DNA of 64,000 nucleotides. Source: an uncultured Chloroflexia bacterium (lineage in GTDB: Bacteria; Chloroflexota; Anaerolineae; CG2-30-64-16). Shown in pieces: positions 1 to 64,000 of the stretch. Every line of letters begins with the position of its first letter. Within the stretch, counting starts at the first letter, position 1. The position numbers were made by a program, and so were the translations under genes. The DNA lies in NCBI GenBank assembly GCA_963837925.1, contig CAWIPK010000005.1, positions 79,376 through 143,375 of the forward strand, given 5' to 3'. The notes below the pieces were generated by a model. It had not been told where the DNA came from and ran no database searches. It worked only from the letters and a program-made list of their open reading frames with translations.

Positions 1-2636
1 GATCGCCTGGCTGCGCAAAAACTGGCGGCTCATTCTCGCCACCGAAGCCCTGTTCCTGGCGGTGCTGGCTGCCTGGACGGTCTTTCGGGCCTACAGCGGT
101 GACATCGCCGGCACCGAGAAGCCGATGGAGTTCGCCTTCATCAACGGCATTCTCGATAGCCGTTTCTTCCCGCCGCAGGACCCCTGGCTGTCAGGCTATG
201 CGATCAGTTACTACTACTTCGGCTACGTGATGCTGGCGGCCCTCATCCGGCTGAGCGGCGTCTTGCCCGCCGTCGGTTTCAACGTCGGCGTTGCCATGTG
301 GTACGCACTCACCCTGACCGGCGCCTTTGGCGTGGTCTATGACCTCGTGCGGCTGGCCGGCCTGCGGCGGGCAGCCCCGGCCCCGCCGCCCGTGGGCCCG
401 GGCGCGGAAGAGGAGCCGGCCGGGCGCCCACCCCGGCCCGCCGCGGCGCCGCTCCGGCCCGGCAGCCCCGGCATCGCTCCGCAGGCGGCGCAGGCCTCGG
501 CGCTGCCCCCAGCCGCCTCGGCGTCGCGCGCGCAGCCGGCCCTGGCGGTCGGTCCCTCCACAGGGCAGCCGGTCAGGTTGGGCCAGGCGGCCCTGCCGGA
601 CGTCCGCGAGCGCGCGAGCCGGGCAGAGGCATCGGCGGTCGCCGATCAGGCTGGGGTCGCCAGGGCGATCCGGTTCGGCCTGGTAGGCGCCCTGCTGACG
701 GGCGTGATGGGCAACCTCGAAGGCCTGGTGGAGATGGCCTACAACCGCCGGCTCGTCCCGCTGGCCTGGATCCAGTGGCTTGACATAAAGGGACTGACGG
801 ACAGCGCGCCGAGCGGTGGTTGGGCGGGCGGCTTTTGGTGGTGGTGGCACGCCTCGCGCACGGTCCATGACCAACTGCTCGGCCGCACGCTCGAGGTCAT
901 CGACGAGTTCCCCTTCTTCAGTTTTCTCTTGGGCGACCTGCATCCGCACGTGCTGGCGCTGCCGTTCGTCTTGCTGGCGGTCGGCCTGGCGCTGAACCTG
1001 GTGCTGCAGGCCTCGGAGTTGGTGCTGGCCGCCGATGCTCCTCGGGTCCGCCCGGGGAGCGCCTCCTCGTCCGCACCGCTTGCACGGGGCGGCTCCCTGA
1101 TCGGCGAGTTGTCGAGCGGGTTGGCGCACTTCTGGGCCTTTCTCGGCCGGGTCACCGGCATGGGAGCGCCGGGGATCTTCCTTTACGCCCTGGCGCTGGG
1201 TGCGCTGGCGTTCCTCAACACCTGGGATTTCCCGATCTACCTTGCCTTGGCGGGCCTGGCCCTGGGGGCCGGCCTGGCGCTGCCGAACGGGCTTAACCGG
1301 CGGGTGCTCGGCAGGGTGCTTGGTGCGGGCTTGGTGCTGGGCGCGCTCGGGATCGCGCTCTATTTCCCATTCTACGTTGGCTTCCAATCGCAGGCCGGCG
1401 GGATCTTGCCCAACCTGTTCTTTCCCACGCGCTTCAGCCAGTTCTTCCTGATGTTCGGCCCCTTCCTGGTGGTGACCGTCTTTTTCCTGCTGCTGTTGAG
1501 CGGCGGCTTGCCGCGGCGCACGTTGTTCGGGCACTTATGGCGACTGTGGCTGTGGCTCGTCTTGCTGCCCCTGGCCTTCCTGGGCCTGATCCTCGGCGGG
1601 GCGTTGCTGTTGCCGCAGGGGCGTGCCGTGGCCGATGCCCTCCTGAGCAACGGCGACGTGCGCGCCGCTCTGGGTGGGCGGGACGTCTCGCAGGTCGCTG
1701 CCCTGGTGGTCCAGTTGCGGGCTGCCACTCCCTGGACCTTTCTGGTGCTGGCGATCCTGATCGCCTGGGCGGGAGGGTTGTTGTGGACCTGGCTGGCCGG
1801 GCGCGGGGCTGACCGGCGCGGACGGGCTCGACGCCGCCGGCCCGGTGCGCCGCGCTTGCCCGCCGACCGACTTGTTCGTGACGGTCATGATCGCCCTGGC
1901 GCTGCTGCTTACCCTCAGCGTGGAATTTGTCTACCTGAAGGACTATTTCTCGTCGCGCATGAACACGGTCTTCAAGTTCTATTACCAGGCCTGGATACTA
2001 CTGGCCCTGGCCTCGGCCTACGGGCTGAGCCGCCTGGCTGAGGCCAGGACGCGGCCCGCCCTGGCCCTTCCGGGCCTCGGCCTGGCCGGCCTGTTGATCT
2101 TCGGCGGGCTCTATTACCCGTTGCTTGCCACGCCGAGCAAGGCCAACGACTTCCAGGCTCAGTCGACCGCCCAGGCAGGCGCCTGCCCGGCCGTCCCGAC
2201 GCTCGACGGGCTGAGCTTTCTCTGCCAGAGCGATCGCGCCGACTATCAGGCCATCACCTGGATCCGGGCCAACCTGCCGCCGACCGCCACCGTCCTCGAG
2301 TACGCGGGCGGCTCGTACAGCGCCGAGGGCGCCGAGCGTATCTCCATGTCGACCGGCAATCCGACCCTGCTCGGCTGGGATTTTCACGAGCGGCAATGGC
2401 GCGGCGGCGCCTTCGATGCGCTGGCAGGGGCCCGCCCCGATGCCATCCAGGCCATCTATCGCACGGCCGCTCCGGACGAGCTGCGCGGCCTGCTCGAGCG
2501 CTGGCACGTCGATTACGTGTATGTGGGGGCCCTGGAGCGGAGCAAGTATGGCATTACCGACCCGGTCATGGCGCGTTTTGACCGCGTTCTGCGCAAGGTG
2601 TACGACGAGGATGGCGTGAGGATCTACGCGCGTTGA
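1..2636 (+). CDS. DUF2298 / Chlor_Arch_YYY-type polytopic membrane protein. The N-terminus lies a few codons upstream of the window. The reading frame breaks near 1800-1845, shifting from the frame of ORF 62..2041 to the frame of ORF 1845..2636.
   Basis: Translation from nt 2 reads IAWLRKNWRLILATEALFLAVLAAW, continuing into ORF 62..2041 with the hallmark motif ...GYAISYYYFGYVMLAA. ORF 1845..2636 (...TVMIALALLLTLSVEFVYLKDYF...NTVFKFYYQAWIL...) is the C-terminal part of the same family, in another frame. The frame switch coincides with a G-run (cgcgggg, ~1803-1808). Confidence 0.7.
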
Positions 2637-2659
2637 AGAGTTTTCAAGAGTGGTGACCT

Positions 2660-4603
2660 ATGACCCAAGCTGAACTTACTGCCCGAACGACCGGCGCCGG
2701 CCTCGGCCTGTCCGCCTGGCTGACGACTGAGCGTGTGGCCTATGCCGGGGCCGCCGGCCTGGCACTGTTCCTGCGCCTGCTCGGGCTCGGCCTTCGGCCG
2801 CTGGGTCCGGCGGAAGCTGCCCAGGCCCTGCCGGCCTGGCAGGCCGGGCAAGCCCAGCCGTTTCAGCTATCGGGCCTCAGCCCTTTGCTCTTCGGGCTGC
2901 AGCGTTGGTTGTTCACGCCTCTGGCCGGCAGCGACGGCCTGGCGCGTTGGTGGCCCGCCCTGGCCGGCGGCCTGGCGACGCTGCTGTTCTACGCCTTGCG
3001 CGCTCGCCTGGGGCGCGCTGGGGCCCTGGTCGCCGCGCTGCTCTGGGCCGGCTCACCGCTGGCGGTGTTCATCAGCCGGCAGGCGACCGGTTATGGCCTG
3101 GTGCCGCCGCTGGCGCTGGCCCTGCTCGCCGGCCTTAGCCTGGCGCTGCGGGCGCGGGAAGGACTTGCCCCCTCGCCCACGGCAGAACCGCCGATCGCGA
3201 CCGACAGGCGGGCCGGGGTAGCTGGCGGACGGCCGGCCTCGGGGGAGGGCCGCACGGCCCTCGTCTGGGCGGCCATCGCGCTGGGCGCCCTTCTGGCCGC
3301 GGGTTCCGGTGCCTATACCGTGCTGCTGATCGGACTGGCTGCCGCCCTGCTCTGGCCGGGCACGACCGTTCGCCTCGCCAGCGCCATGCGCGGGCACGCT
3401 CGCCCGGTCTTGCTGGCCGGGGTGCTGTCTTTCGTGCTCTCGTCGACAGCCCTCTTCTCCACCCCTGCCGGTCTCGCCGCAGCCGCTGACCTGCTCGGGG
3501 CCTGGTTGCGGGGCCTCATGCCCGGCCTGACCGGCTACAGCCCGGCCGAGCTGCTGCTGCGGCTGCTGTTGAGCGAGCCGCTCCTGTTAGGATTCGGCAT
3601 CGCCGGGCTGGTGTGGGCCATCCGCCGCAGGGACGGCTTTGGCCTCTTCGCCGGCCTGGCCGCCGGCCTGGCCCTGCTGGTCCCGCTGCTCGGCGGCGGG
3701 CGCCAGGTGGACGACCTGGGTCTCGTGGTGATCCCGTTGCTCCTGCTCGCCGGCCCTGCCATCGCCTGGACGCTGGCGGCCCTCTGGTCCTGGCGCAGGG
3801 AGGTCGACCCCTGGCTCTTGGTGGCGCTCAGCCTGACGCTGCTGGCCGCCGCGGCCATCAGCCTGCCGAGTTTCTATGCCGCCACGGATGCCGGCCACCG
3901 GGTCCTCTACCTCGGCGTGACAGCGGTCACTCTGCTGCTCCTTGCGGGTTTGTGGCTGGTCTACGGCGCGTGGGGGAGCTGGCACACAGTGCGGCGGGCG
4001 CTGCCGGCGGTGGCGCTGCTGGTAGGCGTGGTCTGGGCCTTGAGCCAACTTAACAGCCTGAATTATGACACCAACCCGCTGCAGCGCCCGGGGGTCTTGC
4101 TACGCACGCCGGGTCCGGACTGGGCGGACTTGCGGGCCGAGCTGCGCGACCTTTCGGCGCTCAACTCCGGCGGTGCGCGGGAGGCGCCCATCGACCTCGT
4201 CGTGCCGCTGGACCCGGCTGACCCGTTGACTCCCATGTTGCTCTGGGAGCTGCGTGACCACAGCGCGCTCCGGGTCGGGACCGGCCTGCCGTCGAACCCC
4301 GCCCCGCTCGTGATCACGCCGGCTGACGTTCAGCCGGCCATCGGCGATCGCTCGATCGGAGACCGCTACAGCGGTGCCAGCTTTGATCTGCTCGAGCAGT
4401 GGAGACCCGAAAGCCTGACCGGGCCAGACCCGGCCCAGCAGTGGCTGCGCTGGATCATCTACCGGCAGGCGCCCACGGCGCCCGAGACGACCTGGAAGGC
4501 TGTGCTCTGGGCAGACCGCTTGCCGGCCGGGCAGGGATTTTCGCAAAACAGCCTGAACAATCAGGTGTCACCCGTCGCCTTGCCAGCTGGCAAGGCGCAG
4601 TAA
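2660..4603 (+). CDS. Polytopic membrane protein resembling PMT/ArnT-like GT-C-fold glycosyltransferases, the family typically encoded next to DUF2298/YYY proteins. It has no NHL domain.
   Basis: 647-aa ORF with many predicted TM helices. N-terminal region (LALFLRLLGLGLRPLGPAEAAQALPAWQ ... RWWPALAGGLATLLFYAL ... AGSPLAVFISRQATGYGL) has the same architecture as the N-terminal halves of the next two genes. It lies in the same operon, 23 nt after the DUF2298 gene. Confidence 0.55.
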   Translation: MTQAELTARTTGAGLGLSAWLTTERVAYAGAAGLALFLRLLGLGLRPLGPAEAAQALPAWQAGQAQPFQLSGLSPLLFGLQRWLFTPLAGSDGLARWWPALAGGLATLLFYALRARLGRAGALVAALLWAGSPLAVFISRQATGYGLVPPLALALLAGLSLALRAREGLAPSPTAEPPIATDRRAGVAGGRPASGEGRTALVWAAIALGALLAAGSGAYTVLLIGLAAALLWPGTTVRLASAMRGHARPVLLAGVLSFVLSSTALFSTPAGLAAAADLLGAWLRGLMPGLTGYSPAELLLRLLLSEPLLLGFGIAGLVWAIRRRDGFGLFAGLAAGLALLVPLLGGGRQVDDLGLVVIPLLLLAGPAIAWTLAALWSWRREVDPWLLVALSLTLLAAAAISLPSFYAATDAGHRVLYLGVTAVTLLLLAGLWLVYGAWGSWHTVRRALPAVALLVGVVWALSQLNSLNYDTNPLQRPGVLLRTPGPDWADLRAELRDLSALNSGGAREAPIDLVVPLDPADPLTPMLLWELRDHSALRVGTGLPSNPAPLVITPADVQPAIGDRSIGDRYSGASFDLLEQWRPESLTGPDPAQQWLRWIIYRQAPTAPETTWKAVLWADRLPAGQGFSQNSLNNQVSPVALPAGKAQ

Positions 4604-4620
4604 CTTGAATAACAGGTTCC

Positions 4621-7600
4621 ATGTCTGACTACGACTTCACGCCCGATGCTGGCGCTCCGATCGCCTTGCCCGGCCCCGCCGGAGCGGCCGTCGTCGGCGC
4701 GCCTGCGCGCCCGGCGGCGCCTGGGGCCGCGCCCGCGGCCGGCGCTCCGTCCATGCCGGTGGAGAGCCTGCTGGATCGCCCCTTCCTGCAAGTCGTGCGT
4801 TGGGATGGCGAGAAACTGGCCTGGCTGCTGCTGTTGGCCGCCGCCCTGGCCAGCCGGCTGATCGGCCTCGGCGACCGAGCGATCAGCCACGACGAGAGCC
4901 TGCACGCCCTCTATTCCTGGCACCTGTTCGACGGCCAGGGGTATCAGCACGAAGCCATGATGCACGGGCCGCTCAAGTTCGCCGGCAACGCCTTCATGTA
5001 CTTCATTTTCGGGGTCAACGACTGGAGCGCGCGCATCCAGGTGGCCCTGTTCGGCGTGCTGATGGTGGGGTTGGTGTGGTTGCTGCGGCCGTGGCTGGGG
5101 CGGGTGGGGGCCTTTCTGGCGGCCCTGATGTTCACGATCTCGCCGGCGCTGCTGTTCCACAGCCGCTACATCCGGGATGAGGTGATCCTGTGTGCGCTGC
5201 TGGTGCTGCTGGTGGTGGCGATGTTCCGCTACCTGGCGACACGGCAGACGAAGTGGCTGATCTGGACTGCGGTGGCGTTGGGACTGGCCCTGACGACCAT
5301 GGAGGCCTCGTTCATCTTCGGCGGCATCTTCGGCATCTTCCTGCTCCTGGCCCTCGCCGTGCGCCTCTGGACCTGTCCCTGGCCCTCCGCGGCGGCCACC
5401 GCCCCTTCCGGCGGGGACGGCTACCCTCCCGACGCGGCCGCGCGCGCGCCGGCGCCGGCGGACCGCAGGAAGCTCTATCGCTACCTGGTGGGCGCGGCCG
5501 TGCCGGGGTTGGCCGCCGACACGGCCCTCCTGATCTTCAGGCAATCCCTGCCCGGCCTGGCTCTGGCCGGCCTGGGTGCCCTCTTGGCGCTCGGCGCGGC
5601 CTTCATAGTGGCACTCGCCTGGCGCTCACGCCTGCGCCTTTTCGTCGAGCTGGACCTGCTGGTCCTGCTGTTCACGCTGGTGCTGCCGTTCCTGACGGTT
5701 TTCCCGATGCGGCTGCTGGGCTGGTCTGTGGACCCATTCAAGAAAGCGGACGGCGCCTTCACCCTTGCCACCACCTGGCAGGGTTTTCTCGTCATGGGCA
5801 TCCTGGCCCTGATCAGCCTCGGCATCGGCTGGTACTGGTTGCGCGGGCGCTGGCTCGCGGCGGCCGGCATCTTCTGGGCCATCGAGCTGGTGCTCTTCAC
5901 CTCGTTCCTGACCAACGGCATGGGCGTGGGCACGGGCATCATCGGCTCCCTGGGCTACTGGATCGACCAGCAGGAGGTCATGCGCGGCGGGCAGCCCTGG
6001 TACTACTTCCTGCTGATGGTGCCGCTCTACGAGTTCCTGCCGCTGCTGCTCGCCGCCGGGGGGGCGCTCGCGATCCTCACGCACGGCACCGGCCGGCCTT
6101 TCGCGTCCTCGCTGCCGTCGGGCGACGCGAGCCTGGGCTCCATCCGGCCGCCGGCCGCCGGGCCGCAAAGCTCCTACCAGGGGGAGTCCCGGCCGGAGCT
6201 ATTGCAGGCGCTCGACGTGCGAGCGCTGTTCCCACTCTTCCTGCTCTTCTGGGTCGCCGCCACCTGGGTTGTCTTCACCTACGTAGGTGAGAAGATGCCC
6301 TGGCATGTGGTGTATTTTGCCACGCCCATGGCCCTGCTCGGTGGCTGGTGGCTGGGCCGGGTGATCGAGGGCATTGACTGGGGCGTCGTGCGGGCGCGCG
6401 GGGGCTTCTGGCTTCTGGCCGCGCTGCCGGCATTTTTGCTCGCCCTCAAAGCGATCTTCCCGGTCTCCGCCAATCGGCCTTTCGTCGACATGAGCGTCAA
6501 CGGGCTGGGCACCACCGTCGGCTGGATCGCGGCGCTGCTCGTCGGGTTGGCAGTGCTCTGGCTGGCCTCGGGGCGCGTCGCCGCGCTCGGGCGCGCACAA
6601 AGCGTGCGCCTGCTGGCCGTGGGCCTGGCCGCCCTGCTGGGGATTTATACTGTCGGGGTCGCTTATCGCTTTGCCTACATCAACTACGACTATCCTACCG
6701 AGCCGCTGGTCTACGCTCACGGTACGCCGGACCTGAAGTTGGCGATGAGCCAGGTCGAGGAGATCTCGCGCAAGACCGTGGGCGGCCACAACTTGAAGAT
6801 TGCCTACGATAGCGACGCCCTGTGGCCACTGGAGTGGTACTTGCGGGATTACGGCAACCGGGTCTACTACGGGGAAACCCCCTCGCGCGCCGCCCTGGAC
6901 GCGCCGGTGGTCATCGTGGGCGACGGTGGGCTGGACAAGGCCAAGCCTTACCTGGGCGACCGCTACTACGACTTCACCTACCGCCTCATCTGGTGGCCCC
7001 GCCAGACGTACTGGGACCTGACCTGGCAGCGCATCTGGGATGGGATCCGAGACCCGAAACAGCGCGGCCAGTTCTGGGACGTCGTGCTCAACCGGCGTTA
7101 CACCACGCCGACGGCGGCCTGGGAGCCACCGTACGTGCGCTTCTTCCACTTGTTTGTGCGCAAGGACGTGGCGGCGCAGGTCTGGGACTGGGGGGTGCCG
7201 TCGGCCGCGGCGGCCGCGGCGGCAGTGGATCCGTATGCGGCGGGGCAGAAGGATGTGACGGCGCTGGCGCAGATAGGGACGGCGGGGGTGAGCGGGGCCG
7301 GGGCGGGGCAGTTGGCGACGCCGCGGGCGCTGGCGGTGGCGGGGGACGGGACGGTGTACGTGGCGGACACGGGGAACAATCGGGTGGAGGTGTTTGGGGC
7401 GGACGGGCAGTACCTGCGGGAGTGGGGCGGGACGTGCAAGCTGATCGAGAACAACCAGGGCTGCGTGGGGGACGGGCGGGGGCAGTTCAACGAGCCGTGG
7501 GGGATTGCGGTGGGGAGTGACGGGAGCGTGTACGTGTCGGACACCTGGAACTCGCGGGTGCAGAAGTTTGACCGGGAGGGGAAGTTCGAGGCGATGTGGG

Positions 7601-8172
7601 GGGTGTTCCAGAGCACGAACGGGGAGTTGACGGAGCCTGGGGCGCTGTACGGGCCGCGGGCGATCGCGGTGGGGCAGGACGGGTTGGTGTATGTGATGGA
7701 CACGGGGAACAAGCGGGTGCAGTCGTTCAAGCCGGACGGGACGTTTGTCGGGCAGTACGGTGGGGGAGGGGTGGTGGACGGGAAGTTTGACGAGCCGGTG
7801 GGGCTGGCGCAGGATGCGAGCGGGGACTGGTACGTGACGGACACGTGGAACCACCGGGTGGAGAAGTTTGATGCGAGTTGGAAGTATGTGGGGCAGTGGG
7901 CGGTGAACGGCTGGGGGAGCGAGAGCGTGGTGAACAAGCCGTACGTGGCGGTGGACGGGCAGCGCGGGTTGGTGTACCTGACGGACCCGGAGGGGTACCG
8001 GGTGTTGGTGTTCGGGACGGACGGGAGCTTCAAGGGGATGTGGGGTGGATTTGGGCAGGAAGCGGACACGTTCACGCTGCCGACGGGGATTGCGGTGGGG
8101 GCGGACGGCAAGGTTTACGTGGCCGATGGCGGCGCCAACCGCATCATGATCTTCCCAGCCTTCGGGAGTTAG
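4621..8172 (+). CDS. Fusion protein: N-terminal PMT/ArnT-like GT-C membrane domain (~830 aa, many TM helices, DE-containing first loop ISHDESLH) plus C-terminal NHL-repeat six-bladed beta-propeller (~340 aa).
   Basis: 1183-aa intact ORF. N-terminal LIGLGDRAISHDESLHALYSWHLFDGQG...GPLKF...FYFIFGVNDWSARIQ resembles PMT_2/ArnT-type GT-C enzymes. The C-terminus has repeated NHL blades (LATPRALAVAGDGTVYVADTGNNRVEVF; PWGIAVGSDGSVYVSDTWNSRVQKF; PRAIAVGQDGLVYVMDTGNKRVQSF; PVGLAQDASGDWYVTDTWNHRVEKF; PTGIAVGADGKVYVADGGANRIMIF). An Ala-run linker (PSAAAAAAAVDPY) joins the two domains. Confidence 0.8.
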   Translation: MSDYDFTPDAGAPIALPGPAGAAVVGAPARPAAPGAAPAAGAPSMPVESLLDRPFLQVVRWDGEKLAWLLLLAAALASRLIGLGDRAISHDESLHALYSWHLFDGQGYQHEAMMHGPLKFAGNAFMYFIFGVNDWSARIQVALFGVLMVGLVWLLRPWLGRVGAFLAALMFTISPALLFHSRYIRDEVILCALLVLLVVAMFRYLATRQTKWLIWTAVALGLALTTMEASFIFGGIFGIFLLLALAVRLWTCPWPSAAATAPSGGDGYPPDAAARAPAPADRRKLYRYLVGAAVPGLAADTALLIFRQSLPGLALAGLGALLALGAAFIVALAWRSRLRLFVELDLLVLLFTLVLPFLTVFPMRLLGWSVDPFKKADGAFTLATTWQGFLVMGILALISLGIGWYWLRGRWLAAAGIFWAIELVLFTSFLTNGMGVGTGIIGSLGYWIDQQEVMRGGQPWYYFLLMVPLYEFLPLLLAAGGALAILTHGTGRPFASSLPSGDASLGSIRPPAAGPQSSYQGESRPELLQALDVRALFPLFLLFWVAATWVVFTYVGEKMPWHVVYFATPMALLGGWWLGRVIEGIDWGVVRARGGFWLLAALPAFLLALKAIFPVSANRPFVDMSVNGLGTTVGWIAALLVGLAVLWLASGRVAALGRAQSVRLLAVGLAALLGIYTVGVAYRFAYINYDYPTEPLVYAHGTPDLKLAMSQVEEISRKTVGGHNLKIAYDSDALWPLEWYLRDYGNRVYYGETPSRAALDAPVVIVGDGGLDKAKPYLGDRYYDFTYRLIWWPRQTYWDLTWQRIWDGIRDPKQRGQFWDVVLNRRYTTPTAAWEPPYVRFFHLFVRKDVAAQVWDWGVPSAAAAAAAVDPYAAGQKDVTALAQIGTAGVSGAGAGQLATPRALAVAGDGTVYVADTGNNRVEVFGADGQYLREWGGTCKLIENNQGCVGDGRGQFNEPWGIAVGSDGSVYVSDTWNSRVQKFDREGKFEAMWGVFQSTNGELTEPGALYGPRAIAVGQDGLVYVMDTGNKRVQSFKPDGTFVGQYGGGGVVDGKFDEPVGLAQDASGDWYVTDTWNHRVEKFDASWKYVGQWAVNGWGSESVVNKPYVAVDGQRGLVYLTDPEGYRVLVFGTDGSFKGMWGGFGQEADTFTLPTGIAVGADGKVYVADGGANRIMIFPAFGS
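7149..8160 (+). repeat. 1012-bp segment identical to 10623-11634 (offset 3474 bp). It encodes the linker plus NHL propeller of both paralogs.
   Basis: Direct comparison of the two stretches: every spot-checked line is identical (e.g. 7261-7320 vs 10735-10794, and 7861-7920 vs 11335-11394). The encoded protein sequences are identical from LFVRKDVAAQ to RIMIFPA. Confidence 0.85.
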
Positions 8173-8175
8173 AGA

Positions 8176-11100
8176 ATGCAGGATTCACAAACGACGGTTA
8201 CTCCGCGGCGCGAGGCCCCGGTCGGCCAGGCTCTGCTTGACCGGGCTTTCGTGGCGCTGGTGCATTGGGATGTAGAGAAGCTGGCCTGGGCGGCCCTGCT
8301 GGTCGTCGCCTTGCTCAGTCGCACGATCGGCCTGGGCGACCGCGCGATGAGCCACGACGAGAGCCTGCATTCTTATTACTCATGGAAGCTGTTCGACGGC
8401 CAGGGCTTTCAGCACCAGCCGCTGATGCATGGGCCGCTCAAGTTCATCGTCAACGCCTTCATGTACTTCATTTTCGGGGTCAACGACTGGAGCGCGCGCA
8501 TCCAGGTGGCCCTGTTCGGCGTGCTGATGGTGGGGTTGGTGTGGTTGCTGCGGCCGTGGCTGGGGCGGGTGGGGGCTTTCCTGGCGGCCTTGATGTTCAC
8601 GATCTCGCCGGCGCTGCTGTTCCACAGCCGCTACATCCGGGATGAGGTGATCCTGTGTGCGCTGCTGGTGCTGCTGGTGGTGGCGATGTTCCGCTACCTG
8701 GCGACACGGCAGACGAAGTGGCTGATCTGGACGGCGGTGGCATTGGGACTGGCCCTGACGACCATGGAGGCCTCCTTCATCTTCGGCGGCATCTTCGGCA
8801 TCTTCCTGCTCCTGGCCCTCGCCGTCCAGTGGTGGCAGCTCGACTGGCCGGATGGCCCCGGTCCCCGCGAGAACTTCCGCCGCGCGCTCGTCGTGGGGCT
8901 GCCGGCCCTGGTCGCCGGCCTGATCTTCCTCGTGTTCAAGGAAAAGCTGGCCGGCTTTGTTCTGCTGGGCGCCGGCGGCCTGGCGCTCGCCGCTGCGGTG
9001 CTCCTGGTGGCCACGAGCTGGCGGCTGCGGCTGCGCGCTTTCGCCGAGCTCGACCTGGTCGTCCTGCTGCTGACGCTCGTCCTGCCGTTCCTGTCCGCCG
9101 TCGTCCTCAAGCTGCTGGGCTGGCAGATCAGCCAGTTCACGAGCCCGGGCTCGGTCACTTTGGCCAACGTCTGGCAGGGCGGCATCGTCCTCGTCGTCAT
9201 GTTCATCCTCAGCGTCTCCGTCGGCGCCTACTGGTTGGGCGGGCGCTGGTTCGCGGCCGCGGGCCTCTTCTGGGCGATCGAGGTGCTGCTCTTCACGACT
9301 TTGCTGACCAACGGGCAGGGCATTGCCACCGGCCTGATCGGTTCCCTGGGTTACTGGATCGATCAACAGGAGGTCATGCGTGGCGGCCAACCCTGGTACT
9401 ATTTCTTCCTCTTGGTCCCGCTCTACGAGTTCCTGCCGCTGCTGCTGGCCGCCGGGGGGGCAGTTGCCTGGTTCCTGGGCCTCGGTGCCGGCGGCCAGGC
9501 GACGCGCCTGGCGGCCGAACGGCAGAACGGCAACGCTGGGGCCGACGGGGGCGGCACCGTACTGCCGGTCATGGGCGCAGCCCTGGCCGCAGAATATCCC
9601 GGGCCGAGCAACGTCGTCGAGCTGCGCGGCGCGCCTCCGGCCGTCGGGCCGGTTGAGAGCGTGCTCCACACGACGCCCTCCCAGGCGGGCTCTTCGCCGG
9701 CGAGCCTTTTCGTAGCCTTCCTGGTCTTCTGGGTGTTCGCGGTCTGGGTCGTCTTCACCTACGTAGGTGAGAAGATGCCCTGGCACGTGGTGTATTTCGC
9801 CACGCCCATGGCCCTGCTCGGTGGCTGGTGGTTGGGCCGGGTGATCGAGGGCATTGACTGGGGCGTCGTGCGGGCGCGCGGGGGCTTCTGGCTGCTGGGC
9901 GGCGTCCCGGTGTTCCTCTTCGTGCTCAAAGCCATCTTTCCCGTCCCGGAGCGCCGTCCCTTTGTCGGCGTTAGCACCACCGCGCTCAGCAACACCGTCC
10001 AATGGCTGCTCGCGCTGATCGTCGGCGTCGCGCTCGTCTGGCTGGCCTACCCGCGGATCACAAGCCTCGGTTGGCGCCTCAGCCGGCGACTGATCGTGGT
10101 CGCGCTCGCTGTCGTGCTGGCCGTCTTTACGGTCAACGTGGCATTCCGTTTCGCCTTCGTCGACTACGACTATGCCACCGAGCCGATGGTTTACGCGCAC
10201 GCGACCCCGGATATCAAGCTGGCTATGGGCCAGATCGACGAGATCTCGCGCAAGATCGCCGGCGATCACAGCCTGAAGGTGGCCTACGACGACGATTCGA
10301 GCTGGCCGCTGGTCTGGTATCTGAGGGACTACAAGAATCAGGTCTTCTATGGCGCGAATCCGACCAAGGAGAGCCTGGATGCGCCGGTGGTCATCGCCGG
10401 CGATAAGAACATCGACAAAGTGCGGCCCTATCTCGGCGATCGCTACTACGAGTTCAGCTATCGGCTGATCTGGTGGCCGTCCCAGACCTACTTCGGGCTG
10501 ACCTGGCAGCGCATCTGGGACGGGATCCGAGACCCGAAACAGCGCGGCCAGTTCTGGGACGTCGTGCTCAACCGGCGTTACACCACGCCGACCACCCAGT
10601 GGTCGTTGGTACACCGTTTCAGCTTGTTTGTGCGCAAGGACGTGGCGGCGCAGGTCTGGGACTGGGGGGTGCCGTCGGCCGCGGCGGCCGCGGCGGCAGT
10701 GGATCCGTATGCGGCGGGGCAGAAGGATGTGACGGCGCTGGCGCAGATAGGGACGGCGGGGGTGAGCGGGGCCGGGGCGGGGCAGTTGGCGACGCCGCGG
10801 GCGCTGGCGGTGGCGGGGGACGGGACGGTGTACGTGGCGGACACGGGGAACAATCGGGTGGAGGTGTTTGGGGCGGACGGGCAGTACCTGCGGGAGTGGG
10901 GCGGGACGTGCAAGCTGATCGAGAACAACCAGGGCTGCGTGGGGGACGGGCGGGGGCAGTTCAACGAGCCGTGGGGGATTGCGGTGGGGAGTGACGGGAG
11001 CGTGTACGTGTCGGACACCTGGAACTCGCGGGTGCAGAAGTTTGACCGGGAGGGGAAGTTCGAGGCGATGTGGGGGGTGTTCCAGAGCACGAACGGGGAG

Positions 11101-11643
11101 TTGACGGAGCCTGGGGCGCTGTACGGGCCGCGGGCGATCGCGGTGGGGCAGGACGGGTTGGTGTATGTGATGGACACGGGGAACAAGCGGGTGCAGTCGT
11201 TCAAGCCGGACGGGACGTTTGTCGGGCAGTACGGTGGGGGAGGGGTGGTGGACGGGAAGTTTGACGAGCCGGTGGGGCTGGCGCAGGATGCGAGCGGGGA
11301 CTGGTACGTGACGGACACGTGGAACCACCGGGTGGAGAAGTTTGATGCGAGTTGGAAGTATGTGGGGCAGTGGGCGGTGAACGGCTGGGGGAGCGAGAGC
11401 GTGGTGAACAAGCCGTACGTGGCGGTGGACGGGCAGCGCGGGTTGGTGTACCTGACGGACCCGGAGGGGTACCGGGTGTTGGTGTTCGGGACGGACGGGA
11501 GCTTCAAGGGGATGTGGGGTGGATTTGGGCAGGAAGCGGACACGTTCACGCTGCCGACGGGGATTGCGGTGGGGGCGGACGGCAAGGTTTACGTGGCCGA
11601 TGGCGGCGCCAACCGCATCATGATCTTCCCAGCCTGGCAGTAA
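8176..11643 (+). CDS. Tandem paralog of the previous gene: GT-C-like membrane domain fused to an identical C-terminal NHL beta-propeller.
   Basis: 1155-aa intact ORF that starts 3 nt after the previous stop. It shares near-identical blocks with the previous gene (8431-8825 vs 4966-5360; 9750-9899 vs 6270-6419; 10501-10596 vs 7021-7116) and the perfectly identical 3' block. Other segments are strongly diverged. Confidence 0.8.
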   Translation: MQDSQTTVTPRREAPVGQALLDRAFVALVHWDVEKLAWAALLVVALLSRTIGLGDRAMSHDESLHSYYSWKLFDGQGFQHQPLMHGPLKFIVNAFMYFIFGVNDWSARIQVALFGVLMVGLVWLLRPWLGRVGAFLAALMFTISPALLFHSRYIRDEVILCALLVLLVVAMFRYLATRQTKWLIWTAVALGLALTTMEASFIFGGIFGIFLLLALAVQWWQLDWPDGPGPRENFRRALVVGLPALVAGLIFLVFKEKLAGFVLLGAGGLALAAAVLLVATSWRLRLRAFAELDLVVLLLTLVLPFLSAVVLKLLGWQISQFTSPGSVTLANVWQGGIVLVVMFILSVSVGAYWLGGRWFAAAGLFWAIEVLLFTTLLTNGQGIATGLIGSLGYWIDQQEVMRGGQPWYYFFLLVPLYEFLPLLLAAGGAVAWFLGLGAGGQATRLAAERQNGNAGADGGGTVLPVMGAALAAEYPGPSNVVELRGAPPAVGPVESVLHTTPSQAGSSPASLFVAFLVFWVFAVWVVFTYVGEKMPWHVVYFATPMALLGGWWLGRVIEGIDWGVVRARGGFWLLGGVPVFLFVLKAIFPVPERRPFVGVSTTALSNTVQWLLALIVGVALVWLAYPRITSLGWRLSRRLIVVALAVVLAVFTVNVAFRFAFVDYDYATEPMVYAHATPDIKLAMGQIDEISRKIAGDHSLKVAYDDDSSWPLVWYLRDYKNQVFYGANPTKESLDAPVVIAGDKNIDKVRPYLGDRYYEFSYRLIWWPSQTYFGLTWQRIWDGIRDPKQRGQFWDVVLNRRYTTPTTQWSLVHRFSLFVRKDVAAQVWDWGVPSAAAAAAAVDPYAAGQKDVTALAQIGTAGVSGAGAGQLATPRALAVAGDGTVYVADTGNNRVEVFGADGQYLREWGGTCKLIENNQGCVGDGRGQFNEPWGIAVGSDGSVYVSDTWNSRVQKFDREGKFEAMWGVFQSTNGELTEPGALYGPRAIAVGQDGLVYVMDTGNKRVQSFKPDGTFVGQYGGGGVVDGKFDEPVGLAQDASGDWYVTDTWNHRVEKFDASWKYVGQWAVNGWGSESVVNKPYVAVDGQRGLVYLTDPEGYRVLVFGTDGSFKGMWGGFGQEADTFTLPTGIAVGADGKVYVADGGANRIMIFPAWQ
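10623..11634 (+). repeat. Second copy of the 1012-bp identical block (see 7149-8160).
   Basis: As for 7149-8160. Confidence 0.85.
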
Positions 11644-11686
11644 GTCCAGCGCGGGTAGCTCGCTGACTGATCGCCTTGTCCGGGGA

Positions 11687-11695
11687 TGATATAAT
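11687..11695 (+). promoter_or_regulatory. Extended -10 element (TGaTATAAT) upstream of sucC. No good -35 is present.
   Basis: Sequence gaTGaTATAATgcg sits ~80 nt upstream of the sucC start. Confidence 0.35.
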
Positions 11696-11774
11696 GCGCG
11701 TGTGTCACGGGTGATACGAAGACGTGTCACCCTTTCGTCGTCAGTGACGGGGTTTCTGGTAAGGAGGCATAGCC

Positions 11775-12914
11775 TTGAAACTGCAGGAATACCAGGCCAA
11801 GCAGATCTTCGGTCAGTACGGGGTGCCCGTCCCGCATGGGGATGTGGCCGATACTCCAGCCGGGGCGCGCGCGATCGCCGAGCGGTTGGGCGGGACGGTG
11901 GTGATCAAGTCACAGGTGTTGGTGGGCGGACGCGGCAAGGCCGGCGGCATCAAGCTGGCGAAATCGCCAGTCGAGGCCGAGCAGGTCGCGTCGCGCATCC
12001 TGGGGATGGACCTCAAAGGGTCGACCGTCAAGAAGGTGCTGGTGGATCCCGCGGCCGACATCCGCAAGGAGCTCTACCTGGGCATGGTCATCGACCGGGC
12101 ACGCCGGCGCACGGTTATGATGGCCTCCAGGGAGGGCGGAGTGGATATCGAAGAGGTCGCGGCGACCGCGCCTGAGAAGATCATCCAGGTCGCGATTGAC
12201 CCCTGCCTGGGCATGAAGGACTACCAGGCGCGTGATGCCGCGATGGGGATCGGCCTGCCGCGCGAGCAGTTGGCGGCCTTCTCGCAGATTTGCCAGGCTC
12301 TGTACAACTGCTTTGTCGGTAGCGATGCCAGCCTGGCCGAGATCAACCCCCTGGTCGTCCTCGGCGATGGCAAACTGCTGGCCGTCGATGGCAAAATGGT
12401 GCTCGACGACAACGCCCTCTTCCGCCACCCCGAGCTCGCGGCCTTGCGCGACGACGAAGAGGAGACGCCCGAAGAGCGCCAGGCGCGCGAGGGCGGTCTC
12501 AGCTACGTCAAGCTCGACGGACACATCGGCTGCATGGTCAATGGCGCAGGGCTCGCCATGGCGACGATGGACATCATCAAGTACTACGGCGGTTCGCCTG
12601 CTAACTTCCTCGATATCGGCGGCGGCGCCCGCGCCGATAAGGTGGCCACGGCGCTGCGCATCATCCTCTCCGATCCCAATGTTCACGCCGTGCTCTTCAA
12701 CATTTTCGGCGGCATCACTCGCTGCGATGAGGTGGCGCGCGGCATCGTCCAGTCCTTGCAGGAGGTGCCCACGAAGGTACCGATGGTGGTGCGGCTGGTC
12801 GGCACGAACGACGTCGAGGGCCGGGCTATCCTGCAAGACGCGCAGATGCAGACGGCCGAGACGCTGGCCGAGGCAGCCCAGAAGGCTGTCGCCGCGGCCA
12901 AGGTCCAGGGTTGA
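11775..12914 (+). CDS. sucC: Succinyl-CoA synthetase (ADP-forming) beta subunit.
   Basis: TTG start 7 nt after AAGGAGG. N-terminus [20 protein letters not shown]...[21 protein letters not shown] matches the SucC ATP-grasp N-terminus. 379 aa. Confidence 0.95.
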
Positions 12915-12998
12915 CCGCGTCGGGAAGGGCCAGACGTCGTCCGCCCTCCTTATCAGGGCCAATCTGCGGCACCCGCCTACGTAAATGAAGAGGACAAC

Positions 12999-13868
12999 AT
13001 GAGCATCCTGGTCGACAAAGACACTCGCCTGCTGGTGCAGGGGATCACCGGTCGAGAAGGCGCCTTCCATACTGAGCAGATGATCGCCTATGGCACCAAG
13101 GTCGTGGCCGGCGTGACCCCGGGGAAAGGCGGCAGTTGGGGGGTCGGCAACGTGCCGATCTTCGACACCGTCCGCGAGGCCGTCGACGCCACCGGCGCCA
13201 ACGTCAGCATCATCTACGTGCCCGCCCGCGGCGCGCCCGATGCCATTCTTGAATCGGCCGACGCCGGGCTTGGCCTGGTCGTCTGTATCACCGAGGGGAT
13301 CCCGACCCTGGACATGATCAAGGTGCGGGCCTACCTCGACAACAGCCGTACCCGCTTGATCGGCCCCAACTGTCCCGGCCTTATCACGCCCGGCGAGGCT
13401 AAGGTGGGAATCATGCCCGGCCACATTCACACGCGTGGCCCGGTCGGTGTGGTCAGCCGCTCGGGCACGCTGACTTACGAAGTGGTCTATGCCTTGACCC
13501 TGCGCGGAATCGGCCAATCGACCGCGGTGGGCATCGGCGGCGACCCGATCATCGGCTCGACTTTTGTCGATATCCTGCAGCTCTTCGAGAACGATGCCGA
13601 CACCGAACAGGTCGTCATGATCGGCGAGATCGGCGGCGAGGGTGAGGAACGCGCTGCCGAGTTCATAAGCGAGCACATGACCAAGCCCGTCACCGGGTTC
13701 ATTGCCGGACAGACGGCTCCGCCCGGGAAGCGCATGGGTCACGCCGGGGCCATCATCAGTGGTGGCAAGGGCACCGCGGCCGACAAGATCGCCGCGCTGC
13801 GGGCGGTCGGCGTGCGCATCGCCAGCCACCCCGGCGAGATCGCCGAGACGGTCGCCGAGCTGGCGTAG
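12999..13868 (+). CDS. sucD: Succinyl-CoA synthetase alpha subunit.
   Basis: [45 protein letters not shown] ... SRSGTLTYE ... MGHAGAII is near-colinear with E. coli SucD. 289 aa. RBS GAAGAGGA. Confidence 0.95.
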
Positions 13869-13960
13869 CCGAGGGTGCCCGGCCCTCGCATCTGCCCATC
13901 CCGTGCACCGGCGAGCCGGGCCACAGGTGCGCGGGACGGCCTTCCCGCAAAGGCCACGGC

Positions 13961-15577
13961 ATGCTGACTTTCCCCGACTCAACCATCGCGCGCGTGCTGA
14001 CCCATATCCGCCAGCGGGGCGACCCCGCCTGGCTGGTTGGCGGGACCGTGCGCGACTACTTCCTTGGCCGGGCTACGCATGACCTGGACATTATCGTTCC
14101 CGAGGGCGGCATCCGCTTGGCGCGCTCGGTCGCCGGAGCGTTCGGGGGTGGGTTTTTTGTGCTCGACAAGGTGCGTGACGTGGGTCGGGCCGTCCTGCGT
14201 GGCGATGAGGGCCGGCCGCTCTTCGTGGATGTCGCGCGCCAGCGCGCGCCCGATCTGCTCGCCGATCTTGCCCAGCGCGATTTTACGGTCAATGCCATCG
14301 CCGTGCCCCTGTGGGCCGGCGCCGCTGAGCCTGGGGCGGAGCCGACGGTCGTCGATCCGTTCGACGGGCGCGGTGACGTCGTTCGCCGCTCGCTCCGCGC
14401 CGTTGGGGACACGGCGTTCGTCGACGATCCGCTGCGCATGTTGCGGGCTGTCCGCCTGGCCGCCGAGCTCGGCTTCAGTATTGAATCTTCCACCGCGGAC
14501 ATGGTGCGGGGCGATGCTCATCTGCTGCCGGCTGTCGCCAGCGAGCGCATCCGGGACGAGTTGATGCGCATCGTCACCGTCTCGGGCGCCTGGCGCCATC
14601 TGCGCTGCCTGTCGGCTCTCGGTCTACTGCCGTTCGCCCTGCCCGAGGTCGCCGCTTTGGTGGGCATCGAACAGTCGCTGCCGCACTACCTCGACGTCTT
14701 CGATCACACTCGAGCCGTCGTCGCGCACCTGGAAGGCCTGATTGCCTTCTTGTGGCCCGCAAGCCAGTACTCTCGCCCCCAAGCTATCGCCGGCGACCCG
14801 GTGATCATCGCCGCCGCGGCGCGTTGGGATGAGCTGGCCGCGCTGCTCGAGCCCTACCTCGCCCCCCTGCGCTCGCATCTGGCCCGGCCCCTGGCCGGGG
14901 GGCACTCGCGGCGCGACTGGCTCTTCTGGGCCACGCTCGCGCACGACTGGGGCAAGGCCTTGACTGCCAGCACCGGCCCCGACGGCCGGATGCACTTCTA
15001 CGGACATGAACACGAGAGCGCGCGCCTGGCGGCCCTGCGGGCCAGGGACCTGAGTGCCGCGTCCAGCGAGGTCGATTACCTGAGCCGCATGGTGGACTAT
15101 CACATGCGGCCCGGTCACCTGGCGGGCCGTTACCCGCCTACCCGGCGCGCCTTGTATCATCTGTTCCGCGACGCCGGCGACCTCAGTCCAGATGTCGCCC
15201 TGCTGGCCCTCGCCGATCAACTGGCGACCCATGCGGCCGAGAGCCGGCCGGGCGCAGCCGATGGGCAAGGCGAAGCGGGGATCCTCGAGGGCTGGAACTG
15301 GGCGGATCAGCTCGGCGTGGCCGGCCTGATCCTGGGCAATTACTTCTCGATCGGCGGCCCGCCGGACGGCGAGAGGGTGCTGGCGAACCCGCGCCCGCTG
15401 CTGAATGGCCGGCAGATCATGGCTGAGTTTGGCCTCAACCCCGGCCCCTTGATCGGCCGCCTGATCGCGGCCCTGCGCGAGGCCCAGGCGATCGGCGAGG
15501 TCACGACGGCTGAGGAGGCCTGCCTTTGGATCCGGGCCCAACTGAGTGAGCTTGACGCCGGCCCGGTCGATGAGTAA
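13961..15577 (+). CDS. cca: tRNA nucleotidyltransferase (CCA-adding) / poly(A) polymerase family enzyme with C-terminal HD domain.
   Basis: N-terminal Pol-beta-type NTase head (LVGGTVRDYFLGRATHDLDIIV ... RDFTVNAIA). Downstream HD region (FDHTRAVVAHLE...). 538 aa. Confidence 0.8.
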   Translation: MLTFPDSTIARVLTHIRQRGDPAWLVGGTVRDYFLGRATHDLDIIVPEGGIRLARSVAGAFGGGFFVLDKVRDVGRAVLRGDEGRPLFVDVARQRAPDLLADLAQRDFTVNAIAVPLWAGAAEPGAEPTVVDPFDGRGDVVRRSLRAVGDTAFVDDPLRMLRAVRLAAELGFSIESSTADMVRGDAHLLPAVASERIRDELMRIVTVSGAWRHLRCLSALGLLPFALPEVAALVGIEQSLPHYLDVFDHTRAVVAHLEGLIAFLWPASQYSRPQAIAGDPVIIAAAARWDELAALLEPYLAPLRSHLARPLAGGHSRRDWLFWATLAHDWGKALTASTGPDGRMHFYGHEHESARLAALRARDLSAASSEVDYLSRMVDYHMRPGHLAGRYPPTRRALYHLFRDAGDLSPDVALLALADQLATHAAESRPGAADGQGEAGILEGWNWADQLGVAGLILGNYFSIGGPPDGERVLANPRPLLNGRQIMAEFGLNPGPLIGRLIAALREAQAIGEVTTAEEACLWIRAQLSELDAGPVDE

Positions 15578-15592
15578 AACGCGAAATTCGTT

Positions 15593-15621
15593 TTGACACA
15601 ATCCCGCACCAAAGGTATAAT
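15593..15621 (+). promoter_or_regulatory. Consensus sigma70 promoter for secDF: TTGACA (15593-15598), 17-nt spacer, TATAAT (15616-15621).
   Basis: Sequence ttTTGACAcaatcccgcaccaaaggTATAATcc. The leader is ~90 nt to the secD ATG. Confidence 0.6.
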
Positions 15622-15716
15622 CCGCCTGTTTGCCAGCGCGCGTAACCTGATATAGCAGGCCGCGCGCTGACTTTGATGGGACGCCATTTCGGTATTCTGA
15701 GGGGGGAGACGGAAGC

Positions 15717-17111
15717 ATGCGCGATCGCGACATAGTCATTCTGATCCTGGTCATCGCGCTCGCTTTGCTCGCGGTGTGGATTGACCTGCCGATAGACCAT
15801 CCGCAATGGGCCAAGCAAGCGTTGTTCTGGCAGCAGCCTGCCGAGTTCCGTGATCTTCAGATCAAGGAAGGGCTTGATCTGCAGGGCGGCACGCAGATAT
15901 TGCTTCAAGCAGCCCCTGCGGCGGGTCAGACGGTGACGGCGGACGACATGGCGGCAGCCAAAGCGATCGTCGAGCGCCGCGTCAACGGTCTGGGCGTGAC
16001 CGAGCCCACTATCCAGTCGCAGGGTAACAACCGCATCATCGTCGAACTGCCCGGCATCAGCAATCCTGACGCGGCCGTCCAAACCCTGAAGAGCACCGGC
16101 CAGTTGGAGTTCGTCGAGATCGGCCCCGCGGATCCCAAGATCGCCGATGGCGTCTACTTGCGCACGACCAACAGCCCGGCTCCGCCCAACCAGACCACCC
16201 AGGCCAACGTATCCGATCCCTACCCGGACAAGGTCTACAAGACGATCATGACCGGCCGCGATCTGGCGCAGGTCGGTACTACCACCGACTCATCCGGCGC
16301 TCCGGCGATCAGCTTCCAGCTTTCGGCCGCGGGTTCCGAGACTTTTGCGACCTACACCTCGCAGAATGTCGGTAACGTGCTGGCCATCGTTCTGGACAAC
16401 ATCGTCCTCTCGGCCCCAAGAATCGAGACGGCCATCACCCAGGGTAGCGGCATCATCCAGGGCAAGTTCACGCTCTCCGAGGCCCAGAGCCTGGCCATCC
16501 AGATGCGCTACGGCGCGCTCCCTGTGCCTCTGGAGGTGGTCGATCGCCGCACCGTGGGGGCGACCCTTGGCGCCGATTCGGTGCGCAAGAGCATCACCGC
16601 CGGGCTGATCGGGCTGGTAGCCGTGTTGCTCTTCATCATCATCCAGTACCGTCTGCCGGGTGTTTTCGCGGCCATCGCGCTGATCATCTATGCTCTCCTG
16701 AACCTGATGATCTATAAGTTGGTCCCGGTGACGTTGACATTACCCGGTATCGCCGGTTTCCTGTTATCAATTGGCATGGCCGTGGATGCCAACATTCTCA
16801 TCTTCGAGCGCATGAAGGAAGAACTGCGTTGGGGCCGCTCCGTGCACGCGGCCTTCCTCGCCGGCTTCAGCCGCGCCTGGCCGTCGATCCGTGACTCGAA
16901 CCTCTCGACAATCATAAGCTGCATCATCCTGATCTGGTTCGGCAGCAGCTTTGGAGCGCAGTCCGTGATGGGGTTCGCACTCAACCTGGCGCTCGGTGTC
17001 ATCATCAGCATGTTCACTGCCGTCGTGGTCACCCGCACGTTCATGACCTTCTTGTTCGAGACGCGCGGCAGCGAGCAGTTGCGCGAGAGCCGCTGGCTGC
17101 TGGACTACTAG
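15717..17111 (+). CDS. secD: Protein translocase subunit SecD.
   Basis: N-terminal TM helix followed by the periplasmic domain (LDLQGGTQILLQA ... VERRVNGLGVTEPTIQSQGNNRIIVELPG). The C-terminal part carries 5 more TM helices. 464 aa. Confidence 0.9.
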   Translation: MRDRDIVILILVIALALLAVWIDLPIDHPQWAKQALFWQQPAEFRDLQIKEGLDLQGGTQILLQAAPAAGQTVTADDMAAAKAIVERRVNGLGVTEPTIQSQGNNRIIVELPGISNPDAAVQTLKSTGQLEFVEIGPADPKIADGVYLRTTNSPAPPNQTTQANVSDPYPDKVYKTIMTGRDLAQVGTTTDSSGAPAISFQLSAAGSETFATYTSQNVGNVLAIVLDNIVLSAPRIETAITQGSGIIQGKFTLSEAQSLAIQMRYGALPVPLEVVDRRTVGATLGADSVRKSITAGLIGLVAVLLFIIIQYRLPGVFAAIALIIYALLNLMIYKLVPVTLTLPGIAGFLLSIGMAVDANILIFERMKEELRWGRSVHAAFLAGFSRAWPSIRDSNLSTIISCIILIWFGSSFGAQSVMGFALNLALGVIISMFTAVVVTRTFMTFLFETRGSEQLRESRWLLDY

Positions 17112-17130
17112 AGGGGGTACGGGTAAGAGC

Positions 17131-18081
17131 ATGTTCCATATTGTAGAAAACCGCAGGTGGTATTTTCTGCTGTCTGTCCTGGTCATCGCCCCGGGTTTGA
17201 TCGCAATGATCTATTCGCTGGCGACGTTCGGCGCACCGTTCCGCCTCGGTATCGACTTCACCGGCGGCTCCTTGTGGGAAGTGAGCTTCCCGCAGCCGAT
17301 CCAGTCCCTGGATGTGCGCGCCGTCTTCGCGGACAATGGCTATCCCGATGCCCTGGTGACCACCGTCGGCGACGCCAAGACGGCGGAGATCCGCACTAAG
17401 GCGCTGGACGAGAGCGCACGGCAGACCTTGCTCAAGGCCATGGAGAGCAAGTTCGGCGCGGTCACCGAGGTCCAGTTCTCCTCTGTCGGCCCCACCATCG
17501 GCGCCGAAGTGACCCAGGCTGCCTCTTTGGCTGTGGTTGCCATGGCCTTGGTGATCCTGGTCTTCCTGATCCTGGCTTTCCGTCGGGCGGCGAACTCATT
17601 TCGTTGGGGCGTCTCGGCGGTCGTGGCCATGCTCCATGACCTGTTGGTAACGATGGGCATCTTCAGCATCCTCAGCCTCTTGCTTGGCTGGGAGGCCGAC
17701 GCCCTGTTCCTGACTGCCGTCCTGACGGTGCTCGGCTTCTCGGTGCAGGACACGATCGTGGTCTTCGACCGCATTCGCGAGAACGTCCCGAAGTATCGTG
17801 GCGAGCCGTTGCGGCGCATCGTCGATCGCAGCCTGCTCGAGACCCTCCACCGATCGTTGGCGATCCACTTGACGGCCCTGTTCGTCATGGCGGCCATTCT
17901 CATCTTCGGTGGCGAGACGATCAAGCCGTTCATCGCCGTGATGCTGATCGGTATCACCACGGGCACCTACTCGTCCATCTTCAACGCGTCGCAGATTCTC
18001 GTTGGCTGGGACGAAGGGGACGTCTTGGGTTTGCACACTCATGGACAGATTGAGGCTCCGAAGCCCAGTTTGGCCTCATAG
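17131..18081 (+). CDS. secF: Protein translocase subunit SecF.
   Basis: Starts 19 nt after secD. Sequence FRLGIDFTGGSLWEV ... DTIVVFDRIREN ... is the SecF family. 316 aa. Confidence 0.9.
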   Translation: MFHIVENRRWYFLLSVLVIAPGLIAMIYSLATFGAPFRLGIDFTGGSLWEVSFPQPIQSLDVRAVFADNGYPDALVTTVGDAKTAEIRTKALDESARQTLLKAMESKFGAVTEVQFSSVGPTIGAEVTQAASLAVVAMALVILVFLILAFRRAANSFRWGVSAVVAMLHDLLVTMGIFSILSLLLGWEADALFLTAVLTVLGFSVQDTIVVFDRIRENVPKYRGEPLRRIVDRSLLETLHRSLAIHLTALFVMAAILIFGGETIKPFIAVMLIGITTGTYSSIFNASQILVGWDEGDVLGLHTHGQIEAPKPSLAS

Positions 18082-18106
18082 TCAGACGACACCGAAAAGT
18101 CTCAGG

Positions 18107-18147
18107 CGTAAGGCGCACGTAGTATCTGCGCCTTACGTTTTTCGTTT
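18107..18147 (+). terminator. Intrinsic terminator after secF.
   Basis: 11-bp stem (cgtaaggcgca / tgcgccttacg) with a 9-nt loop, followed by tttttcgttt. Confidence 0.8.
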
Positions 18148-18175
18148 ACTCTTTAGAAGAACCGGCTGAGGTCGA

Positions 18176-19215
18176 ATGCGCGCACTGGTTCTCGACGACG
18201 GCAATCACGTCCTCTATGACCCGGCTTACCCTGACCCGCTCCCGCCGCCCGGTGAGGCGCTGATAAAGGTACGTCTGGCCGGTATCTGCAACACCGACCT
18301 CGAGCTGGTGGCCGGCTATATGGATTTCGCCGGTGTGTTGGGACACGAGTTTGTGGGTGAAGTTCTGAGCTCGCCGGACCCGACCTGGCTCGGTCGGCGG
18401 GTGGTGGGCGACATCAATGCCGCCTGCTACCGCTGCTCAACCTGCCGCGCCGGACGGCACACGCACTGTCCGCAGCGCACGACCCTGGGCATCTCTGGCC
18501 GCGACGGCGCTTTTGCCGACCGGCTGCTTCTGCCCCAGGCCAATCTCTACGCCGTTCCGGACTCCGTTCCGGATGAGGCGGCGGTTTTCGTCGAGCCGTT
18601 GGCCGCCGCTTGCGAGATCCTGAACCAGGTGAGGCTTCGCCCGGCTGATCGGGTCGTGGTGCTCGGCGATGGCAAGCTGGGGCTCCTGGCGGCAGCCGTC
18701 CTTCGGCTGCAGGGCGTCGACCTGACCCTCGTCGGCCGGCATGCCCACAAGCTGGCCCTGGCGGCCGCCTGGGGCGTGCGCGTCTGCCTGCACTCGAGAG
18801 GCAGGGCCGGGGAAGGCCCCCTCGGCCAGCCCTGCCGGGGCGGACGAGGCTGCTGCCGGGCACGCCGCACACCCTGCCCGACGGCTGCGCCGACATAGTG
18901 GTCGAGTGTACCGGCAAGGCAGAAGGCTTCGCCGAGGCCCGCCGGTTGCTGCGGCCGCAGGGCACTCTGGTCTTGAAGAGCACCTACCACGGCCGCCTGA
19001 CCCTGGATATGAGCGCCCTGGTCGTCGACGAGATTACGATCGTCGGCTCACGCTGCGGGCCGTTTGCCCCGGCTTTGCGCCTGCTCCAGTCTGGACTGAT
19101 TGATCCGCGCCCTTTGATCAGCGCGATCTACCCCCTTGCGTTGGGCGAGGCAGCTCTTGCCCATGCCGTTCAGCCCGGAGTGCTCAAGGTGCTGCTCGAT
19201 CCACGAGCTGTGTGA
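18176..19215 (+). CDS. Zn-dependent alcohol dehydrogenase (MDR superfamily). Reading frame is broken between ~18785 and ~18890.
   Basis: ORF 18176..18898 gives the GroES-like and Rossmann parts (GEALIKVRLAGICNTDLELVAGY...GHEFVGEV ... [16 protein letters not shown]). ORF 18898..19215, in another frame, gives the C-terminus. The upstream in-frame extension of that second frame reads ...HTLPDGCADIVVECTGK. The middle runs through GC homopolymer tracts (ggccggggaaggccccctcgg). Confidence 0.7.
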
Positions 19216-19248
19216 CCTTTGGCAATCCGCTCCATGTAGGCATCTGAT

Positions 19249-19782
19249 ATGAGGATAAAAGTGGCTAATCCACAGTCTGTCTGTCGTGGCGCGCGGGGTT
19301 CAACGCCGGCTCTTCTCGCCCTGGCACTGCTGCTCGCCGGTTGTGTGCCCTATGTCGCCATTCCTCGCCTGGCTGCACCCGTCGGAGTGCCCCCGTCAAC
19401 CGTGGAGCCTCGGCAGCATGCCCTCAGCATCCTGAGCGTTGACTTTGATCCCCCGCTCGACGGGCGCGTGCCCGGCATGGGCGGCGTTATGCTGCTGGTC
19501 TCCGTGCGTAACGAGGGACTATCGGATGAGGAAGGCGTCGCCGTCACCGCCCGCCTGCTCGACCCGACCCTGCCGGATGGCCAGAACGAACTCTATCGCG
19601 ATACGGTGGTCGCCGGTTCGCTGCGCCCTGGCGAGCTGCGCGTCGTGCGCTTTGCACCGGTCAGCGGCGTGCCGGCAGTGCTCGGGCAGTATCAACTGGC
19701 AGTTGAGATCGCACCGGGTCCGAATCACCTCTACGCCGGAGACACGCGCAGCTACGACATCGTCATGCGTCAAGGCGATTGA
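19249..19782 (+). CDS. Putative lipoprotein with a CARDB-like beta-sandwich region.
   Basis: Signal peptide with lipobox-like LLLAGC. 177 aa. The start could be GTG at 19261 (MRIK vs VANP), which has a better RBS (GAGGA). Confidence 0.5.
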   Translation: MRIKVANPQSVCRGARGSTPALLALALLLAGCVPYVAIPRLAAPVGVPPSTVEPRQHALSILSVDFDPPLDGRVPGMGGVMLLVSVRNEGLSDEEGVAVTARLLDPTLPDGQNELYRDTVVAGSLRPGELRVVRFAPVSGVPAVLGQYQLAVEIAPGPNHLYAGDTRSYDIVMRQGD

Positions 19783-19804
19783 CCTCTTCAGGTTTCGCAA
19801 ACGC

Positions 19805-19843
19805 AAGAGGGGCTCTGGTTCGCCAGTGCCCCTCTTTTCTGTA
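19805..19843 (+). terminator. Intrinsic terminator shared by the lipoprotein gene (+) and the convergent FmdB gene (-).
   Basis: Stem aagaggggc / gcccctctt with a 14-nt loop, followed by ttctgtatgtgtgg. Confidence 0.65.
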
Positions 19844-19861
19844 TGTGTGGTATACTATTTC

Positions 19862-20107
19862 TCAGTGGCCGCAGGTGGCGCAGTGGCCTCCGCCGCACGA
19901 TCCGCAACCCCCGCCTCCCTGGCTGCCGGCCACCGGCCGGCTGCTCCCGCCGTTGTCCTTGCTGACCGCGGAAAAGACGGAGATCATGCGGCGTGCGCCG
20001 GCGGCGGCGCATTGCGGACAGGCAACGGGGCTGCCAGACTGGTTCATCGGGCGCAGCACCTCGAAAGGCGCAGCGCACTTCTCACAAAAGTATTCATATA
20101 GCGGCAT
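19862..20107 (-). CDS. FmdB-family zinc-ribbon protein.
   Basis: MPLYEYFCEKCAAPFEVL...VACPQCAAAGARRMIS with C-terminal Gly/Cys tail GGGGCGSCGGGHCATCGH. 81 aa. Confidence 0.75.
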   Translation of the reverse strand: MPLYEYFCEKCAAPFEVLRPMNQSGSPVACPQCAAAGARRMISVFSAVSKDNGGSSRPVAGSQGGGGCGSCGGGHCATCGH

Positions 20108-20124
20108 TGGATTACCTCGAGAAG

Positions 20125-21339
20125 ATGACTTGCGAGCATTCTAATCCAGGCGGCCCGGCGCGTCAAGTGCCGGCGACCCGGCCCTGCCCCGCGCTTAGCG
20201 GCCGGCCGGTCGGCCCTCGATGTTGGAAAGCCGTGCCCCACTGGGCCCTGGTTTGCCTGGCGCTGCTCGGCGGCCTGGCCTGCGCCGGTTTTGGCCCACC
20301 CGTCATCCGAGACGGGACCTACCCGCCCGGGCATCTTTACCCGGAGCAGATCGACGCCATGCGGCGCCTGGCAAGCGCACCTGGTATCAGCGCCGCGGCC
20401 GCTCTGGTGCTCGACGTCGACGCCAATCAGACCCTTTACGCCTTGCACGAGCACCAGGCTTTACCCCCCGCCAGTACGGCCAAGCTGATGACGGCCTTGC
20501 TCGTGCTCAACCGCCTGCCCTTGACCGATACGGTGCAGGTGTCTGCCCTGGCCGCGGCGACCGGCGGCAGTACGATGGGCCTGCAGGCCGGTGAGAAACT
20601 CAGCGTGCACGATCTGCTTTACGGCTTGCTGCTGCCCTCCGGCAACGATGCCGCCGTTGCCCTGGCCGAGCGGGTCGGCGGCAGCCAGGCAGCCTTTGTC
20701 GCGCTAATGAACGAGCAAGCTGCCCAGATGGGGCTGGCAGAGAGCCATTTCGCTAACCCTGACGGTGAGGACGTGCCGGAGCAGACGGTGAGCGCCGCCA
20801 ATCTGGTGACCCTCGCACGCGCCGATCTCTCCTACCCGGAGTTCGTGCGCATCGTGGCGACGCAGGAGGCGGATGTTGCCGGGCGACACCTGGTGAACAC
20901 CAACCAGTTGCTGGGCACCTACCCCGACGCGGACGGGATCAAGACCGGCACGACGGACGAGGCGGGCGAGTGCCTGGTCGCTTCGGTCACGCGCCACGGT
21001 CATCGCTTGCTCCTGGTTCTCCTGCACAGCGCCGATCGCTACGCCGACGCACGTGCGCTGCTCGACTACGCTGCCAGCGGTTGGTCTTGGGGAGCCGTGA
21101 CCTTGCCCGACGACGCGCTCGCCTCGGAGATTGGACCCGATGGACGGCGCTATCGGCTGCGCGTTGGGGGCGCTCCTGACTTGTTCATGCCCAACTGGCA
21201 GTGGAGGGTGGCCCGGACGGTGCGCGTGATAGATCGCAAGGCCGTATTCACTGGAGATAAGCCGGTGGGCAGCCTGATCCTAACGCTGGACGGCAATACC
21301 CTGGCCCGCGTCCCGTTGACGGTCTGGCCGGGTCCCTAG
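20125..21339 (+). CDS. D-alanyl-D-alanine carboxypeptidase (serine-type, peptidase S11 / PBP5-6 like). The exact start is uncertain.
   Basis: SXXK (ASTAKLMTALLVL), SGN (LLPSGNDAAVALA) and KTG (GIKTGTTDEAG) motifs are present. N-terminal hydrophobic signal VCLALLGGLACAGF. The ORF is open back to 19993; the first ATG is at 20125. Confidence 0.8.
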   Translation: MTCEHSNPGGPARQVPATRPCPALSGRPVGPRCWKAVPHWALVCLALLGGLACAGFGPPVIRDGTYPPGHLYPEQIDAMRRLASAPGISAAAALVLDVDANQTLYALHEHQALPPASTAKLMTALLVLNRLPLTDTVQVSALAAATGGSTMGLQAGEKLSVHDLLYGLLLPSGNDAAVALAERVGGSQAAFVALMNEQAAQMGLAESHFANPDGEDVPEQTVSAANLVTLARADLSYPEFVRIVATQEADVAGRHLVNTNQLLGTYPDADGIKTGTTDEAGECLVASVTRHGHRLLLVLLHSADRYADARALLDYAASGWSWGAVTLPDDALASEIGPDGRRYRLRVGGAPDLFMPNWQWRVARTVRVIDRKAVFTGDKPVGSLILTLDGNTLARVPLTVWPGP

Positions 21340-21352
21340 ATGAAGTTGGCTC

Positions 21353-22972
21353 ATGTCTGAAGAACGTCTCCAAAAAGTACTGGCGGCCGCCGGCATTGGA
21401 TCGCGGCGCGCTTGTGAAGAGCTGATCATTTCCGGGCGGGTCACCGTCGACGGCCGGGTGGTCAGCGAGTTGGGCGCCAAGGTGGACCCGGTGCAAGCCG
21501 ATATTCGGGTGGACGGGCGGCCCATCGCCGCCGAGCACTACCGCTATATCATGCTCCACAAGCCGGCCGGCTACCTTTCCAACCCCGACCGGCGTGCCGA
21601 ATATCCGGATTGGCAAGAGCTGGTCAAGGTCCCCGAACGTCTCTACGCGGTCGGCCGCCTGGATGTGGACAGCGAGGGCCTTCTATTGTTGACCAACGAC
21701 GGCGGCCTGGCCAACCGCTTGACGCACCCGCGTTACGAACACCCCAAGACCTACCTGGTACAGGTGCGAGGTTACCCCGACCCGCGCAAGCTGCGCCGGA
21801 TGCGGCATGGCGTCATGCTGGACGACGGCCCCACCGCCCCGGCGCTGGTTGAGTTGTTGCACACGCCGCCGCCTGAGGTAGAGCAGGGCCGCATGCGGGC
21901 AGAAGAGCAGCGGCGCAGGCGAGCCGGCCTGGAACCCGGCGTGAGTGAGCCCGGCCCGGCCGGCGGCATGCCGCCGGCTCCCCGCGGGCGCGCCCGTCGA
22001 CCCAGGCCGTCCATTTGGCTCAAGATCACCCTGCGCGAGGGACGGAAGCGGCAGTTGCGGCGCATGGTCTCCCTGCTCGGCCATCCGGCGCTAAGGGTAA
22101 TTCGCATCGGCCTGGGCCCGCTGGCCCTCGGCGACTTACGCCCCGGTAAATGGCGCGACCTGTCTGGCGGTGAAGTGCGGGCCCTGCGTGCTCTGGTTCC
22201 CGCCGCAGCCGGCCCCGCTCGGGCGGCCAGGCCGGACCGCTCCGATGAGACCAAGCCGCAGACCGAAAGGAAAACCAGACCGTTGCCTTCCACAATCGCG
22301 ATCGACGGCCCAGCCGCATCGGGCAAAAGCACCATCGGCGGCAGGTTGGCCGATGAACTGGACTATCTGTATTTCGACACCGGCGTGATGTATCGGGCGA
22401 TCACCTGTCTGGCCCTGGCTAGGGGTGTGCCCATCGGCGACGAAGATGCGGTCGGGCAGCTGGCCGAGGAAGTGCGCCTGGATGTGCTATCCCCTACCGT
22501 CGACGACGGTCGTGACGTCACGGTGCTGGCGGATGGCGAGGATATCACCCCGGAGCTGCGCCGGCCGGAGGTCGACGTGGCAGTCTCGCCCGTCTCGGCC
22601 TACCGCCGCGTGCGTGAGGCCTTGACCGCCCAACAGCGCCGGATCGGTGGGGCGGGACAGGTGATTATGGTCGGCCGTGATATCGGCACGGTGGTCATGC
22701 CCGGTGCCGAACTGAAGATCTATCTCGACGCTGCCCTGCGTGAGCGGGCCCACCGGCGCTACCTGGAGTGCATCGCGCGCGGCCAGCAAACCACTGAGGA
22801 TGAGGTGGCGGAGCGGTTGCGCCGCCGCGACCAGTTTGATTCCAGCCGTCAGCACGCCCCCCTCTCGGTTGCGCCGGATGCCATTGTCGTCGACAGCACC
22901 AGCCTGAGCATCGAGCAGGTGATGGAGCAGATGAGGGTGTTGGTCAGGCGCTGGGGAGAGCGGAAGAAGTAG
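21353..22972 (+). CDS. Fusion of a 23S rRNA pseudouridine synthase (RluB/RsuA family: S4 domain plus catalytic domain) and cytidylate kinase in one ORF.
   Basis: N-terminal S4 (LQKVLAAAGIGSRRACEELIISGRVTVDGR). PseudoU_synth_2 core (HYRYIMLHKPAGYLS ... RLYAVGRLDVDSEGLLLLTNDG ... YLVQVRGYP), with a low-complexity Arg/Pro insert. C-terminal Cmk P-loop (TIAIDGPAASGKSTIGGRLADELDYLYFDTGVMYRA ... GRDIGTVVMPGAELKIYL). 539 aa. Confidence 0.8.
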   Translation: MSEERLQKVLAAAGIGSRRACEELIISGRVTVDGRVVSELGAKVDPVQADIRVDGRPIAAEHYRYIMLHKPAGYLSNPDRRAEYPDWQELVKVPERLYAVGRLDVDSEGLLLLTNDGGLANRLTHPRYEHPKTYLVQVRGYPDPRKLRRMRHGVMLDDGPTAPALVELLHTPPPEVEQGRMRAEEQRRRRAGLEPGVSEPGPAGGMPPAPRGRARRPRPSIWLKITLREGRKRQLRRMVSLLGHPALRVIRIGLGPLALGDLRPGKWRDLSGGEVRALRALVPAAAGPARAARPDRSDETKPQTERKTRPLPSTIAIDGPAASGKSTIGGRLADELDYLYFDTGVMYRAITCLALARGVPIGDEDAVGQLAEEVRLDVLSPTVDDGRDVTVLADGEDITPELRRPEVDVAVSPVSAYRRVREALTAQQRRIGGAGQVIMVGRDIGTVVMPGAELKIYLDAALRERAHRRYLECIARGQQTTEDEVAERLRRRDQFDSSRQHAPLSVAPDAIVVDSTSLSIEQVMEQMRVLVRRWGERKK

Positions 22973-23659
22973 TTGAAGAGAAGTCACATCCCAATCGGCC
23001 GCTACATCTGGCAAGTCGTCCTCGTGTCCCTTGCCTGGCTGTTCGCGCGCGTTACTGCCCGCGAAACGCGGCTCGTGCCGGCTGAGGGCGCCGGGATCAT
23101 CTACTACAATCACATCCACTGGACGGATCCGCCGCTGATCTGCGCCAAGTCGCCTCGCTATGCCGTGCCCCTGGCCAAGATCGAAGCCCGCGGCTGGCCG
23201 GTAGTCGGCTGGCTGCTGCGCTGGTATCACGCGATCTTTATAGCGCGTGGCGTGGTCGACCGCACGGCGCTGAGGGCCACCTGGCAGGTACTGGATGACG
23301 GCGATGTCGCCGTCATCTCCCCGGAAGGACACCGCAGCGAGGATGGCGGGCTGCAGGCGGCCAAAGAGGGCCTGGCCTTCATCGCGCATCACAACCCCGA
23401 CTGCTGGTTGATACCGTGTGCCGTCACCGGCACCCCGGCTTTTGACTTCAAGCACTTCTGGCGCCGTCCCCGCATCACCCTTACCTTCGGCCGTCCATTC
23501 CGTTTCTGCTGGCCGGAGGGCAAGGCCAGCCGAGACGTGCAGCGAGCGATGACAGATGAGGCCATGACCCAATTCCTGCCGCTCTTGCCGCCCGACATGC
23601 ACGGCGATTACGCCGGTCGGGACCCGTCTGCCGTCCGCTGGCTTGAGATTCTGGTCTGA
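22973..23659 (+). CDS. plsC: 1-acyl-sn-glycerol-3-phosphate acyltransferase (PlsC family).
   Basis: TTG start immediately after the cmk stop. HX4D-region equivalent (IYYNHIHWTDPP) and acyltransferase motif (VISPEGHRS). 228 aa. Confidence 0.65.
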   Translation: MKRSHIPIGRYIWQVVLVSLAWLFARVTARETRLVPAEGAGIIYYNHIHWTDPPLICAKSPRYAVPLAKIEARGWPVVGWLLRWYHAIFIARGVVDRTALRATWQVLDDGDVAVISPEGHRSEDGGLQAAKEGLAFIAHHNPDCWLIPCAVTGTPAFDFKHFWRRPRITLTFGRPFRFCWPEGKASRDVQRAMTDEAMTQFLPLLPPDMHGDYAGRDPSAVRWLEILV

Positions 23660-23737
23660 GGGACGGTGCGCCGGGCCGCAGGCCGTGTTTTCTGGAATCG
23701 TGCTTCTAGAAGCCGCTTCTTTCCCTTACGATACTGA

Positions 23738-23766
23738 TTGCGTATTGGCCGGTTTTAGAGTATAGT
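23738..23766 (+). promoter_or_regulatory. Sigma70-like promoter for the glmS leader: TTGCGT (23738-23743), 17-nt spacer, TATAGT (23761-23766).
   Basis: Predicted TSS ~23773, i.e. ~17 nt upstream of the ribozyme cleavage-site motif AGCGCC at 23791. Confidence 0.45.
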
Positions 23767-23784
23767 GAGCCAGTATTCTCTGGG

Positions 23785-23950
23785 GAGAATAGCGCCAGGT
23801 CCGAGCCCAGGTGGGTCGGATGACGAGGTGGAGGTTCCTCACCGCGAGGTGAGTGCTAACCCCGGGCATCTCCGGGGGAACATCGAACAGATCGGCGGAC
23901 GCCTCCAGGACCAGCCACGGTCCTCTTCTCCCCCAACCATATACGTCAGG
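23785..23950 (+). ncRNA. glmS ribozyme (GlcN6P-responsive self-cleaving riboswitch) in the glmS 5' leader.
   Basis: A|GCGCCAGG at 23791. Core strings GACGAGGTGGAGGTT, ACATCGAA and CGGCGGACGCCTCCAGG correspond to the conserved B. subtilis-type core GACGAGGAUGGAGGUU / AUCGAA / CGGCGGAUGCCUCCCGG, with an inserted GC-rich hairpin in the variable loop. The element ends in CAGGGGGACC just before the glmS ATG. Confidence 0.7.
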
Positions 23951-23957
23951 GGGACCC

Positions 23958-25805
23958 ATGTGTGGAATCGTCGCTTACATTGGGCCGCGTAATGCCGCGC
24001 AGATCATCATGGACGGACTGCGCCGGCTCGAATACCGCGGCTATGATTCGGCCGGCATTGCCGTCATTCAGGATGGGCACATTTCCGTCCGGCGCGACGT
24101 CGGCAAGCTGAGCAATCTGGCCCAACGCCTGGCCGAGGCGCCCATCACCGGGCAGACGGGCATCGGCCATACCCGTTGGGCCACCCACGGCCGGCCCAGC
24201 GAGCGCAACGCCCACCCGCACTCCGACGGCAATGGCGGGGTCGTGGTGGTGCAGAACGGCATCGTCGAGAACTTCCGCGAGCTGCGCGCTGAATTGGAGG
24301 CGGAAGGGATCCAGTTTCGCTCCGACACCGACACGGAGGTTATCGCCCATCTGATCGGGCTCTACTACAGCCCCGAGCGTGCCCTGAGCGAAGCGGTGCG
24401 GCTGGCCCTGCGGCGACTGCGCGGACCGAGCGCCATCGTCGCCCTGTCGGCGCGCGAGCCGGACACCCTGGTCGCGGCCCGCCTGGGCAACGCCGGTGGA
24501 GTAGCGATCGGCTTCGGCGAGGGCGAGATGTTCGTCGCCTCCGACATGCCGGCGATTCTGGAACACACCCGGCTCATATCCTTTCTCGAAAACGGTCAGA
24601 TGGCCCTGCTGACCCGCGCCGGTGCCACTTTCAGCCGGCTGGATGGGGAGATCATCCATCCCCGGGTGCAGGACATCCCCTGGGATGCCGTCTCGGCCGC
24701 CAAGGGGGCCTACAAGCACTTCATGCAGAAGGAGATCTACGAACAGGCCGGCTCGTTGACCGACACCATTCGCGGGCGGGTCGACCTGGGGCAGGGCGAG
24801 GTCTGTCTCGAAGAAGTTCACATAACGGAAGAGATGGCGCGCGGGCTGACGGAAGTGGTCGGTGTTGCCTGTGGGACTTCGCATCACTCCGAGCTCGTCG
24901 GCGCCTTCATGTTCGAACAGCTCGCCCGCTTGCCGGTGCGGGTCGAATACGCCTCCGAGTTTCGCTATCGCGATCCGGTGATCGGCCGCAGCTCGCTTCT
25001 GCTCGCCATCACCCAGTCCGGCGAGACGGTGGACACCCTGGCAGCGATGGAAGAGGGCAGGGATAAGGGTGCTCACCTGCTCTCGATCGTCAACGCCATC
25101 GGCAGCCAGGCGGCGCGTGTCTCCGACAGCGTCGTCTACATGCACACCGGTCCCGAGATCGGCGTTGCCTCCACCAAGGCTTTCACGGCTTCCCTGGTCG
25201 ACCAATACCTGCTCGCAGTCAGCCTGGGCACGCTGCGCGGCACCCTGCCGGCCGAGCGGCGCCGGGCCTTGCTCGACGACCTGGCCGCCCTGCCGGCGCT
25301 GGTCGGGCGGCTGCTCGAGCCCTCAGGGCAGGAGTTCTACCGGCAGTTGGCCCAGACCTTCTTCCAACACACCGACTTTCTTTACCTCGGCCGGGGCGTC
25401 AACTTCCCCATCGCTCTCGAAGGCGCGCTGAAGCTCAAGGAGATCAGTTACATCCATGCCGAGGGCTACCCGGCCGGCGAGATGAAACACGGCCCAATCG
25501 CCCTGATCGACGAGCACATGCCGGTGGTCGCCATCGCGCCGCGTGACCGGGTTTACGACAAGATGATCAGCCAGATCGAGCAGGTCAAGGCGCGCGGCGG
25601 CATCGTGATCGCCGTCGCGGACGAGGATGACGACTCCATCCGTACCAAGGCGGACTACATTCTGCCCATCCCGCACGCAGCCGAGCTGCTGACCCCGGTG
25701 CTGGCGGTGGTCCCACTGCAACTGTTGGCCTACTACATCGCCGTCCGCCGCGGCGCCGACGTCGACCAGCCGCGCAATTTGGCCAAGAGCGTCACGGTGG
25801 AGTGA
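23958..25805 (+). CDS. glmS: Glutamine--fructose-6-phosphate aminotransferase (isomerizing).
   Basis: MCGIVAYIG N-terminal nucleophile Cys start. Glutaminase domain plus two SIS domains. The C-terminus ends ...NLAKSVTVE. The ORF is open upstream to 23853, but the catalytic Cys must be residue 2. Confidence 0.95.
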   Translation: MCGIVAYIGPRNAAQIIMDGLRRLEYRGYDSAGIAVIQDGHISVRRDVGKLSNLAQRLAEAPITGQTGIGHTRWATHGRPSERNAHPHSDGNGGVVVVQNGIVENFRELRAELEAEGIQFRSDTDTEVIAHLIGLYYSPERALSEAVRLALRRLRGPSAIVALSAREPDTLVAARLGNAGGVAIGFGEGEMFVASDMPAILEHTRLISFLENGQMALLTRAGATFSRLDGEIIHPRVQDIPWDAVSAAKGAYKHFMQKEIYEQAGSLTDTIRGRVDLGQGEVCLEEVHITEEMARGLTEVVGVACGTSHHSELVGAFMFEQLARLPVRVEYASEFRYRDPVIGRSSLLLAITQSGETVDTLAAMEEGRDKGAHLLSIVNAIGSQAARVSDSVVYMHTGPEIGVASTKAFTASLVDQYLLAVSLGTLRGTLPAERRRALLDDLAALPALVGRLLEPSGQEFYRQLAQTFFQHTDFLYLGRGVNFPIALEGALKLKEISYIHAEGYPAGEMKHGPIALIDEHMPVVAIAPRDRVYDKMISQIEQVKARGGIVIAVADEDDDSIRTKADYILPIPHAAELLTPVLAVVPLQLLAYYIAVRRGADVDQPRNLAKSVTVE

Positions 25806-25859
25806 GTGATAGCAAGTAGCCGAGGACCTGGCATCGCCGGCGGCAGACGGCAGACCGAC

Positions 25860-26486
25860 ATGAGCAAGTTTGAGCCCAACGACTCTAAAGCCTATACCTC
25901 TGGCTTCGACGCGTTTTACTCGCGTTTCAGCGGGATCTACGACTTCCTGGTCAAGCACACCCCGCTCTGGAATGCCTGGATTGGGCCGGCTATCCCTCAC
26001 ATCCATGGCCCTCGCGTGCTTGAGGTCTCCTTCGGGACGGGCTGGCTGCTCAGCCGCTACGCGGGTCGCTTTGATAGCTACGGGATCGATCTGAACGAGG
26101 AGATGATCCGGATCACGTCCCGAAACCTTCAAGCGGCCGGGATCGCTCTTCCGCTTCAAAGGGCGGTGGTCGAGGCGCTCCCTTACGGTAGCGAAGTCTT
26201 CGACACGGTGGTCAACACCATGGCCTTCTCTGGCTATCCCAGGGCTGACGACGCACTGAGCGAGATCCGCCGGGTGCTCAAGCCAGGTGCCCGGCTCGTG
26301 CTCATCGATGTTGGCGTCCCCGCCGATGGCAACTGGGCCGGCAGGGCCCTGGCCCGCTTCGTCGAGGCAACCGGCGATATTCTCAGGGATATGGCCCCGC
26401 TTTTCACCCGGCACGGGTTCGCCTTCAGCCACGAGGCCATCGGCGGCTTCGGCGCAGTCCAGCTGTACGTCGCCGCCAAGAAATGA
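25860..26486 (+). CDS. Class I SAM-dependent methyltransferase.
   Basis: Motif I-like VLEVSFGTGWL and the Methyltransf_11 pattern (VLKPGARLVLIDVG). Starts at ATG 25860, in frame with ORF 25806. Confidence 0.75.
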   Translation: MSKFEPNDSKAYTSGFDAFYSRFSGIYDFLVKHTPLWNAWIGPAIPHIHGPRVLEVSFGTGWLLSRYAGRFDSYGIDLNEEMIRITSRNLQAAGIALPLQRAVVEALPYGSEVFDTVVNTMAFSGYPRADDALSEIRRVLKPGARLVLIDVGVPADGNWAGRALARFVEATGDILRDMAPLFTRHGFAFSHEAIGGFGAVQLYVAAKK

Positions 26487-26701
26487 GTCCCGTATCAACC
26501 GGCGTCGTTTGCGGCCTCGCGACCGCTTTGTCCCTCTTGCGGCAAACGTTTGTTCCATGGTACACTAGTACTGTGAGGGATCGTGGCTGCGTCGTTACGT
26601 CATTGCGTCGTTTGGTCGAGCGCCAGCCGGCGGGCCAGTTGAGACTCTGAGCGAGGGTTGGCACTCCCGCACTCTGACATAGACTGAAGGAGCAATCTGC
26701 T

Positions 26702-27781
26702 ATGGCTACCCTGAACGGCCGAACGTACACTCGGGCTGAACTGCTCAAGCACGTCGGCGAGGTGGACCAGGTCGCGGGCGTCCAGACGGGCGAGCTCGCC
26801 GACGGCTTTGAACGCGGCGTCCGCACGGCCCGCCTCTACACCGGCAGCGGCTTCGATTTCACGGTGCTCGTCGATCGCGGCCTGGACATTGGCCCGGCAA
26901 CCTTCGCCGGTGCCTCCCTGGCTTGGCGCTCGCCGACCGGCGCGCTCTCGCCGGCCTTCTACGAACCCGAAGGCCTTGGATGGCTGCGCGGCTTCGGGGG
27001 AGGCCTCGTAGTGACCTGCGGTCTGTCCACTTACGGGACGCCGAGTCTCGACGAGGGCCAACGGCTCGGCCAGCACGGCCGGGCCTCGTATCTGCCGGCG
27101 ACGCACTTCGCCTATGGTGGCGAGTGGCACGGCGACGAGTATGAGGTGTGGGTTAGCGGCCAGACGCGTGAGGCAGCCGTTTTCGGCGAGAACCTGCGCC
27201 TGCAGAGGCGCATCTCCGCTCGCCTGGGCGAATCCCGGCTCTTCATCGACGACGTCGTCACCAACGATGCTTTCGACCCGGCACCACACATGTTGCTTTA
27301 TCACTGCAACTTCGGCTTTCCACTCCTCGACGAGGGCAGCGAGCTGCTCTGTGATTCCGAGGTTCGCCCACGTGACGACACTGCGGCCCCCGGGCTCAGC
27401 CAATGCCGCCGCTTTGAGCCGCCCACGACCGGCTATCGCGAGCAGGTCTTCTACCACACGCCCGCGGCCGGAGGCGACGGCTATGCCCAGGCGGCGCTGG
27501 TCAACCGGGCCTTTGCGGGGGGGAACGGCCTGGGCGTCTATCTCCGCTTCCTGCCCGACGAACTGCCGTTGTTGATCGAGTGGAAGATGATGGGCGAGGG
27601 CACCTACGTCTGCGGCCTCGAGCCCGGCACCAATGAGGCCGGCGGCCGGGCCGCAGAGCGGGCGGCCGGGCGGCTGCGCTACCTGGCTCCCGGCGAAAGT
27701 CAGCGCTACCACCTCGAGATCGGCGTCCTGCCCTCCGTGGCGGCCATAAACTCCTTCGCGGGCGGCCTGGCTGCCCCTTGA
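26702..27781 (+). CDS. DUF4432 / aldose-1-epimerase-like (galactose mutarotase fold) family protein.
   Basis: 359-aa ORF with the pattern typical of this family (LYHCNFGFPLL ... EWKMMGEGTYVCGLEPGT). The 215-nt 5' leader carries repeated GCGTCGTT(T) motifs. Confidence 0.55.
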   Translation: MATLNGRTYTRAELLKHVGEVDQVAGVQTGELADGFERGVRTARLYTGSGFDFTVLVDRGLDIGPATFAGASLAWRSPTGALSPAFYEPEGLGWLRGFGGGLVVTCGLSTYGTPSLDEGQRLGQHGRASYLPATHFAYGGEWHGDEYEVWVSGQTREAAVFGENLRLQRRISARLGESRLFIDDVVTNDAFDPAPHMLLYHCNFGFPLLDEGSELLCDSEVRPRDDTAAPGLSQCRRFEPPTTGYREQVFYHTPAAGGDGYAQAALVNRAFAGGNGLGVYLRFLPDELPLLIEWKMMGEGTYVCGLEPGTNEAGGRAAERAAGRLRYLAPGESQRYHLEIGVLPSVAAINSFAGGLAAP

Positions 27782-27842
27782 TCGACACCGCTTGTTTTTT
27801 CGGTCCAAGTAGTGTAGAAAGTATTTTCTAGTAGCCTAATCA

Positions 27843-27872
27843 GGGCGGGCACGGGCCCGCCCTTCTCGTCAC
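27843..27872 (+). terminator. Possible intrinsic terminator after the DUF4432 gene.
   Basis: GC hairpin gggcgggc / gcccgccc followed by ttctcgtc. The U-tract is weak. Confidence 0.35.
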
Positions 27873-27894
27873 TTGCCTGGGACAGGAGGTTGAT

Positions 27895-28791
27895 TTGTCG
27901 AGGAAAGACCAGTTGCCCGCCGCGTCCGGCGCGCTGCTGCCGACGGTCGGAAATCCGGGGACGTTCGAATGGTGTGAAGAAGTTGTCGAAGTGATGAACG
28001 CAGCCTGGCGCACGCGCGAAACGGCCGAGCAGGGCTTCCTGGCAGCCGTACGGGCGGCGTACGAGTACCGGATCTGGGAGATGCTCTCACCGCCGCCCCC
28101 CGCAGAGCCGATCACTTCGCTGGACGGCTTGATCCGGCGCCTGGCCGACCCAGGTCAGGCCGAGCCGATGCAGATCGCCATCCGCTTCAGCGGCGTCCTG
28201 GAGCGATCGGCGCCGCAAGACGGCAGGCCGGTGGCTGGCCTCGAGGCCGGGACGATCCCGGGCGACACGGCGAGCGTCCCGGCCGCCGGCCCTGGCCGCG
28301 GCCAGGTCAGCCTGCCGGCGCCCGGCGCCGGGCCGGCCGGCCGGCCGAAGGGCCCGTTGAGCGAAGAAGAAGAGGTCGCCCTCGGCAACGCCTTGCTGGA
28401 CCAGTACGCCGCGGCACCACCCTGGGACGCCTCGCAGCTTGCGTCCGGGGGACAGGGATCGGGGGTGGCCTCCGGTGGAGCGAGTTCTGCCGACCAGCCG
28501 GCTGAAGCGGCCGCGCCACGGCGCACGGCCGCGCAACGCAAGCGCGATCGGCTGGAGCGCACCTATCCCGACCTGGCCGAGGCGGTCGATGCTGGCGAGA
28601 TGACCTTGAAGCAAGCTTACGTCCAGGCCGGGATCGAGAAGGAAGTGCGCACGCTCGACAAGCTGCAGCGTCTCTGGCGCGCGGCCTCAGAAGAAGAACG
28701 CCAGCGCTTCCTGAACTGGATCGAACAGGAAGAAGGGCTCGAGAGCCGCCGCGAGTACGAGAAGCAGATCTACGGTGAGGATGCAGGGTAA
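27895..28791 (+). CDS. Hypothetical protein with no recognised family. It has a Pro/Gly/Ala-rich central linker and a helical C-terminal region.
   Basis: TTG start 5 nt after AGGAGG. 298-aa ORF with ordinary coding composition. C-terminal segment AEAVDAGEMTLKQAYVQAGIEKEV looks HTH-like. Confidence 0.45.
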   Translation: MSRKDQLPAASGALLPTVGNPGTFEWCEEVVEVMNAAWRTRETAEQGFLAAVRAAYEYRIWEMLSPPPPAEPITSLDGLIRRLADPGQAEPMQIAIRFSGVLERSAPQDGRPVAGLEAGTIPGDTASVPAAGPGRGQVSLPAPGAGPAGRPKGPLSEEEEVALGNALLDQYAAAPPWDASQLASGGQGSGVASGGASSADQPAEAAAPRRTAAQRKRDRLERTYPDLAEAVDAGEMTLKQAYVQAGIEKEVRTLDKLQRLWRAASEEERQRFLNWIEQEEGLESRREYEKQIYGEDAG

Positions 28792-28989
28792 GGGTCCGGG
28801 CCGGGCGACCTCCCGTTGCTCTCGCCCAAAGCGCTCCGCGCCTGCCTCCCGCGAAGTTCCCTCTCTTCCGCTGAGCGGAGAGAGGGCCGGGGGTGAGAGA
28901 GGTCGATGTCAGGCAACGGTCCCGATTTCGTCAGGACGGGCCGGCCCAGCCGGAGTTAAATGAGGGCGAGTTCTAGAAGGGGGAGTCGT

Positions 28990-29844
28990 ATGAATCGCAC
29001 CCGGTCGATCTTCCTATTGGCGTTGGCAGCCGCACTGCTGATCCTGGCTAGCTCTCTGGCCCGGCAGGTGATCAGCCCTGACCACCTGCTTCAGATCTAC
29101 GTCGCCAGCACCATCTTCGCCGGCGGCGTGGTGTTGCTCGACGTTGCCGGAGTGCTCGGCGGGCATCACGCCGACGGTCTTGGCGGCCACGATGCGACCG
29201 GCGAGGATTTCGCGGGCCATGATCTTGGTGGTCAAGACCTGGGCGGCCATGATCTTGCAGGAAACGATCTCGGCGGCCACGACCTCGACGGTGACGCCGG
29301 GAATGGCTCGGCCGCTGGCCACGAAGGAGCACAGGCGGACGATGCCGGCGGCCATGACGGCGCGGCGAGCGATGGGCAGACGGCGAGCGCCGCGCACGCG
29401 AGCGCCGCGCACGCGAGCGCCGCTCGCGCCCCCGCTGCCACTGTGGCCCCCATCCTGTCTGTCCTGGCTTACTTGCGTCTGCTCGTCTACTTCTGCCTGG
29501 GCTTCGGTCCGGCCGGCTGGGCCGGCCTGGCAGCCGGCTGGGGCCCCCTGCGCAGCTTGCTGTTGGCCGTTCCGGTCGGGTTGCTGGCTCTCATCCTCGC
29601 CCGCGCCTTCTTTCGCTTTCAACGCCGGGACACTGGCGCCGTGCCGGCTGAGATCGACCTGCTGCGCGAGCAGGCAGAGGTGATCGTCCCGCTGGACGAC
29701 GCGATAATGGGCAAAGTGCGTGTCAGCGTGGGGCAGAGCGTATCCGATCTCTATGCGCTGGCCTCCGAACGGGGCCGCCATTATGAACGGGGCGATGTCG
29801 TGCAGATTGTCGAGGTGACGGACGACTGCGTGCATGTGCGTTGA
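28990..29844 (+). CDS. NfeD-like membrane protein (partner of SPFH/flotillin proteins) with an inserted His/Asp/Gly-rich repeat region.
   Basis: ATG at 28990 after AAGGGGGAG (ORF open from 28960). N-terminal TM helix, central GGHxDxLGGHDL repeats, two further TM helices, and a C-terminal OB-fold tail (IMGKVRVSVGQSVSDLYALASERGRHYERGDVVQIVEVTDDCVHV) comparable to B. subtilis YuaF. It lies directly upstream of the flotillin genes, matching yuaF-floT synteny. Confidence 0.7.
   Translation: MNRTRSIFLLALAAALLILASSLARQVISPDHLLQIYVASTIFAGGVVLLDVAGVLGGHHADGLGGHDATGEDFAGHDLGGQDLGGHDLAGNDLGGHDLDGDAGNGSAAGHEGAQADDAGGHDGAASDGQTASAAHASAAHASAARAPAATVAPILSVLAYLRLLVYFCLGFGPAGWAGLAAGWGPLRSLLLAVPVGLLALILARAFFRFQRRDTGAVPAEIDLLREQAEVIVPLDDAIMGKVRVSVGQSVSDLYALASERGRHYERGDVVQIVEVTDDCVHVR
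29150..29340 (+). repeat. Imperfect tandem ~18-nt coding repeats (ggcggccaygaycttg...) that encode the GHDL/GHDA His-rich repeats of NfeD.
   Basis: Sequence ggcggccacgatgcgacc / gcgggccatgatcttggt / ggcggccatgatcttgca / ggcggccacgacctcgac. Confidence 0.6.
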
Positions 29845-29952
29845 TCCTTCAAACCCGGTTCGCCTGCGCTCGACGAGCGTCGAACGGGCGCAGCCATTAC
29901 CTGATCGCCGGCCGGCTGTACCGACGATTCCATCTGCTGAAGAGGAGGCAAA

Positions 29953-31370
29953 ATGTCTGACGGTAGTGCTGTGGTGATGGTTACGGCCATCGCGGGCGGC
30001 GTGCTGGCCCTGATGCTGTTCTTGATCGTGCTCGGGCTGCTGCGCTCCCTGGTGCGCGTCTGCCCATCCAATCAGGTCCTGGTCGTCACCGGTGGCACGG
30101 AGACCGTGGTCGACGGCCGTAAGTACGGTTTCCGCATCCAGAAGGGCGGCTGGACGTTGGTCATTCCATTCATCCAGACCGCGCAGGCGATCGACCTCAC
30201 CATTCTACCCATCAACGTGCGGGTCGAAGGGGTGAATTCGGCCAACGGCATTGCCGTGGGCGCGGATGCAACGGCTTGCGTTTGTATCAACGATATGAAC
30301 GACACTTTGCTCTACAGCGCCGTGCAGCAGTTGTTGGGCAAGTCCCGGACCCAGATCAAAGACCAGATCCAGCAGACGATGGTGGGCAACTTCCGGGCGG
30401 CGCTCAACAAGACGACCCCGCTGCAGGCGATCGGCATGGTCGAGAGCGCCGAAGGCGTGAACGACGTCGAGCTGGCCGATACCGCCGGTGGGCGCGCTGC
30501 CGGTTCAGTAGCGGAATCGGACTCGGCGAACGCGCCATTTTTCGGCGCTTCCTGCTCGAGGACTGCCGCCAGGACTTGAGCGCCTTCGGCATGGAAGTTG
30601 TCTCTGTCTCCTTGCAGCGCATCTGGGATGACTCGAACTACATTGCTAACCTGGCCAACAAGACGCTTTCCCGCAAACGGCAGGAAGTTGAGATCGAGGA
30701 GGCCCGCCTGCGGGCACGCGCCGAACAGGCCGAGTCTGACGCCGGCCGGCGGATGCTGGTGGCCGAGAACGCGGCCAACGAGCGCATCCTGGCCAAGCAG
30801 CAGGAGGTGGAGCTCTACCGGCGGCAGTGTGAGGCCGAGGTGCGGCGCGCCAAGCTGGAGGCCGACAGTGGTATCGCTCAGGCCGCCAACGGGGGCCAGC
30901 GGCTTGTCCAGGAGGTGCGCGGTGACCTGCAGGTGCTCAAGAACCGCTCCGAGGTGACGCTGGCCGCGGAAGCGCAGCGCCGCTGTGCCGAGGTGCTGGC
31001 CGGTGGCCAGTCCCAGGCCGTGGAGATCGTCCAGCGTGCGCGCAACGCGCTGTTGCAGCAGAAGGTCGATCTGCTGCAGCGGACCGGTGACAAAGGCAAG
31101 ATCGCGCTTTTCATCACGCAATTGCCCTCGTTGTTCCAGGCTTACCAGTCGCACGCTCAGAAGCTGTCCGTGGACGAGTACCTGGTGCTGAGCGAGGATG
31201 ACGGCTTCAACAACGCCGTCAATCGCGGCCCGGCTGCCATGGTCGACTTTATGCAGCGTCTGGAAGAGGGGTTCGGCATCAGCGTCAAGCAACTCCTGTC
31301 CACTTCCGCTTCACCTGCGCCGGCCACATCATCGGCCGAGCCGGGGCCTGCCGCTGCGAAGGAGGCTTGA
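29953..31370 (+). CDS. Flotillin-like SPFH/band-7 protein (FloT-like). Its reading frame is interrupted by a 92-nt insertion at 30436-30527.
   Basis: ORF 29953..30579 covers the TM and SPFH N-terminal part (colinear with FloT up to GNFRAALNKTTPLQAIG). ORF 30276..31370, in another frame, continues exactly where FloT continues (ERAIFRRFLLEDCRQDLSAFGMEVVSVSLQRIWDD..., coiled-coil, C-terminal region). Removing 30436-30527 restores ...LQAIGERAIF... in one frame. Confidence 0.7.
30436..30527 (+). other. 92-nt insertion flanked by the 5-bp direct repeat TCGGC (30431-30435 and 30523-30527). It disrupts the first flotillin gene.
   Basis: The 92-nt length is not a multiple of 3, which accounts for the frame change. 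It has no counterpart in FloT or in the second flotillin paralog in this window. No terminal inverted repeats are evident. Confidence 0.55.
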
Positions 31371-32629
31371 AGATGCTTGCCTTTCTGGTTACACTGCTCG
31401 TTCTGATCCTGATCACGCTGTTCTTACAGCTGGTCATGAAGATGAAACTCGTCCCGCCCAGCCGCCTGGCGGTGGTGCACGGCAAGGGCAAGAGCTTCCG
31501 GATCTATCGCGGCGGCCGCGTCTTCGTGTTCCCGCTCGTAAACCGCTTCAGCACGATGGATCTGACGCCGCAGACCAATACCGTGATCGTCGAATCGGCC
31601 ATCGCGCGGGGCATCGTCCCGCTCACCGTCAAGGCGACGGTCAGTTATGCCGTTTGCCGCTCCGAGCGTGGCATGATCAATGCCGTGAAGCGCATCCTCT
31701 ACCTGACGCATGACTGGGCCGAGTTGAACAACATCGCGACCTCCATGATCGAGGGTCACCTGCGCGATTCGATCGCCGCCATGACGCCCGAAGAGGTGAT
31801 GAGCCACAAGGATCGCCTGATCCAGAACATGATCCAGACCTGCAAGGCCGACCTGGAAGGCATCGGTCTGGAGATCACGACGATGAACATCGCGGACGTG
31901 GAGGATCACCGGCTGGAAGGCGTCAAGGAACCCGATCTTTACATCGCTTTGCTCAAGCGCATCCAAACGGCCAATGCCGAGAGCCAATCGCGCGAGGCCA
32001 AGGCTACGGGGCGAGCCGCTGCCAAAGAACAGGAAGAGAGCCGCCGGGCCGAGGTTGCCATTCGCGCCCTGGAGAACGAGCGTCAGAGCATTGAAGCCCA
32101 GACCCGGGTGCGCCTGGCGACCGAGAACCAGCGCAAGGCGGTGGGCGTGCAAGAGGCGACGCGCAATGCCGAGTCCGACGTAGCCGGCCTGCGGGCCCAG
32201 GTTGAGGCCGAAAAACAGAAGGTTGAGATGGTGAAGGCGCAGTTGGAGGCTACCACCATCATCCCTGCTCAGGCCGACGCCGACCAGATGGTCCAAAACG
32301 CCAGCGGCGAGGCGGCCGGGATCCAGGGACGGGCCCAGGCCGAGTTGAGCCAGCTTTGCGCGACTGTCGACATACTGCAGCGGGGCGGTGACGAGGGGCT
32401 GACGACTTACGTTATTGAGAAGTTCGGCGGCCTGGTGCAGGCCTTCGCGGAGACGATGGACCTCTTCCCGGCCCAGCGCGTGTCTGTGATCGCCGGACGG
32501 CGGCCGGAAGACGGCCCCATCTCGGCGATCCACCCGGGCGCGATCGACGCCAACCTGAACCAGCGCATCTCGGACGTGCTCGGGGCCATTGCCGGCCAGG
32601 CGCCGGCCAAGCTGCCCGCGGGCAAATAA
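31367..32629 (+). CDS. Second flotillin-like SPFH/band-7 protein.
   Basis: Starts with a 4-nt overlap (ATGA) on the previous gene. TM helix, SPFH core (IEGHLRDSIAAMTPEEVMSHKDRLIQNM...LEGIGLEITTMNIADVED) and an Ala/Glu/Gln-rich coiled-coil. 420 aa. Confidence 0.8.
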   Translation: MKMLAFLVTLLVLILITLFLQLVMKMKLVPPSRLAVVHGKGKSFRIYRGGRVFVFPLVNRFSTMDLTPQTNTVIVESAIARGIVPLTVKATVSYAVCRSERGMINAVKRILYLTHDWAELNNIATSMIEGHLRDSIAAMTPEEVMSHKDRLIQNMIQTCKADLEGIGLEITTMNIADVEDHRLEGVKEPDLYIALLKRIQTANAESQSREAKATGRAAAKEQEESRRAEVAIRALENERQSIEAQTRVRLATENQRKAVGVQEATRNAESDVAGLRAQVEAEKQKVEMVKAQLEATTIIPAQADADQMVQNASGEAAGIQGRAQAELSQLCATVDILQRGGDEGLTTYVIEKFGGLVQAFAETMDLFPAQRVSVIAGRRPEDGPISAIHPGAIDANLNQRISDVLGAIAGQAPAKLPAGK

Positions 32630-32656
32630 GCGCCGGCGCAGAAGGCTAAGCCGGAA

Positions 32657-32704
32657 GGAACGGCACGGATCGAGAGACAGCCGTCTTCTCGTCCGTGCCG
32701 TTCC
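32657..32704. terminator. Long palindromic hairpin between the convergent flotillin-2 (+) and fba (-) genes. It is a candidate bidirectional terminator.
   Basis: 13-bp arms ggaacggcacgga / tccgtgccgttcc with a structured 22-nt loop. The flanking U-tracts are weak. Confidence 0.45.
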
Positions 32705-32765
32705 CCGTTAGCTGCCATGTGCGCTAGCCGAAGGCCGGTTGATCGGGCCCTGGCTGCCGGGACGG

Positions 32766-33713
32766 CTAGGCGAGCTCGGGCTGAAGCATTCGGATCTGGC
32801 CGGCGCTGCCCAATTTCTCGTTCTTGTGCGCGATGAACCTGGCGTATTCGTCCATAAAGATTTTGCCGGGATCGCGCAAATCGAACTTTTCGGGATGGTC
32901 GCGGAAGAACTCGCGGTGCACGCGCGTCCACACCAGGCGGCCGTCGGTGTCGATGTTGATCTTGGTCACGCCCAGCTCCGCCGCCCGCTTGAACTGGTTC
33001 TCGTCGACGCCCTTCGCGCCGGCCAGCTTGCCTCCGGCGGCGTTAATGCGCGCGACCTCGTCCTGGGGGACCGAGCTCGAGCCGTGCATGACCAGGGGGA
33101 AACCGGGCAACCGTCGCTGAATCTCCGCCAGGACGTCGAAGTGCAGGCCCTGTGAGCCGCTGAATTTGAAGGCGCCGTGGCTGGTGCCGATGGCGCAAGC
33201 CAGCGAGTCGCAGCCGCTGCGCGTCACGAAGTCCTTGGCCTGCTGGGGATTGGTCAGCTTGGCTTCGGCTTCGCTCACCTGCACGTGTTCCTCCACGCCG
33301 CCGAGTTGCCCCAGCTCTGCCTCGACCACCAGGCCGCGTGCATGAGCGGCGTCGACTACTCGGCGGGTGACCTCGATGTTTCCTTCGTAGGGTAGCGAGC
33401 TGCCGTCGATCATCACCGAGCTGTAGAAGCCGCTGTTGATGCAGTCCATGCAGGTTGCTTCGTCGCCATGGTCCAGGTGCACGGCGAAGATCGCGCTCGG
33501 GAAGATGTCGTTCGCCGTGCGGATCAGCGCCTCGAGCATGTTCTTGTGCGTATACCCGCGGGCGCCCTTGCTGATCTGGATGATGAACGGCGCCTGGCTT
33601 TCGATGCACCCGCGGAACAGGCCCATCGTCTGCTCCAGATTGTTGATGTTGTACGCGCCGATGGCGTATTTGCCATATGCCAACTCGAACAGTTTCTTCG
33701 TGGTAACGATCAT
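32766..33713 (-). CDS. fba: Class II fructose-bisphosphate aldolase.
   Basis: MIVTTKKLFELAYGKYAIGAYNINNLEQ ... HLDHGDEATC ... MHGSSSVPQDEV is colinear with class II FBA. 315 aa. RBS GAGGT. Confidence 0.9.
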   Translation of the reverse strand: MIVTTKKLFELAYGKYAIGAYNINNLEQTMGLFRGCIESQAPFIIQISKGARGYTHKNMLEALIRTANDIFPSAIFAVHLDHGDEATCMDCINSGFYSSVMIDGSSLPYEGNIEVTRRVVDAAHARGLVVEAELGQLGGVEEHVQVSEAEAKLTNPQQAKDFVTRSGCDSLACAIGTSHGAFKFSGSQGLHFDVLAEIQRRLPGFPLVMHGSSSVPQDEVARINAAGGKLAGAKGVDENQFKRAAELGVTKINIDTDGRLVWTRVHREFFRDHPEKFDLRDPGKIFMDEYARFIAHKNEKLGSAGQIRMLQPELA

Positions 33714-33762
33714 GATAACCTCGTTGGAGTAAGGGGAATCGTGTTAAAACGCACAACTAACA

Positions 33763-33791
33763 ATTATAGCTCTCTTTGGGCTTATTGTAAA
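33763..33791 (-). promoter_or_regulatory. Sigma70 promoter for fba on the minus strand: -35 TTTACA (33791..33786), 17-nt spacer, -10 TATAAT (33768..33763).
   Basis: The reverse complement reads ..TTTACAataagcccaaagagagcTATAATtg. The leader is ~45 nt. Confidence 0.55.
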
Positions 33792-33972
33792 ATCATCTGC
33801 TCTCCCGCTCTCCATCCACGAGGCGGGCGCGGCCCGAGCGCACCGGCACGCTTACGTGGGTGCGCTCGTGTGGGTTCCTGCAAACGCGCTCGCCCGGATG
33901 CGTCGGCGTATCCCGATTGCTCGCGCCTGGCCTTTCTCTCCGGCCGCGAGCGACTGTGCAGTCAGCCCCGGT

Positions 33973-35196
33973 CTAGGACGTCTGCATCTGGCCGAGAGTC
34001 ACCTGCACAGTCATCTCCTTGTTGTTGCGCAGGATCGTCAGGGTGATTTTGTCGCCGGGATTGTGAGCCTGGATCAGTTGCGGGAGTCCGGAGTCGCCTA
34101 CCACCGGCTGATCATCCACCTTGGTGATCACGTCACCCTGCTGCAGACCTGCCTGCGCGGCCGGACCACCTGGGGTCACCTGCAGCACGACGGCGCCACT
34201 CTTCACACTGACACCCAGTTGGGCGGCGATCGGCGGATTCAACGGGACATAACCGATGCCCAGTGAGGGGTGCGCGACCTTGCCGTTCTTGACCAATTGG
34301 TCGGCAATCGGCTTGGCCGTGTTCATGGCGATCGCGAAACCGATACCCTGTGCCGGCACGCCCGGCTCGGCCTGCCCGGCCACCAGGGTGTCGATGCCCA
34401 CGACCTGGCCGGCCAGGTTGGTCAGCGGTCCGCCGGAGTTACCGGGATTGATCGGGGCGTCGGTCTGGATGACGTCGAACAGGAATGGGCCATTCGAGGC
34501 GTTTCCGCTCAGCCCGCCCGGCCCACCGCTCGAGCTGCTGCCCGGTTCCTGCACTGTACGCCCGAGCGCGCTGACCACACCCGCCGTCACTGTCGGGCCG
34601 CCGGGCAGCGCCAGCGCGTTGCCGATCGCGACCACCCAGTCGCCCACCTGGAGCTTGCTCGAATCGCCCAACTGCGCTACGGGCAGGTTGTCGCCGCTGA
34701 TCTGGATCACGGCCAGGTCTGTCTGCGGATCGGTGCCGACCACTTTGGCAGGGAACGAGCGCCCGTCTGGCAGCGAGACCAGCAGCTTGGATGCGCCCTC
34801 GACGACATGGTCGTTCGTCAGGATGTGGCCCTCGTTGTCGTAGATCACGCCCGATCCCACGCCGGCCGGTACGGTAAATGGCTGGTTGAACTGCGAGTAC
34901 TGCGTCTGCTGGTTCGTGATCTGCACCACTGCCGGCTTGACCGCCAAGGCTACGTCGCGCACTGCGGTAGACAATACAACAGCCGCGGCCGGGGGGTTGG
35001 TTGCCGCTGGTGCTGGGGCTGCCGGCGCGGCGCTGTTGGAGGGCGCGACGGGCTGCGGCGTTGGCGTTGGCGGTGGCGGTAACGTCGGGGTCGGGGTCGG
35101 ACTTGCACCCGAATTGCAGGCCGAAGCGAGAACCAAGATCAAGAGGCTTGCGATCAGCAATCGCCATCCACTCCGTTTCATTCGCTGCATCTTCAT
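33973..35196 (-). CDS. HtrA/DegP-family trypsin-like serine protease with C-terminal PDZ domain, secreted or lipid-anchored.
   Basis: Start MKMQRMKRSGWRLLIASLLILVLASAC (ORF open to 35295). Pro/Thr linker, trypsin-2 core (ILTNDHVV ... GNSGGPL), PDZ (GAVVLQVTPGGPAAQAGLQQGDVITKVD). Confidence 0.85.
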   Translation of the reverse strand: MKMQRMKRSGWRLLIASLLILVLASACNSGASPTPTPTLPPPPTPTPQPVAPSNSAAPAAPAPAATNPPAAAVVLSTAVRDVALAVKPAVVQITNQQTQYSQFNQPFTVPAGVGSGVIYDNEGHILTNDHVVEGASKLLVSLPDGRSFPAKVVGTDPQTDLAVIQISGDNLPVAQLGDSSKLQVGDWVVAIGNALALPGGPTVTAGVVSALGRTVQEPGSSSSGGPGGLSGNASNGPFLFDVIQTDAPINPGNSGGPLTNLAGQVVGIDTLVAGQAEPGVPAQGIGFAIAMNTAKPIADQLVKNGKVAHPSLGIGYVPLNPPIAAQLGVSVKSGAVVLQVTPGGPAAQAGLQQGDVITKVDDQPVVGDSGLPQLIQAHNPGDKITLTILRNNKEMTVQVTLGQMQTS

Positions 35197-35408
35197 GTAC
35201 CCGAATCCTTTCGTGCCAGTTCTTTTTTCCCGGCAGCATTTTGGATGTGGATTCTGACCCCTCCCGGTTGGCCCACCAATCACTATAAATGGCAAGCGCC
35301 CGGGACGAAAGTTGCCATTACTACCTTTGTGCCGCGTCTCACACGGACCGGCGGCTGTAAGCCTGACCGCGCCTCACGCCTCTCGTTTTTTCGTTTGGCG
35401 TTTTCCGA

Positions 35409-35417
35409 TGCTACAAT
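35409..35417 (+). promoter_or_regulatory. Extended -10 (TGcTACAAT) upstream of the aminotransferase gene.
   Basis: Sequence gaTGcTACAATgg sits 44 nt before the ATG. The -35 is weak. Confidence 0.35.
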
Positions 35418-35460
35418 GGCCGGGTTCTTTCGCACGCATCCTGTCCCTGGAGGTTTCTGC

Positions 35461-36645
35461 ATGAAGGATCGCAAGCTCCTGATGATCCCCGGCCCGATCG
35501 AGTTTGATCCTGCCGTGCTCTCTGCCCTCGGTTCCCCGACCACCAGTCACACGGCTCCTGACTTTGTTGACGCCTTCGGGCAGGCATTGGAGCGCATGCG
35601 CCAGGTCTTTCTCTCGACCGATGGCCAGCCGTTTGTCCTGGCCGGTTCCGGGACGTTGGCCATGGACGCGGCCGGCGCGAACCTCGTCGAGGTGGGTGAC
35701 CGGGTGCTGGTGGTGAACACAGGCTACTTCAGCGACCGCTTCGCGAGCTTGCTCGAGCGCTACGGAGCACGGGTCACCCAGGTGCGCGCCGCCGTCGGCG
35801 GGCGCCCCTCGCTGGGGGAGGTTGAGGATGCTCTGCGAGGAAACCCGCCCAAGCTCCTGGTCATCACCCATGTCGATACCTCCACCGGAGTGATCGCCGA
35901 CGTTCAGGGGCTGGCCGCGCTCGGCCGGCAACACGGCGCACTGGTCGTGGTGGATGGCGTGTGTTCGGTGGCCGCCGAGGAGTTGAGGATGAGCGAGTGG
36001 GGCGTCGATGTCGCGCTCACCGCCTCTCAGAAGGCGATCGGCGTGCCCCCCGGTCTGGCCCTGCTGATGGCCGGGCCGCGTGCGATGGCGGCCTTCCAGA
36101 CGCGCCGGACGCCGGTCGGCAGCTACTATGCCGACTGGAACAACTGGTTGCCCGTCATGCGGGCCTACGAGGCCCGCCAGGTGGCCTATTTCGGTACCCC
36201 CGCCGTGAACCTCGTCTGGGCGCTCAACGTTAGCTTGGCGCAAATCCTGGCCGAGGGCCTGGAGGCGCGCTTCGCCCGCCACCGGGCCCTGGCTCGTTCG
36301 CTGCGTGCGGCCGTTTCAGCCTTGGGCCTGACCCAGGTCCCGCTCGAGGAGCTTTTCGTCGCCAGCACGATGACCGCGCCGCGCTTCCCGGTGGGCGTGA
36401 CCGCAGCCGGCTTCTTGCCACGCGTCTCGGCAGCCGGCGTCACCCTGGCAGGCGGGCTGCACCCGGCCATCAAGAGCGAGTACTTTCGGGTCGGCCACAT
36501 GGGCTCGACCAATCTCGGCGACATTCTCGCTACCGTCGGCGCCATCGAAACCGGCCTGGAAAGCTGCGGACACGCCTTCGCCTGGGGGGCGGGGGTCGCC
36601 GCCGCGCAGGCCGCGTACCACGAGGCCAATCCGCAGCCGGCCTGA
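35461..36645 (+). CDS. Class V (PLP-dependent) aminotransferase of the alanine-glyoxylate / serine-pyruvate aminotransferase type.
   Basis: MKDRKLLMIPGPIEFDPAVL start with RBS GGAGG. PLP-lysine region TASQKAIGVPPGLALL. 394 aa. The ORF is open upstream to 35245. Confidence 0.85.
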   Translation: MKDRKLLMIPGPIEFDPAVLSALGSPTTSHTAPDFVDAFGQALERMRQVFLSTDGQPFVLAGSGTLAMDAAGANLVEVGDRVLVVNTGYFSDRFASLLERYGARVTQVRAAVGGRPSLGEVEDALRGNPPKLLVITHVDTSTGVIADVQGLAALGRQHGALVVVDGVCSVAAEELRMSEWGVDVALTASQKAIGVPPGLALLMAGPRAMAAFQTRRTPVGSYYADWNNWLPVMRAYEARQVAYFGTPAVNLVWALNVSLAQILAEGLEARFARHRALARSLRAAVSALGLTQVPLEELFVASTMTAPRFPVGVTAAGFLPRVSAAGVTLAGGLHPAIKSEYFRVGHMGSTNLGDILATVGAIETGLESCGHAFAWGAGVAAAQAAYHEANPQPA

Positions 36646-36748
36646 CGCGGTCCGATCGGCGGCTGGGCTCGCCAGAAAGCAAAGAGGCCCGGGAACGGGC
36701 GGCGCGAGAACGGACGGCGGGAGACCCGGGCGATTTCGCGCCCTGTGC

Positions 36749-36778
36749 TTTGCGTCCCCGGCCTCTTCGCGGTAAAAT
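36749..36778 (+). promoter_or_regulatory. Candidate promoter: TTTGCG, 18-nt spacer, TAAAAT. The predicted TSS falls at or adjacent to the GTG of the small ORF, giving a leaderless or near-leaderless transcript.
   Basis: Sequence cTTTGCGtccccggcctcttcgcggTAAAATcccccGTG. Confidence 0.35.
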
Positions 36779-36784
36779 CCCCCG

Positions 36785-36991
36785 GTGCAACGTAAGATCT
36801 TGAAGCGCGTCACTTCCTTCAGGGACGCCGGCTGCGGATTGCTGACCATTCTCCTCGTGACGCTTCCGCTCTGGGTGATCACGCTTGCCCTGCGCGGGCC
36901 GGTCTTCGCGCTCGGCGCCCTGGCAGTTCTGGTTCTGGTGGTCTTTGCGATGGGCTGGCTCAACAGGGTGCTGGGCGAGAGACGCGACTGA
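36785..36991 (+). CDS. Small hydrophobic protein (68 aa, two predicted TM helices). Its stop overlaps the GT4 start codon (TGATG).
   Basis: ORF MQRKILKRVTSFRDAGCGLLTILLVTLPLWVITLALRGPVFALGALAVLVLVVFAMGWLN. GTG start. Stop/start overlap with the downstream gene. Confidence 0.35.
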   Translation: MQRKILKRVTSFRDAGCGLLTILLVTLPLWVITLALRGPVFALGALAVLVLVVFAMGWLNRVLGERRD

Positions 36992-38166
36992 TGCGCATCG
37001 CTCTTGTTGCTCCTTTTGGCCTGCGCGCCAAGGGCACCGGGCGTGCGCGCGCGCTGCCCCTCGGGCGGGCACTTGCACGCCGGGGTCACCAGGTTGCTCT
37101 GTTTGTTCCGCCCTACGACGGTGCTGCAGATTCGGGGTTGTGCTGGCCGGACGGTGGCGTAGCGGTGATCAACGTCCGTCTGCCCGCAGGCTTTATGCTC
37201 TCTCTACCGCCCCTCGCGCCCCTCTGGCAACTGGTCCTCGCCTGGCGGCTGGTGCTTGCCGTGCGTGCCTGGCGGCCGGAAGTGGTCCACGTTTTCAAGC
37301 CCAAGGGTCCCTCGGGCCTGGCCGGCGTGGCCTTCTGGCTGCTCAGAGATCGGCTCGTAATCGACACAGATGACTGGGAAGGGCCGGGTGGCTGGAACGA
37401 CGACCCCCGCGCCGGCTATTCCGCACTGCAACGCCGGTTCTTTGCCTGGCAGGAGCGCTTTGGCCTTTCGCATGCCCGGGCCTGGACCTCCGCCAGTCGC
37501 TGTCTACGCCGGCGGGCTATCGACTTCGGCGCGACCCAGGGCCGAGTCTTTCTTCTGCCCAATGGCATAGACGAGGACCCGCTGCCGGCCGGTGCAGCGC
37601 TGCCTGCTGACCGGCAAAGAGCGTGTGAAGGGCTGCGCGTGCTGCTCTACACGCGCTTTGCCGGGGTGCGCGTCGCAGCTGTGGTCGGCATCTGGCGGCA
37701 GGTGATCGCTGCTTGTCCGGCGGCGCGGCTGACCGTCGTCGGGCAAGGGCTCGCCGGTGAGGAGAACGAGCTGGTGCCGAGGATGGCCAATGTCGAACTC
37801 GCCGGCTGGCTCCAGCCCACGGAGATGCCGGCCCTCTTCGCGCGCATGTGCCTCGCAATAGTGCCCTGGACAGACACGCCCGCGAACCAGGCGCGCAACA
37901 GCGCCAAGGTGCTGGAGTTGATGGCTGCCGGCCTGCCGATGGTGGCCTATGCGGTCGGCGAATTGCCGGCCACGGTGGGCGGCGGCGCTGTCCTCGTCCC
38001 GCCCGCCGACGAGATGGGATTCGTTCGGGCAGTGGTTGGCCTGCTGAACGCGCCCGAGCGAGCGGTTCAGCTCGGCGCCGAGGCGCGCCGGCGGGTGCTC
38101 GCCGAATATACTTGGGACAAGTTGGTGGAGCGAGCGCTCGAGGCGTATGAGAGGACGATGACGTGA
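36991..38166 (+). CDS. GT4-family glycosyltransferase.
   Basis: N-terminal Glyco_trans_4-like region (MRIALVAPFG...GRALARRGHQVALF). C-terminal Glycos_transf_1 region (ELMAAGLPMVAYAVGELPATV). 391 aa. Confidence 0.8.
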   Translation: MRIALVAPFGLRAKGTGRARALPLGRALARRGHQVALFVPPYDGAADSGLCWPDGGVAVINVRLPAGFMLSLPPLAPLWQLVLAWRLVLAVRAWRPEVVHVFKPKGPSGLAGVAFWLLRDRLVIDTDDWEGPGGWNDDPRAGYSALQRRFFAWQERFGLSHARAWTSASRCLRRRAIDFGATQGRVFLLPNGIDEDPLPAGAALPADRQRACEGLRVLLYTRFAGVRVAAVVGIWRQVIAACPAARLTVVGQGLAGEENELVPRMANVELAGWLQPTEMPALFARMCLAIVPWTDTPANQARNSAKVLELMAAGLPMVAYAVGELPATVGGGAVLVPPADEMGFVRAVVGLLNAPERAVQLGAEARRRVLAEYTWDKLVERALEAYERTMT

Positions 38167-38558
38167 AGCGGGGACAGATCATAAAGGGCCAGCCACTGCG
38201 CTGGGCCACCGTGCTGCTCTGGATGGCCTTGATTTTCTTCTTGTCGGCGCAGTCTCAGTTGCCGAACCTGACCCCCGCCGCGCCCGGCCTGGAGGAGATC
38301 GGTGGGCACCTGTCTGCCTATTTCGTACTGGCGCTCTTGCTGCGCTGGACCCTTGCCGGCGCCGGCGTGCGCCACCCCGCCTGGTGGGCGGTGGGACTCT
38401 GTGCCCTCTACGGCATCAGCGACGAATTCCATCAGAGTTTCGTCCCGCATCGCGACCCGGCGGTCGGCGACTGGATGAACGACGTGCTGGGAGCCAGCGC
38501 CGCCATGCTCCTCAGCTGGCTGGCAACTCGCCTCACGCTTCGGCATCGTTCTCGCTGA
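38163..38558 (+). CDS. VanZ-family membrane protein.
   Basis: 131 aa. VanZ signature LYGISDEFHQSFVPHRDPAVGDWMNDVLGA. Overlaps the GT4 stop by 4 nt. Confidence 0.7.
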   Translation: MKRGQIIKGQPLRWATVLLWMALIFFLSAQSQLPNLTPAAPGLEEIGGHLSAYFVLALLLRWTLAGAGVRHPAWWAVGLCALYGISDEFHQSFVPHRDPAVGDWMNDVLGASAAMLLSWLATRLTLRHRSR

Positions 38559-39321
38559 CGCCATTTCCATTGGCCGAGATCTCCGCCCCCTCTACCGGCC
38601 GGATGACGATCTCGCCAAAGAGCAGGCTCTGCTCGGCCTGCACCTGGTGGCGCTTCAACAACTCCAGCAAGGCCTGCAGGGTCACGATGATCTCCACCCG
38701 ATTGCGCGTGAACCGGAGCAGCGAACCGAACACGACCGGACGGTTTCCGGCTGTCGCCTGGGCGATCAGCCGTATCTGGTCATGGATGGTCACGGTGAAT
38801 GGTGCCACGACTGTGCCCACCGGGGGCTTTGGTAGCTCGACCACGAACGCTGCCTGCGCGGCAGCCAGCAGGTCCGCCAGCGACATGGCGTCACTTTCAA
38901 GGTGGCGCTCGAGCTCTGGCGGACCGGCCACGCGCAGGTAACTGCGCAATCCCCGTTCCTCGATGAACCGCAAGGCCTCCGCCGCGTCACGGAAGCGCTT
39001 GTACTCGCGCAACTGCCGGGCCAGCGCCTCGCCGGGATCCTCTTCGTCCTCGCCGTTCTCGCTATTGGTGGGCTGAGGCAGCAGCAGGCGCGACTTGATG
39101 TAGACCAGCCGGGCGGCCATCACCAGGAAGTCCGCCAGCGTGCCCGGCTGCACCTTCTCGATCGATCTGACGAAGTCCAGGAACTGGTCCGCGATCTGCG
39201 CCAGCGAGACGGCGGTGATATCGAGCTTCTCGCGCTCGATCAGGTGCAAGAGCAGGTCCAGCGGACCTTCGAAGACCGGCAGACGCACCTGGTAGGCTTC
39301 ATTCTGTAAGGAAGCGAGCAT
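38533..39321 (-). CDS. scpA: Segregation and condensation protein A.
   Basis: FEGPLDLLLHLIEREKLDITAVSLAQIADQFLDFV is the ScpA N-terminal signature. 262 aa. Confidence 0.85.
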   Translation of the reverse strand: MLASLQNEAYQVRLPVFEGPLDLLLHLIEREKLDITAVSLAQIADQFLDFVRSIEKVQPGTLADFLVMAARLVYIKSRLLLPQPTNSENGEDEEDPGEALARQLREYKRFRDAAEALRFIEERGLRSYLRVAGPPELERHLESDAMSLADLLAAAQAAFVVELPKPPVGTVVAPFTVTIHDQIRLIAQATAGNRPVVFGSLLRFTRNRVEIIVTLQALLELLKRHQVQAEQSLLFGEIVIRPVEGAEISANGNGVSENDAEA

Positions 39322-39362
39322 CAGACCTCAAAACGCTGGGAATTGAACCTTCGACGCCAACA

Positions 39363-42300
39363 TCAGGCGTCGAAGGTCTTGAACTCTTTGCCGGCCGCCG
39401 CCATATCGTCCAGTATTTGCTTTGTTTCTGCGAACGAGGCGCCGCCTATGCGTTCCACTTTGCAGCCTGCCGCCCGCAGGTCTTGCTCGACCTGGTCGGG
39501 AATCCCTAGCGGCCCGCCCACGATGGTCACGTACCGGGCGCTACGGGCGTCTTCGGCCGAGAAGCCGGCCGTCGGCTGGAAGCGGGCGATGTAGTTGATG
39601 GCCCCGTTCCAGTCATCCCTGGCCCAATCGGTCGCACTTCGCCAGAAAAGCAGATAGTGGTTGACGCTCGCGCAGCCTGCTGCCGCCGCCTGGACTGCCC
39701 GCACCCGCGTCTGCAGCAGGTCACGCCACTTCTGGCCAGACTGCCATTGATTGCCAGGGCACTCTGTTGCGCTCTCCGGATACTCCCTGTGGCCCAGCAC
39801 CCGCTCGATGGGGATGCCTAGTTCCTGCATCAGCCAGGCCACCAGGTCCCCCAGCCGCTCGATCTGCAGTGGGGTGGGGATCACGTCGTTGAAGTTACCG
39901 GCCGTACAAATGCCCACCAGGCAACTGTTGTTATTGTACACGTTGTAGGCGATTGTCTCCAAGCGGTTGACCTGATAGATCGTCCCGTCCGCTTCGACCA
40001 GGAAATGGTAGCCGATCCCCGGCCAACCCTGGCTCACGTGGTAGGCGGCGATCGATGAGGGCGCCACATTCGCTGGCGCCGCGCTGTGATGGATGGCCAG
40101 GTGCGTGATGCTGCCCTGCGCCCGCGTGTCGTAGCGCAAATTTGGGTGCTTGGGTAACTGGTCGGTGATGTCTTTGATCGCGGGACGTGCCGCCCGCGCC
40201 GGTGCCGCGGGTTGTGCCGGGCCGGCCTGCAGAGACTGGATGCATGCCTGCAAATCGCTGATCTGCTGCTGCATCGCAGCCAGTTGCGCCGCCAACTGCT
40301 CGTTGTCGCCGGTGAGGGCTTGGATCCGCTGCGCCAGCTCGCTCTGATCGACCGTCAGCGCCTGCACCTGTCCCAGCAGCTTCGCCTTGTCATCTGCCAG
40401 CGCGCCGGTCTCGGCCTGTAGTTCATCGCGTTCGCGGGTCAATGCGGCCAGGCTGTTTTGAGCCGCCAATAGGCTGGCCTGGAGGCCGGCCAGGTCGTCT
40501 GCGGCGGGCGCAGGCGCCGGGCTGCCTTGCAGGCGGGTGATGGCGTCGAGGAGCAGGTTTTTCCAGGCCTTGCCCTGCGACCACTGTAGCCCCGGGGATT
40601 GCGTGGCGATGAAGTCGCTGGCGCCCTTGACGCGCTCCGCCGGGATCTGGTACTCCTGCATCAGCCACGCGCTTAGCCGGGCGGCCGAGTCCATTTGAGC
40701 TTGCGCCGGCACGTCTTCGTTGAAGTTGCCGGCCAGCCCGATATTGATCCCCTGCGCGATCCAGGTCTGCGATAGATCCACTGCCGCCTCGATCGGTTCG
40801 GTCTGCAGGATCGAGCCGTCGGGTCCGATGAAAAACTGGTACAGGATCGCTCCCCAGCGCTTCTGATGGGCGGCGGCCACGCGTTCGACGCCGACCGTGG
40901 CGTCGACTGCCGTGTGGTTGAAGACCAGAAAGCGAATCTGGTCGGCCGGCCGGCTCTTGAGCGCGCCATCGTTGTGGGGTAAGCGCGCGCTGATATCGGT
41001 CAGGGGTGGGGCGCTGAGCAGTTGTTCCGCGGCCCGTGAAGGTGGCCGGTTGGTTTCTCGACCCAGCTCTGGCGTCGCGCCGTCCTCGAGGCTGACGATC
41101 TCGACGCCGGGCAGGATCAAGCGGCGCTCGCTCTCGGCGGCCTGCGCGGCCGGGCTCACGGCATCATCCCCGGCGTCTGATCGTGCTTGTGGCGCCGGTG
41201 CCTGCGGCTGATCGCCCAGCGCACGTTGTCCGGCGTGCTCGGCCTGCCCCGTCTGCAGTTGCTCGCTGCGGGTTTGTGTGCCCAGAATGGCCCGGACTTG
41301 CTGCAGCAGCATATCCTTCCAACGCCAGCCGCTCATCCACTGTATCCCGGGCGATTGGGTGGCAACAAACTCGCTGGCGCCGCGCAAGGCGCTTTCGTCC
41401 AGGCCGTATTTTGCCAGCAACCAGGCCACCAACTGGGACAGAGCGCTCAGTTGCGCGGGAGACGGCACTGTCTCGTTGAAGTTGCCCGCCACATAGATGT
41501 TGATGCCATTATAGAACCAGGCCAAATCTGGGGTGACGGCTTCGTCCAGCGGTTCCGTCTGCTGGATCTGTCCGTCACCGCAAACGTAATACTGGCTGAC
41601 AATCCCAGGCCAACGCGCCCGTTGTGCGCGCGCCACGGCCGCCGCGCCGACCTCGGGTCGCACGGCCGTATGATTGACGACGACGTACTTGACGTCTCCG
41701 GCAGAACGTTTTGCGAAACCGGCCGGGTCACGCGGCAATTGGAGCGTAATGTCCGTGACCGGTGGCATGGGCAGCTGCCCGCCGCCCTCCTTCGCCAGTT
41801 GAGCGGCGATCTCTGCCTGCAACTGGACGATCAGCCCCTGCAGCTGGCTAACCTGGCTCTGCAGCGAGCCGTTCTGCTTCTGGAGCACACTGTTCTGCGC
41901 CTGCAACTCGGCCACCTGGGCCCTGAGCTGAGCGATTTGCTGGCTAACGTCCACTTGTTGCACCTTTACCTCCACCGAAACCGGCTTGCTGGCTTTCATT
42001 GCGGCAAACCAGCCGTCGCTATCTTCTACCAGGTCCCACTGTAGCCGGTAGGCGCCGGCATCACCCGGTGCCGCCACGCGGGCCTGAATCGACACAGTCT
42101 CATCTGGTTGCACCGTTCGTGCGAGTGGCGTGCGCAGCGCGGGCTGAGGGGCCGCGGCCACGGGCTCCCCGCGGCTGTTCAGCCACTGATAGCCCAGCCG
42201 GACCCGCTCGCAGTCCCACGGTTTGCACCCCGAATTGCGCAGTACGAGCGCCACCTCCACCGTCTGCCCGGCGTCCATCTGCGATGGCGTGTTCTGGCTG

Positions 42301-43349
42301 AGGAAGTCCACGCCGTAGATCGGGGGCGGTGGGATGCTCGGCCAGCCGTACTGGTAGGCCATGGCCTGTCGGAGATCCTCGATGACCCCGCCCTTGCCGT
42401 CGATGACCCACTGGTCGTCCCTCGACCAGCGATAGAGGATAACGGCGCGAATCGTCTGATGGCATGGCTGCCGGTTCCACCAGTCGATCTCGCCGTATAC
42501 TCGCTGCACCCAGCCAGTGTTCTTGTCGAGCCACGGTTCGCCCTGGTCTGTCTCCGTCAGGTAGACCGGCAAAGCGCGCATGGCGCGCGGTACGGCGTCC
42601 AGGAAGTCCTGGTAGCAGCGAAAGTCGTAATGCCGATGCGCGAACGGTGGCTGCATCCAGGTGTCGGTATAGACGAGGCTGGGATCTTGACCATGAGTAT
42701 AAGCGTGAAGCGCAATTCCGTCGCAATTGCTTGGTCCTATTGTCTTGAGCAGATCCTGCAGGTAGGTGACCCAGTCTCCCAGCGGGTTACCGGTGTAGGT
42801 CGTCTGGTTGTTCCATGGCCCGACCCCCGCGACCAACACCTGGTCCGCCCCATGGCCGGGCAGGGCTTTAATGGCTTTGCGACAGCGGAGGTAGCAGTCG
42901 GCATATAGTCCCGGGACGATCACCTCGCCGGAAAGTGTCGGCTTGCCACCGCCGTCGAAGCCGACGCCTGGTCTTTCGATCGGTAGGTTGGGTTCATTGC
43001 CGATGACCCAAATATGGCAGCCGGGCGAGGCAGCCGCCCAGTTCGCGCAGCGCTGCGCGAACTGGGCGTAGCGTCTGGAGTGGGGGATGGTGCCTTCGGG
43101 CGCGTAGCCGTTGTTGAGGCGCGCGATGATTCCGAAGCCTCGGTTGGCCCAGGGACTGTAGTCGTGGCCCGAATGGTCGCTCGGATCGCTTCCCAGCTTC
43201 TCGGTGAAGAGGATCCAGCCGAACAGGTTGCGCTCGGCCAAAACGCTTTCGCCGCCTGGATCGTGCAGGCCGTACAGGTATGGTGAGTCGTTCAGTGGGC
43301 GGGGCATGGCCCCCTCCATGGGTGGTAGAGCAGGCGGAAGCAACCACAA
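39363..43349 (-). CDS. Multidomain secreted cell-wall hydrolase (1328 aa). It has an N-terminal GH5-like TIM-barrel glycosidase domain, a beta-sandwich region, coiled-coil segments, three Amidase_2 (N-acetylmuramoyl-L-alanine amidase / PGRP-like) domains of which only the third keeps the Zn ligands, and a C-terminal cell-wall-binding-repeat-like tail.
   Basis: GH5-like motifs IWVIGNEPN and YLTETDQ. Q/L-rich heptad stretches (LRAQVAELQAQNSVLQKQNGSLQSQVSQLQ). Amidase_2 copy 3 has HHSA, GYHF, GHRE and TECPG. Copies 1 and 2 have NHTA, YYV/YQF, GASEF/GASDF and TQSPG. The tail reads ERIGGASFAETKQIL. Confidence 0.75.
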   Translation of the reverse strand: MWLLPPALPPMEGAMPRPLNDSPYLYGLHDPGGESVLAERNLFGWILFTEKLGSDPSDHSGHDYSPWANRGFGIIARLNNGYAPEGTIPHSRRYAQFAQRCANWAAASPGCHIWVIGNEPNLPIERPGVGFDGGGKPTLSGEVIVPGLYADCYLRCRKAIKALPGHGADQVLVAGVGPWNNQTTYTGNPLGDWVTYLQDLLKTIGPSNCDGIALHAYTHGQDPSLVYTDTWMQPPFAHRHYDFRCYQDFLDAVPRAMRALPVYLTETDQGEPWLDKNTGWVQRVYGEIDWWNRQPCHQTIRAVILYRWSRDDQWVIDGKGGVIEDLRQAMAYQYGWPSIPPPPIYGVDFLSQNTPSQMDAGQTVEVALVLRNSGCKPWDCERVRLGYQWLNSRGEPVAAAPQPALRTPLARTVQPDETVSIQARVAAPGDAGAYRLQWDLVEDSDGWFAAMKASKPVSVEVKVQQVDVSQQIAQLRAQVAELQAQNSVLQKQNGSLQSQVSQLQGLIVQLQAEIAAQLAKEGGGQLPMPPVTDITLQLPRDPAGFAKRSAGDVKYVVVNHTAVRPEVGAAAVARAQRARWPGIVSQYYVCGDGQIQQTEPLDEAVTPDLAWFYNGINIYVAGNFNETVPSPAQLSALSQLVAWLLAKYGLDESALRGASEFVATQSPGIQWMSGWRWKDMLLQQVRAILGTQTRSEQLQTGQAEHAGQRALGDQPQAPAPQARSDAGDDAVSPAAQAAESERRLILPGVEIVSLEDGATPELGRETNRPPSRAAEQLLSAPPLTDISARLPHNDGALKSRPADQIRFLVFNHTAVDATVGVERVAAAHQKRWGAILYQFFIGPDGSILQTEPIEAAVDLSQTWIAQGINIGLAGNFNEDVPAQAQMDSAARLSAWLMQEYQIPAERVKGASDFIATQSPGLQWSQGKAWKNLLLDAITRLQGSPAPAPAADDLAGLQASLLAAQNSLAALTRERDELQAETGALADDKAKLLGQVQALTVDQSELAQRIQALTGDNEQLAAQLAAMQQQISDLQACIQSLQAGPAQPAAPARAARPAIKDITDQLPKHPNLRYDTRAQGSITHLAIHHSAAPANVAPSSIAAYHVSQGWPGIGYHFLVEADGTIYQVNRLETIAYNVYNNNSCLVGICTAGNFNDVIPTPLQIERLGDLVAWLMQELGIPIERVLGHREYPESATECPGNQWQSGQKWRDLLQTRVRAVQAAAAGCASVNHYLLFWRSATDWARDDWNGAINYIARFQPTAGFSAEDARSARYVTIVGGPLGIPDQVEQDLRAAGCKVERIGGASFAETKQILDDMAAAGKEFKTFDA

Positions 43350-43409
43350 AATGCTGCATCAATATTATACAACAAAAGCCTATTACGTGTCTAGCGTGTA
43401 TTTTCGCGT

Positions 43410-43437
43410 TTGCGAAACCAATTCCTTCAGGTATAAT
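43410..43437 (+). promoter_or_regulatory. Sigma70 promoter for the MBL-fold hydrolase gene: TTGCGA, 16-nt spacer, TATAAT.
   Basis: Sequence tTTGCGAaaccaattccttcaggTATAATcat, ~40 nt before the GTG start with GGGAGG RBS. Confidence 0.5.
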
Positions 43438-43475
43438 CATTTTCGTTTCGCCATTCAGATGGGAGGCAAGTTTCC

Positions 43476-44120
43476 GTGGATATTGATTGGTTTGGGCACT
43501 CCTGTTTTCGGCTGCGAGAGCAGGGTGTCACCATCGTAACCGACCCGTACGACAAGAGCATCGGCTACACCATACCGCGCGTGCGGGCGGATATTGTCAC
43601 GGTCAGCCACGAGTCGCCCGGACATACGGGAGTGAGCGCGATCAAAGGCGAGTTCAAGGTGCTCGACCGACCGGGCGAGTACGAGGTCAAGGGCGTTTTC
43701 ATCACCGGGGTTCAGACCTGGCGCAAGGCCGGCGCCCAGGGTGAGCCGACACAGGGAAATGTCGTCTACGTTTTTGAGTTCAATGACCTGACGCTTTGCC
43801 ACCTGGGAGATCTCTCGCAGGTCCTGACACAGGTTCAGGTCGAGGCCCTGCCAAACATCGATGTATTGATCGTGCCGGTGGGTGGGGGCACTGCCCTGAA
43901 CGCCGACGAGGCTGCGGAGGTCATCAGCCTGGTTGAGCCAAGCATCGTGATCCCAATGCATTACCAGACCCCGGTCGAGGTAGTGCATCTAGATCCCCTC
44001 AGCAAGTTCCTGAAGGAAATGGGCGTCACCGAGCACGCGCCGCAGGACAGTCTGCGCGTCACCCGCTCCGACCTGCCGCAGGAAACGCAGGTGGTGGTGC
44101 TCGGCTATAAGCAAGGCTGA
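43476..44120 (+). CDS. MBL-fold metal-dependent hydrolase.
   Basis: DWFGHSCFRL ... TDPY ... VTVSHESPGH ... HLGD ... pattern of beta-lactamase superfamily III hydrolases. 214 aa. GTG start. Confidence 0.75.
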   Translation: MDIDWFGHSCFRLREQGVTIVTDPYDKSIGYTIPRVRADIVTVSHESPGHTGVSAIKGEFKVLDRPGEYEVKGVFITGVQTWRKAGAQGEPTQGNVVYVFEFNDLTLCHLGDLSQVLTQVQVEALPNIDVLIVPVGGGTALNADEAAEVISLVEPSIVIPMHYQTPVEVVHLDPLSKFLKEMGVTEHAPQDSLRVTRSDLPQETQVVVLGYKQG

Positions 44121-44167
44121 GGTCCGGACCGCCCTCAGCCGGTCAGGACCCGGACCGAGGGGGAATC

Positions 44168-44893
44168 GTGCGGCGCCTGATCTCCAGTGGCGTTTGGGTC
44201 GGGCTGGCCGGCCTGCTTTTGTTTCTGGCCGGCTGCGCGAGCGGCGCGACCGCCGGCCGGCCTACCGCGCTGCCTCCCCGGCCCGCCGGCGCCACTCCGC
44301 AGGTGTCCGGCAGAGCTGGTGGGGACGTGACATCGCACCTGGGCGCCGGCGATGCCGCGTTCAGGGCAGGGGACCTGGCGACGGTTGAGCAGGAGCACCG
44401 TTCTGCTCTCGCACTCGATCCGGCCTCGACCGAGGCGAACTTCGGGTTGGGCAACGTGTATTTGCGAGCGGCCAGGCTGGACGAGGCGCAGGCTGCGTAC
44501 GAGGCGGCGCTGCGAGCCGATCCCGGCCAGTTGAACGCGCGGGCCGACCTGGGGGTGGTCTATTACCAGATGGGCGACTACATCAAGGCTGCCGAGCAGT
44601 ACAACCTCGTCTTGGAGGCCAACCCACACGATGCCCAGTCCCTCTATCTCCTTGCCGCCGTACGCCTGCAAGAACAGAACCTCCCCGAAGCCGAGCAGCT
44701 CCTGTTCAAGGCCCGCGACGCCAGACCCGATCTGCCCGAGACGTACTACGGTCTGGGCGCGCTGTACCAGCTCCAGGGGAAGAAAGACCAGGCGATTGCC
44801 AACTTCGAGAAGTTCTTGCAGATCGGTCCCGGTCAGGACCCGGCCGCCAAGGGATACGCGGAGCAGCAGCTCGAGCTGTTGAGGGGGCAGTGA
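44168..44893 (+). CDS. Tetratricopeptide-repeat lipoprotein.
   Basis: Lipobox LFLAGCAS. Several TPR units (ANFGLGNVYLRAARLDEAQAAYEAALRADP ...). 241 aa. Confidence 0.7.
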   Translation: MRRLISSGVWVGLAGLLLFLAGCASGATAGRPTALPPRPAGATPQVSGRAGGDVTSHLGAGDAAFRAGDLATVEQEHRSALALDPASTEANFGLGNVYLRAARLDEAQAAYEAALRADPGQLNARADLGVVYYQMGDYIKAAEQYNLVLEANPHDAQSLYLLAAVRLQEQNLPEAEQLLFKARDARPDLPETYYGLGALYQLQGKKDQAIANFEKFLQIGPGQDPAAKGYAEQQLELLRGQ

Positions 44894-44957
44894 CAGATCG
44901 GAGCGAGGAGGCTTGCCTCCGAAGAAGCGGAACTCCTTCTGCTCCCCCGGCAGCGCC

Positions 44958-47279
44958 TTAGCTTCTGCGCCGCCGGACCGGCCACCTCACGTAACGTCTG
45001 GCCAAACGCTTCCATAGGAGCGGCTCGAGCAGCCGCCATTCTCCGGCCACTGTCCGGAGAGTCTCGGGTGCGAATTGTTGGCGCCCGTATTGTTGGGCCA
45101 CCAGCAGACCCGTCAGGCGGTTGACAGGCTCACGGGCCTCGGGCAACGCCTGACCAAACGTGCGTGCGTGCTCCAGCGGGGTCATGCTCGCTGCCCACGG
45201 GACGTGCAGGCGCTCTGCCCATCGGTTCAGCAGTTCGAACAGCCGTAACAGCAGCCCGTTGTCGAGCTGGAACAGATCGCGGTTGCGGCGCCACACGAAC
45301 AGTGCCATTCCGCCGGCCATAGCGATGCCCAGCGCCCCAAGCCCAAGGCCAAGCGCATGGCTCTTGATCCAGTCTGCCGGTCCCGCCGTCTGCGCGGTGT
45401 CCACGGTCCCAACCGGCCCCGAACCTGCGTCCCGTTTCTGCTGCCGGATGTCTTGCATGTCCTGGTTAGGATCGCTCACGCCGCCGACGGGTGGCAGTGC
45501 CTGCTCCGGCGCTTGGGTCGGCCGCAGAAGCACCGGCTCCGAGGCCGTCGGCTCGAACTGCACCCAGCCATAAGACGGGAAGAATACCTCGACCCAGGCG
45601 TGTGCATTCTGCTCGAGCACCACGTAAGTCCCGGTCTGGCTGTCATAGTTCCCCGGCGCGTAGCCTGCCACGAAGCGTGCCGGAATGCCGATCGAGCGCA
45701 GCATCATCACCATTGCGCTGGCATAGTAGTCGCAATAACCCTGCTTGACGCCGAACAAGAAGTAATCAACCCCGTCTGCACCCGGGGGCGGGGCCGAGAT
45801 CTGCGTATTGTAGGGGAACTGGCGCAGATAGGCCTCGATGGCGGATGCCTTATCGAACTCGTTCTCCTGCCTGCCCGCCACACGTTGTGCCAACTGGTGC
45901 ACGCGGGCCGGCAGTTCCTTGGGCACCTGCAGGAAGCGTTGCTTGACCCAATCCGGGTAGTCGGTATTGTCGGCCCGCAGAACGCTTGGTGGCGCCATAC
46001 TGACGGCCGAGGACACCGTGTAGACGGTATCCTTGCGCAGGCTCACGCGGCTGCGCAGCATCGACACCAGCACCTGGCCGCCGCTCGCGCTGTCATCGAG
46101 CGGCGTCACATCCGCGTTGACCGGCAGGGAAGTGCCGATCGGCGTGGGCGGGCCAAAGAGCACGTTCTGGCCGGATTGAAGGGTATGGATCGTGGCAGTG
46201 ACCGCGCCGGTCATCTCGAAGATCGGCTGCGGGAAGCGCTTGCCCTGGTCGATCTGCACCACCTGCTGGTCGGTATTCAACCATCCCGACCCCGTGTATG
46301 TGTCATAGGTCGCGCCACGCCAGTAAGCGCGCATGGGCGCGCTTGCCTCGAAGACCGGTCTGTCGGTCAGCGAGACCGGCCCGCCGAGAGTGAGTGTTTT
46401 GCCGTAGGTGCTTACGTAGGTGGTGTTCTTGTACTTGAGCGACGTAAACATGCGCTGCCAGTCTTGCTGAACCTGCTGCCAGGGCTGGTGCAGCGGCTGG
46501 ATGATGTCGTCCAGTTTTGTCCCGTTTGTGTTGACGGCGGGCAGGAACCAGGCGGCGACCACGACAGTCACGGCGAAGATCAGGCCGTTCTTCAGAAAAT
46601 CCAGGTACATGTCCGGCGCGTAGCGGATGTGCTCCATTTGCCAGCGCGCTTCGTTACGTGCCAACTCAACGCGCACGGCCAGGAGCAAGACAGCGATCAG
46701 AAACGCTACCACGTAACCGCGCACATCCTGCGGTGCATAGTAAGCGTTAACCAGGATGCCGACGCCGGCCGGCAGCATCGCCTGCCAGACGCGCTGATGG
46801 CGGAAAAGCGTCCAGATCGCGAAGAAGGCGATCCACCAGCCAATGATGCACAACTGGATCACGAATACCCAGTTATCGCCGCTCGCCCGGCCGCTGACAA
46901 GGGCGTAATACCACTGTGAGTAGTGATGGGCCAGGACGATCAGGCCGTCGTGCACGTCTGAGGTTTGCACCAGGGTGCGGACCAGGCCGGTCGCGATCCA
47001 TGGGATGCTGCCCAGAAAGCCGTAGAAGATCGAAAAGCCACTGCCCCAGCGGGTCAGCGCGAGCAAAAACGCAAAAAGTCCGCCACCCAACACAGCGCTC
47101 TGCACGAGTCCCAGGCCGTCCGTCCAGCCCGCAGCTTCGACCGAGGCGGCGACGGTGAACAGCATCGCCAGGGCAAGCAGCAAGGCCAACCAACCTCCGC
47201 CGCGGTACAGCCTTTCGGCGGGACTGGAGGCCGGCGGCAGCTCGGTTATGACGGGCAACGAATGCGTATTAGCAGCCAC
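44958..47279 (-). CDS. Transglutaminase-like domain membrane protein (TgpA/DUF3488-DUF4129 type).
   Basis: N-terminal multi-TM region. Transglutaminase core GYCDYYASAMVMMLRSIGIPARFVAGY ... HAWVEVF. C-terminal TM plus DUF4129-like tail. 773 aa. Confidence 0.8.
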   Translation of the reverse strand: MAANTHSLPVITELPPASSPAERLYRGGGWLALLLALAMLFTVAASVEAAGWTDGLGLVQSAVLGGGLFAFLLALTRWGSGFSIFYGFLGSIPWIATGLVRTLVQTSDVHDGLIVLAHHYSQWYYALVSGRASGDNWVFVIQLCIIGWWIAFFAIWTLFRHQRVWQAMLPAGVGILVNAYYAPQDVRGYVVAFLIAVLLLAVRVELARNEARWQMEHIRYAPDMYLDFLKNGLIFAVTVVVAAWFLPAVNTNGTKLDDIIQPLHQPWQQVQQDWQRMFTSLKYKNTTYVSTYGKTLTLGGPVSLTDRPVFEASAPMRAYWRGATYDTYTGSGWLNTDQQVVQIDQGKRFPQPIFEMTGAVTATIHTLQSGQNVLFGPPTPIGTSLPVNADVTPLDDSASGGQVLVSMLRSRVSLRKDTVYTVSSAVSMAPPSVLRADNTDYPDWVKQRFLQVPKELPARVHQLAQRVAGRQENEFDKASAIEAYLRQFPYNTQISAPPPGADGVDYFLFGVKQGYCDYYASAMVMMLRSIGIPARFVAGYAPGNYDSQTGTYVVLEQNAHAWVEVFFPSYGWVQFEPTASEPVLLRPTQAPEQALPPVGGVSDPNQDMQDIRQQKRDAGSGPVGTVDTAQTAGPADWIKSHALGLGLGALGIAMAGGMALFVWRRNRDLFQLDNGLLLRLFELLNRWAERLHVPWAASMTPLEHARTFGQALPEAREPVNRLTGLLVAQQYGRQQFAPETLRTVAGEWRLLEPLLWKRLARRYVRWPVRRRRS

Positions 47280-47395
47280 AACTCCCTCGTGTTAATCTAC
47301 TCTATGGTTGATCTATTGTACGGGATAGCAGGCGTCTGTCAAGTGTCGAGCCTCTCAAACCGGTTTGACGCCGAGACGGCGCTCCGCCTACTCTG

Positions 47396-47424
47396 TTGAC
47401 ACGCCGCGTTCCCGCAGGTACAAT
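47396..47424 (+). promoter_or_regulatory. Consensus sigma70 promoter for the M42 peptidase cluster: TTGACA (47396-47401), 17-nt spacer, TACAAT (47419-47424).
   Basis: Sequence ctgTTGACAcgccgcgttcccgcaggTACAATcag. The leader is ~25 nt with AAGGAG RBS. Confidence 0.6.
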
Positions 47425-47456
47425 CAGTCTTGTTTTTCCGCCAAAGGAGTATGTCT

Positions 47457-48569
47457 ATGGACAAAGTGGAAATCGGACGGATGTTGAGCCTGCTGACACA
47501 GGCCGACGGCTTGTCAGGGGCCGAAGAGCGCGTCGCCGCCGTGGTCCAGGATCTCGCCCGCCCCTACGCGGCTGAAGTGCGCGTGACCCCACTCGGCAGC
47601 GTCATCGCCTTCAAGCCGGGGACGGGCAGTGGTGAGCCGGGTCCACGCGAAACCGGGGCACCGGCCCGCGGCCGGGTGATGTTGGCGGCTCACATGGACG
47701 AGATCGGCCTGATCGTCACCAGGGTCGAAGGAAGCTTCCTGCACGTCGCTCGGGTCGGTGGCGTGGACCCTCGCTCCCTGCTTGCCCAGGAGGTGACGGT
47801 CTATGCCTCCGGTCCGGGTGCTTGTCGGCACCCGGACGGTTTAGCCGGCTATATTGGCAGCCGTCCGCCGCACGTGCTCTCCGAACAGGAGCGCTCCAAA
47901 GTGGTGGCGCTCGAGTCATTGCGGATCGACGTAGGCGCGCCGTCCATCGGCGCCCTCGTCCGCGTCGGCGATCGCGTCGCGGTGCGCGGCGCCTACAGCG
48001 AACTGCTGGGTGGCCGGGTGGTCAGCAAGGCCTTGGATGACCGCGCCGGCGTGGCGGCGATGCTCGGGGCGCTGGGCTATCTCGCCGAGATGCAGCACAG
48101 TTGGGACGTCTATGCCGTCGCCACGATCCAGGAGGAAGTTGGCGAAATGGGCGCGGCGACGGTCGCGTTCGGCGTCGCACCGGACGTCGCGATCGCCCTC
48201 GACGTGACCTTCGCCGACACGCCGGGCCTCGACGATGCCCAGACGGTCGAAATGGACAAAGGCCCGGTCATCAGCTGGGGGCCAAACCTACACCCCGGCA
48301 TGGTCAAGAAACTCCGGGAGGTGGCCGACGGTATCGAGCTCGGCTATGTCAGCGAGCCGGTCCCCGGCCATTCCGGAACCGATGCCTGGGCCATTCAAGT
48401 CAGCCGGGCAGGGGTGCCGACCGCCCTGGTGGGCATGGCGGTCCGCTACATGCACTCCGCCACCGAGATGGCCGCGCTGGCGGACGTTGACCGGACCGCG
48501 CGCTTGTTGGCAGCCTTTGTCAGCCGGCTGGACGGCGAGTTTCTCGCTCAGCTGCCGGAGGAGGTTTAG
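47457..48569 (+). CDS. M42-family (TET/FrvX/YsdC-type) aminopeptidase, paralog 1.
   Basis: HMDEIGLIVT, ALDDRAGVAA, EEVG and D-V-A-I-A-L-D motifs of M42 peptidases. ATG at 47457, 6 nt after AAGGAG (ORF open from 47430). Confidence 0.85.
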   Translation: MDKVEIGRMLSLLTQADGLSGAEERVAAVVQDLARPYAAEVRVTPLGSVIAFKPGTGSGEPGPRETGAPARGRVMLAAHMDEIGLIVTRVEGSFLHVARVGGVDPRSLLAQEVTVYASGPGACRHPDGLAGYIGSRPPHVLSEQERSKVVALESLRIDVGAPSIGALVRVGDRVAVRGAYSELLGGRVVSKALDDRAGVAAMLGALGYLAEMQHSWDVYAVATIQEEVGEMGAATVAFGVAPDVAIALDVTFADTPGLDDAQTVEMDKGPVISWGPNLHPGMVKKLREVADGIELGYVSEPVPGHSGTDAWAIQVSRAGVPTALVGMAVRYMHSATEMAALADVDRTARLLAAFVSRLDGEFLAQLPEEV

Positions 48570-48572
48570 GGC

Positions 48573-49649
48573 ATGAGCATGGTCGATCTACGTGGCCTGC
48601 TGGAAAGATTGTCAAACGAGATGGGTGTCTCGGGCCGCGAACGGGCCGTGCGCACGCTCGTGAAGAACGAGGTAGAAGCCCTGGTCGATCGCCTGGAAGT
48701 CGATGCGCTGGGCAACCTGATCACCTACAAGGCGGGTGATGGCCCTGAGCCGCGATTGCGGATCATGCTCTCGGCTCACATGGACGAAGTCGGTTTCATG
48801 ATCACCAAGGTCGAGAAAAACGGCCTCTTGCGCTTCGCCGGCGTCGGTGGGCCTGACCGGCGCACGCTCTTGGGCAAGCGGCTGATCATCGGCGACGAAC
48901 GACTGGTGGGCATCATCGGGGCCCAGCCGCCTCATCTGCTGAACCGCGATCAGTGTGATCGGAGCGTCCCTATCGAAGAGCTCGCCATCGACATCGGGGC
49001 CACCAGTGACAAAGAGGCCGGTGGCAAGGTGAAGGTCGGCGATTATGCCACTTTTGCGACGCGTTTCAGCGTGCTCAGCGAGGACCCGGCCTTTCCGACT
49101 GTCCGCGGCAAGGCTTTCGACGATCGCGTTGGCTGCAGCGCCCTGATCGGCCTGCTGGCCGAGCGATACCCAGTTGACATAGTCGGCCTCTTCAGCGTGC
49201 AGGAAGAGGTCGGCTTGCGGGGGGCGCGCGTGGCGGCCTACCGAACTGAGCCGGATGCGGCAATCGCCCTGGAAGGCAACACCTGTGACGACACTCCGAG
49301 GCCGCCCGACGAAGAGGGCACGCCTGTGACGCGCGTCGGTGACGGCCCGGCCATCACCATCATGGATCGCAGCTTCTTCACGCATCCTGGCATGCTTCGT
49401 CTGTTCCGAGAGACGGCGGAGGCGGAGGGCATACCCATCCAGTATCGGGCGCCGGGTTTTGGCGGCACCGACACGGGCGCGATCCACCTCAGCCGGGCGG
49501 GAGTGCCATCCATCCAGGCCGGGATCCCGTGCCGCTATATCCACGGCCCGGCCAGCATCCTGAACCTGAACGATCTGACCAACACCGTGCGCCTGGTCGG
49601 TGCAGCGCTGCAGCGCATCGACCGCGGCTACCTGATGCGCCAAGACTAG
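48573..49649 (+). CDS. M42-family aminopeptidase, paralog 2.
   Basis: HMDEVGFMIT, AFDDRVGCSA, QEEVGLRGA, AIALEGN. Starts 3 nt after paralog 1. Confidence 0.85.
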   Translation: MSMVDLRGLLERLSNEMGVSGRERAVRTLVKNEVEALVDRLEVDALGNLITYKAGDGPEPRLRIMLSAHMDEVGFMITKVEKNGLLRFAGVGGPDRRTLLGKRLIIGDERLVGIIGAQPPHLLNRDQCDRSVPIEELAIDIGATSDKEAGGKVKVGDYATFATRFSVLSEDPAFPTVRGKAFDDRVGCSALIGLLAERYPVDIVGLFSVQEEVGLRGARVAAYRTEPDAAIALEGNTCDDTPRPPDEEGTPVTRVGDGPAITIMDRSFFTHPGMLRLFRETAEAEGIPIQYRAPGFGGTDTGAIHLSRAGVPSIQAGIPCRYIHGPASILNLNDLTNTVRLVGAALQRIDRGYLMRQD

Positions 49650-49664
49650 CGATAGGAGTGACTT

Positions 49665-50666
49665 ATGCAAGAGTTGACTGGCCGCCTGACGGGGGCCTTC
49701 GGCATATCGGGCCACGAGGATGAGATCCGTACGGTGATTCGCGAAGAGATCGCGGGGCTGGTGGACGAGCAGCATGTCGACGCGATGGGGAACCTCGTCA
49801 CCCTGCGCCGCGGCCAGGGCGGGGGCAGGCGGGTCATGCTGGCGGCCCACATGGACGAGATCGGCGCGATGGTGAACTACGTCGACGAGCAAGGCTTCAT
49901 GCGCTTTGCCCCGGTGGGCGGGCTTTATCCCTCGATCTGCCTGGGACAGCAAGTCCTGTTTGCCGACGGTACGGTTGGCAGCATCGGATTGGACGGACGG
50001 GCAGACCGCAACCAGGCGCCCAAGCTGACCGATCTCTTCATTGACGTCGGGGCCGGCTCCCGTAGTGAGGTCAAGCAGAAGCCGGGCGATCCGGCCGTTT
50101 TCCGCCAGCGCTTCGCCGCGCAGGGGAACGCCTGGTTTGCGCCCAACCTGGATGACCGTATCGGCTGCGTGGTTCTGATCCAGTTGCTGCGCGAGCTCAA
50201 GGGGAAGGACATCGCCCACGACATCTACGGTGTTTTCACTTCACAGGAAGAGGTCGGCACCCGCGGCGCGGCGACTTCCGCCTATGCCGTCAATCCAGAC
50301 ATGGCGATAGCGCTTGACGTTACCCTTACCGGCGATACGCCGCACGCCAATCCGGCCATGGAGGTGTACATGGGGCGCGGCGCGGCGATCAAGGTCCAGG
50401 ACAGCGGCATGATCGGCCACGTCGGGCTGAACCGTCTGCTCATCGCCGCCGCTGAGCGCTCGCAGGTGCCCTACCAGATGGAGGTGCTGACGGGCGGCAG
50501 CACCGACGCGCGTGCCATGCAGATCGCACGCGAAGGCGTGCCGGCCAGTGCGATCTCCGTGCCCAGCCGGCACGTTCACAGCCCATCGCAGATCGTCGAC
50601 CGGCGCGATGTCGAGGCCTCTGTCGCCTTGCTGGTGTCGTTGCTCGGGGCCCCGATACAGCTCTAG
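49665..50666 (+). CDS. M42-family aminopeptidase, paralog 3.
   Basis: HMDEIGAMV, NLDDRIGCVV, QEEVGTRGA, AIALDVT. RBS GGAG. Confidence 0.85.
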   Translation: MQELTGRLTGAFGISGHEDEIRTVIREEIAGLVDEQHVDAMGNLVTLRRGQGGGRRVMLAAHMDEIGAMVNYVDEQGFMRFAPVGGLYPSICLGQQVLFADGTVGSIGLDGRADRNQAPKLTDLFIDVGAGSRSEVKQKPGDPAVFRQRFAAQGNAWFAPNLDDRIGCVVLIQLLRELKGKDIAHDIYGVFTSQEEVGTRGAATSAYAVNPDMAIALDVTLTGDTPHANPAMEVYMGRGAAIKVQDSGMIGHVGLNRLLIAAAERSQVPYQMEVLTGGSTDARAMQIAREGVPASAISVPSRHVHSPSQIVDRRDVEASVALLVSLLGAPIQL

Positions 50667-50693
50667 CCGCGGACCGTACCATCACCCCGGGAC

Positions 50694-50747
50694 GAACACG
50701 CCGGCCGACGAGGCTTGACCCGCGGCCGGCGTGTTCATTCTCTCGGG
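50694..50747 (+). terminator. Intrinsic terminator after the M42 cluster.
   Basis: Perfect 14-bp stem gaacacgccggccg / cggccggcgtgttc, followed by attctctc. Confidence 0.55.
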
Positions 50748-50772
50748 CCGGCGCCTGGTTGCCGCCCGCACG

Positions 50773-52782
50773 CTAGGCCCAACGCCAGACGACGAAGGCA
50801 ATGACTGCCAACGCCAGCGCTCCGCCTGCGCCAATCCCCAGGATGCGCTCGTAACGCAGGGCAACGCTGTCCGCGGCCATGATGCGAGCCGCTCCGGCCT
50901 GCACGACCCATTGACGGCTCAGGCCGGCCTGCGGCAGCGCAATGCTGTATTCTGCTCGGCTGGCTGCGGCCAGGGACCGCCAGGCGGACGCGTCGCGGGT
51001 CCAGAGGACCGTCTGTAGCTGGGCCAGCTGTGCCGTCGCGTCCTGCCCTTGCGCCGCCTCTTGCCTGGCCTGCGCCGCGCTGTCAATGCGGTCCGCCAAG
51101 CTCTCCCACGTGGCGCGCACCGCCTGCAAGTCTGCCCGCTCCACGTAATGTGACCGGCGCTGGTACGGCTTCTCGTCGACGTCGAACGATGTTTGGTCGG
51201 TACTGAGCATCGCGGCCAAAAGAGCCAGCTCGGGATTGGTGGGCAGGGCTGCGCCAATTGAATGCTGCAGGCCGGTCAGATTGGCCAGATCGGTATAGGG
51301 GAGCTTGAGGGCCAGCCAATCGGTGGCAGACGAAACCTGCACTCCCGGCACGTCCCGGATGGCCTCGGCCGCGCGGTCGAGCATAGCCTCCACGGCGACG
51401 GGCTCACGGAAATCGCCGAGGGTCAAGCGAATCAGGCGCTGCCCGGGCCGCGTCTGCACGACCAACACCGCCTGTTCGGCCAGTGGGCGGGCTGCACCGG
51501 TCACTTCGGCCGCGTCCTGCCCGTACATCGCCGCGATCGTCTGGCGCGCGCTTTCCTGGTCACCCAGTGCGATCTGCTCGGCTGCTACCTGCAGCCGGGT
51601 GGCCTGCTGTTGTTCCGAGCCGGCGCCCGCTTGCGCAGTCGGGTCGATGGCTGCCAGGCGGTTCAGGTAGTCACTCGCCGTCGTCGCGTTCCCGCTGGCG
51701 GCTGCGCTGGAGGCGAGTTGACGGTAAGCATCGGCGACCAACTGCCGCAGCGCCGAATCGTCCACTCCAGATGTCAAGGCCAGCTGCGCTTCGGTGGCGG
51801 CCAACTGCAGGTAGAGGTCGCCACCGCTGGCGCCCAGCCGCGCCACCTGCTGTTCGTAAAGGGTGGCGAGCAGGCCGTGTACGCGGCCTTCCTCGGCCGG
51901 TTGGCCGGCTGTCCTGGCGGCGTCGATGGCGCTTTGCAGTGCGCCCACTGCGGCGGGATAGTAACGGACGTAAAGATCCAGTTCGGGGCGGAAGGGCAGG
52001 CGAGGCAAGGCTGCCAGCTGCTGATAAAGCTTGCTGAGGGCCACCTCCTCGGCTGCTCCGGCGCCCGACGCGGCCGCCGCTCCGCGCGTCGAGTTGAACC
52101 CGGCCCACCAATCTGGCGCCATAAACGCCAGCCAAACGTCCTCGCCGGCTCGTTCGCCGGTCACCTCCCAGCTCAGGGTTTGCCCGTCAAATCTGTCGGC
52201 CAGCGGTGACTGTCCGAGGATCTGCTCGGCCTGCAGAGCGCCGGCGAACTTGACGGTCACCCGCATAGATTCTGGCGTGCCTGCCCACCGGCCTCCGGCC
52301 GTGAGCGGGTAGGCGAAGAGGACCAGCCCGTCGTTCTCGGGCAGCACCTGCCGGTAACTGAGACGCACGGAAACGCTGCCCTGGCCACGGAGCTCGAGCG
52401 GAACGAGCAAACCGCCGCCCTCGGCCGGCTGAAGCTCCTGAGGCTCATCCTCAATGCTCAACTGGATGTCGAGCGGCAAGCTCTGCCCCATGACCTTCGC
52501 CATTGCCTCATCGGCAGGGCCGGGCAGGGCAAGGTCCACGCTGACCGCGTCGACGAGCGGGTTGTTCAGGCGCAGCCAGACCTGCGTGTCGGCCCAGACT
52601 TGACCATCAACCTGGCTGATGTTCACGTCTACGGTCTGCGACCGCAGCTCTATGCCCTGCGCTCGGCCACCTGCCGGAGCGACCGCCATCGGCTCGCTGC
52701 CAGGTCCTGCGGCCAGTGCCGGGCGCGCGAAGAGGAGTGCGCAGAAAACCAATCCTGATGCCAGCATTTTGATGACTTGCAT
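50773..52782 (-). CDS. Large hypothetical secreted protein with N-terminal signal peptide and C-terminal TM anchor. No recognised catalytic family.
   Basis: Start MQVIKMLASGLVFCALLFARPALAA (ORF open to 53136). C-terminus GAGGALALAVIAFVVWRWA. Ala/Gln/Leu-rich helical central region. Confidence 0.5.
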   Translation of the reverse strand: MQVIKMLASGLVFCALLFARPALAAGPGSEPMAVAPAGGRAQGIELRSQTVDVNISQVDGQVWADTQVWLRLNNPLVDAVSVDLALPGPADEAMAKVMGQSLPLDIQLSIEDEPQELQPAEGGGLLVPLELRGQGSVSVRLSYRQVLPENDGLVLFAYPLTAGGRWAGTPESMRVTVKFAGALQAEQILGQSPLADRFDGQTLSWEVTGERAGEDVWLAFMAPDWWAGFNSTRGAAAASGAGAAEEVALSKLYQQLAALPRLPFRPELDLYVRYYPAAVGALQSAIDAARTAGQPAEEGRVHGLLATLYEQQVARLGASGGDLYLQLAATEAQLALTSGVDDSALRQLVADAYRQLASSAAASGNATTASDYLNRLAAIDPTAQAGAGSEQQQATRLQVAAEQIALGDQESARQTIAAMYGQDAAEVTGAARPLAEQAVLVVQTRPGQRLIRLTLGDFREPVAVEAMLDRAAEAIRDVPGVQVSSATDWLALKLPYTDLANLTGLQHSIGAALPTNPELALLAAMLSTDQTSFDVDEKPYQRRSHYVERADLQAVRATWESLADRIDSAAQARQEAAQGQDATAQLAQLQTVLWTRDASAWRSLAAASRAEYSIALPQAGLSRQWVVQAGAARIMAADSVALRYERILGIGAGGALALAVIAFVVWRWA

Positions 52783-52842
52783 AAACCCATCTATTCTGGT
52801 ATTCTCAGCACGGCCATACATACTCAGAGAGGGTGGCGACGC

Positions 52843-53142
52843 ATGGTGAAATTGCTCATGAGCTGGGATATCAAGTCGGGACGCGAACAACCGTACTTTG
52901 AGTTCGTTGTGCGGGAGTTTGCACCCGGGCTGATGCGGCTCGGGCTGCAGCCGACCGAAGCTTGGTACACCGTTTATGGCAAGGGCGCCCAGATTCTGAC
53001 GGGCGCCGTGTCCGACGACATCGACACAATGCGTCGTATCTTGAATGGTGATGATTGGCGGAAGCTGCGGGATCAACTGCTCGAATATGTGAGCAACTTC
53101 CAGCAGAAAGTCATCAACGCGAGCGGGCGTTTTCAACTCTGA
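52843..53142 (+). CDS. Small hypothetical cytoplasmic protein (99 aa), divergently transcribed from the large secreted protein.
   Basis: ORF MVKLLMSWDIKSGREQPYFEFVVREFAPGLMRLGLQPTEAWYTVYGKGAQILTG... has ordinary amino-acid composition, unlike the Arg/Pro-rich spurious ORFs. RBS GAGGGTGG. Confidence 0.4.
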   Translation: MVKLLMSWDIKSGREQPYFEFVVREFAPGLMRLGLQPTEAWYTVYGKGAQILTGAVSDDIDTMRRILNGDDWRKLRDQLLEYVSNFQQKVINASGRFQL

Positions 53143-53228
53143 TCGGCTCCCCCACAGGTATTGGCCGGCGATGGCCGTCTATGCGATCGTGTCCCCCTCT
53201 CGGGTTCAGTCTCTCCAACCGGCAGCGT

Positions 53229-55439
53229 TCAGCACTCGCGTACCCAACCCGGTCCCGGTTTGGCCAGGGTATCGGCCAGATGCCGCCAAGCCATGAACGC
53301 CTCTTCCTTGGGCCGCCCGGTGGTCCAGTCCATCTGTGCCAATGCATCGGCGAGAGGAGTAATCTCGACGCCCCGCCCGTGAATGCCGACCACGCTCGCG
53401 CCCGAACGTCCGGCCTGGATGTCTTCCATCAGCTGCCTGACTGCCCATAAACCGAGCCGGGTGCCCTGGATACGGTCGAAAGCGGTCGGTACGCCGCCAC
53501 GTTGCAGGTGCCCCAGGATTACGGTGCGCACGTCGAACGCCCCGCCGGCCTCAGCCTCCAGCACCTGGCGTACGAAGGTCGCATCATAATAGGGTGACGC
53601 GCCTTCGGACATCACCACGATACTCAACTTCTTGCCCCGCTCAAAGCCCTCGCGCAACCTTTCCACATCCGCCTCGAGGCACTTCAGGGTGAGCCGGTCT
53701 TCTGGCAGCAATTCCATCTCGGCCCCGGTCGCGATGCCGCTGGACAGCCCCAGGTAGCCGCACTCGCGCCCCATCACCTCGACAACGTATGCCCGGTGAG
53801 CTGCCCCGGCGGTGTACTTGATCTTGTCCACGGCGTCGGTGATATTGTTGAGCGCGGTGTCGGCGCCGATGCATACCTCCGTCGCCGGCAGGTTATTGTC
53901 AATCGTTGCCGGCACACAGATGGTCGGGATGTTCAGTTCGGGGTGTCTCTCGCGCGCCGCCACCAGTTTGTCGACCTCGGTGTAAGTGTCCAGCCCGCCC
54001 ACCGCGATCAGCCCGCGGATGTCCCACTTGCGTATGGTGTCCGCGACCGACGCGATCTCCTGCTCGGTCAGAACGTGGCGTACCGCGCCCAACTCGCTGC
54101 CGCCCTGCGCCATCCAGGATTGGACGTCCATCCACTGCAGATCCCAGATGTCTTCCCGTGCCAGCCCCGCGAAGCCGTAGCGCACGCCCACCACATCTTG
54201 CCCTTCGTTCATCGCGTAGCGCAGCACCGTTCGCAGAACGGCGTTCATGCCCGGCGAATCCGGACCGCCGGTCAGCATGGCGATACGTCCGCGCTCACCT
54301 ATCTCCTCGCGTGGTTGCGCGCGGCTGAGGGTCTTCAGGAGGTTCAGGGCATCGATGAAACTGCTGCCCCGCAATTCCAGCGCTTGCTCGAAGCGCCCCT
54401 GCTCGATCTCGACGTTGACAGCCTGGCTCTTGCTGATCACTTCGCTGAGGGGAGTGGCCACCGGCCGGTTATGGAGCAAGCCGATCATCACCGGCGTCGC
54501 GTCCGGCCCGGCCAGGTAGTCGACCGCCGCGGCACCCAGCCGGCTGGCGAGGACCCGGTCGAACGCGCTCGGGGAACCGCCCCGCTGTACGTGACCGAGC
54601 ACGGTCACGCGTGCTTCCATCCCGGTTCGCGCGCGCAAGACTTCCTGAATCGTCTCCGCACGGATGGGCAAGCCATCATTGTGACGCGCGCCTTCGGCAA
54701 ACAGAATGATGTCGTGCCGCCGCCCGGCAGCCCGGCCGTGTTTCAAGGCATCTGCCATGCGAATGTGCCAGCGCGCATCCATTTCCTCTTCGGGGATCAA
54801 CACCCAGTCCGCGCCGGTGGCGACTGCGCCCATCAATGCCAGGTAGCCGCAGCGACGGCCCATGACCTCGACAATGAAGGTGCGCTGGTGCGCGTCAGCC
54901 GTCGACGTCAGCTTGTCAACCGCCTGCACGATCGTGTTCAGGGCCGTATCGGCGCCGTGGCTCATGTCCGTGCCGTACAGGTCGTTGTCGATCGAGCCGG
55001 GCAGGCCAACGATGAGGAATGGCTGAGCGCCGGTCGCCTTCTCCACCGGGATCACCTCGGTCGCCGCCAGCGCCTTGAGATGCTCTTCCCACTCCTCGTG
55101 CAAGACCAGCGCGCCGGTCAGCGAGCCGTCGCCGCCGATCACCACCAAACCATCAATGCCGGCTTCGACCAGGTGGCGCACGGCCTGGCGCCTGCCCTCC
55201 AAGGTGCGGAAGGCATCCGAGCGGGCCGTGCCCAGGACTGTGCCGCCCGCTTGCAGGATGCCGCCGGCGCTGCGCCAGTTGAAGGGCTCGAAATACCGGC
55301 CACCCATGAACACGCCTTGCCACCCTTCGTGGATGCCGACGACTTCCATCCCTTTATCCAGGGCGCAGCGCGTCACTGCCCGGATGCACGCATTCATGCC
55401 CGGAGCATCGCCGCCGCTGGTTATGATGCCGATGCGCAT
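53229..55439 (-). CDS. Tandem-duplicated (eukaryote-like, ~736 aa) 6-phosphofructokinase. The N-terminal half is catalytically intact and the C-terminal half is degenerate.
   Basis: Start MRIGIITSGGDAPGMNACIRA after GGAGG. N-half has GGDGSLTGA, PGSIDNDL and MGRRCGY. C-half has GGPDSPGMNA, GGLDTYT, PATIDNNL (catalytic Asp -> Asn) and MGRECGY. The ORF is open upstream to 55472. Confidence 0.85.
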   Translation of the reverse strand: MRIGIITSGGDAPGMNACIRAVTRCALDKGMEVVGIHEGWQGVFMGGRYFEPFNWRSAGGILQAGGTVLGTARSDAFRTLEGRRQAVRHLVEAGIDGLVVIGGDGSLTGALVLHEEWEEHLKALAATEVIPVEKATGAQPFLIVGLPGSIDNDLYGTDMSHGADTALNTIVQAVDKLTSTADAHQRTFIVEVMGRRCGYLALMGAVATGADWVLIPEEEMDARWHIRMADALKHGRAAGRRHDIILFAEGARHNDGLPIRAETIQEVLRARTGMEARVTVLGHVQRGGSPSAFDRVLASRLGAAAVDYLAGPDATPVMIGLLHNRPVATPLSEVISKSQAVNVEIEQGRFEQALELRGSSFIDALNLLKTLSRAQPREEIGERGRIAMLTGGPDSPGMNAVLRTVLRYAMNEGQDVVGVRYGFAGLAREDIWDLQWMDVQSWMAQGGSELGAVRHVLTEQEIASVADTIRKWDIRGLIAVGGLDTYTEVDKLVAARERHPELNIPTICVPATIDNNLPATEVCIGADTALNNITDAVDKIKYTAGAAHRAYVVEVMGRECGYLGLSSGIATGAEMELLPEDRLTLKCLEADVERLREGFERGKKLSIVVMSEGASPYYDATFVRQVLEAEAGGAFDVRTVILGHLQRGGVPTAFDRIQGTRLGLWAVRQLMEDIQAGRSGASVVGIHGRGVEITPLADALAQMDWTTGRPKEEAFMAWRHLADTLAKPGPGWVREC

Positions 55440-55483
55440 CTCGACCTCCAAGATCGTCCTGAAAGCGAACAACCGATGACGGA

Positions 55484-55512
55484 TGACGGGCCTATTGTAA
55501 CAATTTACCAGA
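55484..55512 (-). promoter_or_regulatory. Sigma70-like promoter for pfk on the minus strand: -35 TTGCGC (55512..55507), 17-nt spacer, -10 TACAAT (55489..55484).
   Basis: The reverse complement reads TTGCGCgaagtctggtaaattgtTACAATagg. Confidence 0.45.
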
Positions 55513-55608
55513 CTTCGCGCAACACGCCTTTTGCCGCCCTCCCAGTTCGTGGCCGAAGCGCCTCGAAGGTGAGGCTGCCTTAGCCTTTGACCTCAGGCTG
55601 TGCTTGGC

Positions 55609-58600
55609 CTAGCCTTGGGCAGGCGCTCGGCCCAGTCGCCGGCCCGGCAGCCTGGCCCGAATCACCGCAAAGTCGTCGCCGCTGAAGGTGCGCGTGATGA
55701 GGAGGGCTACCAGGTAGGCCAGGAAGCCGGCCAGAAGCCCGAGCGCCAGGGGCAGGCCGGCCCGGTTCATCCCCCAGACGATGACCACGTCGAGTATCGC
55801 TCCCAGAATCGGGCGCCCGGTCAACGCCAGCCACGGCATCGGCGCCACGTAACGGTGCACGGCCCAGGCGAACGGGATGAACAGCGACAGTTCGGCCGGG
55901 ATGAGGATCGCCGATGCGGCCAATGAGCCATAGCGCGGCACGAAGAGAAGGTTGGCCAGGGTGCTGAAGATGACGCCGATGAGGAACGCTTTGGTGAGGA
56001 AGCGCTGTTGATTCACCGCGATCAGGACATACTGCGTTACGGAGTTTATGAAGCCGATCGGGATCGACCAGATCATGACGCTGAAGCTGGTGGCCGAATC
56101 GGGCAGGAAGGCGGTCCCGCCGGCGATCTGGACCAGTGGGGTGGCGGCGAAAGAGGCAAAGACGGCGATCGGCAGCGCGACGATCAGCAGCAGTTGGACG
56201 GCCAGCCGGTAGGCCTTCACCAGCCCATCGCCGCCCGCGTAGGCGTACCGGCTCATCAACGGGAAAATCGCCTGCGTCGAGAAGGCGGGGATCACGTTCA
56301 GGCCGTCCAGGAACTTGACGCCAACCGAAAAGATACCCAGGGCGGTCGCGCTGGTGGCGCCGCGCAGCACGAATTGGCTTATGCGCCAGAAGACAGTGGC
56401 CAGCAGATTATTGATCATGAGCGGCGCCGATTCGCGCAGCATCTCGCCTTGCAGCTTCCAGTCGAAGCGCAGTGGAGCCGCGGCCCAGCTCAGGCGAGGC
56501 CGGAACGATGTGCGCCTGCTGACCGGTTCGACGCCCTCGAAGGCCGGCTCCGCCGCGCCGTGCCCCTTCTGCCGGGGTTTGAGCACCTTTTGCTCCAACA
56601 CCACGTACAACCAGACCACCTGCACGATGTTCATGAACAACGAAACAACGGTCAGGCCGACAAAACCGAGGCTCAACGGGGGCAGCAGGATGAGCGCGCC
56701 CAGCGCTACCTTGCCCACCGTCGTCGCCGTGGCCAGCGCGGCCGGGTATTCCATTTCTTCATAGGCATTGAAGACAGCGCTGATCGCGTCCGCGATATTG
56801 GCGAAGAACAGCGCCACCGCGAAGATGGCGATCGCCTGGCCCTCAGGTCCGCTCAGTTTGCCCCCGGCCCGGTAGGCCATTGCGGCGAGGAAGATGATCG
56901 GCAGGCTGGCGAGCCAGAGGAGAGTGCGCAGGCCGAGGACATTGACCATGTAGCGTCTGCCCTGGCTACGGTCACGCGCAACGTCGCGCGTTAGTAGGGT
57001 ACCCAGGCCCCAACGGATAAGGATGTCGAACACCATGTAGAAGTTGATGGCGTTGACGTAGCTCCCCTCGCCCTCCGGGCCGAGGATACGCAAGCGCAGC
57101 ATTGTGAAAGCGAAGTCGATGCCGCGGTTTACCAGTTGCATCACCACCAGCACCACGGTGTTCTTGGCCGCGGTGCCGACTTCGCTGCGCATCCCGCGGT
57201 AATAGCGGTTCCAGGCCCAGGCCCCGGCCAGCAGCGCGAGCGTGACCGCGCACAAAAAGCTTAGGTAGATGCCCAGCAGAAAGCTCTGTGGCGAGTAAAC
57301 GAAGCGGATTGTCCATTGGCCCGCCCGGTCGAGATAGACGGCTCTGAAGGTGCCATCTGCCCGATAGAGCGTCATCTGCTTCTCTACCGAATCACCCGAC
57401 GCGCTCACGCCCTCGCCTTGGGCGCCGAAAGGCCGGATGTAAGCTTTCCACCCGGGGAAGAAATTCTCAGTGAAGACCAACCAACCCCGGTCGCTGACGT
57501 TGACGTCGACCATAACCTGGCGCATGCCGCGCGCGCTGATGCGCGCCTCATGCACTTGCGGTGCGGACGGCGCTGGGACCGCATCGGCGTTCAGCCCCTC
57601 CAGAACGACCGTCTGGGCCGGGTCTACCTCTTGCAGCGCGTCCAGCGCGGCCTGCTGATCTGGGGCTGCCTCCGCCGTCGAGGCGATGAACACGCGTGGC
57701 AAAGCCCTGGTGTTCTCGTAGACGCGCACCTCTCCCGCCACCGGGCGATGATCCGTCGGATAGGCCAGCCGGTAACCCTGGTTGACCACGTCCTGAGTCG
57801 TCATCACGAAGCGCACGCCGAGGAGGTTCAGCAGCCCGTTGTCAAGCGCATCGCTCCATTCCCCGCTGCCAGGTCCATAGAAGGGAGCAATGCGGTTGTA
57901 GAGCAGCTCACCCTGGTTCTGGATGCGCTGCATGTAGGCCACATACTGGCTCGGGATCATCGAGTCGTAGCCGCGGATGTCCTCCAGCCCATAGGACATG
58001 GCCGCGTTAGCGTTCAGCAGCTTCTCGCCCGGTGCGTCGTAGGTGGTAAAACGCCAGGGCTGGCTGTTGTCGATCATGCCCTGCAACCAGCCGATGACAG
58101 GCGGCTTATAGGCCAGAAGCCGCGGATCACTGGCCGGGTTGAAGGCGTGCCCGAACAACCAGAGGTCGAGTATCAGCACGCCGATTGCCGCGATAGGCCA
58201 GGCTCGCAGGCGGGGGCTGCCTGGTTTGGGAGCATGTCCTGCTCTGCCGCCCGTAGCAGTGCCCGAGAACAGGACAGCCGCGGAGAGCGCGGCCAGCGCG
58301 CCAAAGCGCGCCAGGCCGGACGCCTCGTAGCTCCAGGCCATCGCGCCGTCGGCGAAGCCCCGCGTGCGCGCCAGTTCCGAGGTCGCCAGCAGCCTATCGC
58401 CCAGGGCCACGAACGGGCCGGGCAGGATCAGGCTGAGTGCGACGGCCGCCAGGCTACCCAGGCCCGCCAGGGCCGTCAACGCTGCCAGCACGCGTACCGC
58501 GCGCCGCAAGTGGGGGGAGAGACCCCCGCGCAGCAGCAGATCCAGGCCAAAGCCGGCGAGCAATGCCATGCTGAGCGTGTACGGAAACACCCAGCGGAAA

Positions 58601-60075
58601 GCCGAATGTAGCTGATTGTAGCCGGGCACCAGGTAAAAAAGCACCGCGTAGACCGGCGTGCCGAAGGCGAAAAGAAGCGAGAGGACCGCCAGAACCAGGA
58701 ACCCCGTCTTCGGACCGGATGGAAGCCCGCTGGACAGGCTCGGACCGGGCAGAGACGAGCCGTCGGTCCTGTTCCGCCGCAGGCCGGCCCAGCTCGTCGT
58801 TAGCACGGAGAAAGACGCCACCAGCGCCAGCAGCAGCGTCAGCAGGCCGAGGTAGTTGGCGCCCTCGACGTAGTTCTTGATGCCCCAGTCGATCGCACCG
58901 TTCGTGATGCTCTTCAGCGGTTGGCCGAGCGCGTTCAGGTTGACCGGCACCCATGACCGCTGCCAGATATCGAAGTAACTGTGACTGGTGGGATTGCCGA
59001 AGAAATCAGGCAGGACGAAGGTGAGGATCTGCTTTTTCGGCCACGCCCAGTTGATGACCTGCTGCAGGTCGGCCGACCCTTGCCGGAAGTTTTGCGCGGC
59101 CAGCTCGTACATCGGCACGAGCTGCACTCCGGCCAGACCCATGCCGAGCACCACCATCCCCAACAGCCAGGCCGCGGCCTGCAGCGTGCGGGCCCAGCGT
59201 GCCTTGGGGGACAGACCAGCAGAACGCAGTCGCAGCCAGCTGCCGCCCAGCCGCCAGGCCGCGTAGAATGCGCTGACCATCAGCACGTAATAGGTGATTT
59301 CGACGTGGCCGGCCAGGGCTTGCAGCCCGAAGAGGACCGCACCCAAGGCCACATACGGGATTGGGCCGGCGGGGCCACGCTCGCGACGGGCCGGCGCGGT
59401 CACACTCTGCCCTGGCTGCCCGACTCCCGCCTCCTCCCTGCCCGTCACGACCGTCCGCACCACCAGCTCGATCGCGGCCAGGATCAGCGGCAGCCAGGCC
59501 GCGGCTGCGATGATCATGGTGAAGTTCACGCTGCTGATGAAGAAGCCGGAAAAGCTGAAGGCCACAGCCGCGAGGAAAGCCGCCGGCCGGCGCTGGCCGA
59601 GCAGACGGGCGAACAGATAGGTCCCTGCCGCGGCCAACCCCAACTGGAGCCAGGTGAAGACGCCATACGCGAGCCAGAGTGGCAAGACGTAGAAGACGAC
59701 GCTCAACGGATAGAGGGCGGAGTGCTGACCGGCGGCGAGAAAGGGTATCCCGGCGAACAGCCGCGAGTTCCAAAGTGGGATCTGACCGTCGCTCAAAGCG
59801 TCGCGCAGCAGTGACTTCCACTGGTAGTTTTCAAGCACGAGATCGCTGACCAGCGGATTTTGCGGCACGCCCGCGTCAAAGGCAGCGGACGCTCCGGCCC
59901 AAGGCTCAAAGGCGTACAGGTTTTCCGCGGGAAGAAGAGTTTTGCCGCCGAGGGTTTGCGGCCCAAACCAGAGCAGGGGCAGCAGGAGCAGCAAAAGCAG
60001 TATCAGGGCGTCTTGCCTGCGCGACGATTTCAAGTCAATACCTGAGATTCGCGATCTCTCTTCGGGCGACCTCAC
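55609..60075 (-). CDS. 1488-aa fusion: N-terminal YfhO-family GT-C-fold membrane glycosyltransferase (~900 aa) plus C-terminal Wzx/MOP-type polysaccharide flippase domain (~500 aa).
   Basis: N-terminal part has the YfhO pattern (ENYQWKSLLRDALSDGQIPLWNSRLFAGIPF ... many TM helices). C-terminal part matches Polysacc_synt/MOP flippases (LRLRILGPEGEGSYVNAINFYMVFDIL ... 12+ TM helices). It is a single uninterrupted ORF with a GTG start that overlaps the upstream GT2 gene by 41 nt. Confidence 0.75.
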   Translation of the reverse strand: MRSPEERSRISGIDLKSSRRQDALILLLLLLLPLLWFGPQTLGGKTLLPAENLYAFEPWAGASAAFDAGVPQNPLVSDLVLENYQWKSLLRDALSDGQIPLWNSRLFAGIPFLAAGQHSALYPLSVVFYVLPLWLAYGVFTWLQLGLAAAGTYLFARLLGQRRPAAFLAAVAFSFSGFFISSVNFTMIIAAAAWLPLILAAIELVVRTVVTGREEAGVGQPGQSVTAPARRERGPAGPIPYVALGAVLFGLQALAGHVEITYYVLMVSAFYAAWRLGGSWLRLRSAGLSPKARWARTLQAAAWLLGMVVLGMGLAGVQLVPMYELAAQNFRQGSADLQQVINWAWPKKQILTFVLPDFFGNPTSHSYFDIWQRSWVPVNLNALGQPLKSITNGAIDWGIKNYVEGANYLGLLTLLLALVASFSVLTTSWAGLRRNRTDGSSLPGPSLSSGLPSGPKTGFLVLAVLSLLFAFGTPVYAVLFYLVPGYNQLHSAFRWVFPYTLSMALLAGFGLDLLLRGGLSPHLRRAVRVLAALTALAGLGSLAAVALSLILPGPFVALGDRLLATSELARTRGFADGAMAWSYEASGLARFGALAALSAAVLFSGTATGGRAGHAPKPGSPRLRAWPIAAIGVLILDLWLFGHAFNPASDPRLLAYKPPVIGWLQGMIDNSQPWRFTTYDAPGEKLLNANAAMSYGLEDIRGYDSMIPSQYVAYMQRIQNQGELLYNRIAPFYGPGSGEWSDALDNGLLNLLGVRFVMTTQDVVNQGYRLAYPTDHRPVAGEVRVYENTRALPRVFIASTAEAAPDQQAALDALQEVDPAQTVVLEGLNADAVPAPSAPQVHEARISARGMRQVMVDVNVSDRGWLVFTENFFPGWKAYIRPFGAQGEGVSASGDSVEKQMTLYRADGTFRAVYLDRAGQWTIRFVYSPQSFLLGIYLSFLCAVTLALLAGAWAWNRYYRGMRSEVGTAAKNTVVLVVMQLVNRGIDFAFTMLRLRILGPEGEGSYVNAINFYMVFDILIRWGLGTLLTRDVARDRSQGRRYMVNVLGLRTLLWLASLPIIFLAAMAYRAGGKLSGPEGQAIAIFAVALFFANIADAISAVFNAYEEMEYPAALATATTVGKVALGALILLPPLSLGFVGLTVVSLFMNIVQVVWLYVVLEQKVLKPRQKGHGAAEPAFEGVEPVSRRTSFRPRLSWAAAPLRFDWKLQGEMLRESAPLMINNLLATVFWRISQFVLRGATSATALGIFSVGVKFLDGLNVIPAFSTQAIFPLMSRYAYAGGDGLVKAYRLAVQLLLIVALPIAVFASFAATPLVQIAGGTAFLPDSATSFSVMIWSIPIGFINSVTQYVLIAVNQQRFLTKAFLIGVIFSTLANLLFVPRYGSLAASAILIPAELSLFIPFAWAVHRYVAPMPWLALTGRPILGAILDVVIVWGMNRAGLPLALGLLAGFLAYLVALLITRTFSGDDFAVIRARLPGRRLGRAPAQG

Positions 60076-60820
60076 GGTGGCGTCGTCGCATCTTGATGAC
60101 GTCTACGGCCCCCTGGAGTTTTACCCGGACGCTCATTTTCGACATGCCGATGCGCCGATCTTCGAAGTAGATCGGGATCTCCTTGATTCGATAGCTCAAG
60201 CGCTCCGCCAGATAGGTCATTTCCACCTGAAAGGCGTAACCATTGGACTGGATATGATCCAGTCCAATGCCCAGCAAGGTGGCGCGGCGCCAGCAGCGGA
60301 ACCCGGCCGTGATGTCCTTCGTCTTCAGTTGCAGGATCTGGCGCGCCCAGACTTCATTGGCCCACCAGCTCAGCAATCGACGCTCCCAACCCCAGCGCTC
60401 GTCCAGTTGGCCCCCGCTCACGTAGCGCGAGCCAATCACCACGTCGCAATCCTGGATGGCTTGCAGCATGATTGGGATAGTGCTCGGCGAGTGCGAGAAG
60501 TCGGCGTCCATCTGAATGATGAAGTCGGCCCCAGACTGCAGCGCGCAAGTGAAGCCAGCCACGTAGGCGCGCCCCAGCCCCTGCTTCTGCGCGCGGTGAA
60601 GGACCAGGATCAGACCGGGAAAACGCTCGGCAAGGGTGTCCGCGATCTCACCCGTTCCGTCGGGCGACCGGTCATCCACGATCAGCAGGGTGAGACCGGG
60701 GATGCCGAGAGACAGTAATTCCCCCACCAGGTTCGGGAGGTTGGTCGCCTCGTTGTAGGTGGGTACGACGACCGTAGTATTAGTGCCAGGGGGAAGAACG
60801 GGAAGTTCGTCGGGACGCAT
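60035..60820 (-). CDS. GT2-family polyprenyl-phosphate glycosyltransferase (Dpm1 / dolichyl-phosphate beta-glucosyl- or mannosyl-transferase-like).
   Basis: VVVPTYNEATNL ... LLIVDDRSPDGT ... QMDADFSH ... typical of Dpm1/CsbB-type GT2 enzymes. 261 aa. Confidence 0.85.
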   Translation of the reverse strand: MRPDELPVLPPGTNTTVVVPTYNEATNLPNLVGELLSLGIPGLTLLIVDDRSPDGTGEIADTLAERFPGLILVLHRAQKQGLGRAYVAGFTCALQSGADFIIQMDADFSHSPSTIPIMLQAIQDCDVVIGSRYVSGGQLDERWGWERRLLSWWANEVWARQILQLKTKDITAGFRCWRRATLLGIGLDHIQSNGYAFQVEMTYLAERLSYRIKEIPIYFEDRRIGMSKMSVRVKLQGAVDVIKMRRRHREVARREIANLRY

Positions 60821-60829
60821 ATGTAAGCA

Positions 60830-60858
60830 ATTCTACCATCAGCGTCGCGAAACGTCAA
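60830..60858 (-). promoter_or_regulatory. Sigma70 promoter for the GT2 / YfhO-Wzx operon: -35 TTGACG (60858..60853), 17-nt spacer, -10 TAGAAT (60835..60830). Predicted TSS is ~3-4 nt upstream of the ATG, so the transcript is near-leaderless.
   Basis: The reverse complement reads TTGACGtttcgcgacgctgatggTAGAATtgcttacatATG. There is no room for an SD. Confidence 0.5.
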
Positions 60859-60903
60859 AGCGGCCCTTCTGGTCGTTCTGACAGAATTGATTCGCAAGAC
60901 CAG

Positions 60904-60932
60904 TTGCCATTTCACGGCCGCTGCAGTATAAT
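60904..60932 (+). promoter_or_regulatory. Sigma70 promoter for the response-regulator gene: TTGCCA (60904-60909), 17-nt spacer, TATAAT (60927-60932).
   Basis: Sequence agTTGCCAtttcacggccgctgcagTATAATccc. RBS GGGAGAGG before ATG 60973. Confidence 0.55.
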
Positions 60933-60972
60933 CCCAATACAGGGCCGCACGGTGTGCCGGGGGAGAGGACAC

Positions 60973-61653
60973 ATGGGACGCGATCTCAACACTAGACCGG
61001 TCGAAATCCTCTACATTGGCCAGCCAGACCCAACCCACGAGAAGCTGTGGGAGCAATTGCCCCGAGAGGGAATATCGGTTGAGTTTGCGCGAACGCAGAA
61101 GGCGGGTCTCGATCTGACTGCTGATCTGCAACCGCAGGTGGTGGTGATTAACCTGGTGGAAGCTCAGTTCTCCGGTGAACGTCTCTGCCAGACCCTGGGC
61201 CGCCGATTGCCCAGCGCCCGCCGCCTGGTCATCGCGGATCGGAACTCTGCCACGTCCAAGGTCCCGTGCGAACAGCGTCTTGTCCGTCCGTTCACGCTGC
61301 GCAAGCTGCGGGATACGGTTTTCAAGCTCCTCGAGGAAGCCGCTCCACACCTCGTCACTGCGGGTTGTCTGCAACTGGACGTGGTCGCGCGGGTAGTGAC
61401 CGGTCCCAAAGGGCAGCAACACCTCACTCCCAAGCAGTGCAACCTGCTGACCGTCTTCATGCAGCATCCGAACCAGGTAATCTCGCGCAAAGACCTGATG
61501 GACCGGATCTGGGACACTGCCTATCTGGGGGACACGCGCACGCTCGACGTCCACATCCGCTGGCTGCGCGAGAAGATCGAAACTGACCCCACCCGCCCCA
61601 ACTTGCTCACGACCCACCGCGGGGTGGGCTACGTCCTGAACGTTCCCGCCTGA
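60973..61653 (+). CDS. OmpR-family winged-helix transcriptional regulator with an atypical (pseudo-)receiver domain.
   Basis: The C-terminal trans_reg_C region is clear (LTPKQCNLLTVFMQHPNQVISRKDLMDRIW ... TRTLDVHIRWLREKIE ... LTTHRGVGYVL). The receiver-like N-terminus has Asn at the phospho-acceptor position (QVVVINLVEAQ instead of ...D...) and R instead of the conserved K (RPF). The ORF is open from 60904; the ATG with RBS is at 60973. Confidence 0.8.
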   Translation: MGRDLNTRPVEILYIGQPDPTHEKLWEQLPREGISVEFARTQKAGLDLTADLQPQVVVINLVEAQFSGERLCQTLGRRLPSARRLVIADRNSATSKVPCEQRLVRPFTLRKLRDTVFKLLEEAAPHLVTAGCLQLDVVARVVTGPKGQQHLTPKQCNLLTVFMQHPNQVISRKDLMDRIWDTAYLGDTRTLDVHIRWLREKIETDPTRPNLLTTHRGVGYVLNVPA

Positions 61654-61685
61654 CAAAGCAAAATCGGCGCCCGCCGGCACCGATT
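61651..61685 (-). terminator. Intrinsic terminator for rpsT. It is bidirectional and also follows the + strand regulator gene.
   Basis: On the minus-strand RNA: AAUCGGUGCC-GGCG-GGCGCCGAUU followed by UUGCUUUG. Confidence 0.5.
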
Positions 61686-61729
61686 CTTGGATATCTTGGG
61701 GCAAAAACCCGAACGCTGAAGACCTGTGT

Positions 61730-62008
61730 TCAGGCGGACTTCGCCTTGTTCAGGGCGGCCATCAAGCGCGACTTGTGGCGGGCAGCGTTGTTCTTGTGGA
61801 TCACGCCCTTCTCGGCCGCCTTGTCCAGTTTACTGATGGCGACCTGCACTGCCTCGGTCGCAGCCTCCACCTTCCCGGCCGCTACCAGGGTGTGGGCTTT
61901 CTTCAACTGAGTGCGAGTGCTGCTGCGCACCCGGCCCCGATATGTCGCCTTGCGTTCACTGCTGCGCATGCGCTTCAATACAGTCCGGCTCTTTTTCTTG
62001 ACAGCCAA
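61730..62008 (-). CDS. rpsT: 30S ribosomal protein S20.
   Basis: 92-aa basic protein ...KKSRTVLKRMRSSERKATYRGRVRSSTRTQLKKA ... AARHKSRLMAALNKA. TTG start 7 nt after GGAGG. Confidence 0.85.
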   Translation of the reverse strand: MAVKKKSRTVLKRMRSSERKATYRGRVRSSTRTQLKKAHTLVAAGKVEAATEAVQVAISKLDKAAEKGVIHKNNAARHKSRLMAALNKAKSA

Positions 62009-62055
62009 CTTTCAGCCTCCGCTAAAGATAAGGGAAAAACGTTCTCCGGCCAGTA

Positions 62056-62084
62056 AATATACCGCAGGTGAGGCTTCTTGTCCA
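62056..62084 (-). promoter_or_regulatory. Sigma70 promoter for rpsT: -35 TGGACA (62084..62079), 17-nt spacer, -10 TATATT (62061..62056).
   Basis: The reverse complement reads aacTGGACAagaagcctcacctgcggTATATTtac. Confidence 0.45.
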
Positions 62085-62196
62085 GTTTTGCCCCCGCAGC
62101 GCGCGGCTTGCGCTGAACGCCGGGTTTTACCGGCCTGAGCGACCGGCAGGCAGAGCCGGCCTTGTGCCGATCGCATCCGCGCACCGGCACAGCCAC

Positions 62197-62880
62197 TCAG
62201 CGCACCGGCGCCGTCTTGAGCACGTCGTCCATCGCCTCCTGAACGTACGGGTAGGCCAGCCAGACTGAGGCATAGCCGAACAGCACGCCGGTGATCGTGC
62301 GCAAGTACCAGTTGCTCTCGCGGAAACCGAAAAGCTGCGTAAAGCCGTCGATTGCCATCGGCACCAGGAACAGCGCGTAAGCCCACAATGGCAGTTTGCG
62401 CACGCTGCGGCCGCTGCCCGGCCTACCACGCACCAGCGCGAACCCAATCCCCGCTAGCAGGATGCTGGCATAAATGGCCGCGTCCCGCTCGCAGAAGGCC
62501 ACTTTGTAGCCAATCTGCGCATTGCCGGGGTAGCGCAGCAATTCTTGTTGGAACAGATTCAGACCCGGGGGCATCGCGCCCACCGCCTCGAGTTGCGCCT
62601 CCGAGTAGACCACTTGCGGTCCAAAGAAGAAATAGGATCGCTCGGGCAACTGGTGGCAGGTGGGGCTGTAGGCGATGTAGATCAAATGGCCCACCCCGGG
62701 TGAGCCGATGTGCATGAATACCGGGGCCAGGAACGGCAGGGTCACGAAAATCGCCACCACTGTGTTGAACACCGCCAGCCAGTGCCGGGCCAGCCAGCGG
62801 ACAAAGCGATCAATGGCCGTGACCAGTCGCCCATTCGGCGCCCGCACGACTACTTTCGGGTCTCTCTCCGCAACAGCCAC
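62197..62880 (-). CDS. DUF2085-family membrane protein.
   Basis: Hallmark CHQLPERSYFF motif plus TM helices. The ORF is open to 62901 (TTG), but GTG at 62880 has an upstream GAGGTGGG RBS. Confidence 0.65.
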   Translation of the reverse strand: MAVAERDPKVVVRAPNGRLVTAIDRFVRWLARHWLAVFNTVVAIFVTLPFLAPVFMHIGSPGVGHLIYIAYSPTCHQLPERSYFFFGPQVVYSEAQLEAVGAMPPGLNLFQQELLRYPGNAQIGYKVAFCERDAAIYASILLAGIGFALVRGRPGSGRSVRKLPLWAYALFLVPMAIDGFTQLFGFRESNWYLRTITGVLFGYASVWLAYPYVQEAMDDVLKTAPVR

Positions 62881-62991
62881 AATCCCACCTCTGCACAACA
62901 ACGATCACACAGTTACAGGCTCTGGCGCCCGACGCACTACCCACCTATACGCACCCGCCCGCCCGCGAGTTTCAGCCGGCGGACACACCCA

Positions 62992-63891
62992 TCAGTCGCT
63001 GCCTGTTCCTGCAAGCTCTCCTGCAGCGGCCGCGGCTGCTCTCTCGGCACTCGGCGCCTCAGCCTCCGGGGCCGCCGACACCGCGGTGCCGCTGAGATAG
63101 CCGATGTAGGCCGGGATCAGCGGCAGCACACAGGGCGACAGGAAGGAAAGCAAACCGGCGACGAACGCGATCGGCAGCGTCATCATGGCCGAACCACCGC
63201 CACCGTTGAAGCTCGCCAACCCGGTACCGAAGCGGGAGACGAAGAACACGTTAATCAGGGTCATCTCTCCGCTGAAGAGCATGGCGCCGAGCAGGATCAG
63301 GAATACCCCCGTGATCTTCGACACCAGTCCGAGATGGCGATTCATCCTGCGCAGCCAGCCACTGGCCGTGCCGAGGGCTGCGCCGGTCAGCAGGAACGGA
63401 ATGCCCAGGCCGAGCGCGTATACCAACAACAGCAGCGCTCCCCGGCCCACCGTCCCCGTGTCGCTCGCCAGCAGGTAGATGGCCGCGAGCACCGGTCCGA
63501 CGCACGGGATCCAGCCGGCTGAGAAGAAGACGCCCATCAACGACGACGAGAGATAGCCCCAACTGCGGTCGTTCTGCACCTGGATGCGGCCCTCGGTGTA
63601 CATGAGGCGCGCCAGGCCGTCCGCGAAGCCCAGGTAGATACGGGCCGGCAATGAACCGCCCGCCGCGGAGTAACGCAGCCGCTCGGCGACCCAGCCGAAG
63701 ACTCCGGACACCTGCAGGCCGAAGATGATCACCGCGATACCGCCGACCTTGACCACGGGAGCCAGGTATTGGTTCAGCGAATAGCCCACGAATGCCACGG
63801 AGGCGCCGAGAGCGACGAAGACCAGGCTAAAGCCGATTACGAAGGCCAGGGCGTGGAAAAACACCTCCCTTCGGCTCGCCGACGATTCCAT
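62992..63891 (-). CDS. ccdA: Cytochrome c-type biogenesis protein CcdA (DsbD transmembrane-domain family).
   Basis: Two conserved Cys in TM segments (...FSAGWIPCVGPVLAAI... and ...LSFLSPCVLPLIPAYIGYL...). 299 aa. The ATG lies 5 nt after the upstream gene's stop. Confidence 0.8.
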   Translation of the reverse strand: MESSASRREVFFHALAFVIGFSLVFVALGASVAFVGYSLNQYLAPVVKVGGIAVIIFGLQVSGVFGWVAERLRYSAAGGSLPARIYLGFADGLARLMYTEGRIQVQNDRSWGYLSSSLMGVFFSAGWIPCVGPVLAAIYLLASDTGTVGRGALLLLVYALGLGIPFLLTGAALGTASGWLRRMNRHLGLVSKITGVFLILLGAMLFSGEMTLINVFFVSRFGTGLASFNGGGGSAMMTLPIAFVAGLLSFLSPCVLPLIPAYIGYLSGTAVSAAPEAEAPSAERAAAAAAGELAGTGSD

Positions 63892-63895
63892 GGGC

Positions 63896-64000
63896 TTACC
63901 TCACGGTCGGGCTTGGCACGTAGTCAGGCGTCTCGTGACCCAGCGTGGACTGGTCCTCGCCCGCCATGTCGCGCAGCGCCTGAAGCTCCTGCCGCAGTTG
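63896..64000 (-). CDS. 3' end of an unidentified gene. The gene continues beyond the window.
   Basis: Minus-strand frame reads ...QLRQELQALRDMAGEDQSTLGHETPDYVPSPTVR-stop (TAA, complement at 63896-63898). Only ~34 codons are visible. Confidence 0.35.
   Translation of the reverse strand, partial: QLRQELQALRDMAGEDQSTLGHETPDYVPSPTVR

Follow-up and report, generated by a model that had tools for sequence, protein, structure and literature searches.

A conserved Anaerolineae gene cluster of DUF2298 and Agl23-type membrane proteins with a probable role in surface glycosylation

The first 11,643 nucleotides of the window, by which we mean the whole 64,000-nucleotide stretch of DNA that was analysed, form the 3′-terminal part of a 'GT-C island' conserved in Anaerolineae. 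The cluster represents a common, already catalogued gene pairing that is real and co-conserved, and the region probably encodes a single membrane machine for glycosylating some target at the outer face of the cytoplasmic membrane, with polyprenyl-phosphate-linked sugars as donors. Surface glycosylation by GT-C enzymes is a familiar process, and nothing in the cluster is unexpected in kind, since the family definitions themselves already record the pairing of the two families. Sludge, sediments and soils all harbour Anaerolineae in abundance, while very little is known of their envelope chemistry; a literature search on DUF2298, TIGR03662/TIGR03663, GT-C or oligosaccharyltransferase (OST) in Chloroflexi found essentially nothing relevant. 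What emerges is a fixed core of three genes, namely DUF2298, a paralogue lacking the DE motif, and Agl23-NHL, which lends itself to testing as a unit.

Layout and conservation of the cluster

The region contains four open reading frames on the + strand, with stop/start pairs at 2636/2660, 4603/4621 and 8172/8176 (window coordinates). The co-directional order with gaps of 23, 17 and 3 nt that the sequence-only reading had reported is thus borne out.

1-1807, + strand: gene 1, 5′ part, frame 2; DUF2298 / TIGR03662 'Chlor_Arch_YYY' membrane protein (PF10060 275.8 bits, TIGR03662 222.7 bits)
1806-2636, + strand: gene 1, 3′ part, frame 3; last TM helices and C-terminal globular domain
2660-4603, + strand: gene 2 (647 aa), Agl23-family paralogue without propeller and with degenerate active-site loop (TIGR03663 38 bits)
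4621-8172, + strand: gene 3 (1183 aa), Agl23/TIGR03663-type GT-C domain, alpha/beta domain and six-bladed NHL propeller (about 7270-8157) (TIGR03663 219.6, PMT_2 47.5, NHL 141 bits)
8176-11643, + strand: gene 4 (1155 aa), the cluster's canonical Agl23-NHL gene

A Shine-Dalgarno-like GGGAG precedes gene 4, and the 131-nt gap between gene 4 and sucC contains a TATAAT-like box. Together with the small gaps, these two signals are compatible with one transcription unit, from which genes 1-4 would be co-transcribed. A consensus scan, uninformative inside the cluster, gave no sigma-70-like site there, and all terminator-like matches fell within coding sequence. The neighbours 5′ of nt 1 are known from relatives only.

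All 25 informative Anaerolineae loci, as well as L001 and L003, show the order DUF2298, gene 2, one Agl23-NHL gene. In all loci having an upstream flank (25/25), the gene 2 homologue is directly preceded by DUF2298, and in all loci having a downstream flank (25/25) it is directly followed by an Agl23-type gene, in both cases on the same strand; the gene 2 proteins of these relatives are only 40-53% identical to that of the window. Just upstream of the cluster, L020 encodes a 1557-aa PMT_2+DUF2298 fusion and L003 a 1257-aa protein matching both PMT_2 and DUF2298. These data bear on whether the genes could be mere neighbours, that is, separate GT-C enzymes of different pathways packed together. 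These genomes hold many GT-C genes (a GT-C-like gene at 55609-60075 is one example) and a shared substrate or regulator for the cluster was not identified, as mere neighbourhood would have it; against this stand the invariance of order and strand in every informative locus across such divergent relatives, gaps of only 3-23 nt, and the PMT_2-DUF2298 gene fusions known in relatives. Mere neighbourhood is already disfavoured, and we consider it highly improbable.

The recurring, co-conserved neighbourhood of DUF2298 and GT-C genes that had been pointed out from the sequence alone is therefore real, with the same strand throughout. The suggestion of a novel envelope-glycosylation system is overstated: full-length Agl23-NHL homologues number in the hundreds, so the system is not peculiar to the window, and this type of locus is common in Anaerolineae MAGs. 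The described expansion to three GT-C proteins, two with propellers, is correct as regards the propellers of genes 3 and 4, but relative to the standard locus there is only one extra copy; a second Agl23-NHL gene occurs only in this lineage.

Gene 1: a DUF2298 protein split by a frameshift in the assembled sequence

Running the family models proposed earlier (TIGR03662, TIGR03663 and PF10060) gave matches in gene 1 and in genes 3 and 4. Gene 1, like other TIGR03662 / PF10060 proteins, is matched by both models and has the YYYxG motif. Unlike a typical member, it is split by a frameshift, cut by the start of the window and furnished with a Pro/Ala-rich insert.

110-139, + strand: GTEKPMEFAF, before the YYY motif
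200-226, + strand: YYY motif AISYYYFGY, in the first large, presumably external loop
1805-1808, + strand: GGGG run at the switch from frame 2 to frame 3; single-base indel, zero residues lost
1956-1988, + strand: RMNTVFKFYYQ, in the part with the last TM helices
about 2166-2633, + strand: C-terminal globular domain
2367-2399, + strand: LLGWDFHERQW, in the C-terminal globular domain

The two halves score 275.8 and 57.2 bits with PF10060 (gathering score 27.8), which is also present in intact orthologs, and 222.7 and 218.6 bits with TIGR03662. Each of the latter values lies below the cut-off of 300.25 only because gene 1 is split and truncated. The assignment to DUF2298 made from the sequence alone stands. 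Gene 1 is not a single open reading frame in the window: the window start cuts off the first 100 codons, which precede nt 1 and are supplied by P0198 (779 aa, 100% identical), and the frame changes within the gene. In a tblastn comparison with the 77% ortholog P0199, frame 2 accounts for residues 105-707 and frame 3 for residues 707-982, with the junction at nt 1806/1807; a home-made DUF2298 HMM likewise aligns in two different frames, over positions 104-632 and 637-887. The motif AISYYYFGY is present, as had been noticed. E143, E147, D164 and the residues of SYY.FGY do not vary among 82 DUF2298 homologues; within the tyrosine triplet, Y174 and Y175 are fixed, and Y176 is conserved to at least 90%. 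The Pro/Ala-rich disordered insert is lineage-specific (pLDDT <50 over residues 233-319 of the ortholog model).

An assembly error is the most likely source of the 1-nt frameshift, as a Zn-ADH gene 16 kb away (18.2-19.2 kb) has its frame disrupted in like manner. Programmed frameshifting is unlikely, since the unrelated ADH gene has the same defect. Alternatively, the cluster might be decaying in this genome, with a real frameshift that makes the DUF2298 partner a pseudogene and leaves the remaining genes partner-independent or also degenerating. The deposited sequence itself contains the frame change at 1805-1808, and the source annotation calls the truncated 779-aa product P0198 only. Decay is nevertheless improbable: the junction loses no residues and both halves are ~77-84% identical to the intact ortholog, breaks of this kind abound among relatives in loci from long-read MAGs (L013, L023, L026, L027), the Zn-ADH gene is broken likewise, and purifying selection acts on genes 3 and 4 (dN/dS of 0.25-0.48 in unconverted conserved segments, so that both paralogues are constrained).

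Structure prediction gives gene 1 a GT-C fold, and its modelled C-terminal domain appears to resemble the substrate-binding domain of OST. For the large DUF2298 family this provides a concrete structural hypothesis, namely a GT-C fold with a predicted OST-like C-terminal domain. At the sequence level, gene 1 differs from STT3 / AglB / PglB (GT66) in giving neither a PF02516 (STT3) match, DUF2298 being its only Pfam hit, nor a profile match to an OST sequence. Searches of the PDB, by phmmer with gene 1 and with a profile of 82 homologues, gave no meaningful match and no OST chain. The OST signature WWDYG is not present as such, GWDFHE being its candidate counterpart, and compared with OST gene 1 has three additional N-terminal helices. 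Profile alignment (hhalign) of DUF2298 with the Agl23-type family and with the gene 2 family was not significant (probability 3% and 0.5%, respectively), and we therefore make no claim that DUF2298 is a sequence paralogue of genes 2-4.

The Agl23-type genes and their propellers

The conserved N-terminal features of TIGR03663 are a DE dipeptide, an HGP tripeptide and Arg residues. Genes 3 and 4 have GT-C folds and carry all of these features in an acidic/His/Arg loop (H-D-E ... H-G-P with four Arg) directly after TM1, whereas gene 2 is a sub-threshold relative without the DE motif.

2804-2830, + strand: GPAEAAQAL, gene 2 loop, counterpart of the DE motif (Glu retained, Asp replaced by Ala)
4882-4905, + strand: ISHDESLH, DE motif of gene 3
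4960-4980, + strand: MHGPLKF, gene 3
8347-8370, + strand: MSHDESLH, DE motif of gene 4
8425-8445, + strand: MHGPLKF, gene 4
Gene 4 domains: TM residues 33-662; alpha/beta domain 670-830; NHL propeller 856-1151 (nt 10741-11628)

Genes 3 and 4 score 219.6 and 240.2 bits with TIGR03663, well over the curated NCBIfam cut-off of 126.25. Both are matched by PMT_2 (PF02366 gives 39 bits on gene 4), and NHL repeats reach 141 bits in each. H60, D61, H65, H85-G86-P87, R56, R108, R126, R152 and R155 show no variation in a 68-sequence alignment, in which E62 is conserved to at least 90%; the conserved H/D/E/HGP positions are all invariant in a 60-member sample and all present in genes 3 and 4. A DE-type motif is accordingly present in genes 3 and 4, the ISHDESLH quoted earlier lying in gene 3, and absent from gene 2. 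GT-C enzymes carry conserved acidic residues in the first extracytoplasmic loop; the candidates for these are D61 and E62 in genes 3 and 4 and E143, E147 and D164 in DUF2298. By homology with GT-C enzymes, the DE loop and the propeller of genes 3 and 4 would face outward. A phmmer search of the PDB with genes 2 and 4 returned nothing meaningful, and relationships to solved structures are visible at the fold level only.

With TIGR03663 gene 2 reaches 38 bits, below 126.25, and is thus not a member by the score test; Pfam gave zero matches. Its kinship to genes 3 and 4 is detectable by profile-profile comparison only, in which hhalign against the Agl23-type TM domain of genes 3/4 yields a probability of 98.2% (E 3.6e-14) over 559 columns and identifies gene 2 as a full-length paralogue. 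Cluster representatives matching gene 2 at E<=1e-10 number 379. At the DE-counterpart site, Glu is present in 182/182 members of the gene 2 family and Asp in only 15/182; at the other conserved Agl23 sites all four His, R155 and Gly are lost, and R108, R126 and R152 are retained. Judged by these residues, gene 2 is probably non-catalytic.

Genes 3 and 4 are related by duplication and share three tracts of high identity.

7149-8161, + strand: conversion tract copy A, 1013 nt in exact match to 10623-11635, nearly the whole propeller
10623-11635, + strand: conversion tract copy B, identical to 7149-8161
4981-5340, + strand: older conversion tract, TM2-TM6, ~97% identical to 8446-8805
about 6242-6421, + strand: third conversion tract, matching 9722-9901

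Between the two genes dS is 0.005 in the propeller tract, 0.07 for aa 121-247, 0.16 for aa 546-600, and 0.5-1.0 elsewhere. The gene 3 protein is identical to P0002, and its unconverted segments cluster with P0003 (85%) and separately from every remaining homologue. On this sequence evidence gene 3 is an old tandem duplicate, a lineage-specific extra paralogue. The propellers of P0001 and P0003 are 100% identical to each other and 87% identical to those of the window. This same within-genome identity in a relative points to gene conversion, that is, concerted evolution, as the process that keeps the propellers identical; in reading the comparison, it should be borne in mind that no more than ~150 nt of L002 precede the junction and that L028 directly fuses a gene 3-type membrane domain to a gene 4-type end, which may be a real recombinant or a repeat collapse. 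That the identical propellers are an assembly artefact is unlikely, given that P0001 and P0003, from two other assemblies, are identical within the genome and show 13% divergence between genomes. The gene pair represents a clean natural case of gene conversion restricted to one domain. Since the propellers are identical and the membrane domains differ, genes 3 and 4 probably recognise the same acceptor via the propeller.

Proposed function of the cluster

In the surface-glycosylating machine that we favour, (i) genes 3 and 4 would be polyprenyl-P-hexose-dependent transferases, (ii) their NHL propeller would hold the acceptor, (iii) DUF2298, to go by its predicted structure, may be a second transferase and (iv) gene 2 may serve as a non-catalytic partner or as a lipid-carrier-binding subunit. 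Within the window and the 10-kb flanks examined, both a donor-making GT2 (polyprenyl-phosphate hexose synthase) and an obvious acceptor gene are absent. Compared with PMT (GT39) and ArnT-type (PF02366 / PF13231) GT-C enzymes, to which their sequence identity is only 10-16%, genes 3 and 4 lack a MIR domain and carry the NHL propeller in the acceptor-side place.

The only experimental data in the family give Agl23 a flippase role, which speaks against a transferase model (PMC11182771). Purified Haloarcula hispanica Agl23 moves lipid-linked oligosaccharide across liposomes: it translocated M5GN2-PP-Phy and also rescued yeast rft1-delta (PMC11182771). The pairing, described earlier as functionally uncharacterised, is no longer so on the side of TIGR03663, now named Agl23, with flippase data for the archaeal protein. 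On this basis genes 3 and 4 might, perhaps together with gene 2, be translocators that flip polyprenyl-phosphate-linked sugars or oligosaccharides, with DUF2298 as the sole true transferase at the outer leaflet. Besides the liposome and yeast results, this assignment draws on the scores of genes 3 and 4 above the curated TIGR03663 cut-off, for which the NCBI name is 'flippase activity-associated protein Agl23', and on the predicted OST-like C-terminal domain of DUF2298, which would suit a terminal transferase. Genes 3 and 4 resemble H. hispanica Agl23 in their DE, HGP and Arg residues and in adjoining a TIGR03662 protein; unlike it, they are bacterial, about twice as long as the 435-position model, and extended by the alpha/beta domain and the C-terminal NHL propeller. 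We regard a translocator role as possible, if rather unlikely. The transferase-like structure and conserved catalytic-type loop of the Agl23 family bear on the question of flippase versus enzyme.

A further reading would combine both families in one protein-glycosylation pathway shared by Archaea and Chloroflexota: DUF2298 would be a highly diverged OST relative not recognised before, with an AglB-like C-terminal domain and GWDFHE in place of WWDYG, acting together with Agl23, while NHL would select the target and gene 2 would be an obligatory pseudo-enzyme partner. We consider this reading speculative and unlikely to apply as a whole. A propeller of the same type as in genes 3 and 4, where it is joined to a GT-C membrane domain, serves as the extracellular sensor of M. 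tuberculosis PknD, attached in that protein to a kinase.

Layout and family assignment of the cluster

Four large open reading frames follow one another on the + strand between nt 1 and 11643, separated by gaps of 23, 17 and 3 nt (stop/start junctions 2636/2660, 4603/4621 and 8172/8176) as the sequence-only reading had described, and GGGAG stands 7 nt 5′ of the gene 4 ATG.

1-2636 (+): gene 1, DUF2298 protein
2660-4603 (+): gene 2, propeller-less Agl23-family paralogue
4621-8172 (+): gene 3, Agl23-type with NHL propeller, 1183 aa
8176-11643 (+): gene 4, Agl23-type with NHL propeller, 1155 aa
11644-11774: 131-nt spacer between gene 4 and sucC

The spacer contains a TATAAT-like box (GATGATATAATG) and, ahead of the sucC start codon (TTG), a strong AAGGAGG, so that sucCD probably has its own promoter and the cluster is set apart from the downstream housekeeping genes. 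Downstream lie sucCD, a poly(A) polymerase-family protein (PolyA_pol and HD domains), secDF, an alcohol dehydrogenase (ADH) and a D-Ala-D-Ala carboxypeptidase. The G+C content of the window is 62-72%, and three database proteins (P0198, P0121 and P0002) are identical to its products. Neither a donor-synthase gene nor an acceptor gene was found near the cluster.

Gene 1 matches PF10060 (DUF2298) and TIGR03662 (Chlor_Arch_YYY). Genes 3 and 4 score 220 and 240 bits against TIGR03663 (cut-off 126 bits) and also match PMT_2 or PMT and five NHL repeats, which bears out the two propellers predicted earlier. The expected family matches did not extend to gene 2, for which the Pfam search gave no match and TIGR03663 aligned only at the N-terminus with a sub-threshold 38 bits. 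The current NCBIfam name of TIGR03663 is 'flippase activity-associated protein Agl23'. Agl23 of Haloarcula hispanica is a putative flippase for hexose-P-dolichol, suppresses yeast rft1-delta and, when purified, translocates M5GN2-PP-phytanol in liposomes (PMC11182771). Given this naming and these data, the TIGR03663 half of the pair can no longer be called functionally uncharacterised; searches of the literature for DUF2298, TIGR03662 and TIGR03663 themselves gave essentially nothing.

The first 100 codons of gene 1 lie upstream of the window, as judged from the identical protein P0198. Compared with the intact 982-aa ortholog P0199 (77% identical), gene 1 changes frame: P0199 residues 105-707 match frame 2 as far as nt 1807, and residues 707-982 match frame 3, beginning at nt 1806. 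This amounts to a clean indel of one base within a GGGG run at nt 1805-1808. Judged by an intact 341-aa ortholog in the related locus L002, a Zn-dependent alcohol dehydrogenase (18176-19209, +) likewise switches frame near 18784-18820. The first 20 kb thus contain two frameshifted genes, which speaks for indel errors in the assembly. Since many similar breaks also occur in long-read MAG relatives (L013, L023, L026 and L027), we read the gene 1 frameshift with considerable confidence as an assembly error, not a pseudogene; genuine decay of the cluster, of which such a break could be a sign, is improbable. A 208-aa Band_7/SPFH frame at 29953-31370 (+) covers only profile positions 3-113 of 176, is overlapped, in another frame, by a 364-aa ORF without Pfam match and may be a third frameshifted gene. 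Gene 1 further carries a Pro/Ala/Gly-rich low-complexity insert (about nt 330-700, frame 2), corresponding to disordered residues 233-319 in the ortholog model; in the nearest relatives with this insert the protein has ~980 aa, versus 850-920 aa for most others.

A conserved triad in related genomes

Species-representative genomes were scanned with the gene 2 alignment, two look-ups were added, and loci were scored with home-made HMMs. A gene 2 homologue was present at 26 loci, every one of them from Anaerolineae, Anaerolineales or Chloroflexota MAGs. Directly upstream lies a DUF2298 gene (about 850-1000 aa) in 25/25 loci with upstream flank and an Agl23-type gene directly downstream in 25/25 with downstream flank, bearing an NHL propeller wherever the contig allows, with all genes on the same strand. 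The neighbourhood is thus conserved as had been suspected, and that its members are unrelated neighbours is very improbable. A second Agl23-NHL gene occurs in none of the other loci, so the three paralogues noted earlier are indeed present but represent the standard two plus one lineage-specific duplicate.

Farther upstream, most relatives have a further DUF2298 gene (~900 aa) and a gene for a large protein (about 1550-1760 aa); the window begins too far downstream to tell whether these genes are present here as well.

L020 2-7233: upstream GT-C genes
L001 1-3967: upstream GT-C genes
L003 1-3751: upstream GT-C genes
L001 4340-5460: ECF-type sigma-70 gene and small unannotated gene (sigma/anti-sigma-like pair)
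L003 3948-5389: the same pair

The large protein in L020 is a PMT_2+DUF2298 fusion, independent evidence that both module types work together, and a 1257-aa upstream protein in L003 matches both families. In some lineages the ECF pair separates the triad from the DUF2298 genes farther upstream, which hints at envelope-stress regulation.

Databases already record both the pairing of TIGR03662 with TIGR03663 and the name Agl23, and Chloroflexota metagenomes are rich in proteins of Agl23-NHL architecture (720 matches, many full-length), so this is not a novel system peculiar to the window. What appears undescribed is (i) the fixed triad including a DE-less paralogue, (ii) the predicted GT-C and OST-like fold of DUF2298 and (iii) domain-restricted concerted evolution in the window's lineage.

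Relationship of genes 3 and 4

Genes 3 and 4 share 55-85% DNA identity over most of their length, interrupted by three gene-conversion tracts.

7149-8161 and 10623-11635 (+): exact identity over 1013 nt, nearly the entire propeller
4981-5340 and 8446-8805 (+): about 97% identical
about 6242-6421 and 9722-9901 (+): third tract

Synonymous divergence (dS) is 0.5-1.0 in diverged segments and drops to 0.005 in the propeller tract, 0.07 at aa 121-247 and 0.16 at aa 546-600. Both copies are under purifying selection, as dN/dS is 0.25-0.48 in conserved diverged parts.

Identity among genes 3 and 4 and the homologous database proteins P0001 and P0003 (unconverted segments; propeller)
Gene 3 and P0003: 85%; 87%
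Gene 4 and P0001: 88%; 87%
Gene 3 and gene 4: 64%; 100%
P0001 and P0003: 62%; 100%

Such a pattern is the hallmark of gene conversion that has acted repeatedly on a single domain. It recurs in a related population, with P0001 and P0003 as above and in the DNA of L002 just 5′ of the gene 3/gene 4 junction, although the L002 contig starts only ~150 nt before the junction. In L028 (603-4151, JGI 3300005947 contig), a gene 3-type membrane domain runs on into the propeller and the stop of gene 4 type (FPAWQ*); sucC comes directly next, and gene 4 is absent as a gene of its own. Either unequal crossover has produced a genuine deletion variant, or the assembly has collapsed across the identical repeat.

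Predicted folds and proposed mechanism

The gene 4 AlphaFold2 model (68-sequence alignment, pLDDT 86.4) comprises a helical membrane domain (TM1, 33-50; H-D-E helix from residue 60), a disordered loop (452-502), an alpha/beta domain (about 670-830) and a six-bladed propeller (856-1151). Across 60 Agl23-NHL homologues, E34, R56, H60, D61, E62, H65, H80, H85, G86, P87, R108, R126, R152 and R155 are invariant. The gene 2 family (379 50%-identity cluster representatives at E<=1e-10) lacks the propeller and is homologous to Agl23-type proteins over essentially its whole length, into the post-membrane alpha/beta domain (profile-profile probability 98.2%, E 3.6e-14, 559 columns); its L020 ortholog lies just above the PMT_2 threshold. 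Gene 2-type proteins retain E62 in 182/182 cases, together with E34, P87, R108, R126 and R152, have mostly A, G or S at position 61 (D in only 15/182) and have lost R155 and the four His residues. The family is most simply read as a conserved paralogue with impaired catalysis; it could act as a partner subunit or lipid-phosphate-binding module.

For the DUF2298 ortholog P0199 (82 sequences, pLDDT 80.8, pTM 0.87), the top structural matches of the model are all GT-C enzymes: Pmt4 (score 13.2), Pmt2 (12.8), STT3B (12.2), ALG12 (10.8), AftA (10.0), AglB (9.4), PglB (9.2) and ArnT (8.8). The C-terminal domain also matches those of three oligosaccharyltransferases (OSTs) when their C-terminal globular domains are taken in isolation, and Foldseek concurs (DPY19, AglB 7e9s, AftA and 3vu0, each probability 1.0). 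The C-terminal domain of DUF2298 contains a nearly invariant NPTLLGWDFHERQWRG (nt 2367-2399), which we take to resemble the OST WWDYG motif, an equivalence treated as a lead only. Since DUF2298 gave no sequence or profile match to OSTs, gene 1 is not classed as one.

We moderately favour a co-transcribed GT-C set that would act at the outer face of the membrane with polyprenyl-phosphate-linked sugars. This builds on the folds, motif conservation, synteny and fusions shown above; donor, acceptor, topology, complex formation and co-transcription are inferred. Genes 3 and 4 would be DE-loop transferases whose propeller would bind the acceptor, gene 2 would join them as a non-catalytic partner and DUF2298 would be a second, OST-like transferase. 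The main competing explanation, that Agl23-type proteins flip lipid-linked sugars and thereby feed DUF2298, accords with the flipping reported for the archaeal Agl23 protein; we regard it as rather unlikely.

Elsewhere in the window, a 1488-aa frame (55609-60075, −) with an N-terminal YfhO-like (GT-C-type) region and a C-terminal Polysacc_synt/Wzx-type flippase domain seems to join a GT-C module to a MOP flippase and bears on the flippase-versus-transferase question. In a 1328-aa frame (39363-43349, −), three stretches of Amidase_2 type (N-acetylmuramoyl-L-alanine amidase) occur alongside coiled-coil-like regions.

Follow-up and report, generated by a model that had tools for sequence, protein, structure and literature searches.

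A tandem pair of TIGR03663/Agl23-family membrane proteins with NHL propellers, probably homogenised repeatedly by gene conversion

Described relatives and layout of the locus

Only one relative of the proteins described here has been studied, Agl23 of Haloarcula hispanica, and it is described as a flippase rather than a transferase: this putative hexose-P-dolichol flippase was purified and translocates a lipid-linked oligosaccharide in liposomes (PMC11182771). Our search of the literature on TIGR03663, DUF2298 and GT-C proteins combined with an NHL domain or propeller found nothing relevant, and no study of an NHL-fused member. In catalytic GT-C enzymes the first outside loop carries an acidic motif and Arg residues face outward, and Pmt1 and Pmt2 function as a pair of paralogs. 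As for sequence homogenisation, concerted evolution of bacterial genes by gene conversion is known from tufA/tufB in Salmonella and from rRNA operons.

The window analysed here is a stretch of 64,000 nucleotides from an uncultured Chloroflexia bacterium (contig CAWIPK010000005.1). On its + strand lie two ORFs separated by 3 nt, genes A and B (Table 1), which are co-oriented tandem paralogs, homologous over their entire length. An initial reading made from the sequence alone (below, the sequence-only reading) had described two adjacent 3.5-kb genes of the same architecture, and the ORFs, their translations and the Pfam/NCBIfam matches agree with this description. PMT_2 and NHL match both proteins in Pfam, and the whole-protein TIGR03663 scores, 219.6 bits for A and 240.2 bits for B, place both in this family, whose curated NCBIfam cut-off is 126.25 bits. 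The polytopic membrane fold is superimposable on solved GT-C enzymes, and the repeated NHL motif corresponds to a six-bladed propeller; the AF2 model of the gene A protein had a pLDDT of 84.5 and a pTM of 0.76.

Gene A ends in FPAFGS-stop and evolves faster than B, as seen from its long branch in the tree. Gene B ends in FPAWQ-stop, as do the single-copy relatives when C-terminal ends are compared, and adjoins sucC, which is the ancestral position as judged by synteny with sucCD in relatives. The GGGAG at the A/B junction is Shine-Dalgarno-like and lies within the final codons of A, and the junction ...CCAGCCTTCGGGAGTTAG-NNN-ATGCAGGATTC is present in the window as well as in L002 and L028, two independent assemblies of a sister species. 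This layout suggests translational coupling, and the two genes are probably co-transcribed. A scan of positions 1-13000 gave no sigma-70-like promoter and terminator-like matches that were all intragenic, and was uninformative.

Table 1. Features of the locus (positions in the window)
Feature	Position	Strand	Description	Basis
DUF2298/TIGR03662 (Chlor_Arch_YYY) membrane protein gene	1..2636	+	Cut by window start; frame broken	
Distant paralog, 647 aa	2660..4603	+	Membrane and alpha/beta domains as in A and B; NHL absent	BLASTP, gene order
Gene A	4621..8172	+	1183 aa; TIGR03663/Agl23-family GT-C membrane domain, alpha/beta domain, NHL propeller	ORF and translation
First outside loop of A	4870..4905	+	Motif G-D-R-A-x-S-H-D-E-S-L-H; B equivalent 8335-8370	
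Conversion tract 1 in A	4966..5360	+	TM2-TM6 of conserved GT-C core, including invariant R182-Y183-x-R185	
Paralog-specific segment 1 of A	5361..6269	+	aa ~248-550, TM7-TM12 and loops; B equivalent 8826-9749	
Conversion tract 2 in A	6270..6419	+	Partner in B 9750-9899	
Paralog-specific segment 2 of A	6420..7020	+	Last TM helices and first half of outside alpha/beta domain; B equivalent 9900-10500	
Conversion tract 3 in A	7021..7116	+	Partner in B 10501-10596	
Conversion tract 4, copy in A	7149..8161	+	Linker and whole NHL propeller; ends 9 nt before stop, at homology end	
NHL propeller, six-bladed	A 7306..8169 (aa 896-1183); B 10780-11640	+		
A/B duplication junction	8164..8178	+	GGGAG, TAG stop 8170-8172, 3-nt spacer, ATG of B	
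Gene B	8176..11643	+	1155 aa; architecture as in A	ORF, Pfam, NCBIfam
Conversion tract 1, copy in B	8431..8825	+	Partner of 4966-5360	
Conversion tract 4, copy in B	10623..11635	+	Exact partner of 7149-8161	

Like the Agl23/TIGR03663 proteins, A and B have an N-terminal membrane domain that scores above the cut-off and a neighbouring TIGR03662/DUF2298 gene; unlike them they are bacterial (Chloroflexota, Anaerolineae-like) and tandem-duplicated, and with an NHL propeller added at the C-terminus they are far longer than the 435 positions of the TIGR03663 model. TIGR03663 proteins usually have a DUF2298/TIGR03662 member as partner. The 647-aa paralog, a conserved neighbour in the gene order of relatives, scores 38 bits with TIGR03663, below the cut-off, and was related to the pair by BLASTP (35% identity over 120 aa, E = 2e-11) and a C-terminal match.

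With PMT/POMT (GT39) and TMTC1-4 the two proteins share PMT_2/PMT matches in Pfam, an acidic D-E motif in outside loop 1 and a non-catalytic outside repeat domain that could hold an acceptor. In contrast to these enzymes they are without MIR or TPR, the accessory domain being the C-terminal propeller, and sequence similarity is confined to the first ~150 residues. PF02366 matches B alone (39 bits, ~170 residues), which falls short of GT39 membership, and Pfam gave no MIR or PMT_4TMC match in A or B; mannose as the sugar, a protein acceptor and a heterodimer are without support for A and B. Identity with ArnT (GT83) and ALG12 (GT22) is 10-17%, and these enzymes, unlike A and B, have lipid A and lipid-linked oligosaccharide as acceptors and no propeller. 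In PknD of Mycobacterium tuberculosis an extracellular NHL sensor sits on a single-pass Ser/Thr kinase, whereas in A and B the NHL domain sits on a GT-C membrane domain. A PDB sequence search with the membrane domain alone gave no match, and a profile search returned NHL structures only.

The fusion of GT-C and NHL domains was found in at least 109 clusters (50% identity), chiefly from Anaerolineae and usually in single copy, and these proteins are auto-annotated in databases as TIGR03663/Agl23 family. The architecture had been called both unusual and uncharacterised; it is uncharacterised, but it is common in databases. No tandem pair was present among 23 MAG loci at 52-63% identity, all of them single copy, and the exact product of gene A is absent from the contig index. 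The LacPavin MAG was rejected as a second tandem case, its two loci (L003 and L024) being strain variants, 90% identical to each other, that share their upstream gene.

Membrane domain and putative activity

TIGR03663 proteins are described as having an invariant N-terminal D-E pair, an H-G-P triplet and a pair of Arg, and the corresponding residues are D91-E92, H115-G116-P117, R86 and R138/R156. Among 48 homologs R86, H90, D91 and E92 are invariant, as are H115-G116-P117, R138/R156 and R182/R185. The H-D-E triad lies 10 residues past TM1 in a loop predicted to be outside, and this region is a candidate catalytic acidic motif, its role being putative; we take it to be analogous to the loop-1 DE motif of PMT. 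In the 647-aa paralog G-P-A-E stands in place of the H-D-E motif, with H-D replaced. A 17-TM topology, obtained by helix counting with two borderline helices, had the best positive-inside bias (K+R 26 inside versus 12 outside) and puts the C-terminus outside. On this prediction the C-terminal 500 residues would lie outside the cytoplasmic membrane, in line with the extracytoplasmic propeller proposed in the sequence-only reading.

The proteins would carry out a lipid-linked-sugar-dependent reaction, glycosyl transfer or flipping, with the NHL domain as binding module. Their substrate may be a sugar linked to polyprenyl phosphate, on the outward side of the cytoplasmic membrane, and the most likely reaction would be transfer of the sugar to an acceptor held by the propeller, a role suggested by likeness to the MIR or TPR domains of PMT and TMTC enzymes. 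No polyprenyl-phosphate sugar synthase gene adjoins the locus. A doubtful but possible alternative is that A and B are flippases or scramblases of lipid-linked sugars like archaeal Agl23, and not glycosyltransferases, the propeller docking to another envelope enzyme. The NCBIfam family is named after Agl23, and purified H. hispanica Agl23 moved M5GN2-PP-dolichol across proteoliposomes and rescued yeast rft1-delta (PMC11182771); however, the fold is that of GT-C transferases, the invariant H-D-E stands after TM1 in the first outside loop together with invariant Arg residues predicted outside, and large binding domains on the outside typically serve to recognise an acceptor. Flipping and transfer activities can coexist.

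Identity mosaic and comparison with a sister species

Pairwise alignment of A and B gave alternating identical and divergent blocks, not uniform divergence, as the sequence-only reading had stated. Exact comparison of tract 4 showed 1013 bp with 0 mismatches, one base more than the 1012 bp of complete identity first described, and dS was 0 across 222 synonymous sites. Tracts 1, 2 and 3 contain 9 mismatches in 395 bp (97.7% identity), 6 in 150 bp (96.0%) and 4 in 96 bp (95.8%), respectively, so that the range of 97-100% initially given holds for the first and is slightly too high for the other two; these three blocks are older than the exact repeat. Between blocks the codon-aligned nucleotide identity is 42-88%, and the "little similarity" earlier noted there applies only to the N-terminal tails and to the loops at ~5400-5460 and ~6060-6210, the genes being homologous throughout. 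Paralog-specific segment 1, for instance, has a dN of 0.49 and a dS of 0.63. The block pattern far exceeds chance: A and B agree without interruption over up to 1013 nt, versus a maximum of 69 when the same differences were shuffled 2000 times, the longest run at third codon positions is 339 versus a shuffle maximum of 55, and at a pS of 0.226 the probability of zero synonymous differences in the NHL domain is 2e-25.

We then compared the pair with that of the sister species, represented in three independent metagenome assemblies, by calculating dS and dN per segment from a four-sequence codon alignment (wA and wB of the window, sA and sB of the sister). In the membrane domain A and B share 67% amino acid identity, compared with 82% (A) and 85% (B) for orthologs across species, and in paralog-specific segment 2 the paralogs have a dS of 1.15-1.23 (dN 0.29-0.30) and the orthologs a dS of ~0.6 (dN 0.06-0.07). 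Block 1 has a dS of 0.06 within each of the two species versus 0.29 between them. For the NHL domain the window species has a dS of 0 and the sister species, where only the final 139-192 nt of the A propeller are independently seen, one of 0.005, versus 0.27 between species, with 13% amino acid divergence. Within the tracts the paralogs are therefore closer than the orthologs, synonymous sites included, and the reverse holds outside them, which is the pattern of concerted evolution. Segment trees agree: the variable membrane segments group by paralog, block 1 groups by species, and the grouping switches along the gene.

The short-read contigs of the sister species break off 139-192 nt into the A 3' end, in a stretch that matches the corresponding end of B at 99.5-100% identity, as expected at a near-identical repeat. 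The sister A gene comes from contig L001 of sample JGI 3300005947, and since this contig leads from the membrane domain of A across NHL directly into sucC, its propeller is assignable to neither A nor B specifically.

Block 2 has a dS of 0.12 between wA and wB versus 0.57 between sA and sB; its conversion is limited to the window species, where wA and wB alike are similar to sB. Over the linker (7149-7227), wA is near sB (dN 0.07) and far from sA (dN 0.27). Because the tract ends differ in this way in the linker and block 2, the conversion events were independent in each species, and because wA resembles sB in the linker and blocks 2-3, overwriting in the window species went mostly from B into A, B being the likely donor for the linker part of tract 4.

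Taken together, we consider it likely that A and B arose by an old tandem duplication within the TIGR03663/Agl23 family, have a putative role on lipid-linked sugars and have been repeatedly homogenised by gene conversion. A single duplication preceded the split of the two species, since both share the A-B junction, and non-reciprocal homologous recombination between A and B has since recurred independently in each lineage, overwriting the conserved catalytic-core block (TM2-TM6) and the complete NHL module. About half of the membrane domain (aa ~250-550 and 600-800) has remained paralog-specific, grouping by paralog across species. The ongoing conversion between tandem paralogs proposed from the window is thus supported by the sister-species comparison. 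Consensus polishing could account in part for the exact 100.0% identity of the 1013-bp tract, a sequence known from assembly alone.

The locus resembles tufA/tufB and the rRNA operons in that paralogs of one genome are closer than orthologs and synonymous sites are homogenised, by a recombination-dependent, non-reciprocal process. It differs from them in that conversion is segmental, the tracts alternating with strongly diverged segments, and in that the same two modules were homogenised independently in two species.

GC-biased conversion was considered and not retained, the GC3 of 0.91-0.95 in tracts versus 0.82-0.92 elsewhere being a difference too small to call. In single-copy orthologs the GC3 of the NHL and TM parts is about equal.

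Alternative readings and significance

Within the tracts the two species differ at a dS of 0.27-0.29, only about half of the local baseline (0.46-0.67), a reduction that simple neutral conversion does not predict. An unlikely reading is that A and B form a heteromeric GT-C pair, comparable to Pmt1-Pmt2, on one envelope target, and that selection holds the NHL domains identical through GC-biased conversion that removes new GC-to-AT mutations. If true, this bias would explain the halved synonymous divergence, the locus would allow biased conversion between paralogs of a bacterium to be measured in nature, and it would speak for Agl23-family proteins being transferases that bind an acceptor, not flippases alone.

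It is very unlikely that the pattern was created by the assembly, through collapse or duplication of a repeat, tandem joining of two strain alleles, or polishing in which reads mapped ambiguously. Two conserved genes are frame-broken in the window, which suggests assembly indel errors, and L001 carries one hybrid gene, which shows that the repeat does get collapsed, by assemblers or in genomes. However, the A-specific 3' end (FGS-stop) followed by the start codon of B was recovered in three independent assemblies from two species, A and B each have their own sister ortholog, and block 1, which has unique flanks in every contig, still shows the low dS within the genome and the higher one between species. 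Polishing accounts at most for a few absent mismatches in the 1013-bp tract.

Recent module exchange had also been offered in the sequence-only reading; taken as a transfer of the NHL domain or a whole copy from another genome or a third locus onto two unrelated membrane domains, it is unneeded to explain the data, and we regard it as extremely unlikely. The reduced between-species dS of the tracts would fit a later transfer between lineages, but membrane-domain homologs at 40% identity or more nearly all carry NHL already, and the fusion is ancestral, since 102 of the 102 cluster representatives of at least 950 aa have it. A third NHL copy is absent from the first 30 kb of the window, and the tract ends differ between species, as local conversion between A and B predicts. 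Purifying selection since the duplication, acting without conversion on the most constrained parts of the protein, is practically excluded and already refuted by the synonymous-site pattern, for although the blocks encode conserved parts (the catalytic core and a propeller rich in invariant positions), synonymous sites are alike as well (0/222 different in NHL, dS 0.06 in block 1, versus 0.27-0.29 between species), the NHL domain itself diverges between species by the amino acid figure given above, and a selection-conserved stretch (5941-6060) has 90-100% protein identity with only 65-75% at third positions.

Homogenisation of tandem paralogs by concerted evolution is an already known process, of which A and B are a clear but precedented case. 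The locus nevertheless offers clean segmental concerted evolution, with a sister species as dated reference, independent tract ends and an inferred direction, and it could be used to study bacterial paralogs that diverge in one module and are identical in another. A and B would share one NHL-bound target and, with their different variable GT-C modules, would probably differ in the donor lipid-sugar or in the acceptor site. The TIGR03663/Agl23 proteins and their DUF2298 partners are an extensive set of conserved, scarcely studied GT-C-like membrane proteins of Chloroflexota and Archaea. Most of the close bacterial relatives have an outward-facing NHL domain, and an identical NHL domain on two paralogs points to a bound acceptor or partner, which makes this domain a concrete handle for pull-down and structural work.

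Identity mosaic and architecture of the pair

The alternation of near-identical and diverged blocks that the sequence-only reading had described between the adjacent genes A and B was borne out by direct comparison and by a codon alignment of the two. Homology spans the full length of the genes, whose ORFs are separated by 3 nt, and is strongly uneven: outside the blocks, identity is 42-88% per 60-nt window of the codon alignment. When the 633 differences were redistributed over the 3375 aligned positions (2000 trials), the longest identical run never exceeded 69 nt; at third codon positions the observed identical run was 339, compared with a shuffled maximum of 55. On its right side the big tract extends to within 9 nt of the stop codon, which is precisely where A and B cease to be homologous. 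The strand opposite gene B contains an open frame of 1116 aa, and that opposite A has shorter ones; since the sense frame has a GC3 of 0.89-0.90 and holds all domain matches, these are probably codon-bias by-products in a G+C-rich genome.

Features of the window (A/B coordinates separated by a slash; identities by direct comparison)
Feature	Position	Strand	Observation
DUF2298/TIGR03662 gene	1-2636	+	frame switch about 1786-1842
Distant paralog	2660-4603	+	647 aa; membrane and alpha/beta domains, without NHL
Gene A	4621-8172	+	ORF, 1183 aa
Gene B	8176-11643	+	ORF, 1155 aa
Block 1	4966-5360 / 8431-8825		97.7% identity; A vs B dS 0.06 in each species; between species dS 0.29
Block 2	6270-6419 / 9750-9899		96.0% identity
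Unconverted segment of A	6420-7020		A vs B dS 1.15-1.23, dN 0.29-0.30; between species dS about 0.6, dN 0.06-0.07
Block 3	7021-7116 / 10501-10596		95.8% identity
Big tract	7149-8161 / 10623-11635		1013 bp, no mismatch in the assembled sequence
NHL module			A vs B dS 0 (window species), 0.005 (sister species); between species dS 0.27, dN 0.08
Antisense open frame	8380-11730	-	1116 aa
Zinc alcohol dehydrogenase gene	18176-19215	+	frame-broken about 18784-18820
Segment missing from L002	19206-19678		~470 bp
glmS ribozyme (RF00234)	23780-23963	+	38 bits (gathering score 37)
glmS gene	23853-25805		GATase and SIS domains
M42 aminopeptidase paralogs	47400-50666	+	three in a row
YfhO/MOP-flippase locus	55609-60832	-	1497-aa protein beside GT2 gene
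GT2 gene	60035-60832		nearest to A/B

Both proteins carry an N-terminal PMT_2 domain and five C-terminal NHL repeats (Pfam), and they score 219.6 (A) and 240.2 bits (B) against TIGR03663 (cut-off 126, NCBIfam), currently named 'flippase activity-associated protein Agl23'. In an AlphaFold2 model of A built from 48 homologs (mean pLDDT 84.5, pTM 0.76), the propeller has six blades and 24 beta strands, and an alpha/beta domain of ~170 residues (aa about 690-860) separates it from the last membrane helix. Among these homologs, down to 42% identity, R86, H90-D91-E92-S93-L94-H95 and H115-G116-P117 in the loop after TM1 are invariant, as are R182-Y183-x-R185 and a long motif around 446-474. The helices of the model were taken as membrane spans and four topologies were compared; the best positive-inside bias (K+R 26 inside, 12 outside) was that of a 17-helix topology, in which two helices are borderline and which would place the C-terminal 500 residues outside the membrane. 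The domain matches and the model confirm the membrane domain and six-bladed propeller of the sequence-only reading, and the predicted topology agrees with the extracytoplasmic position it presumed for the propeller.

Age of the duplication and conversion between the copies

A sister species, with about 85% nucleotide identity to the window in the flanking genes, is represented by two independent metagenome contigs, L002 (ENA ERZ27294316) and L028 (JGI24132J36420), which are 99.66% identical. The sequence of each opens within the 3' end of an A-type gene (...FPAFGS*); a 3-nt spacer leads to a B-type gene, whose membrane domain has 85% aa identity to that of window B, and sucC comes next. Window and sister species share the same A-B junction sequence, which indicates one duplication predating the species split. 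Of the A 3' end the contigs include 139 and 192 nt, and this part is 100% and 99.5% identical to their own B 3' end, as expected for short-read assembly at a near-identical repeat. On a third sister-species contig (L001; JGI 3300005947, Ga0066794_10000623), positions 603-4151 hold a single hybrid gene, with an A-type membrane domain (82% identity to window A), the shared NHL part and a B-type stop, then sucC; either the assembler collapsed the repeat or recombination between the NHL repeats caused a true deletion, and near-identical NHL copies are needed in both cases. In its position, its C-terminal end and the length of its branch, B is like the single-copy genes of relatives; A has a long branch. 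The tandem pair is thus most probably real, and it is old.

We then compared both copies of both species in a codon alignment, with dS and dN calculated per segment (see table). In neighbour-joining trees the diverged segments group by paralog, whereas block 1 and the NHL module group by species. Given the between-species pS of 0.226, the probability of finding 0 synonymous differences over the 222 NHL synonymous sites is ~2e-25. Purifying selection alone cannot explain the likeness of the blocks, as a region conserved only as protein (5941-6060) shows 90-100% protein identity but just 65-75% identity at third positions. Homogenisation of the linker (7149-7227) and of block 2 is confined to the window species, and such differing tract ends argue for independent conversion after the split. 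Across the linker, block 2 and block 3, window A is closer to sister B than to sister A, which points to B as the donor. Taken together, these comparisons indicate that gene conversion, acting repeatedly and on limited segments, has preserved partial identity between A and B; the observation stands, and the conversion reading drawn from the sequence alone was essentially right.

Between-species dS is 0.27-0.29 in the tracts (4966-5360, 7228-8160), compared with 0.55-0.68 in the unconverted segments and 0.46-0.67 in sucC, sucD, secD and secF (11775-18081). Neutral conversion does not predict a tract value about half that of the surroundings; possible causes are GC-biased conversion, with a weak signal in GC3, and subsequent exchange between lineages.

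As for the assembly, the DUF2298/TIGR03662 gene, a single 860-917-aa ORF in relatives, switches frame in a G+C-rich, poorly conserved loop, owing to either a sequencing indel or a pseudogene, and the zinc alcohol dehydrogenase gene is broken relative to its 341-aa L002 ortholog. Two broken conserved genes within 20 kb may reflect indel errors in the assembly, in which polishing may also have erased a few true mismatches from the repeats. A small ORF whose hydrophobic N-terminus resembles a signal peptide appears to begin in the segment missing from L002.

The NHL-fused branch and its neighbourhood

Using the full protein and, separately, its membrane domain as queries, we retrieved >100 clusters (90% identity) of ~1100-1200 aa with PMT_2 and NHL, whose named sources are Chloroflexota/Anaerolineae, including Candidatus Amarolinea dominans, and whose proteins are labelled 'TIGR03663 family protein', 'Agl23', 'mannosyltransferase/YncE' or, wrongly, 'PknD'. 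When 1.84 billion cluster representatives were searched exhaustively by phmmer with the membrane domain, 4833 matched at E <= 1e-3, 843 of them at E <= 1e-30; among the best 146, the propeller was present in 109, including all 102 of at least 950 aa. The fusion is therefore ancestral and widespread rather than special to the window, and the sequence-only reading erred in calling it unusual; its being uncharacterised held, as our literature search found no paper on a TIGR03663-type GT-C protein fused to NHL. The phmmer search also returned an 1100-aa TIGR03663-NHL protein (P0288) labelled as from a Candidatus Methanomethylicaceae archaeon MAG; provided that it was binned correctly, Archaea have the fusion as well.

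Each of 23 related MAG loci has one copy of the NHL gene. The conserved cluster of relatives comprises, in order, a DUF2298 gene, a ~1550-aa PMT_2-DUF2298 fusion (L006 497-5212; L012 802-5472), a ~880-aa DUF2298 gene, a ~620-aa PMT_2-like gene and the TIGR03663-NHL gene, often followed by sucCD. The window has the last three gene types, and its order is A, B, sucC, sucD, the CCA-adding enzyme gene and secDF. The PMT_2-like/DUF2298 fusion hints that DUF2298 proteins work jointly with TIGR03663-like ones. In the 647-aa paralog, whose gene type adjoins the NHL gene in relatives too, G-P-A-E replaces S-H-D-E, so that H-D of the H-D-E motif is lost; this protein may be a non-catalytic partner.

Elsewhere in the window, the glmS ribozyme lies directly upstream of glmS, and the M42 aminopeptidase paralogs form another tandem family.

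Possible function of A and B

Conversion has affected the propeller and, in the membrane domain, the conserved GT-C core (TM2-TM6), and has spared the variable half of that domain and the initial portion of the alpha/beta domain predicted to lie outside. In GT-C enzymes, specificity for donor and acceptor is influenced by the variable module. On the favoured reading, A and B would be two enzymes, presumably co-expressed given the GGGAG 7 nt ahead of the B ATG, within the last codons of A. Their substrate, at the outer face of the membrane, would be a sugar linked to polyprenyl phosphate, with one common NHL-bound target and a different donor or acceptor site.

No polyprenyl-phosphate sugar synthase gene adjoins the A/B locus; the nearest GT2 gene belongs to a separate locus, beside a gene whose product has a YfhO-like N-terminus and a Polysacc_synt (MOP flippase) C-terminus, a layout like that of an extracytoplasmic glycosylation system with its three components fused into two genes.

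A flippase role is a serious rival to the transferase reading, since the one family member to have been studied, Agl23 of Haloarcula hispanica, has been described as a putative flippase for hexose-P-dolichol and translocated lipid-linked oligosaccharide in liposomes (PMC11182771). Such a role could coexist with transfer.

Within the Agl23/TIGR03663 GT-C family, A and B belong to an NHL-fused branch that is common but unstudied. The novelty is modest, segmental conversion between duplicates being a known evolutionary process, of which this pair is an unusually clean case.

What the first reader, a model, noticed from the sequence alone, without database searches (positions are those of the whole stretch)
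7149..8160. Codon-usage discontinuity that coincides with the duplicated NHL block
Inside the perfectly duplicated block, and also in the other near-identical blocks (e.g. 4966-5330), third codon positions are overwhelmingly G: GGG, GTG, GCG, ACG and CGG. The paralog-specific flanks and the housekeeping genes (sucD, secD) prefer GGC, GTC, GCC, ACC and CGC. The switch happens within a few codons of the identity boundary near 7149, and usage reverts to C-ending codons in the last ~60 nt before the stop. A compositionally foreign module overwritten into both paralogs suggests a donor with different codon bias, either horizontally acquired or a third paralog elsewhere. A chimeric assembly is the other possibility.
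Basis: seen in the sequence. Interest (0 to 1): 0.6.

Follow-up and report, generated by a model that had tools for sequence, protein, structure and literature searches.

The report
G-ending codon islands in converted paralogs
Two neighbouring copies of a membrane glycosyltransferase gene share a base-for-base identical 1-kb stretch in which almost every codon that can end in G does; related species show the same pattern, so it is a real, maintained strand bias linked to gene conversion, not foreign DNA or an assembly error.

Summary
A 7149-8161 is identical to B 10623-11635 over 1013 nt. Inside this stretch (7216-8104), 93-96% of G- or C-ending fourfold codons end in G. The rest of gene A gives 46% and 40 other genes in the window give 41% (p = 2e-25 and 3e-40). 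GGG makes up 85% of Gly codons against 18% in the background. A second island lies at 5056-5284.

The bias puts G wherever G is synonymous. G beats A by 38:1, but the C/T choice is unchanged. G also rises at codon positions 1 and 2. This is therefore a strand asymmetry of the nucleic acid (GC skew +0.45), not a tRNA preference.

The donor and chimera interpretations are not supported:
- Three related Anaerolineae species, assembled independently, carry the tandem pair with G islands at the same positions.
- 95 other homologous loci do not have such islands.
- The NHL part and the rest of the gene have the same nearest relatives.
- The G level in the window is too high for neutral decay of an old import.

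The identity comes from concerted evolution, which is shown. The most likely cause of the G bias is a recombination-linked, strand-biased process; this step is inferred. The composition resembles Borrelia vls cassettes.

The parts
4621..8172 (+). Paralog A, 1183 aa. It is a TIGR03663/Agl23-like GT-C (PMT_2) membrane glycosyltransferase with a C-terminal NHL beta-propeller.
   Evidence: Pfam PMT_2 (2.9e-12) and NHL (3e-42, 5 repeats). The names TIGR03663 and Agl23 are given by sources to homologs.
8176..11643 (+). Paralog B, 1155 aa, with the same architecture. It starts 3 nt after the stop codon of A.
   Evidence: Identity to A is a mosaic of 47-100%.
7149..8161 (+). 1013-nt tract of perfect identity with B 10623-11635. 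This is a gene-conversion tract covering the linker and the NHL propeller.
   Evidence: In this tract the paralogs within a species are identical, while orthologs between species are 88% identical.
10623..11635 (+). The B copy of the perfect-identity tract.
7216..8104 (+). NHL G island in A. Among G/C-ending fourfold codons, 95-96% end in G. GC skew is about +0.45 and G3+ runs are three times the window mean.
   Evidence: Change points; codon tables; skew; G runs and two G4 motifs.
10690..11578 (+). NHL G island in B, identical in sequence to 7216-8104.
5056..5284 (+). G island 1 in A, in the conserved GT-C core. Its G fraction is 0.89-0.91. It is nested in the 97-100% identity block 4966-5340.
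8521..8749 (+). G island 1 in B (offset 3465 from A). Its G fraction is 0.88-0.93.
7113..7148 (+). Paralog-specific 36-nt patch with a 6-nt indel. It separates the identity tract 7014-7112 from the tract 7149-8161.
   Evidence: Alignment.
8107..8161 (+). The last 55 nt of the identity tract, where codon usage reverts to C-ending (7 of the 8 informative codons in this stretch).
   Evidence: The same reversion is seen in L068, L069 and L001.

Best explanation
**Shown.**
- A and B are old tandem paralogs of an Agl23/TIGR03663-type glycosyltransferase. Selected segments are kept identical by recurrent intrachromosomal gene conversion, that is, concerted evolution.
- Nested in those conversion tracts are islands where the coding (non-template) strand is driven towards G at every site where G is tolerated.
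- The islands are inherited within a small Anaerolineae clade that carries the tandem pair.
- The islands are actively maintained.

**Inferred.** The G enrichment and the conversion are mechanistically coupled in one or both of two ways:
- Heteroduplex repair or repair synthesis during conversion is strand-biased and fixes G on one strand. For example, C.C mismatches escape MutS-type repair while G.G mismatches are corrected. This step is from my own knowledge of E. coli and pneumococcal mismatch repair.
- The resulting G-run-rich, strongly GC-skewed non-template strand itself favours further recombination through R-loops or G4 structures, as proposed for Borrelia vls and Neisseria pilE.

Together these would make a self-reinforcing conversion hotspot. 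The codon-usage discontinuity would then be a by-product of this strand asymmetry. It would not be a signature of a foreign donor or of translational selection.
For: **Concerted evolution.**
- In the mid region, orthologs are closer than paralogs: WIN_A-L069 0.85 and WIN_B-L068_B 0.86, against WIN_A-WIN_B 0.67.
- In the NHL island, paralogs are identical within a species: WIN 1.00, and the A tail equals the B tail at 99.5-100% in L068 and L100. Between species the identity is 0.88.

**Islands and conversion tracts.**
- Every G island lies inside a homogenised tract, and the tracts overhang the islands by about 55-90 nt.
- In L001 homogenisation is gene-wide (91-95%), and there the G islands are more extensive, reaching 100% G at residues 601-660.

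**Nucleic-acid-level asymmetry.**
- G:A is 38:1 at R-ending codons against 74% G in the background. C:T is unchanged.
- Position-1 G is 0.50 against 0.43 in non-G-rich orthologs.
- At amino-acid-changing positions there are 23 G gains and 11 losses, and 8 C gains and 18 losses.

**Clade restriction.**
- WIN has 64 of 221 windows at or above 0.85.
- L068, L069 and L100 have about 28% and L001 24%. L101 has only 6 of 122, in a frameshift-ridden assembly.
- The 95 other loci have 12 of 7777.

**Maintenance.** The G fraction in the window (0.91 and 0.89) exceeds the ceiling for neutral decay (0.79 and 0.65).

**G runs and the known analogue.**
- G3+ runs number 28-29 per 500 nt against a mean of 8.8.
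- 4 of the 6 plus-strand G4 motifs of the window lie in the two blocks.
- Borrelia vls cassettes have a coding-strand GC skew of about 0.52 with G runs, and this is thought to be key to their gene conversion (PMC11499132).
Against: - Homogenised segments exist that are not G-rich: 6313-6402, 7014-7112, 8107-8161, and L001 residues 341-520 and 681-840.
- The 3' edge of the island at 8104 is sharp, is conserved across species and lies inside the converted tract. A simple dose-dependent effect of conversion does not predict this.
- C.C-mismatch escape explains only C-to-G changes, not A-to-G or T-to-G.
- All species with the duplication form one clade, so the link between duplication and G islands amounts to a single evolutionary event.
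- In the L068 lineage the changes are mostly G to non-G (9-11 against 0-1). This looks like decay rather than maintenance.
- No direct evidence for R-loops, G4 structures or repair bias can be obtained from sequence alone.
Confidence: 0.45

Rival explanations
1. Ancient import. Segments of the gene were replaced in the common ancestor of the clade by homologous recombination with a relative whose genome has an extreme strand skew. The segments were then copied into the second paralog. Today's islands would be slowly ameliorating relics, and conversion persists there only because those segments became identical.
For: - DNA with exactly this kind of bias exists in the class. In L037, plus-strand fourfold sites are 4-8% G and 58-72% C in genes of both orientations, with GC skew -0.37. 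L057 has skew +0.31.
- Island boundaries are sharp and shared by all clade members, as expected for one ancestral recombination tract.
- The L068 lineage shows mostly G to non-G changes.
Against: - The skewed genomes found are distant (33-36% aa identity). None of about 60 loci at 55-67% identity is skewed.
- The NHL part and the rest of the gene have congruent nearest relatives (rho 0.83).
- The G content in WIN exceeds the maximum under neutral decay from 100% G (p = 1e-4 and 3e-10). L001 also exceeds it (p = 0.002).
- L001 has islands at 100% G where WIN has 0.45. This requires extra events.
Confidence: 0.2
2. Selection on the transcript or on single-stranded DNA. G-only wobble positions make these segments poorly self-pairing, or slow to translate through GGG and Shine-Dalgarno-like runs. 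This property would be selected in the clade.
For: - The predicted MFE of the island is -332 kcal/mol, against -401 +/- 12.5 for synonymous recodings (z = 5.5). It is weaker than any of 21 other gene pieces of the same length.
- The boundaries are conserved, and the G level is maintained over saturating divergence.
- The rule 'G wherever synonymous' fits selection at wobble sites.
Against: - The pattern is absent from the same domain in 95 other loci.
- The extent of the islands differs between WIN and L001.
- Amino-acid positions also shift towards G and away from C.
- No functional reason is known. Weak RNA structure follows automatically from any G/C imbalance.
Confidence: 0.15
3. Assembly artefact. 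The block would be a chimeric join or a polishing-induced homogenisation of two similar copies.
For: - The source appears to be a metagenome contig of 364,812 nt.
- Exact identity over 1013 nt could be inflated by consensus polishing.
- L069 shows that assemblers can take a wrong path through this repeat.
Against: - The G islands and the tandem pair recur in four species from five other assemblies, both long-read and short-read.
- Short-read contigs break inside the repeat.
- An artefact cannot create 95% G-ending codons while keeping an intact NHL reading frame.
Confidence: 0.02
4. Overlapping antisense gene or ordinary expression-linked codon bias.
For: Long antisense ORFs overlap the block: 7098-8111, 6199-7854 and 8380-11730, all on the minus strand.
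Against: - The antisense ORFs have no Pfam match.
- They are the expected by-product of high GC3/G3. With sense position 3 = G, the antisense frame that shares third positions cannot contain a stop.
- The bias is sub-genic, whereas expression-linked bias is gene-wide.
- The housekeeping genes in the window prefer C-ending codons.
Confidence: 0.03

Closest known systems
Concerted evolution of tandem paralogs by intrachromosomal gene conversion (for example tuf, rRNA operons and other duplicated bacterial genes)
   Same: There are mosaic tracts of identity between two direct tandem copies. Paralogs within a genome are identical where orthologs differ by 12%. The flanking segments keep orthology.
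   Different: Classical cases show no strand-specific compositional change. Here the tracts contain islands with 93-100% G-ending codons and a GC skew of +0.45.
Borrelia vls antigenic-variation cassettes (also the Neisseria pilE G4 and R-loop)
   Same: The coding strand has a very high GC skew (vls about 0.52, here 0.40-0.47) and clustered G runs. The composition is far from the rest of the genome. The sequences are engaged in gene conversion (PMC11499132).
   Different: No array of silent cassettes, no variable regions and no single expression site are seen in the window. Conversion here homogenises two expressed full-length genes rather than diversifying one. The organism is an uncultured Anaerolineae, not a pathogen.
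GC-biased gene conversion (gBGC)
   Same: A compositional drive is tied to recombination tracts. GC3 of the two paralogs (0.89-0.90) is above the window average of about 0.80.
   Different: gBGC favours G and C equally and is strand-symmetric. Here G rises at the expense of C, and T-to-C is not favoured.
Replication-associated GC skew and compositionally atypical (horizontally acquired) islands
   Same: There is a G/C strand asymmetry at synonymous sites, with a sharp compositional boundary. Related MAG contigs (L037, L057) show that extreme strand skew occurs in this class.
   Different: In the window the asymmetry covers 0.2-0.9 kb inside a gene, not many genes. There are no mobility genes and no phylogenetic incongruence, and the pattern is present in all close relatives.

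Membership tests
Concerted evolution by gene conversion between tandem paralogs | In some segments paralogs within a genome are more alike than orthologs between genomes, while other segments keep orthology. | tested here: met
   In the NHL island, WIN_A = WIN_B at 1.00 against 0.88 to L068/L069. In the mid region, A-A' is 0.85 and B-B' 0.86 against A-B 0.67.
Concerted evolution by gene conversion between tandem paralogs | The homogenisation is seen independently in more than one lineage. | tested here: met
   The A tail equals the B tail at 99.5% in L068 and 100% in L100. The L001 paralogs are 91-95% identical.
Horizontally acquired, compositionally foreign module | Composition differs from the host genome. 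| tested here: met
Horizontally acquired, compositionally foreign module | Phylogenetic placement differs from that of adjacent sequence. | tested here: not met
   Identity ranks of the NHL part and the rest of the gene are congruent (rho 0.83, same top relatives).
Horizontally acquired, compositionally foreign module | Absent from, or patchy among, close relatives. | tested here: not met
   Present at the same positions in L068/L069/L100 and L001 (codon profiles). In L101 the GC-skew peaks lie over both NHL parts.
Horizontally acquired, compositionally foreign module | Amelioration towards host composition at the neutral rate. | tested here: not met
   G in WIN is 0.91 and 0.89, above the ceilings of 0.79 and 0.65. 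The L068 lineage alone is compatible with decay.
vls-like / G4-associated programmed gene-conversion locus | Strong coding-strand GC skew with clustered G runs. | tested here: met
   Skew is 0.40-0.47. G3+ runs are three times the mean, with two G4 motifs per block.
vls-like / G4-associated programmed gene-conversion locus | An array of silent donor cassettes and variable regions in one expression site. | tested here: not met
   The window holds only two full-length genes with identical blocks. There is no third NHL copy. The rest of the genome was not available.
vls-like / G4-associated programmed gene-conversion locus | Segmental sequence switching among cells. | not testable with these tools
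   This needs reads or clones.
Replication-associated GC skew | The asymmetry spans many genes irrespective of their orientation. | tested here: not met
   In the window, genes of both orientations give 0.43-0.51 in their own sense. The feature is met only in L037.
Expression-linked (translational) codon bias | The bias is gene-wide and confined to synonymous choice. | tested here: not met
   The islands are sub-genic. There are G gains and C losses at replacement positions.
TIGR03663 / Agl23-like GT-C glycosyltransferase with NHL propeller (protein family of the host genes) | An N-terminal PMT_2/GT-C membrane domain plus C-terminal NHL repeats, with conserved synteny. | tested here: met
   Pfam hits. 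Source names. The gene order DUF2298, unknown gene, PMT-NHL, sucCD, polyA polymerase, secDF recurs.

The most novel reading that the evidence does not exclude
Gene conversion between tandem copies in these bacteria may be strongly strand-biased. It would act like gBGC but favour G on one strand, either through asymmetric mismatch handling or through C-inserting repair synthesis. It could then drive synonymous sites to nearly 100% G and even shift amino-acid composition. The same molecular asymmetry, acting genome-wide, could underlie the extreme whole-contig skew seen in other Anaerolineae (L037).
Probability: 0.25. Interest if true: 0.8.

Novelty: new variant of a known kind. Interest (0 to 1): 0.6.

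Why it matters
Sub-genic codon-usage breaks are routinely read as horizontal transfer or misassembly. This case shows that such a break can instead be an inherited, maintained strand asymmetry tied to gene-conversion tracts.

If the coupling is causal, it would be a strand-specific analogue of GC-biased gene conversion. It would also be a free-living counterpart of the GC-skewed vls cassettes. That would give a tractable sequence system for asking how GC skew, G runs and recombination reinforce each other.

The finding also flags Anaerolineae as a group in which extreme strand asymmetry occurs.

Tried and rejected
- **Codon-context effect (next-codon first base).** It predicts only 0.44 G. Rejected.
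- **Replication skew of the window.** Genes of both orientations have C >= G in their own sense. The leading strand could not be assigned.
- **Third NHL copy or other repeats in the window.** None found.
- **Antisense ORFs.** No Pfam hits.
- **Rfam families in 4000-12500.** None.
- **First related-loci run.** It failed on the 11-sequence alignment because there was no conserved stretch. It succeeded with the 5-sequence alignment.
- **Protein A (P0121).** It is not on record in the contig index, so the source contig beyond the window could not be read. P0205 had no DNA available.
- **L031 and L004.** They looked like a second two-copy genome. Their overlap includes the upstream region at about 90% identity, so they may be strain variants. 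Not used.
- **L034.** It has two tandem copies, but they are 70-78% identical, not homogenised, and lack a background for comparison. Uninformative.
- **L101 codon mapping.** It is unreliable because of frameshifts. Only its synteny and skew peaks were used.
- **Polarised substitution counts.** They have few events and a G-rich, nearly saturated outgroup. They are treated as weak evidence.
- **Literature searches.** Searches for GC skew in Anaerolineae and for local GC skew with gene conversion found nothing relevant.
- **Within-species comparison of L068, L069 and L100.** There are too few differences to test for reduced synonymous divergence.
Full report
**Anatomy.** The finding lies in the 3' part of gene A (4621-8172, 1183 aa). 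Gene B (8176-11643, 1155 aa) follows 3 nt later. Both genes encode an N-terminal PMT_2/GT-C membrane glycosyltransferase and a C-terminal NHL beta-propeller. Sources name homologs TIGR03663 family or Agl23. Upstream lie a DUF2298 gene and an unknown gene. Downstream lie sucC, sucD, a polyA-polymerase-like gene and secDF. A and B are a mosaic:
- 47-80% nucleotide identity over most of their length;
- 97-100% over 4966-5340;
- 98% over 6313-6402;
- near identity over 7014-7112;
- a 36-nt paralog-specific patch with a 6-nt indel at 7113-7148;
- perfect identity over A 7149-8161 = B 10623-11635, 1013 nt.

- In the block, 139 of 149 G- or C-ending fourfold Gly/Ala/Val/Thr/Pro codons end in G (93%). 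The rest of gene A gives 46% and 40 other genes of the window give 41% (Fisher p = 2e-25 and 3e-40).
- GGG is 85% of Gly codons against 18% in the background.
- In 60-codon windows the other genes average 0.465 (sd 0.105, maximum 0.75). The block reaches 0.87-1.00.
- GC skew is +0.40 to +0.47 in both copies and near zero around them.
- Change-point analysis puts the NHL island at 7216-8104 and a second island at 5056-5284. Both are nested in larger identity tracts.
- The reversion to C-ending codons in the last roughly 60 nt is real.
- Several homogenised pieces are not G-rich: 6313-6402, 7014-7112, 5285-5340 and 8107-8161. So identity does not by itself imply the bias.

**What kind of bias it is.**
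- The rule is G wherever G is synonymous. At fourfold sites G replaces C, A and T.
- At R-ending twofold codons G:A is 38:1, against 74% G in the background (p = 3e-4).
- At Y-ending codons the C:T ratio is unchanged (77% against 71%).
- Codon position 1 is 50% G against 43% in orthologous NHL modules that lack the bias.
- Compared with the outgroup consensus, amino-acid-changing positions gained G 23 times and lost it 11 times. They gained C 8 times and lost it 18 times.
- Codon context predicts only 0.44.
- This is therefore a strand asymmetry of the nucleic acid, not a tRNA-level preference.
- By-products are a threefold excess of G3+ runs and 4 of the window's 6 plus-strand G4 motifs. The predicted mRNA structure is much weaker: -332 against -401 +/- 12.5 kcal/mol for synonymous recodings. 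Long antisense ORFs without any Pfam match also result.

**Relatives.** One genome scan and one metagenome scan, plus contig look-ups, gave 101 related loci. All are Chloroflexota, and nearly all are labelled Anaerolineae or Anaerolineales.
- Three other species carry the tandem pair in the same synteny:
  - L068/L069/L100, one species at 86% nucleotide identity to the window;
  - L101, at 80-83% nucleotide identity to the window;
  - L001, with sucC 85% aa identical.
- In L068, L069, L100 and L001 the codon profiles show the G islands at the same positions, including the sharp 3' edge. In the frameshift-ridden L101 assembly, GC-skew peaks mark both NHL parts.
- L001 has additional islands, up to 100% G over residues 601-660. 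Its two copies are 91-95% identical over their whole length.
- Among the 95 other loci, which are nearly all single-copy, only 12 of 7777 windows reach 0.85. The window has 64 of 221.
- Short-read contigs L068 and L100 begin inside the tail of A's NHL. L069 runs from an A-type body through the repeat straight into sucC. This is what an exact repeat does to short-read assembly.

**Concerted evolution is shown.** In the mid region, orthologs are closer than paralogs (A-A' 0.85, B-B' 0.86, A-B 0.67). The duplication therefore predates these species. In the NHL island, the paralogs of each species are identical (window 1.00; L068 and L100 tails 99.5-100%), yet they differ by 12% between species.

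**Foreign-donor and chimera readings.**
- The NHL part and the rest of the gene have the same nearest relatives (rho 0.83).
- The islands are shared by descent.
- No skewed genome was found among close relatives.
- Fourfold sites of the flanking genes retain only 45% (window vs L068) and 22% (window vs L001) of their ancestral signal. Even a 100%-G ancestor would then leave 79% and 65% G. The window has 91% and 89% (p = 1e-4 and 3e-10), and L001 has 77% (p = 0.002). The G state is therefore maintained or regenerated. It is not a passive relic.
- Some evidence favours the rival. The L068 lineage shows mostly G to non-G changes. Distant Anaerolineae contigs show that DNA with such a bias exists. 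In L037, plus-strand fourfold sites are 4-8% G and 58-72% C whatever the gene orientation.

**Mechanism.** The coupling to gene conversion is inferred from three observations: the nesting of the islands in conversion tracts, the wider islands where homogenisation is wider (L001), and the restriction to the clade with the tandem pair. Two non-exclusive routes are proposed.
- Strand-biased heteroduplex repair or repair synthesis could fix G on one strand.
- A G-run-rich, GC-skewed non-template strand could promote recombination. This is what is proposed for Borrelia vls cassettes, whose coding-strand GC skew averages 0.52 (PMC11499132).

The weak points are these:
- the non-G-rich homogenised segments;
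- the sharp, conserved 3' edge inside the tract;
- all duplicated genomes forming a single clade.

Selection for a weakly structured transcript and an ancient import from a skewed relative remain live rivals.

**Verdict.** The identity is ordinary concerted evolution. The G islands are an unusual, conserved, maintained strand asymmetry whose cause is unresolved.

Noticed in passing
L037:1-22829 (DATHYN010000444.1, Anaerolineae MAG SMAG_U16212): The whole 22.8-kb stretch has GC skew -0.37. Plus-strand fourfold sites are 4-8% G and 58-72% C in genes of both orientations, so genes on one strand are 2-20% G-ending and those on the other 77-92%. This is an extreme strand asymmetry for a cellular contig.
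   Followed up: partly
L057:1-9926 (Anaerolineales UBA832, GC 35%): The whole-contig GC skew is +0.31, reaching 0.45 in 1-kb windows. This is a second strongly skewed contig in the class.
   Followed up: no
L069:603-4145 against L068 and L100: L068, L069 and L100 are one species, with flanks at least 99% identical. L069 joins an A-type gene body through the NHL repeat directly to sucC and so skips paralog B. This is either a collapsed assembly path or a real deletion by unequal crossing-over.
   Followed up: partly
window 7113-7148 / 10593-10622: A 36-nt paralog-specific patch with a 6-nt indel (AAWEPPYVRFFH against TQWSLVHRFS) is sandwiched between two identical tracts. It is either the junction of two separate conversion tracts or a difference kept by selection.
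   Followed up: no
L001:7300-14300: The two paralogs are 91-95% identical over their full length. They carry extra G islands (residues 221-320 and 521-680, with 100% G over residues 601-660) where the window has ordinary usage.
   Followed up: partly
window 8380-11730 (-), 6199-7854 (-), 7098-8111 (-): Very long antisense ORFs (up to 1116 aa) overlap the paralogs. They have no Pfam hits and are the expected by-product of high GC3/G3 in the sense frame.
   Followed up: yes
window 4621-11643: GC3 of both paralogs is 0.89-0.90, the highest of all genes in the window (others 0.69-0.86). This is compatible with ordinary GC-biased conversion acting on top of the G/C asymmetry.
   Followed up: no
window 2660-4603: A 647-aa ORF without any Pfam match is conserved in synteny between the DUF2298 gene and the PMT-NHL genes in the related loci examined for it (L001, L002, L003, L101).
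   Followed up: no
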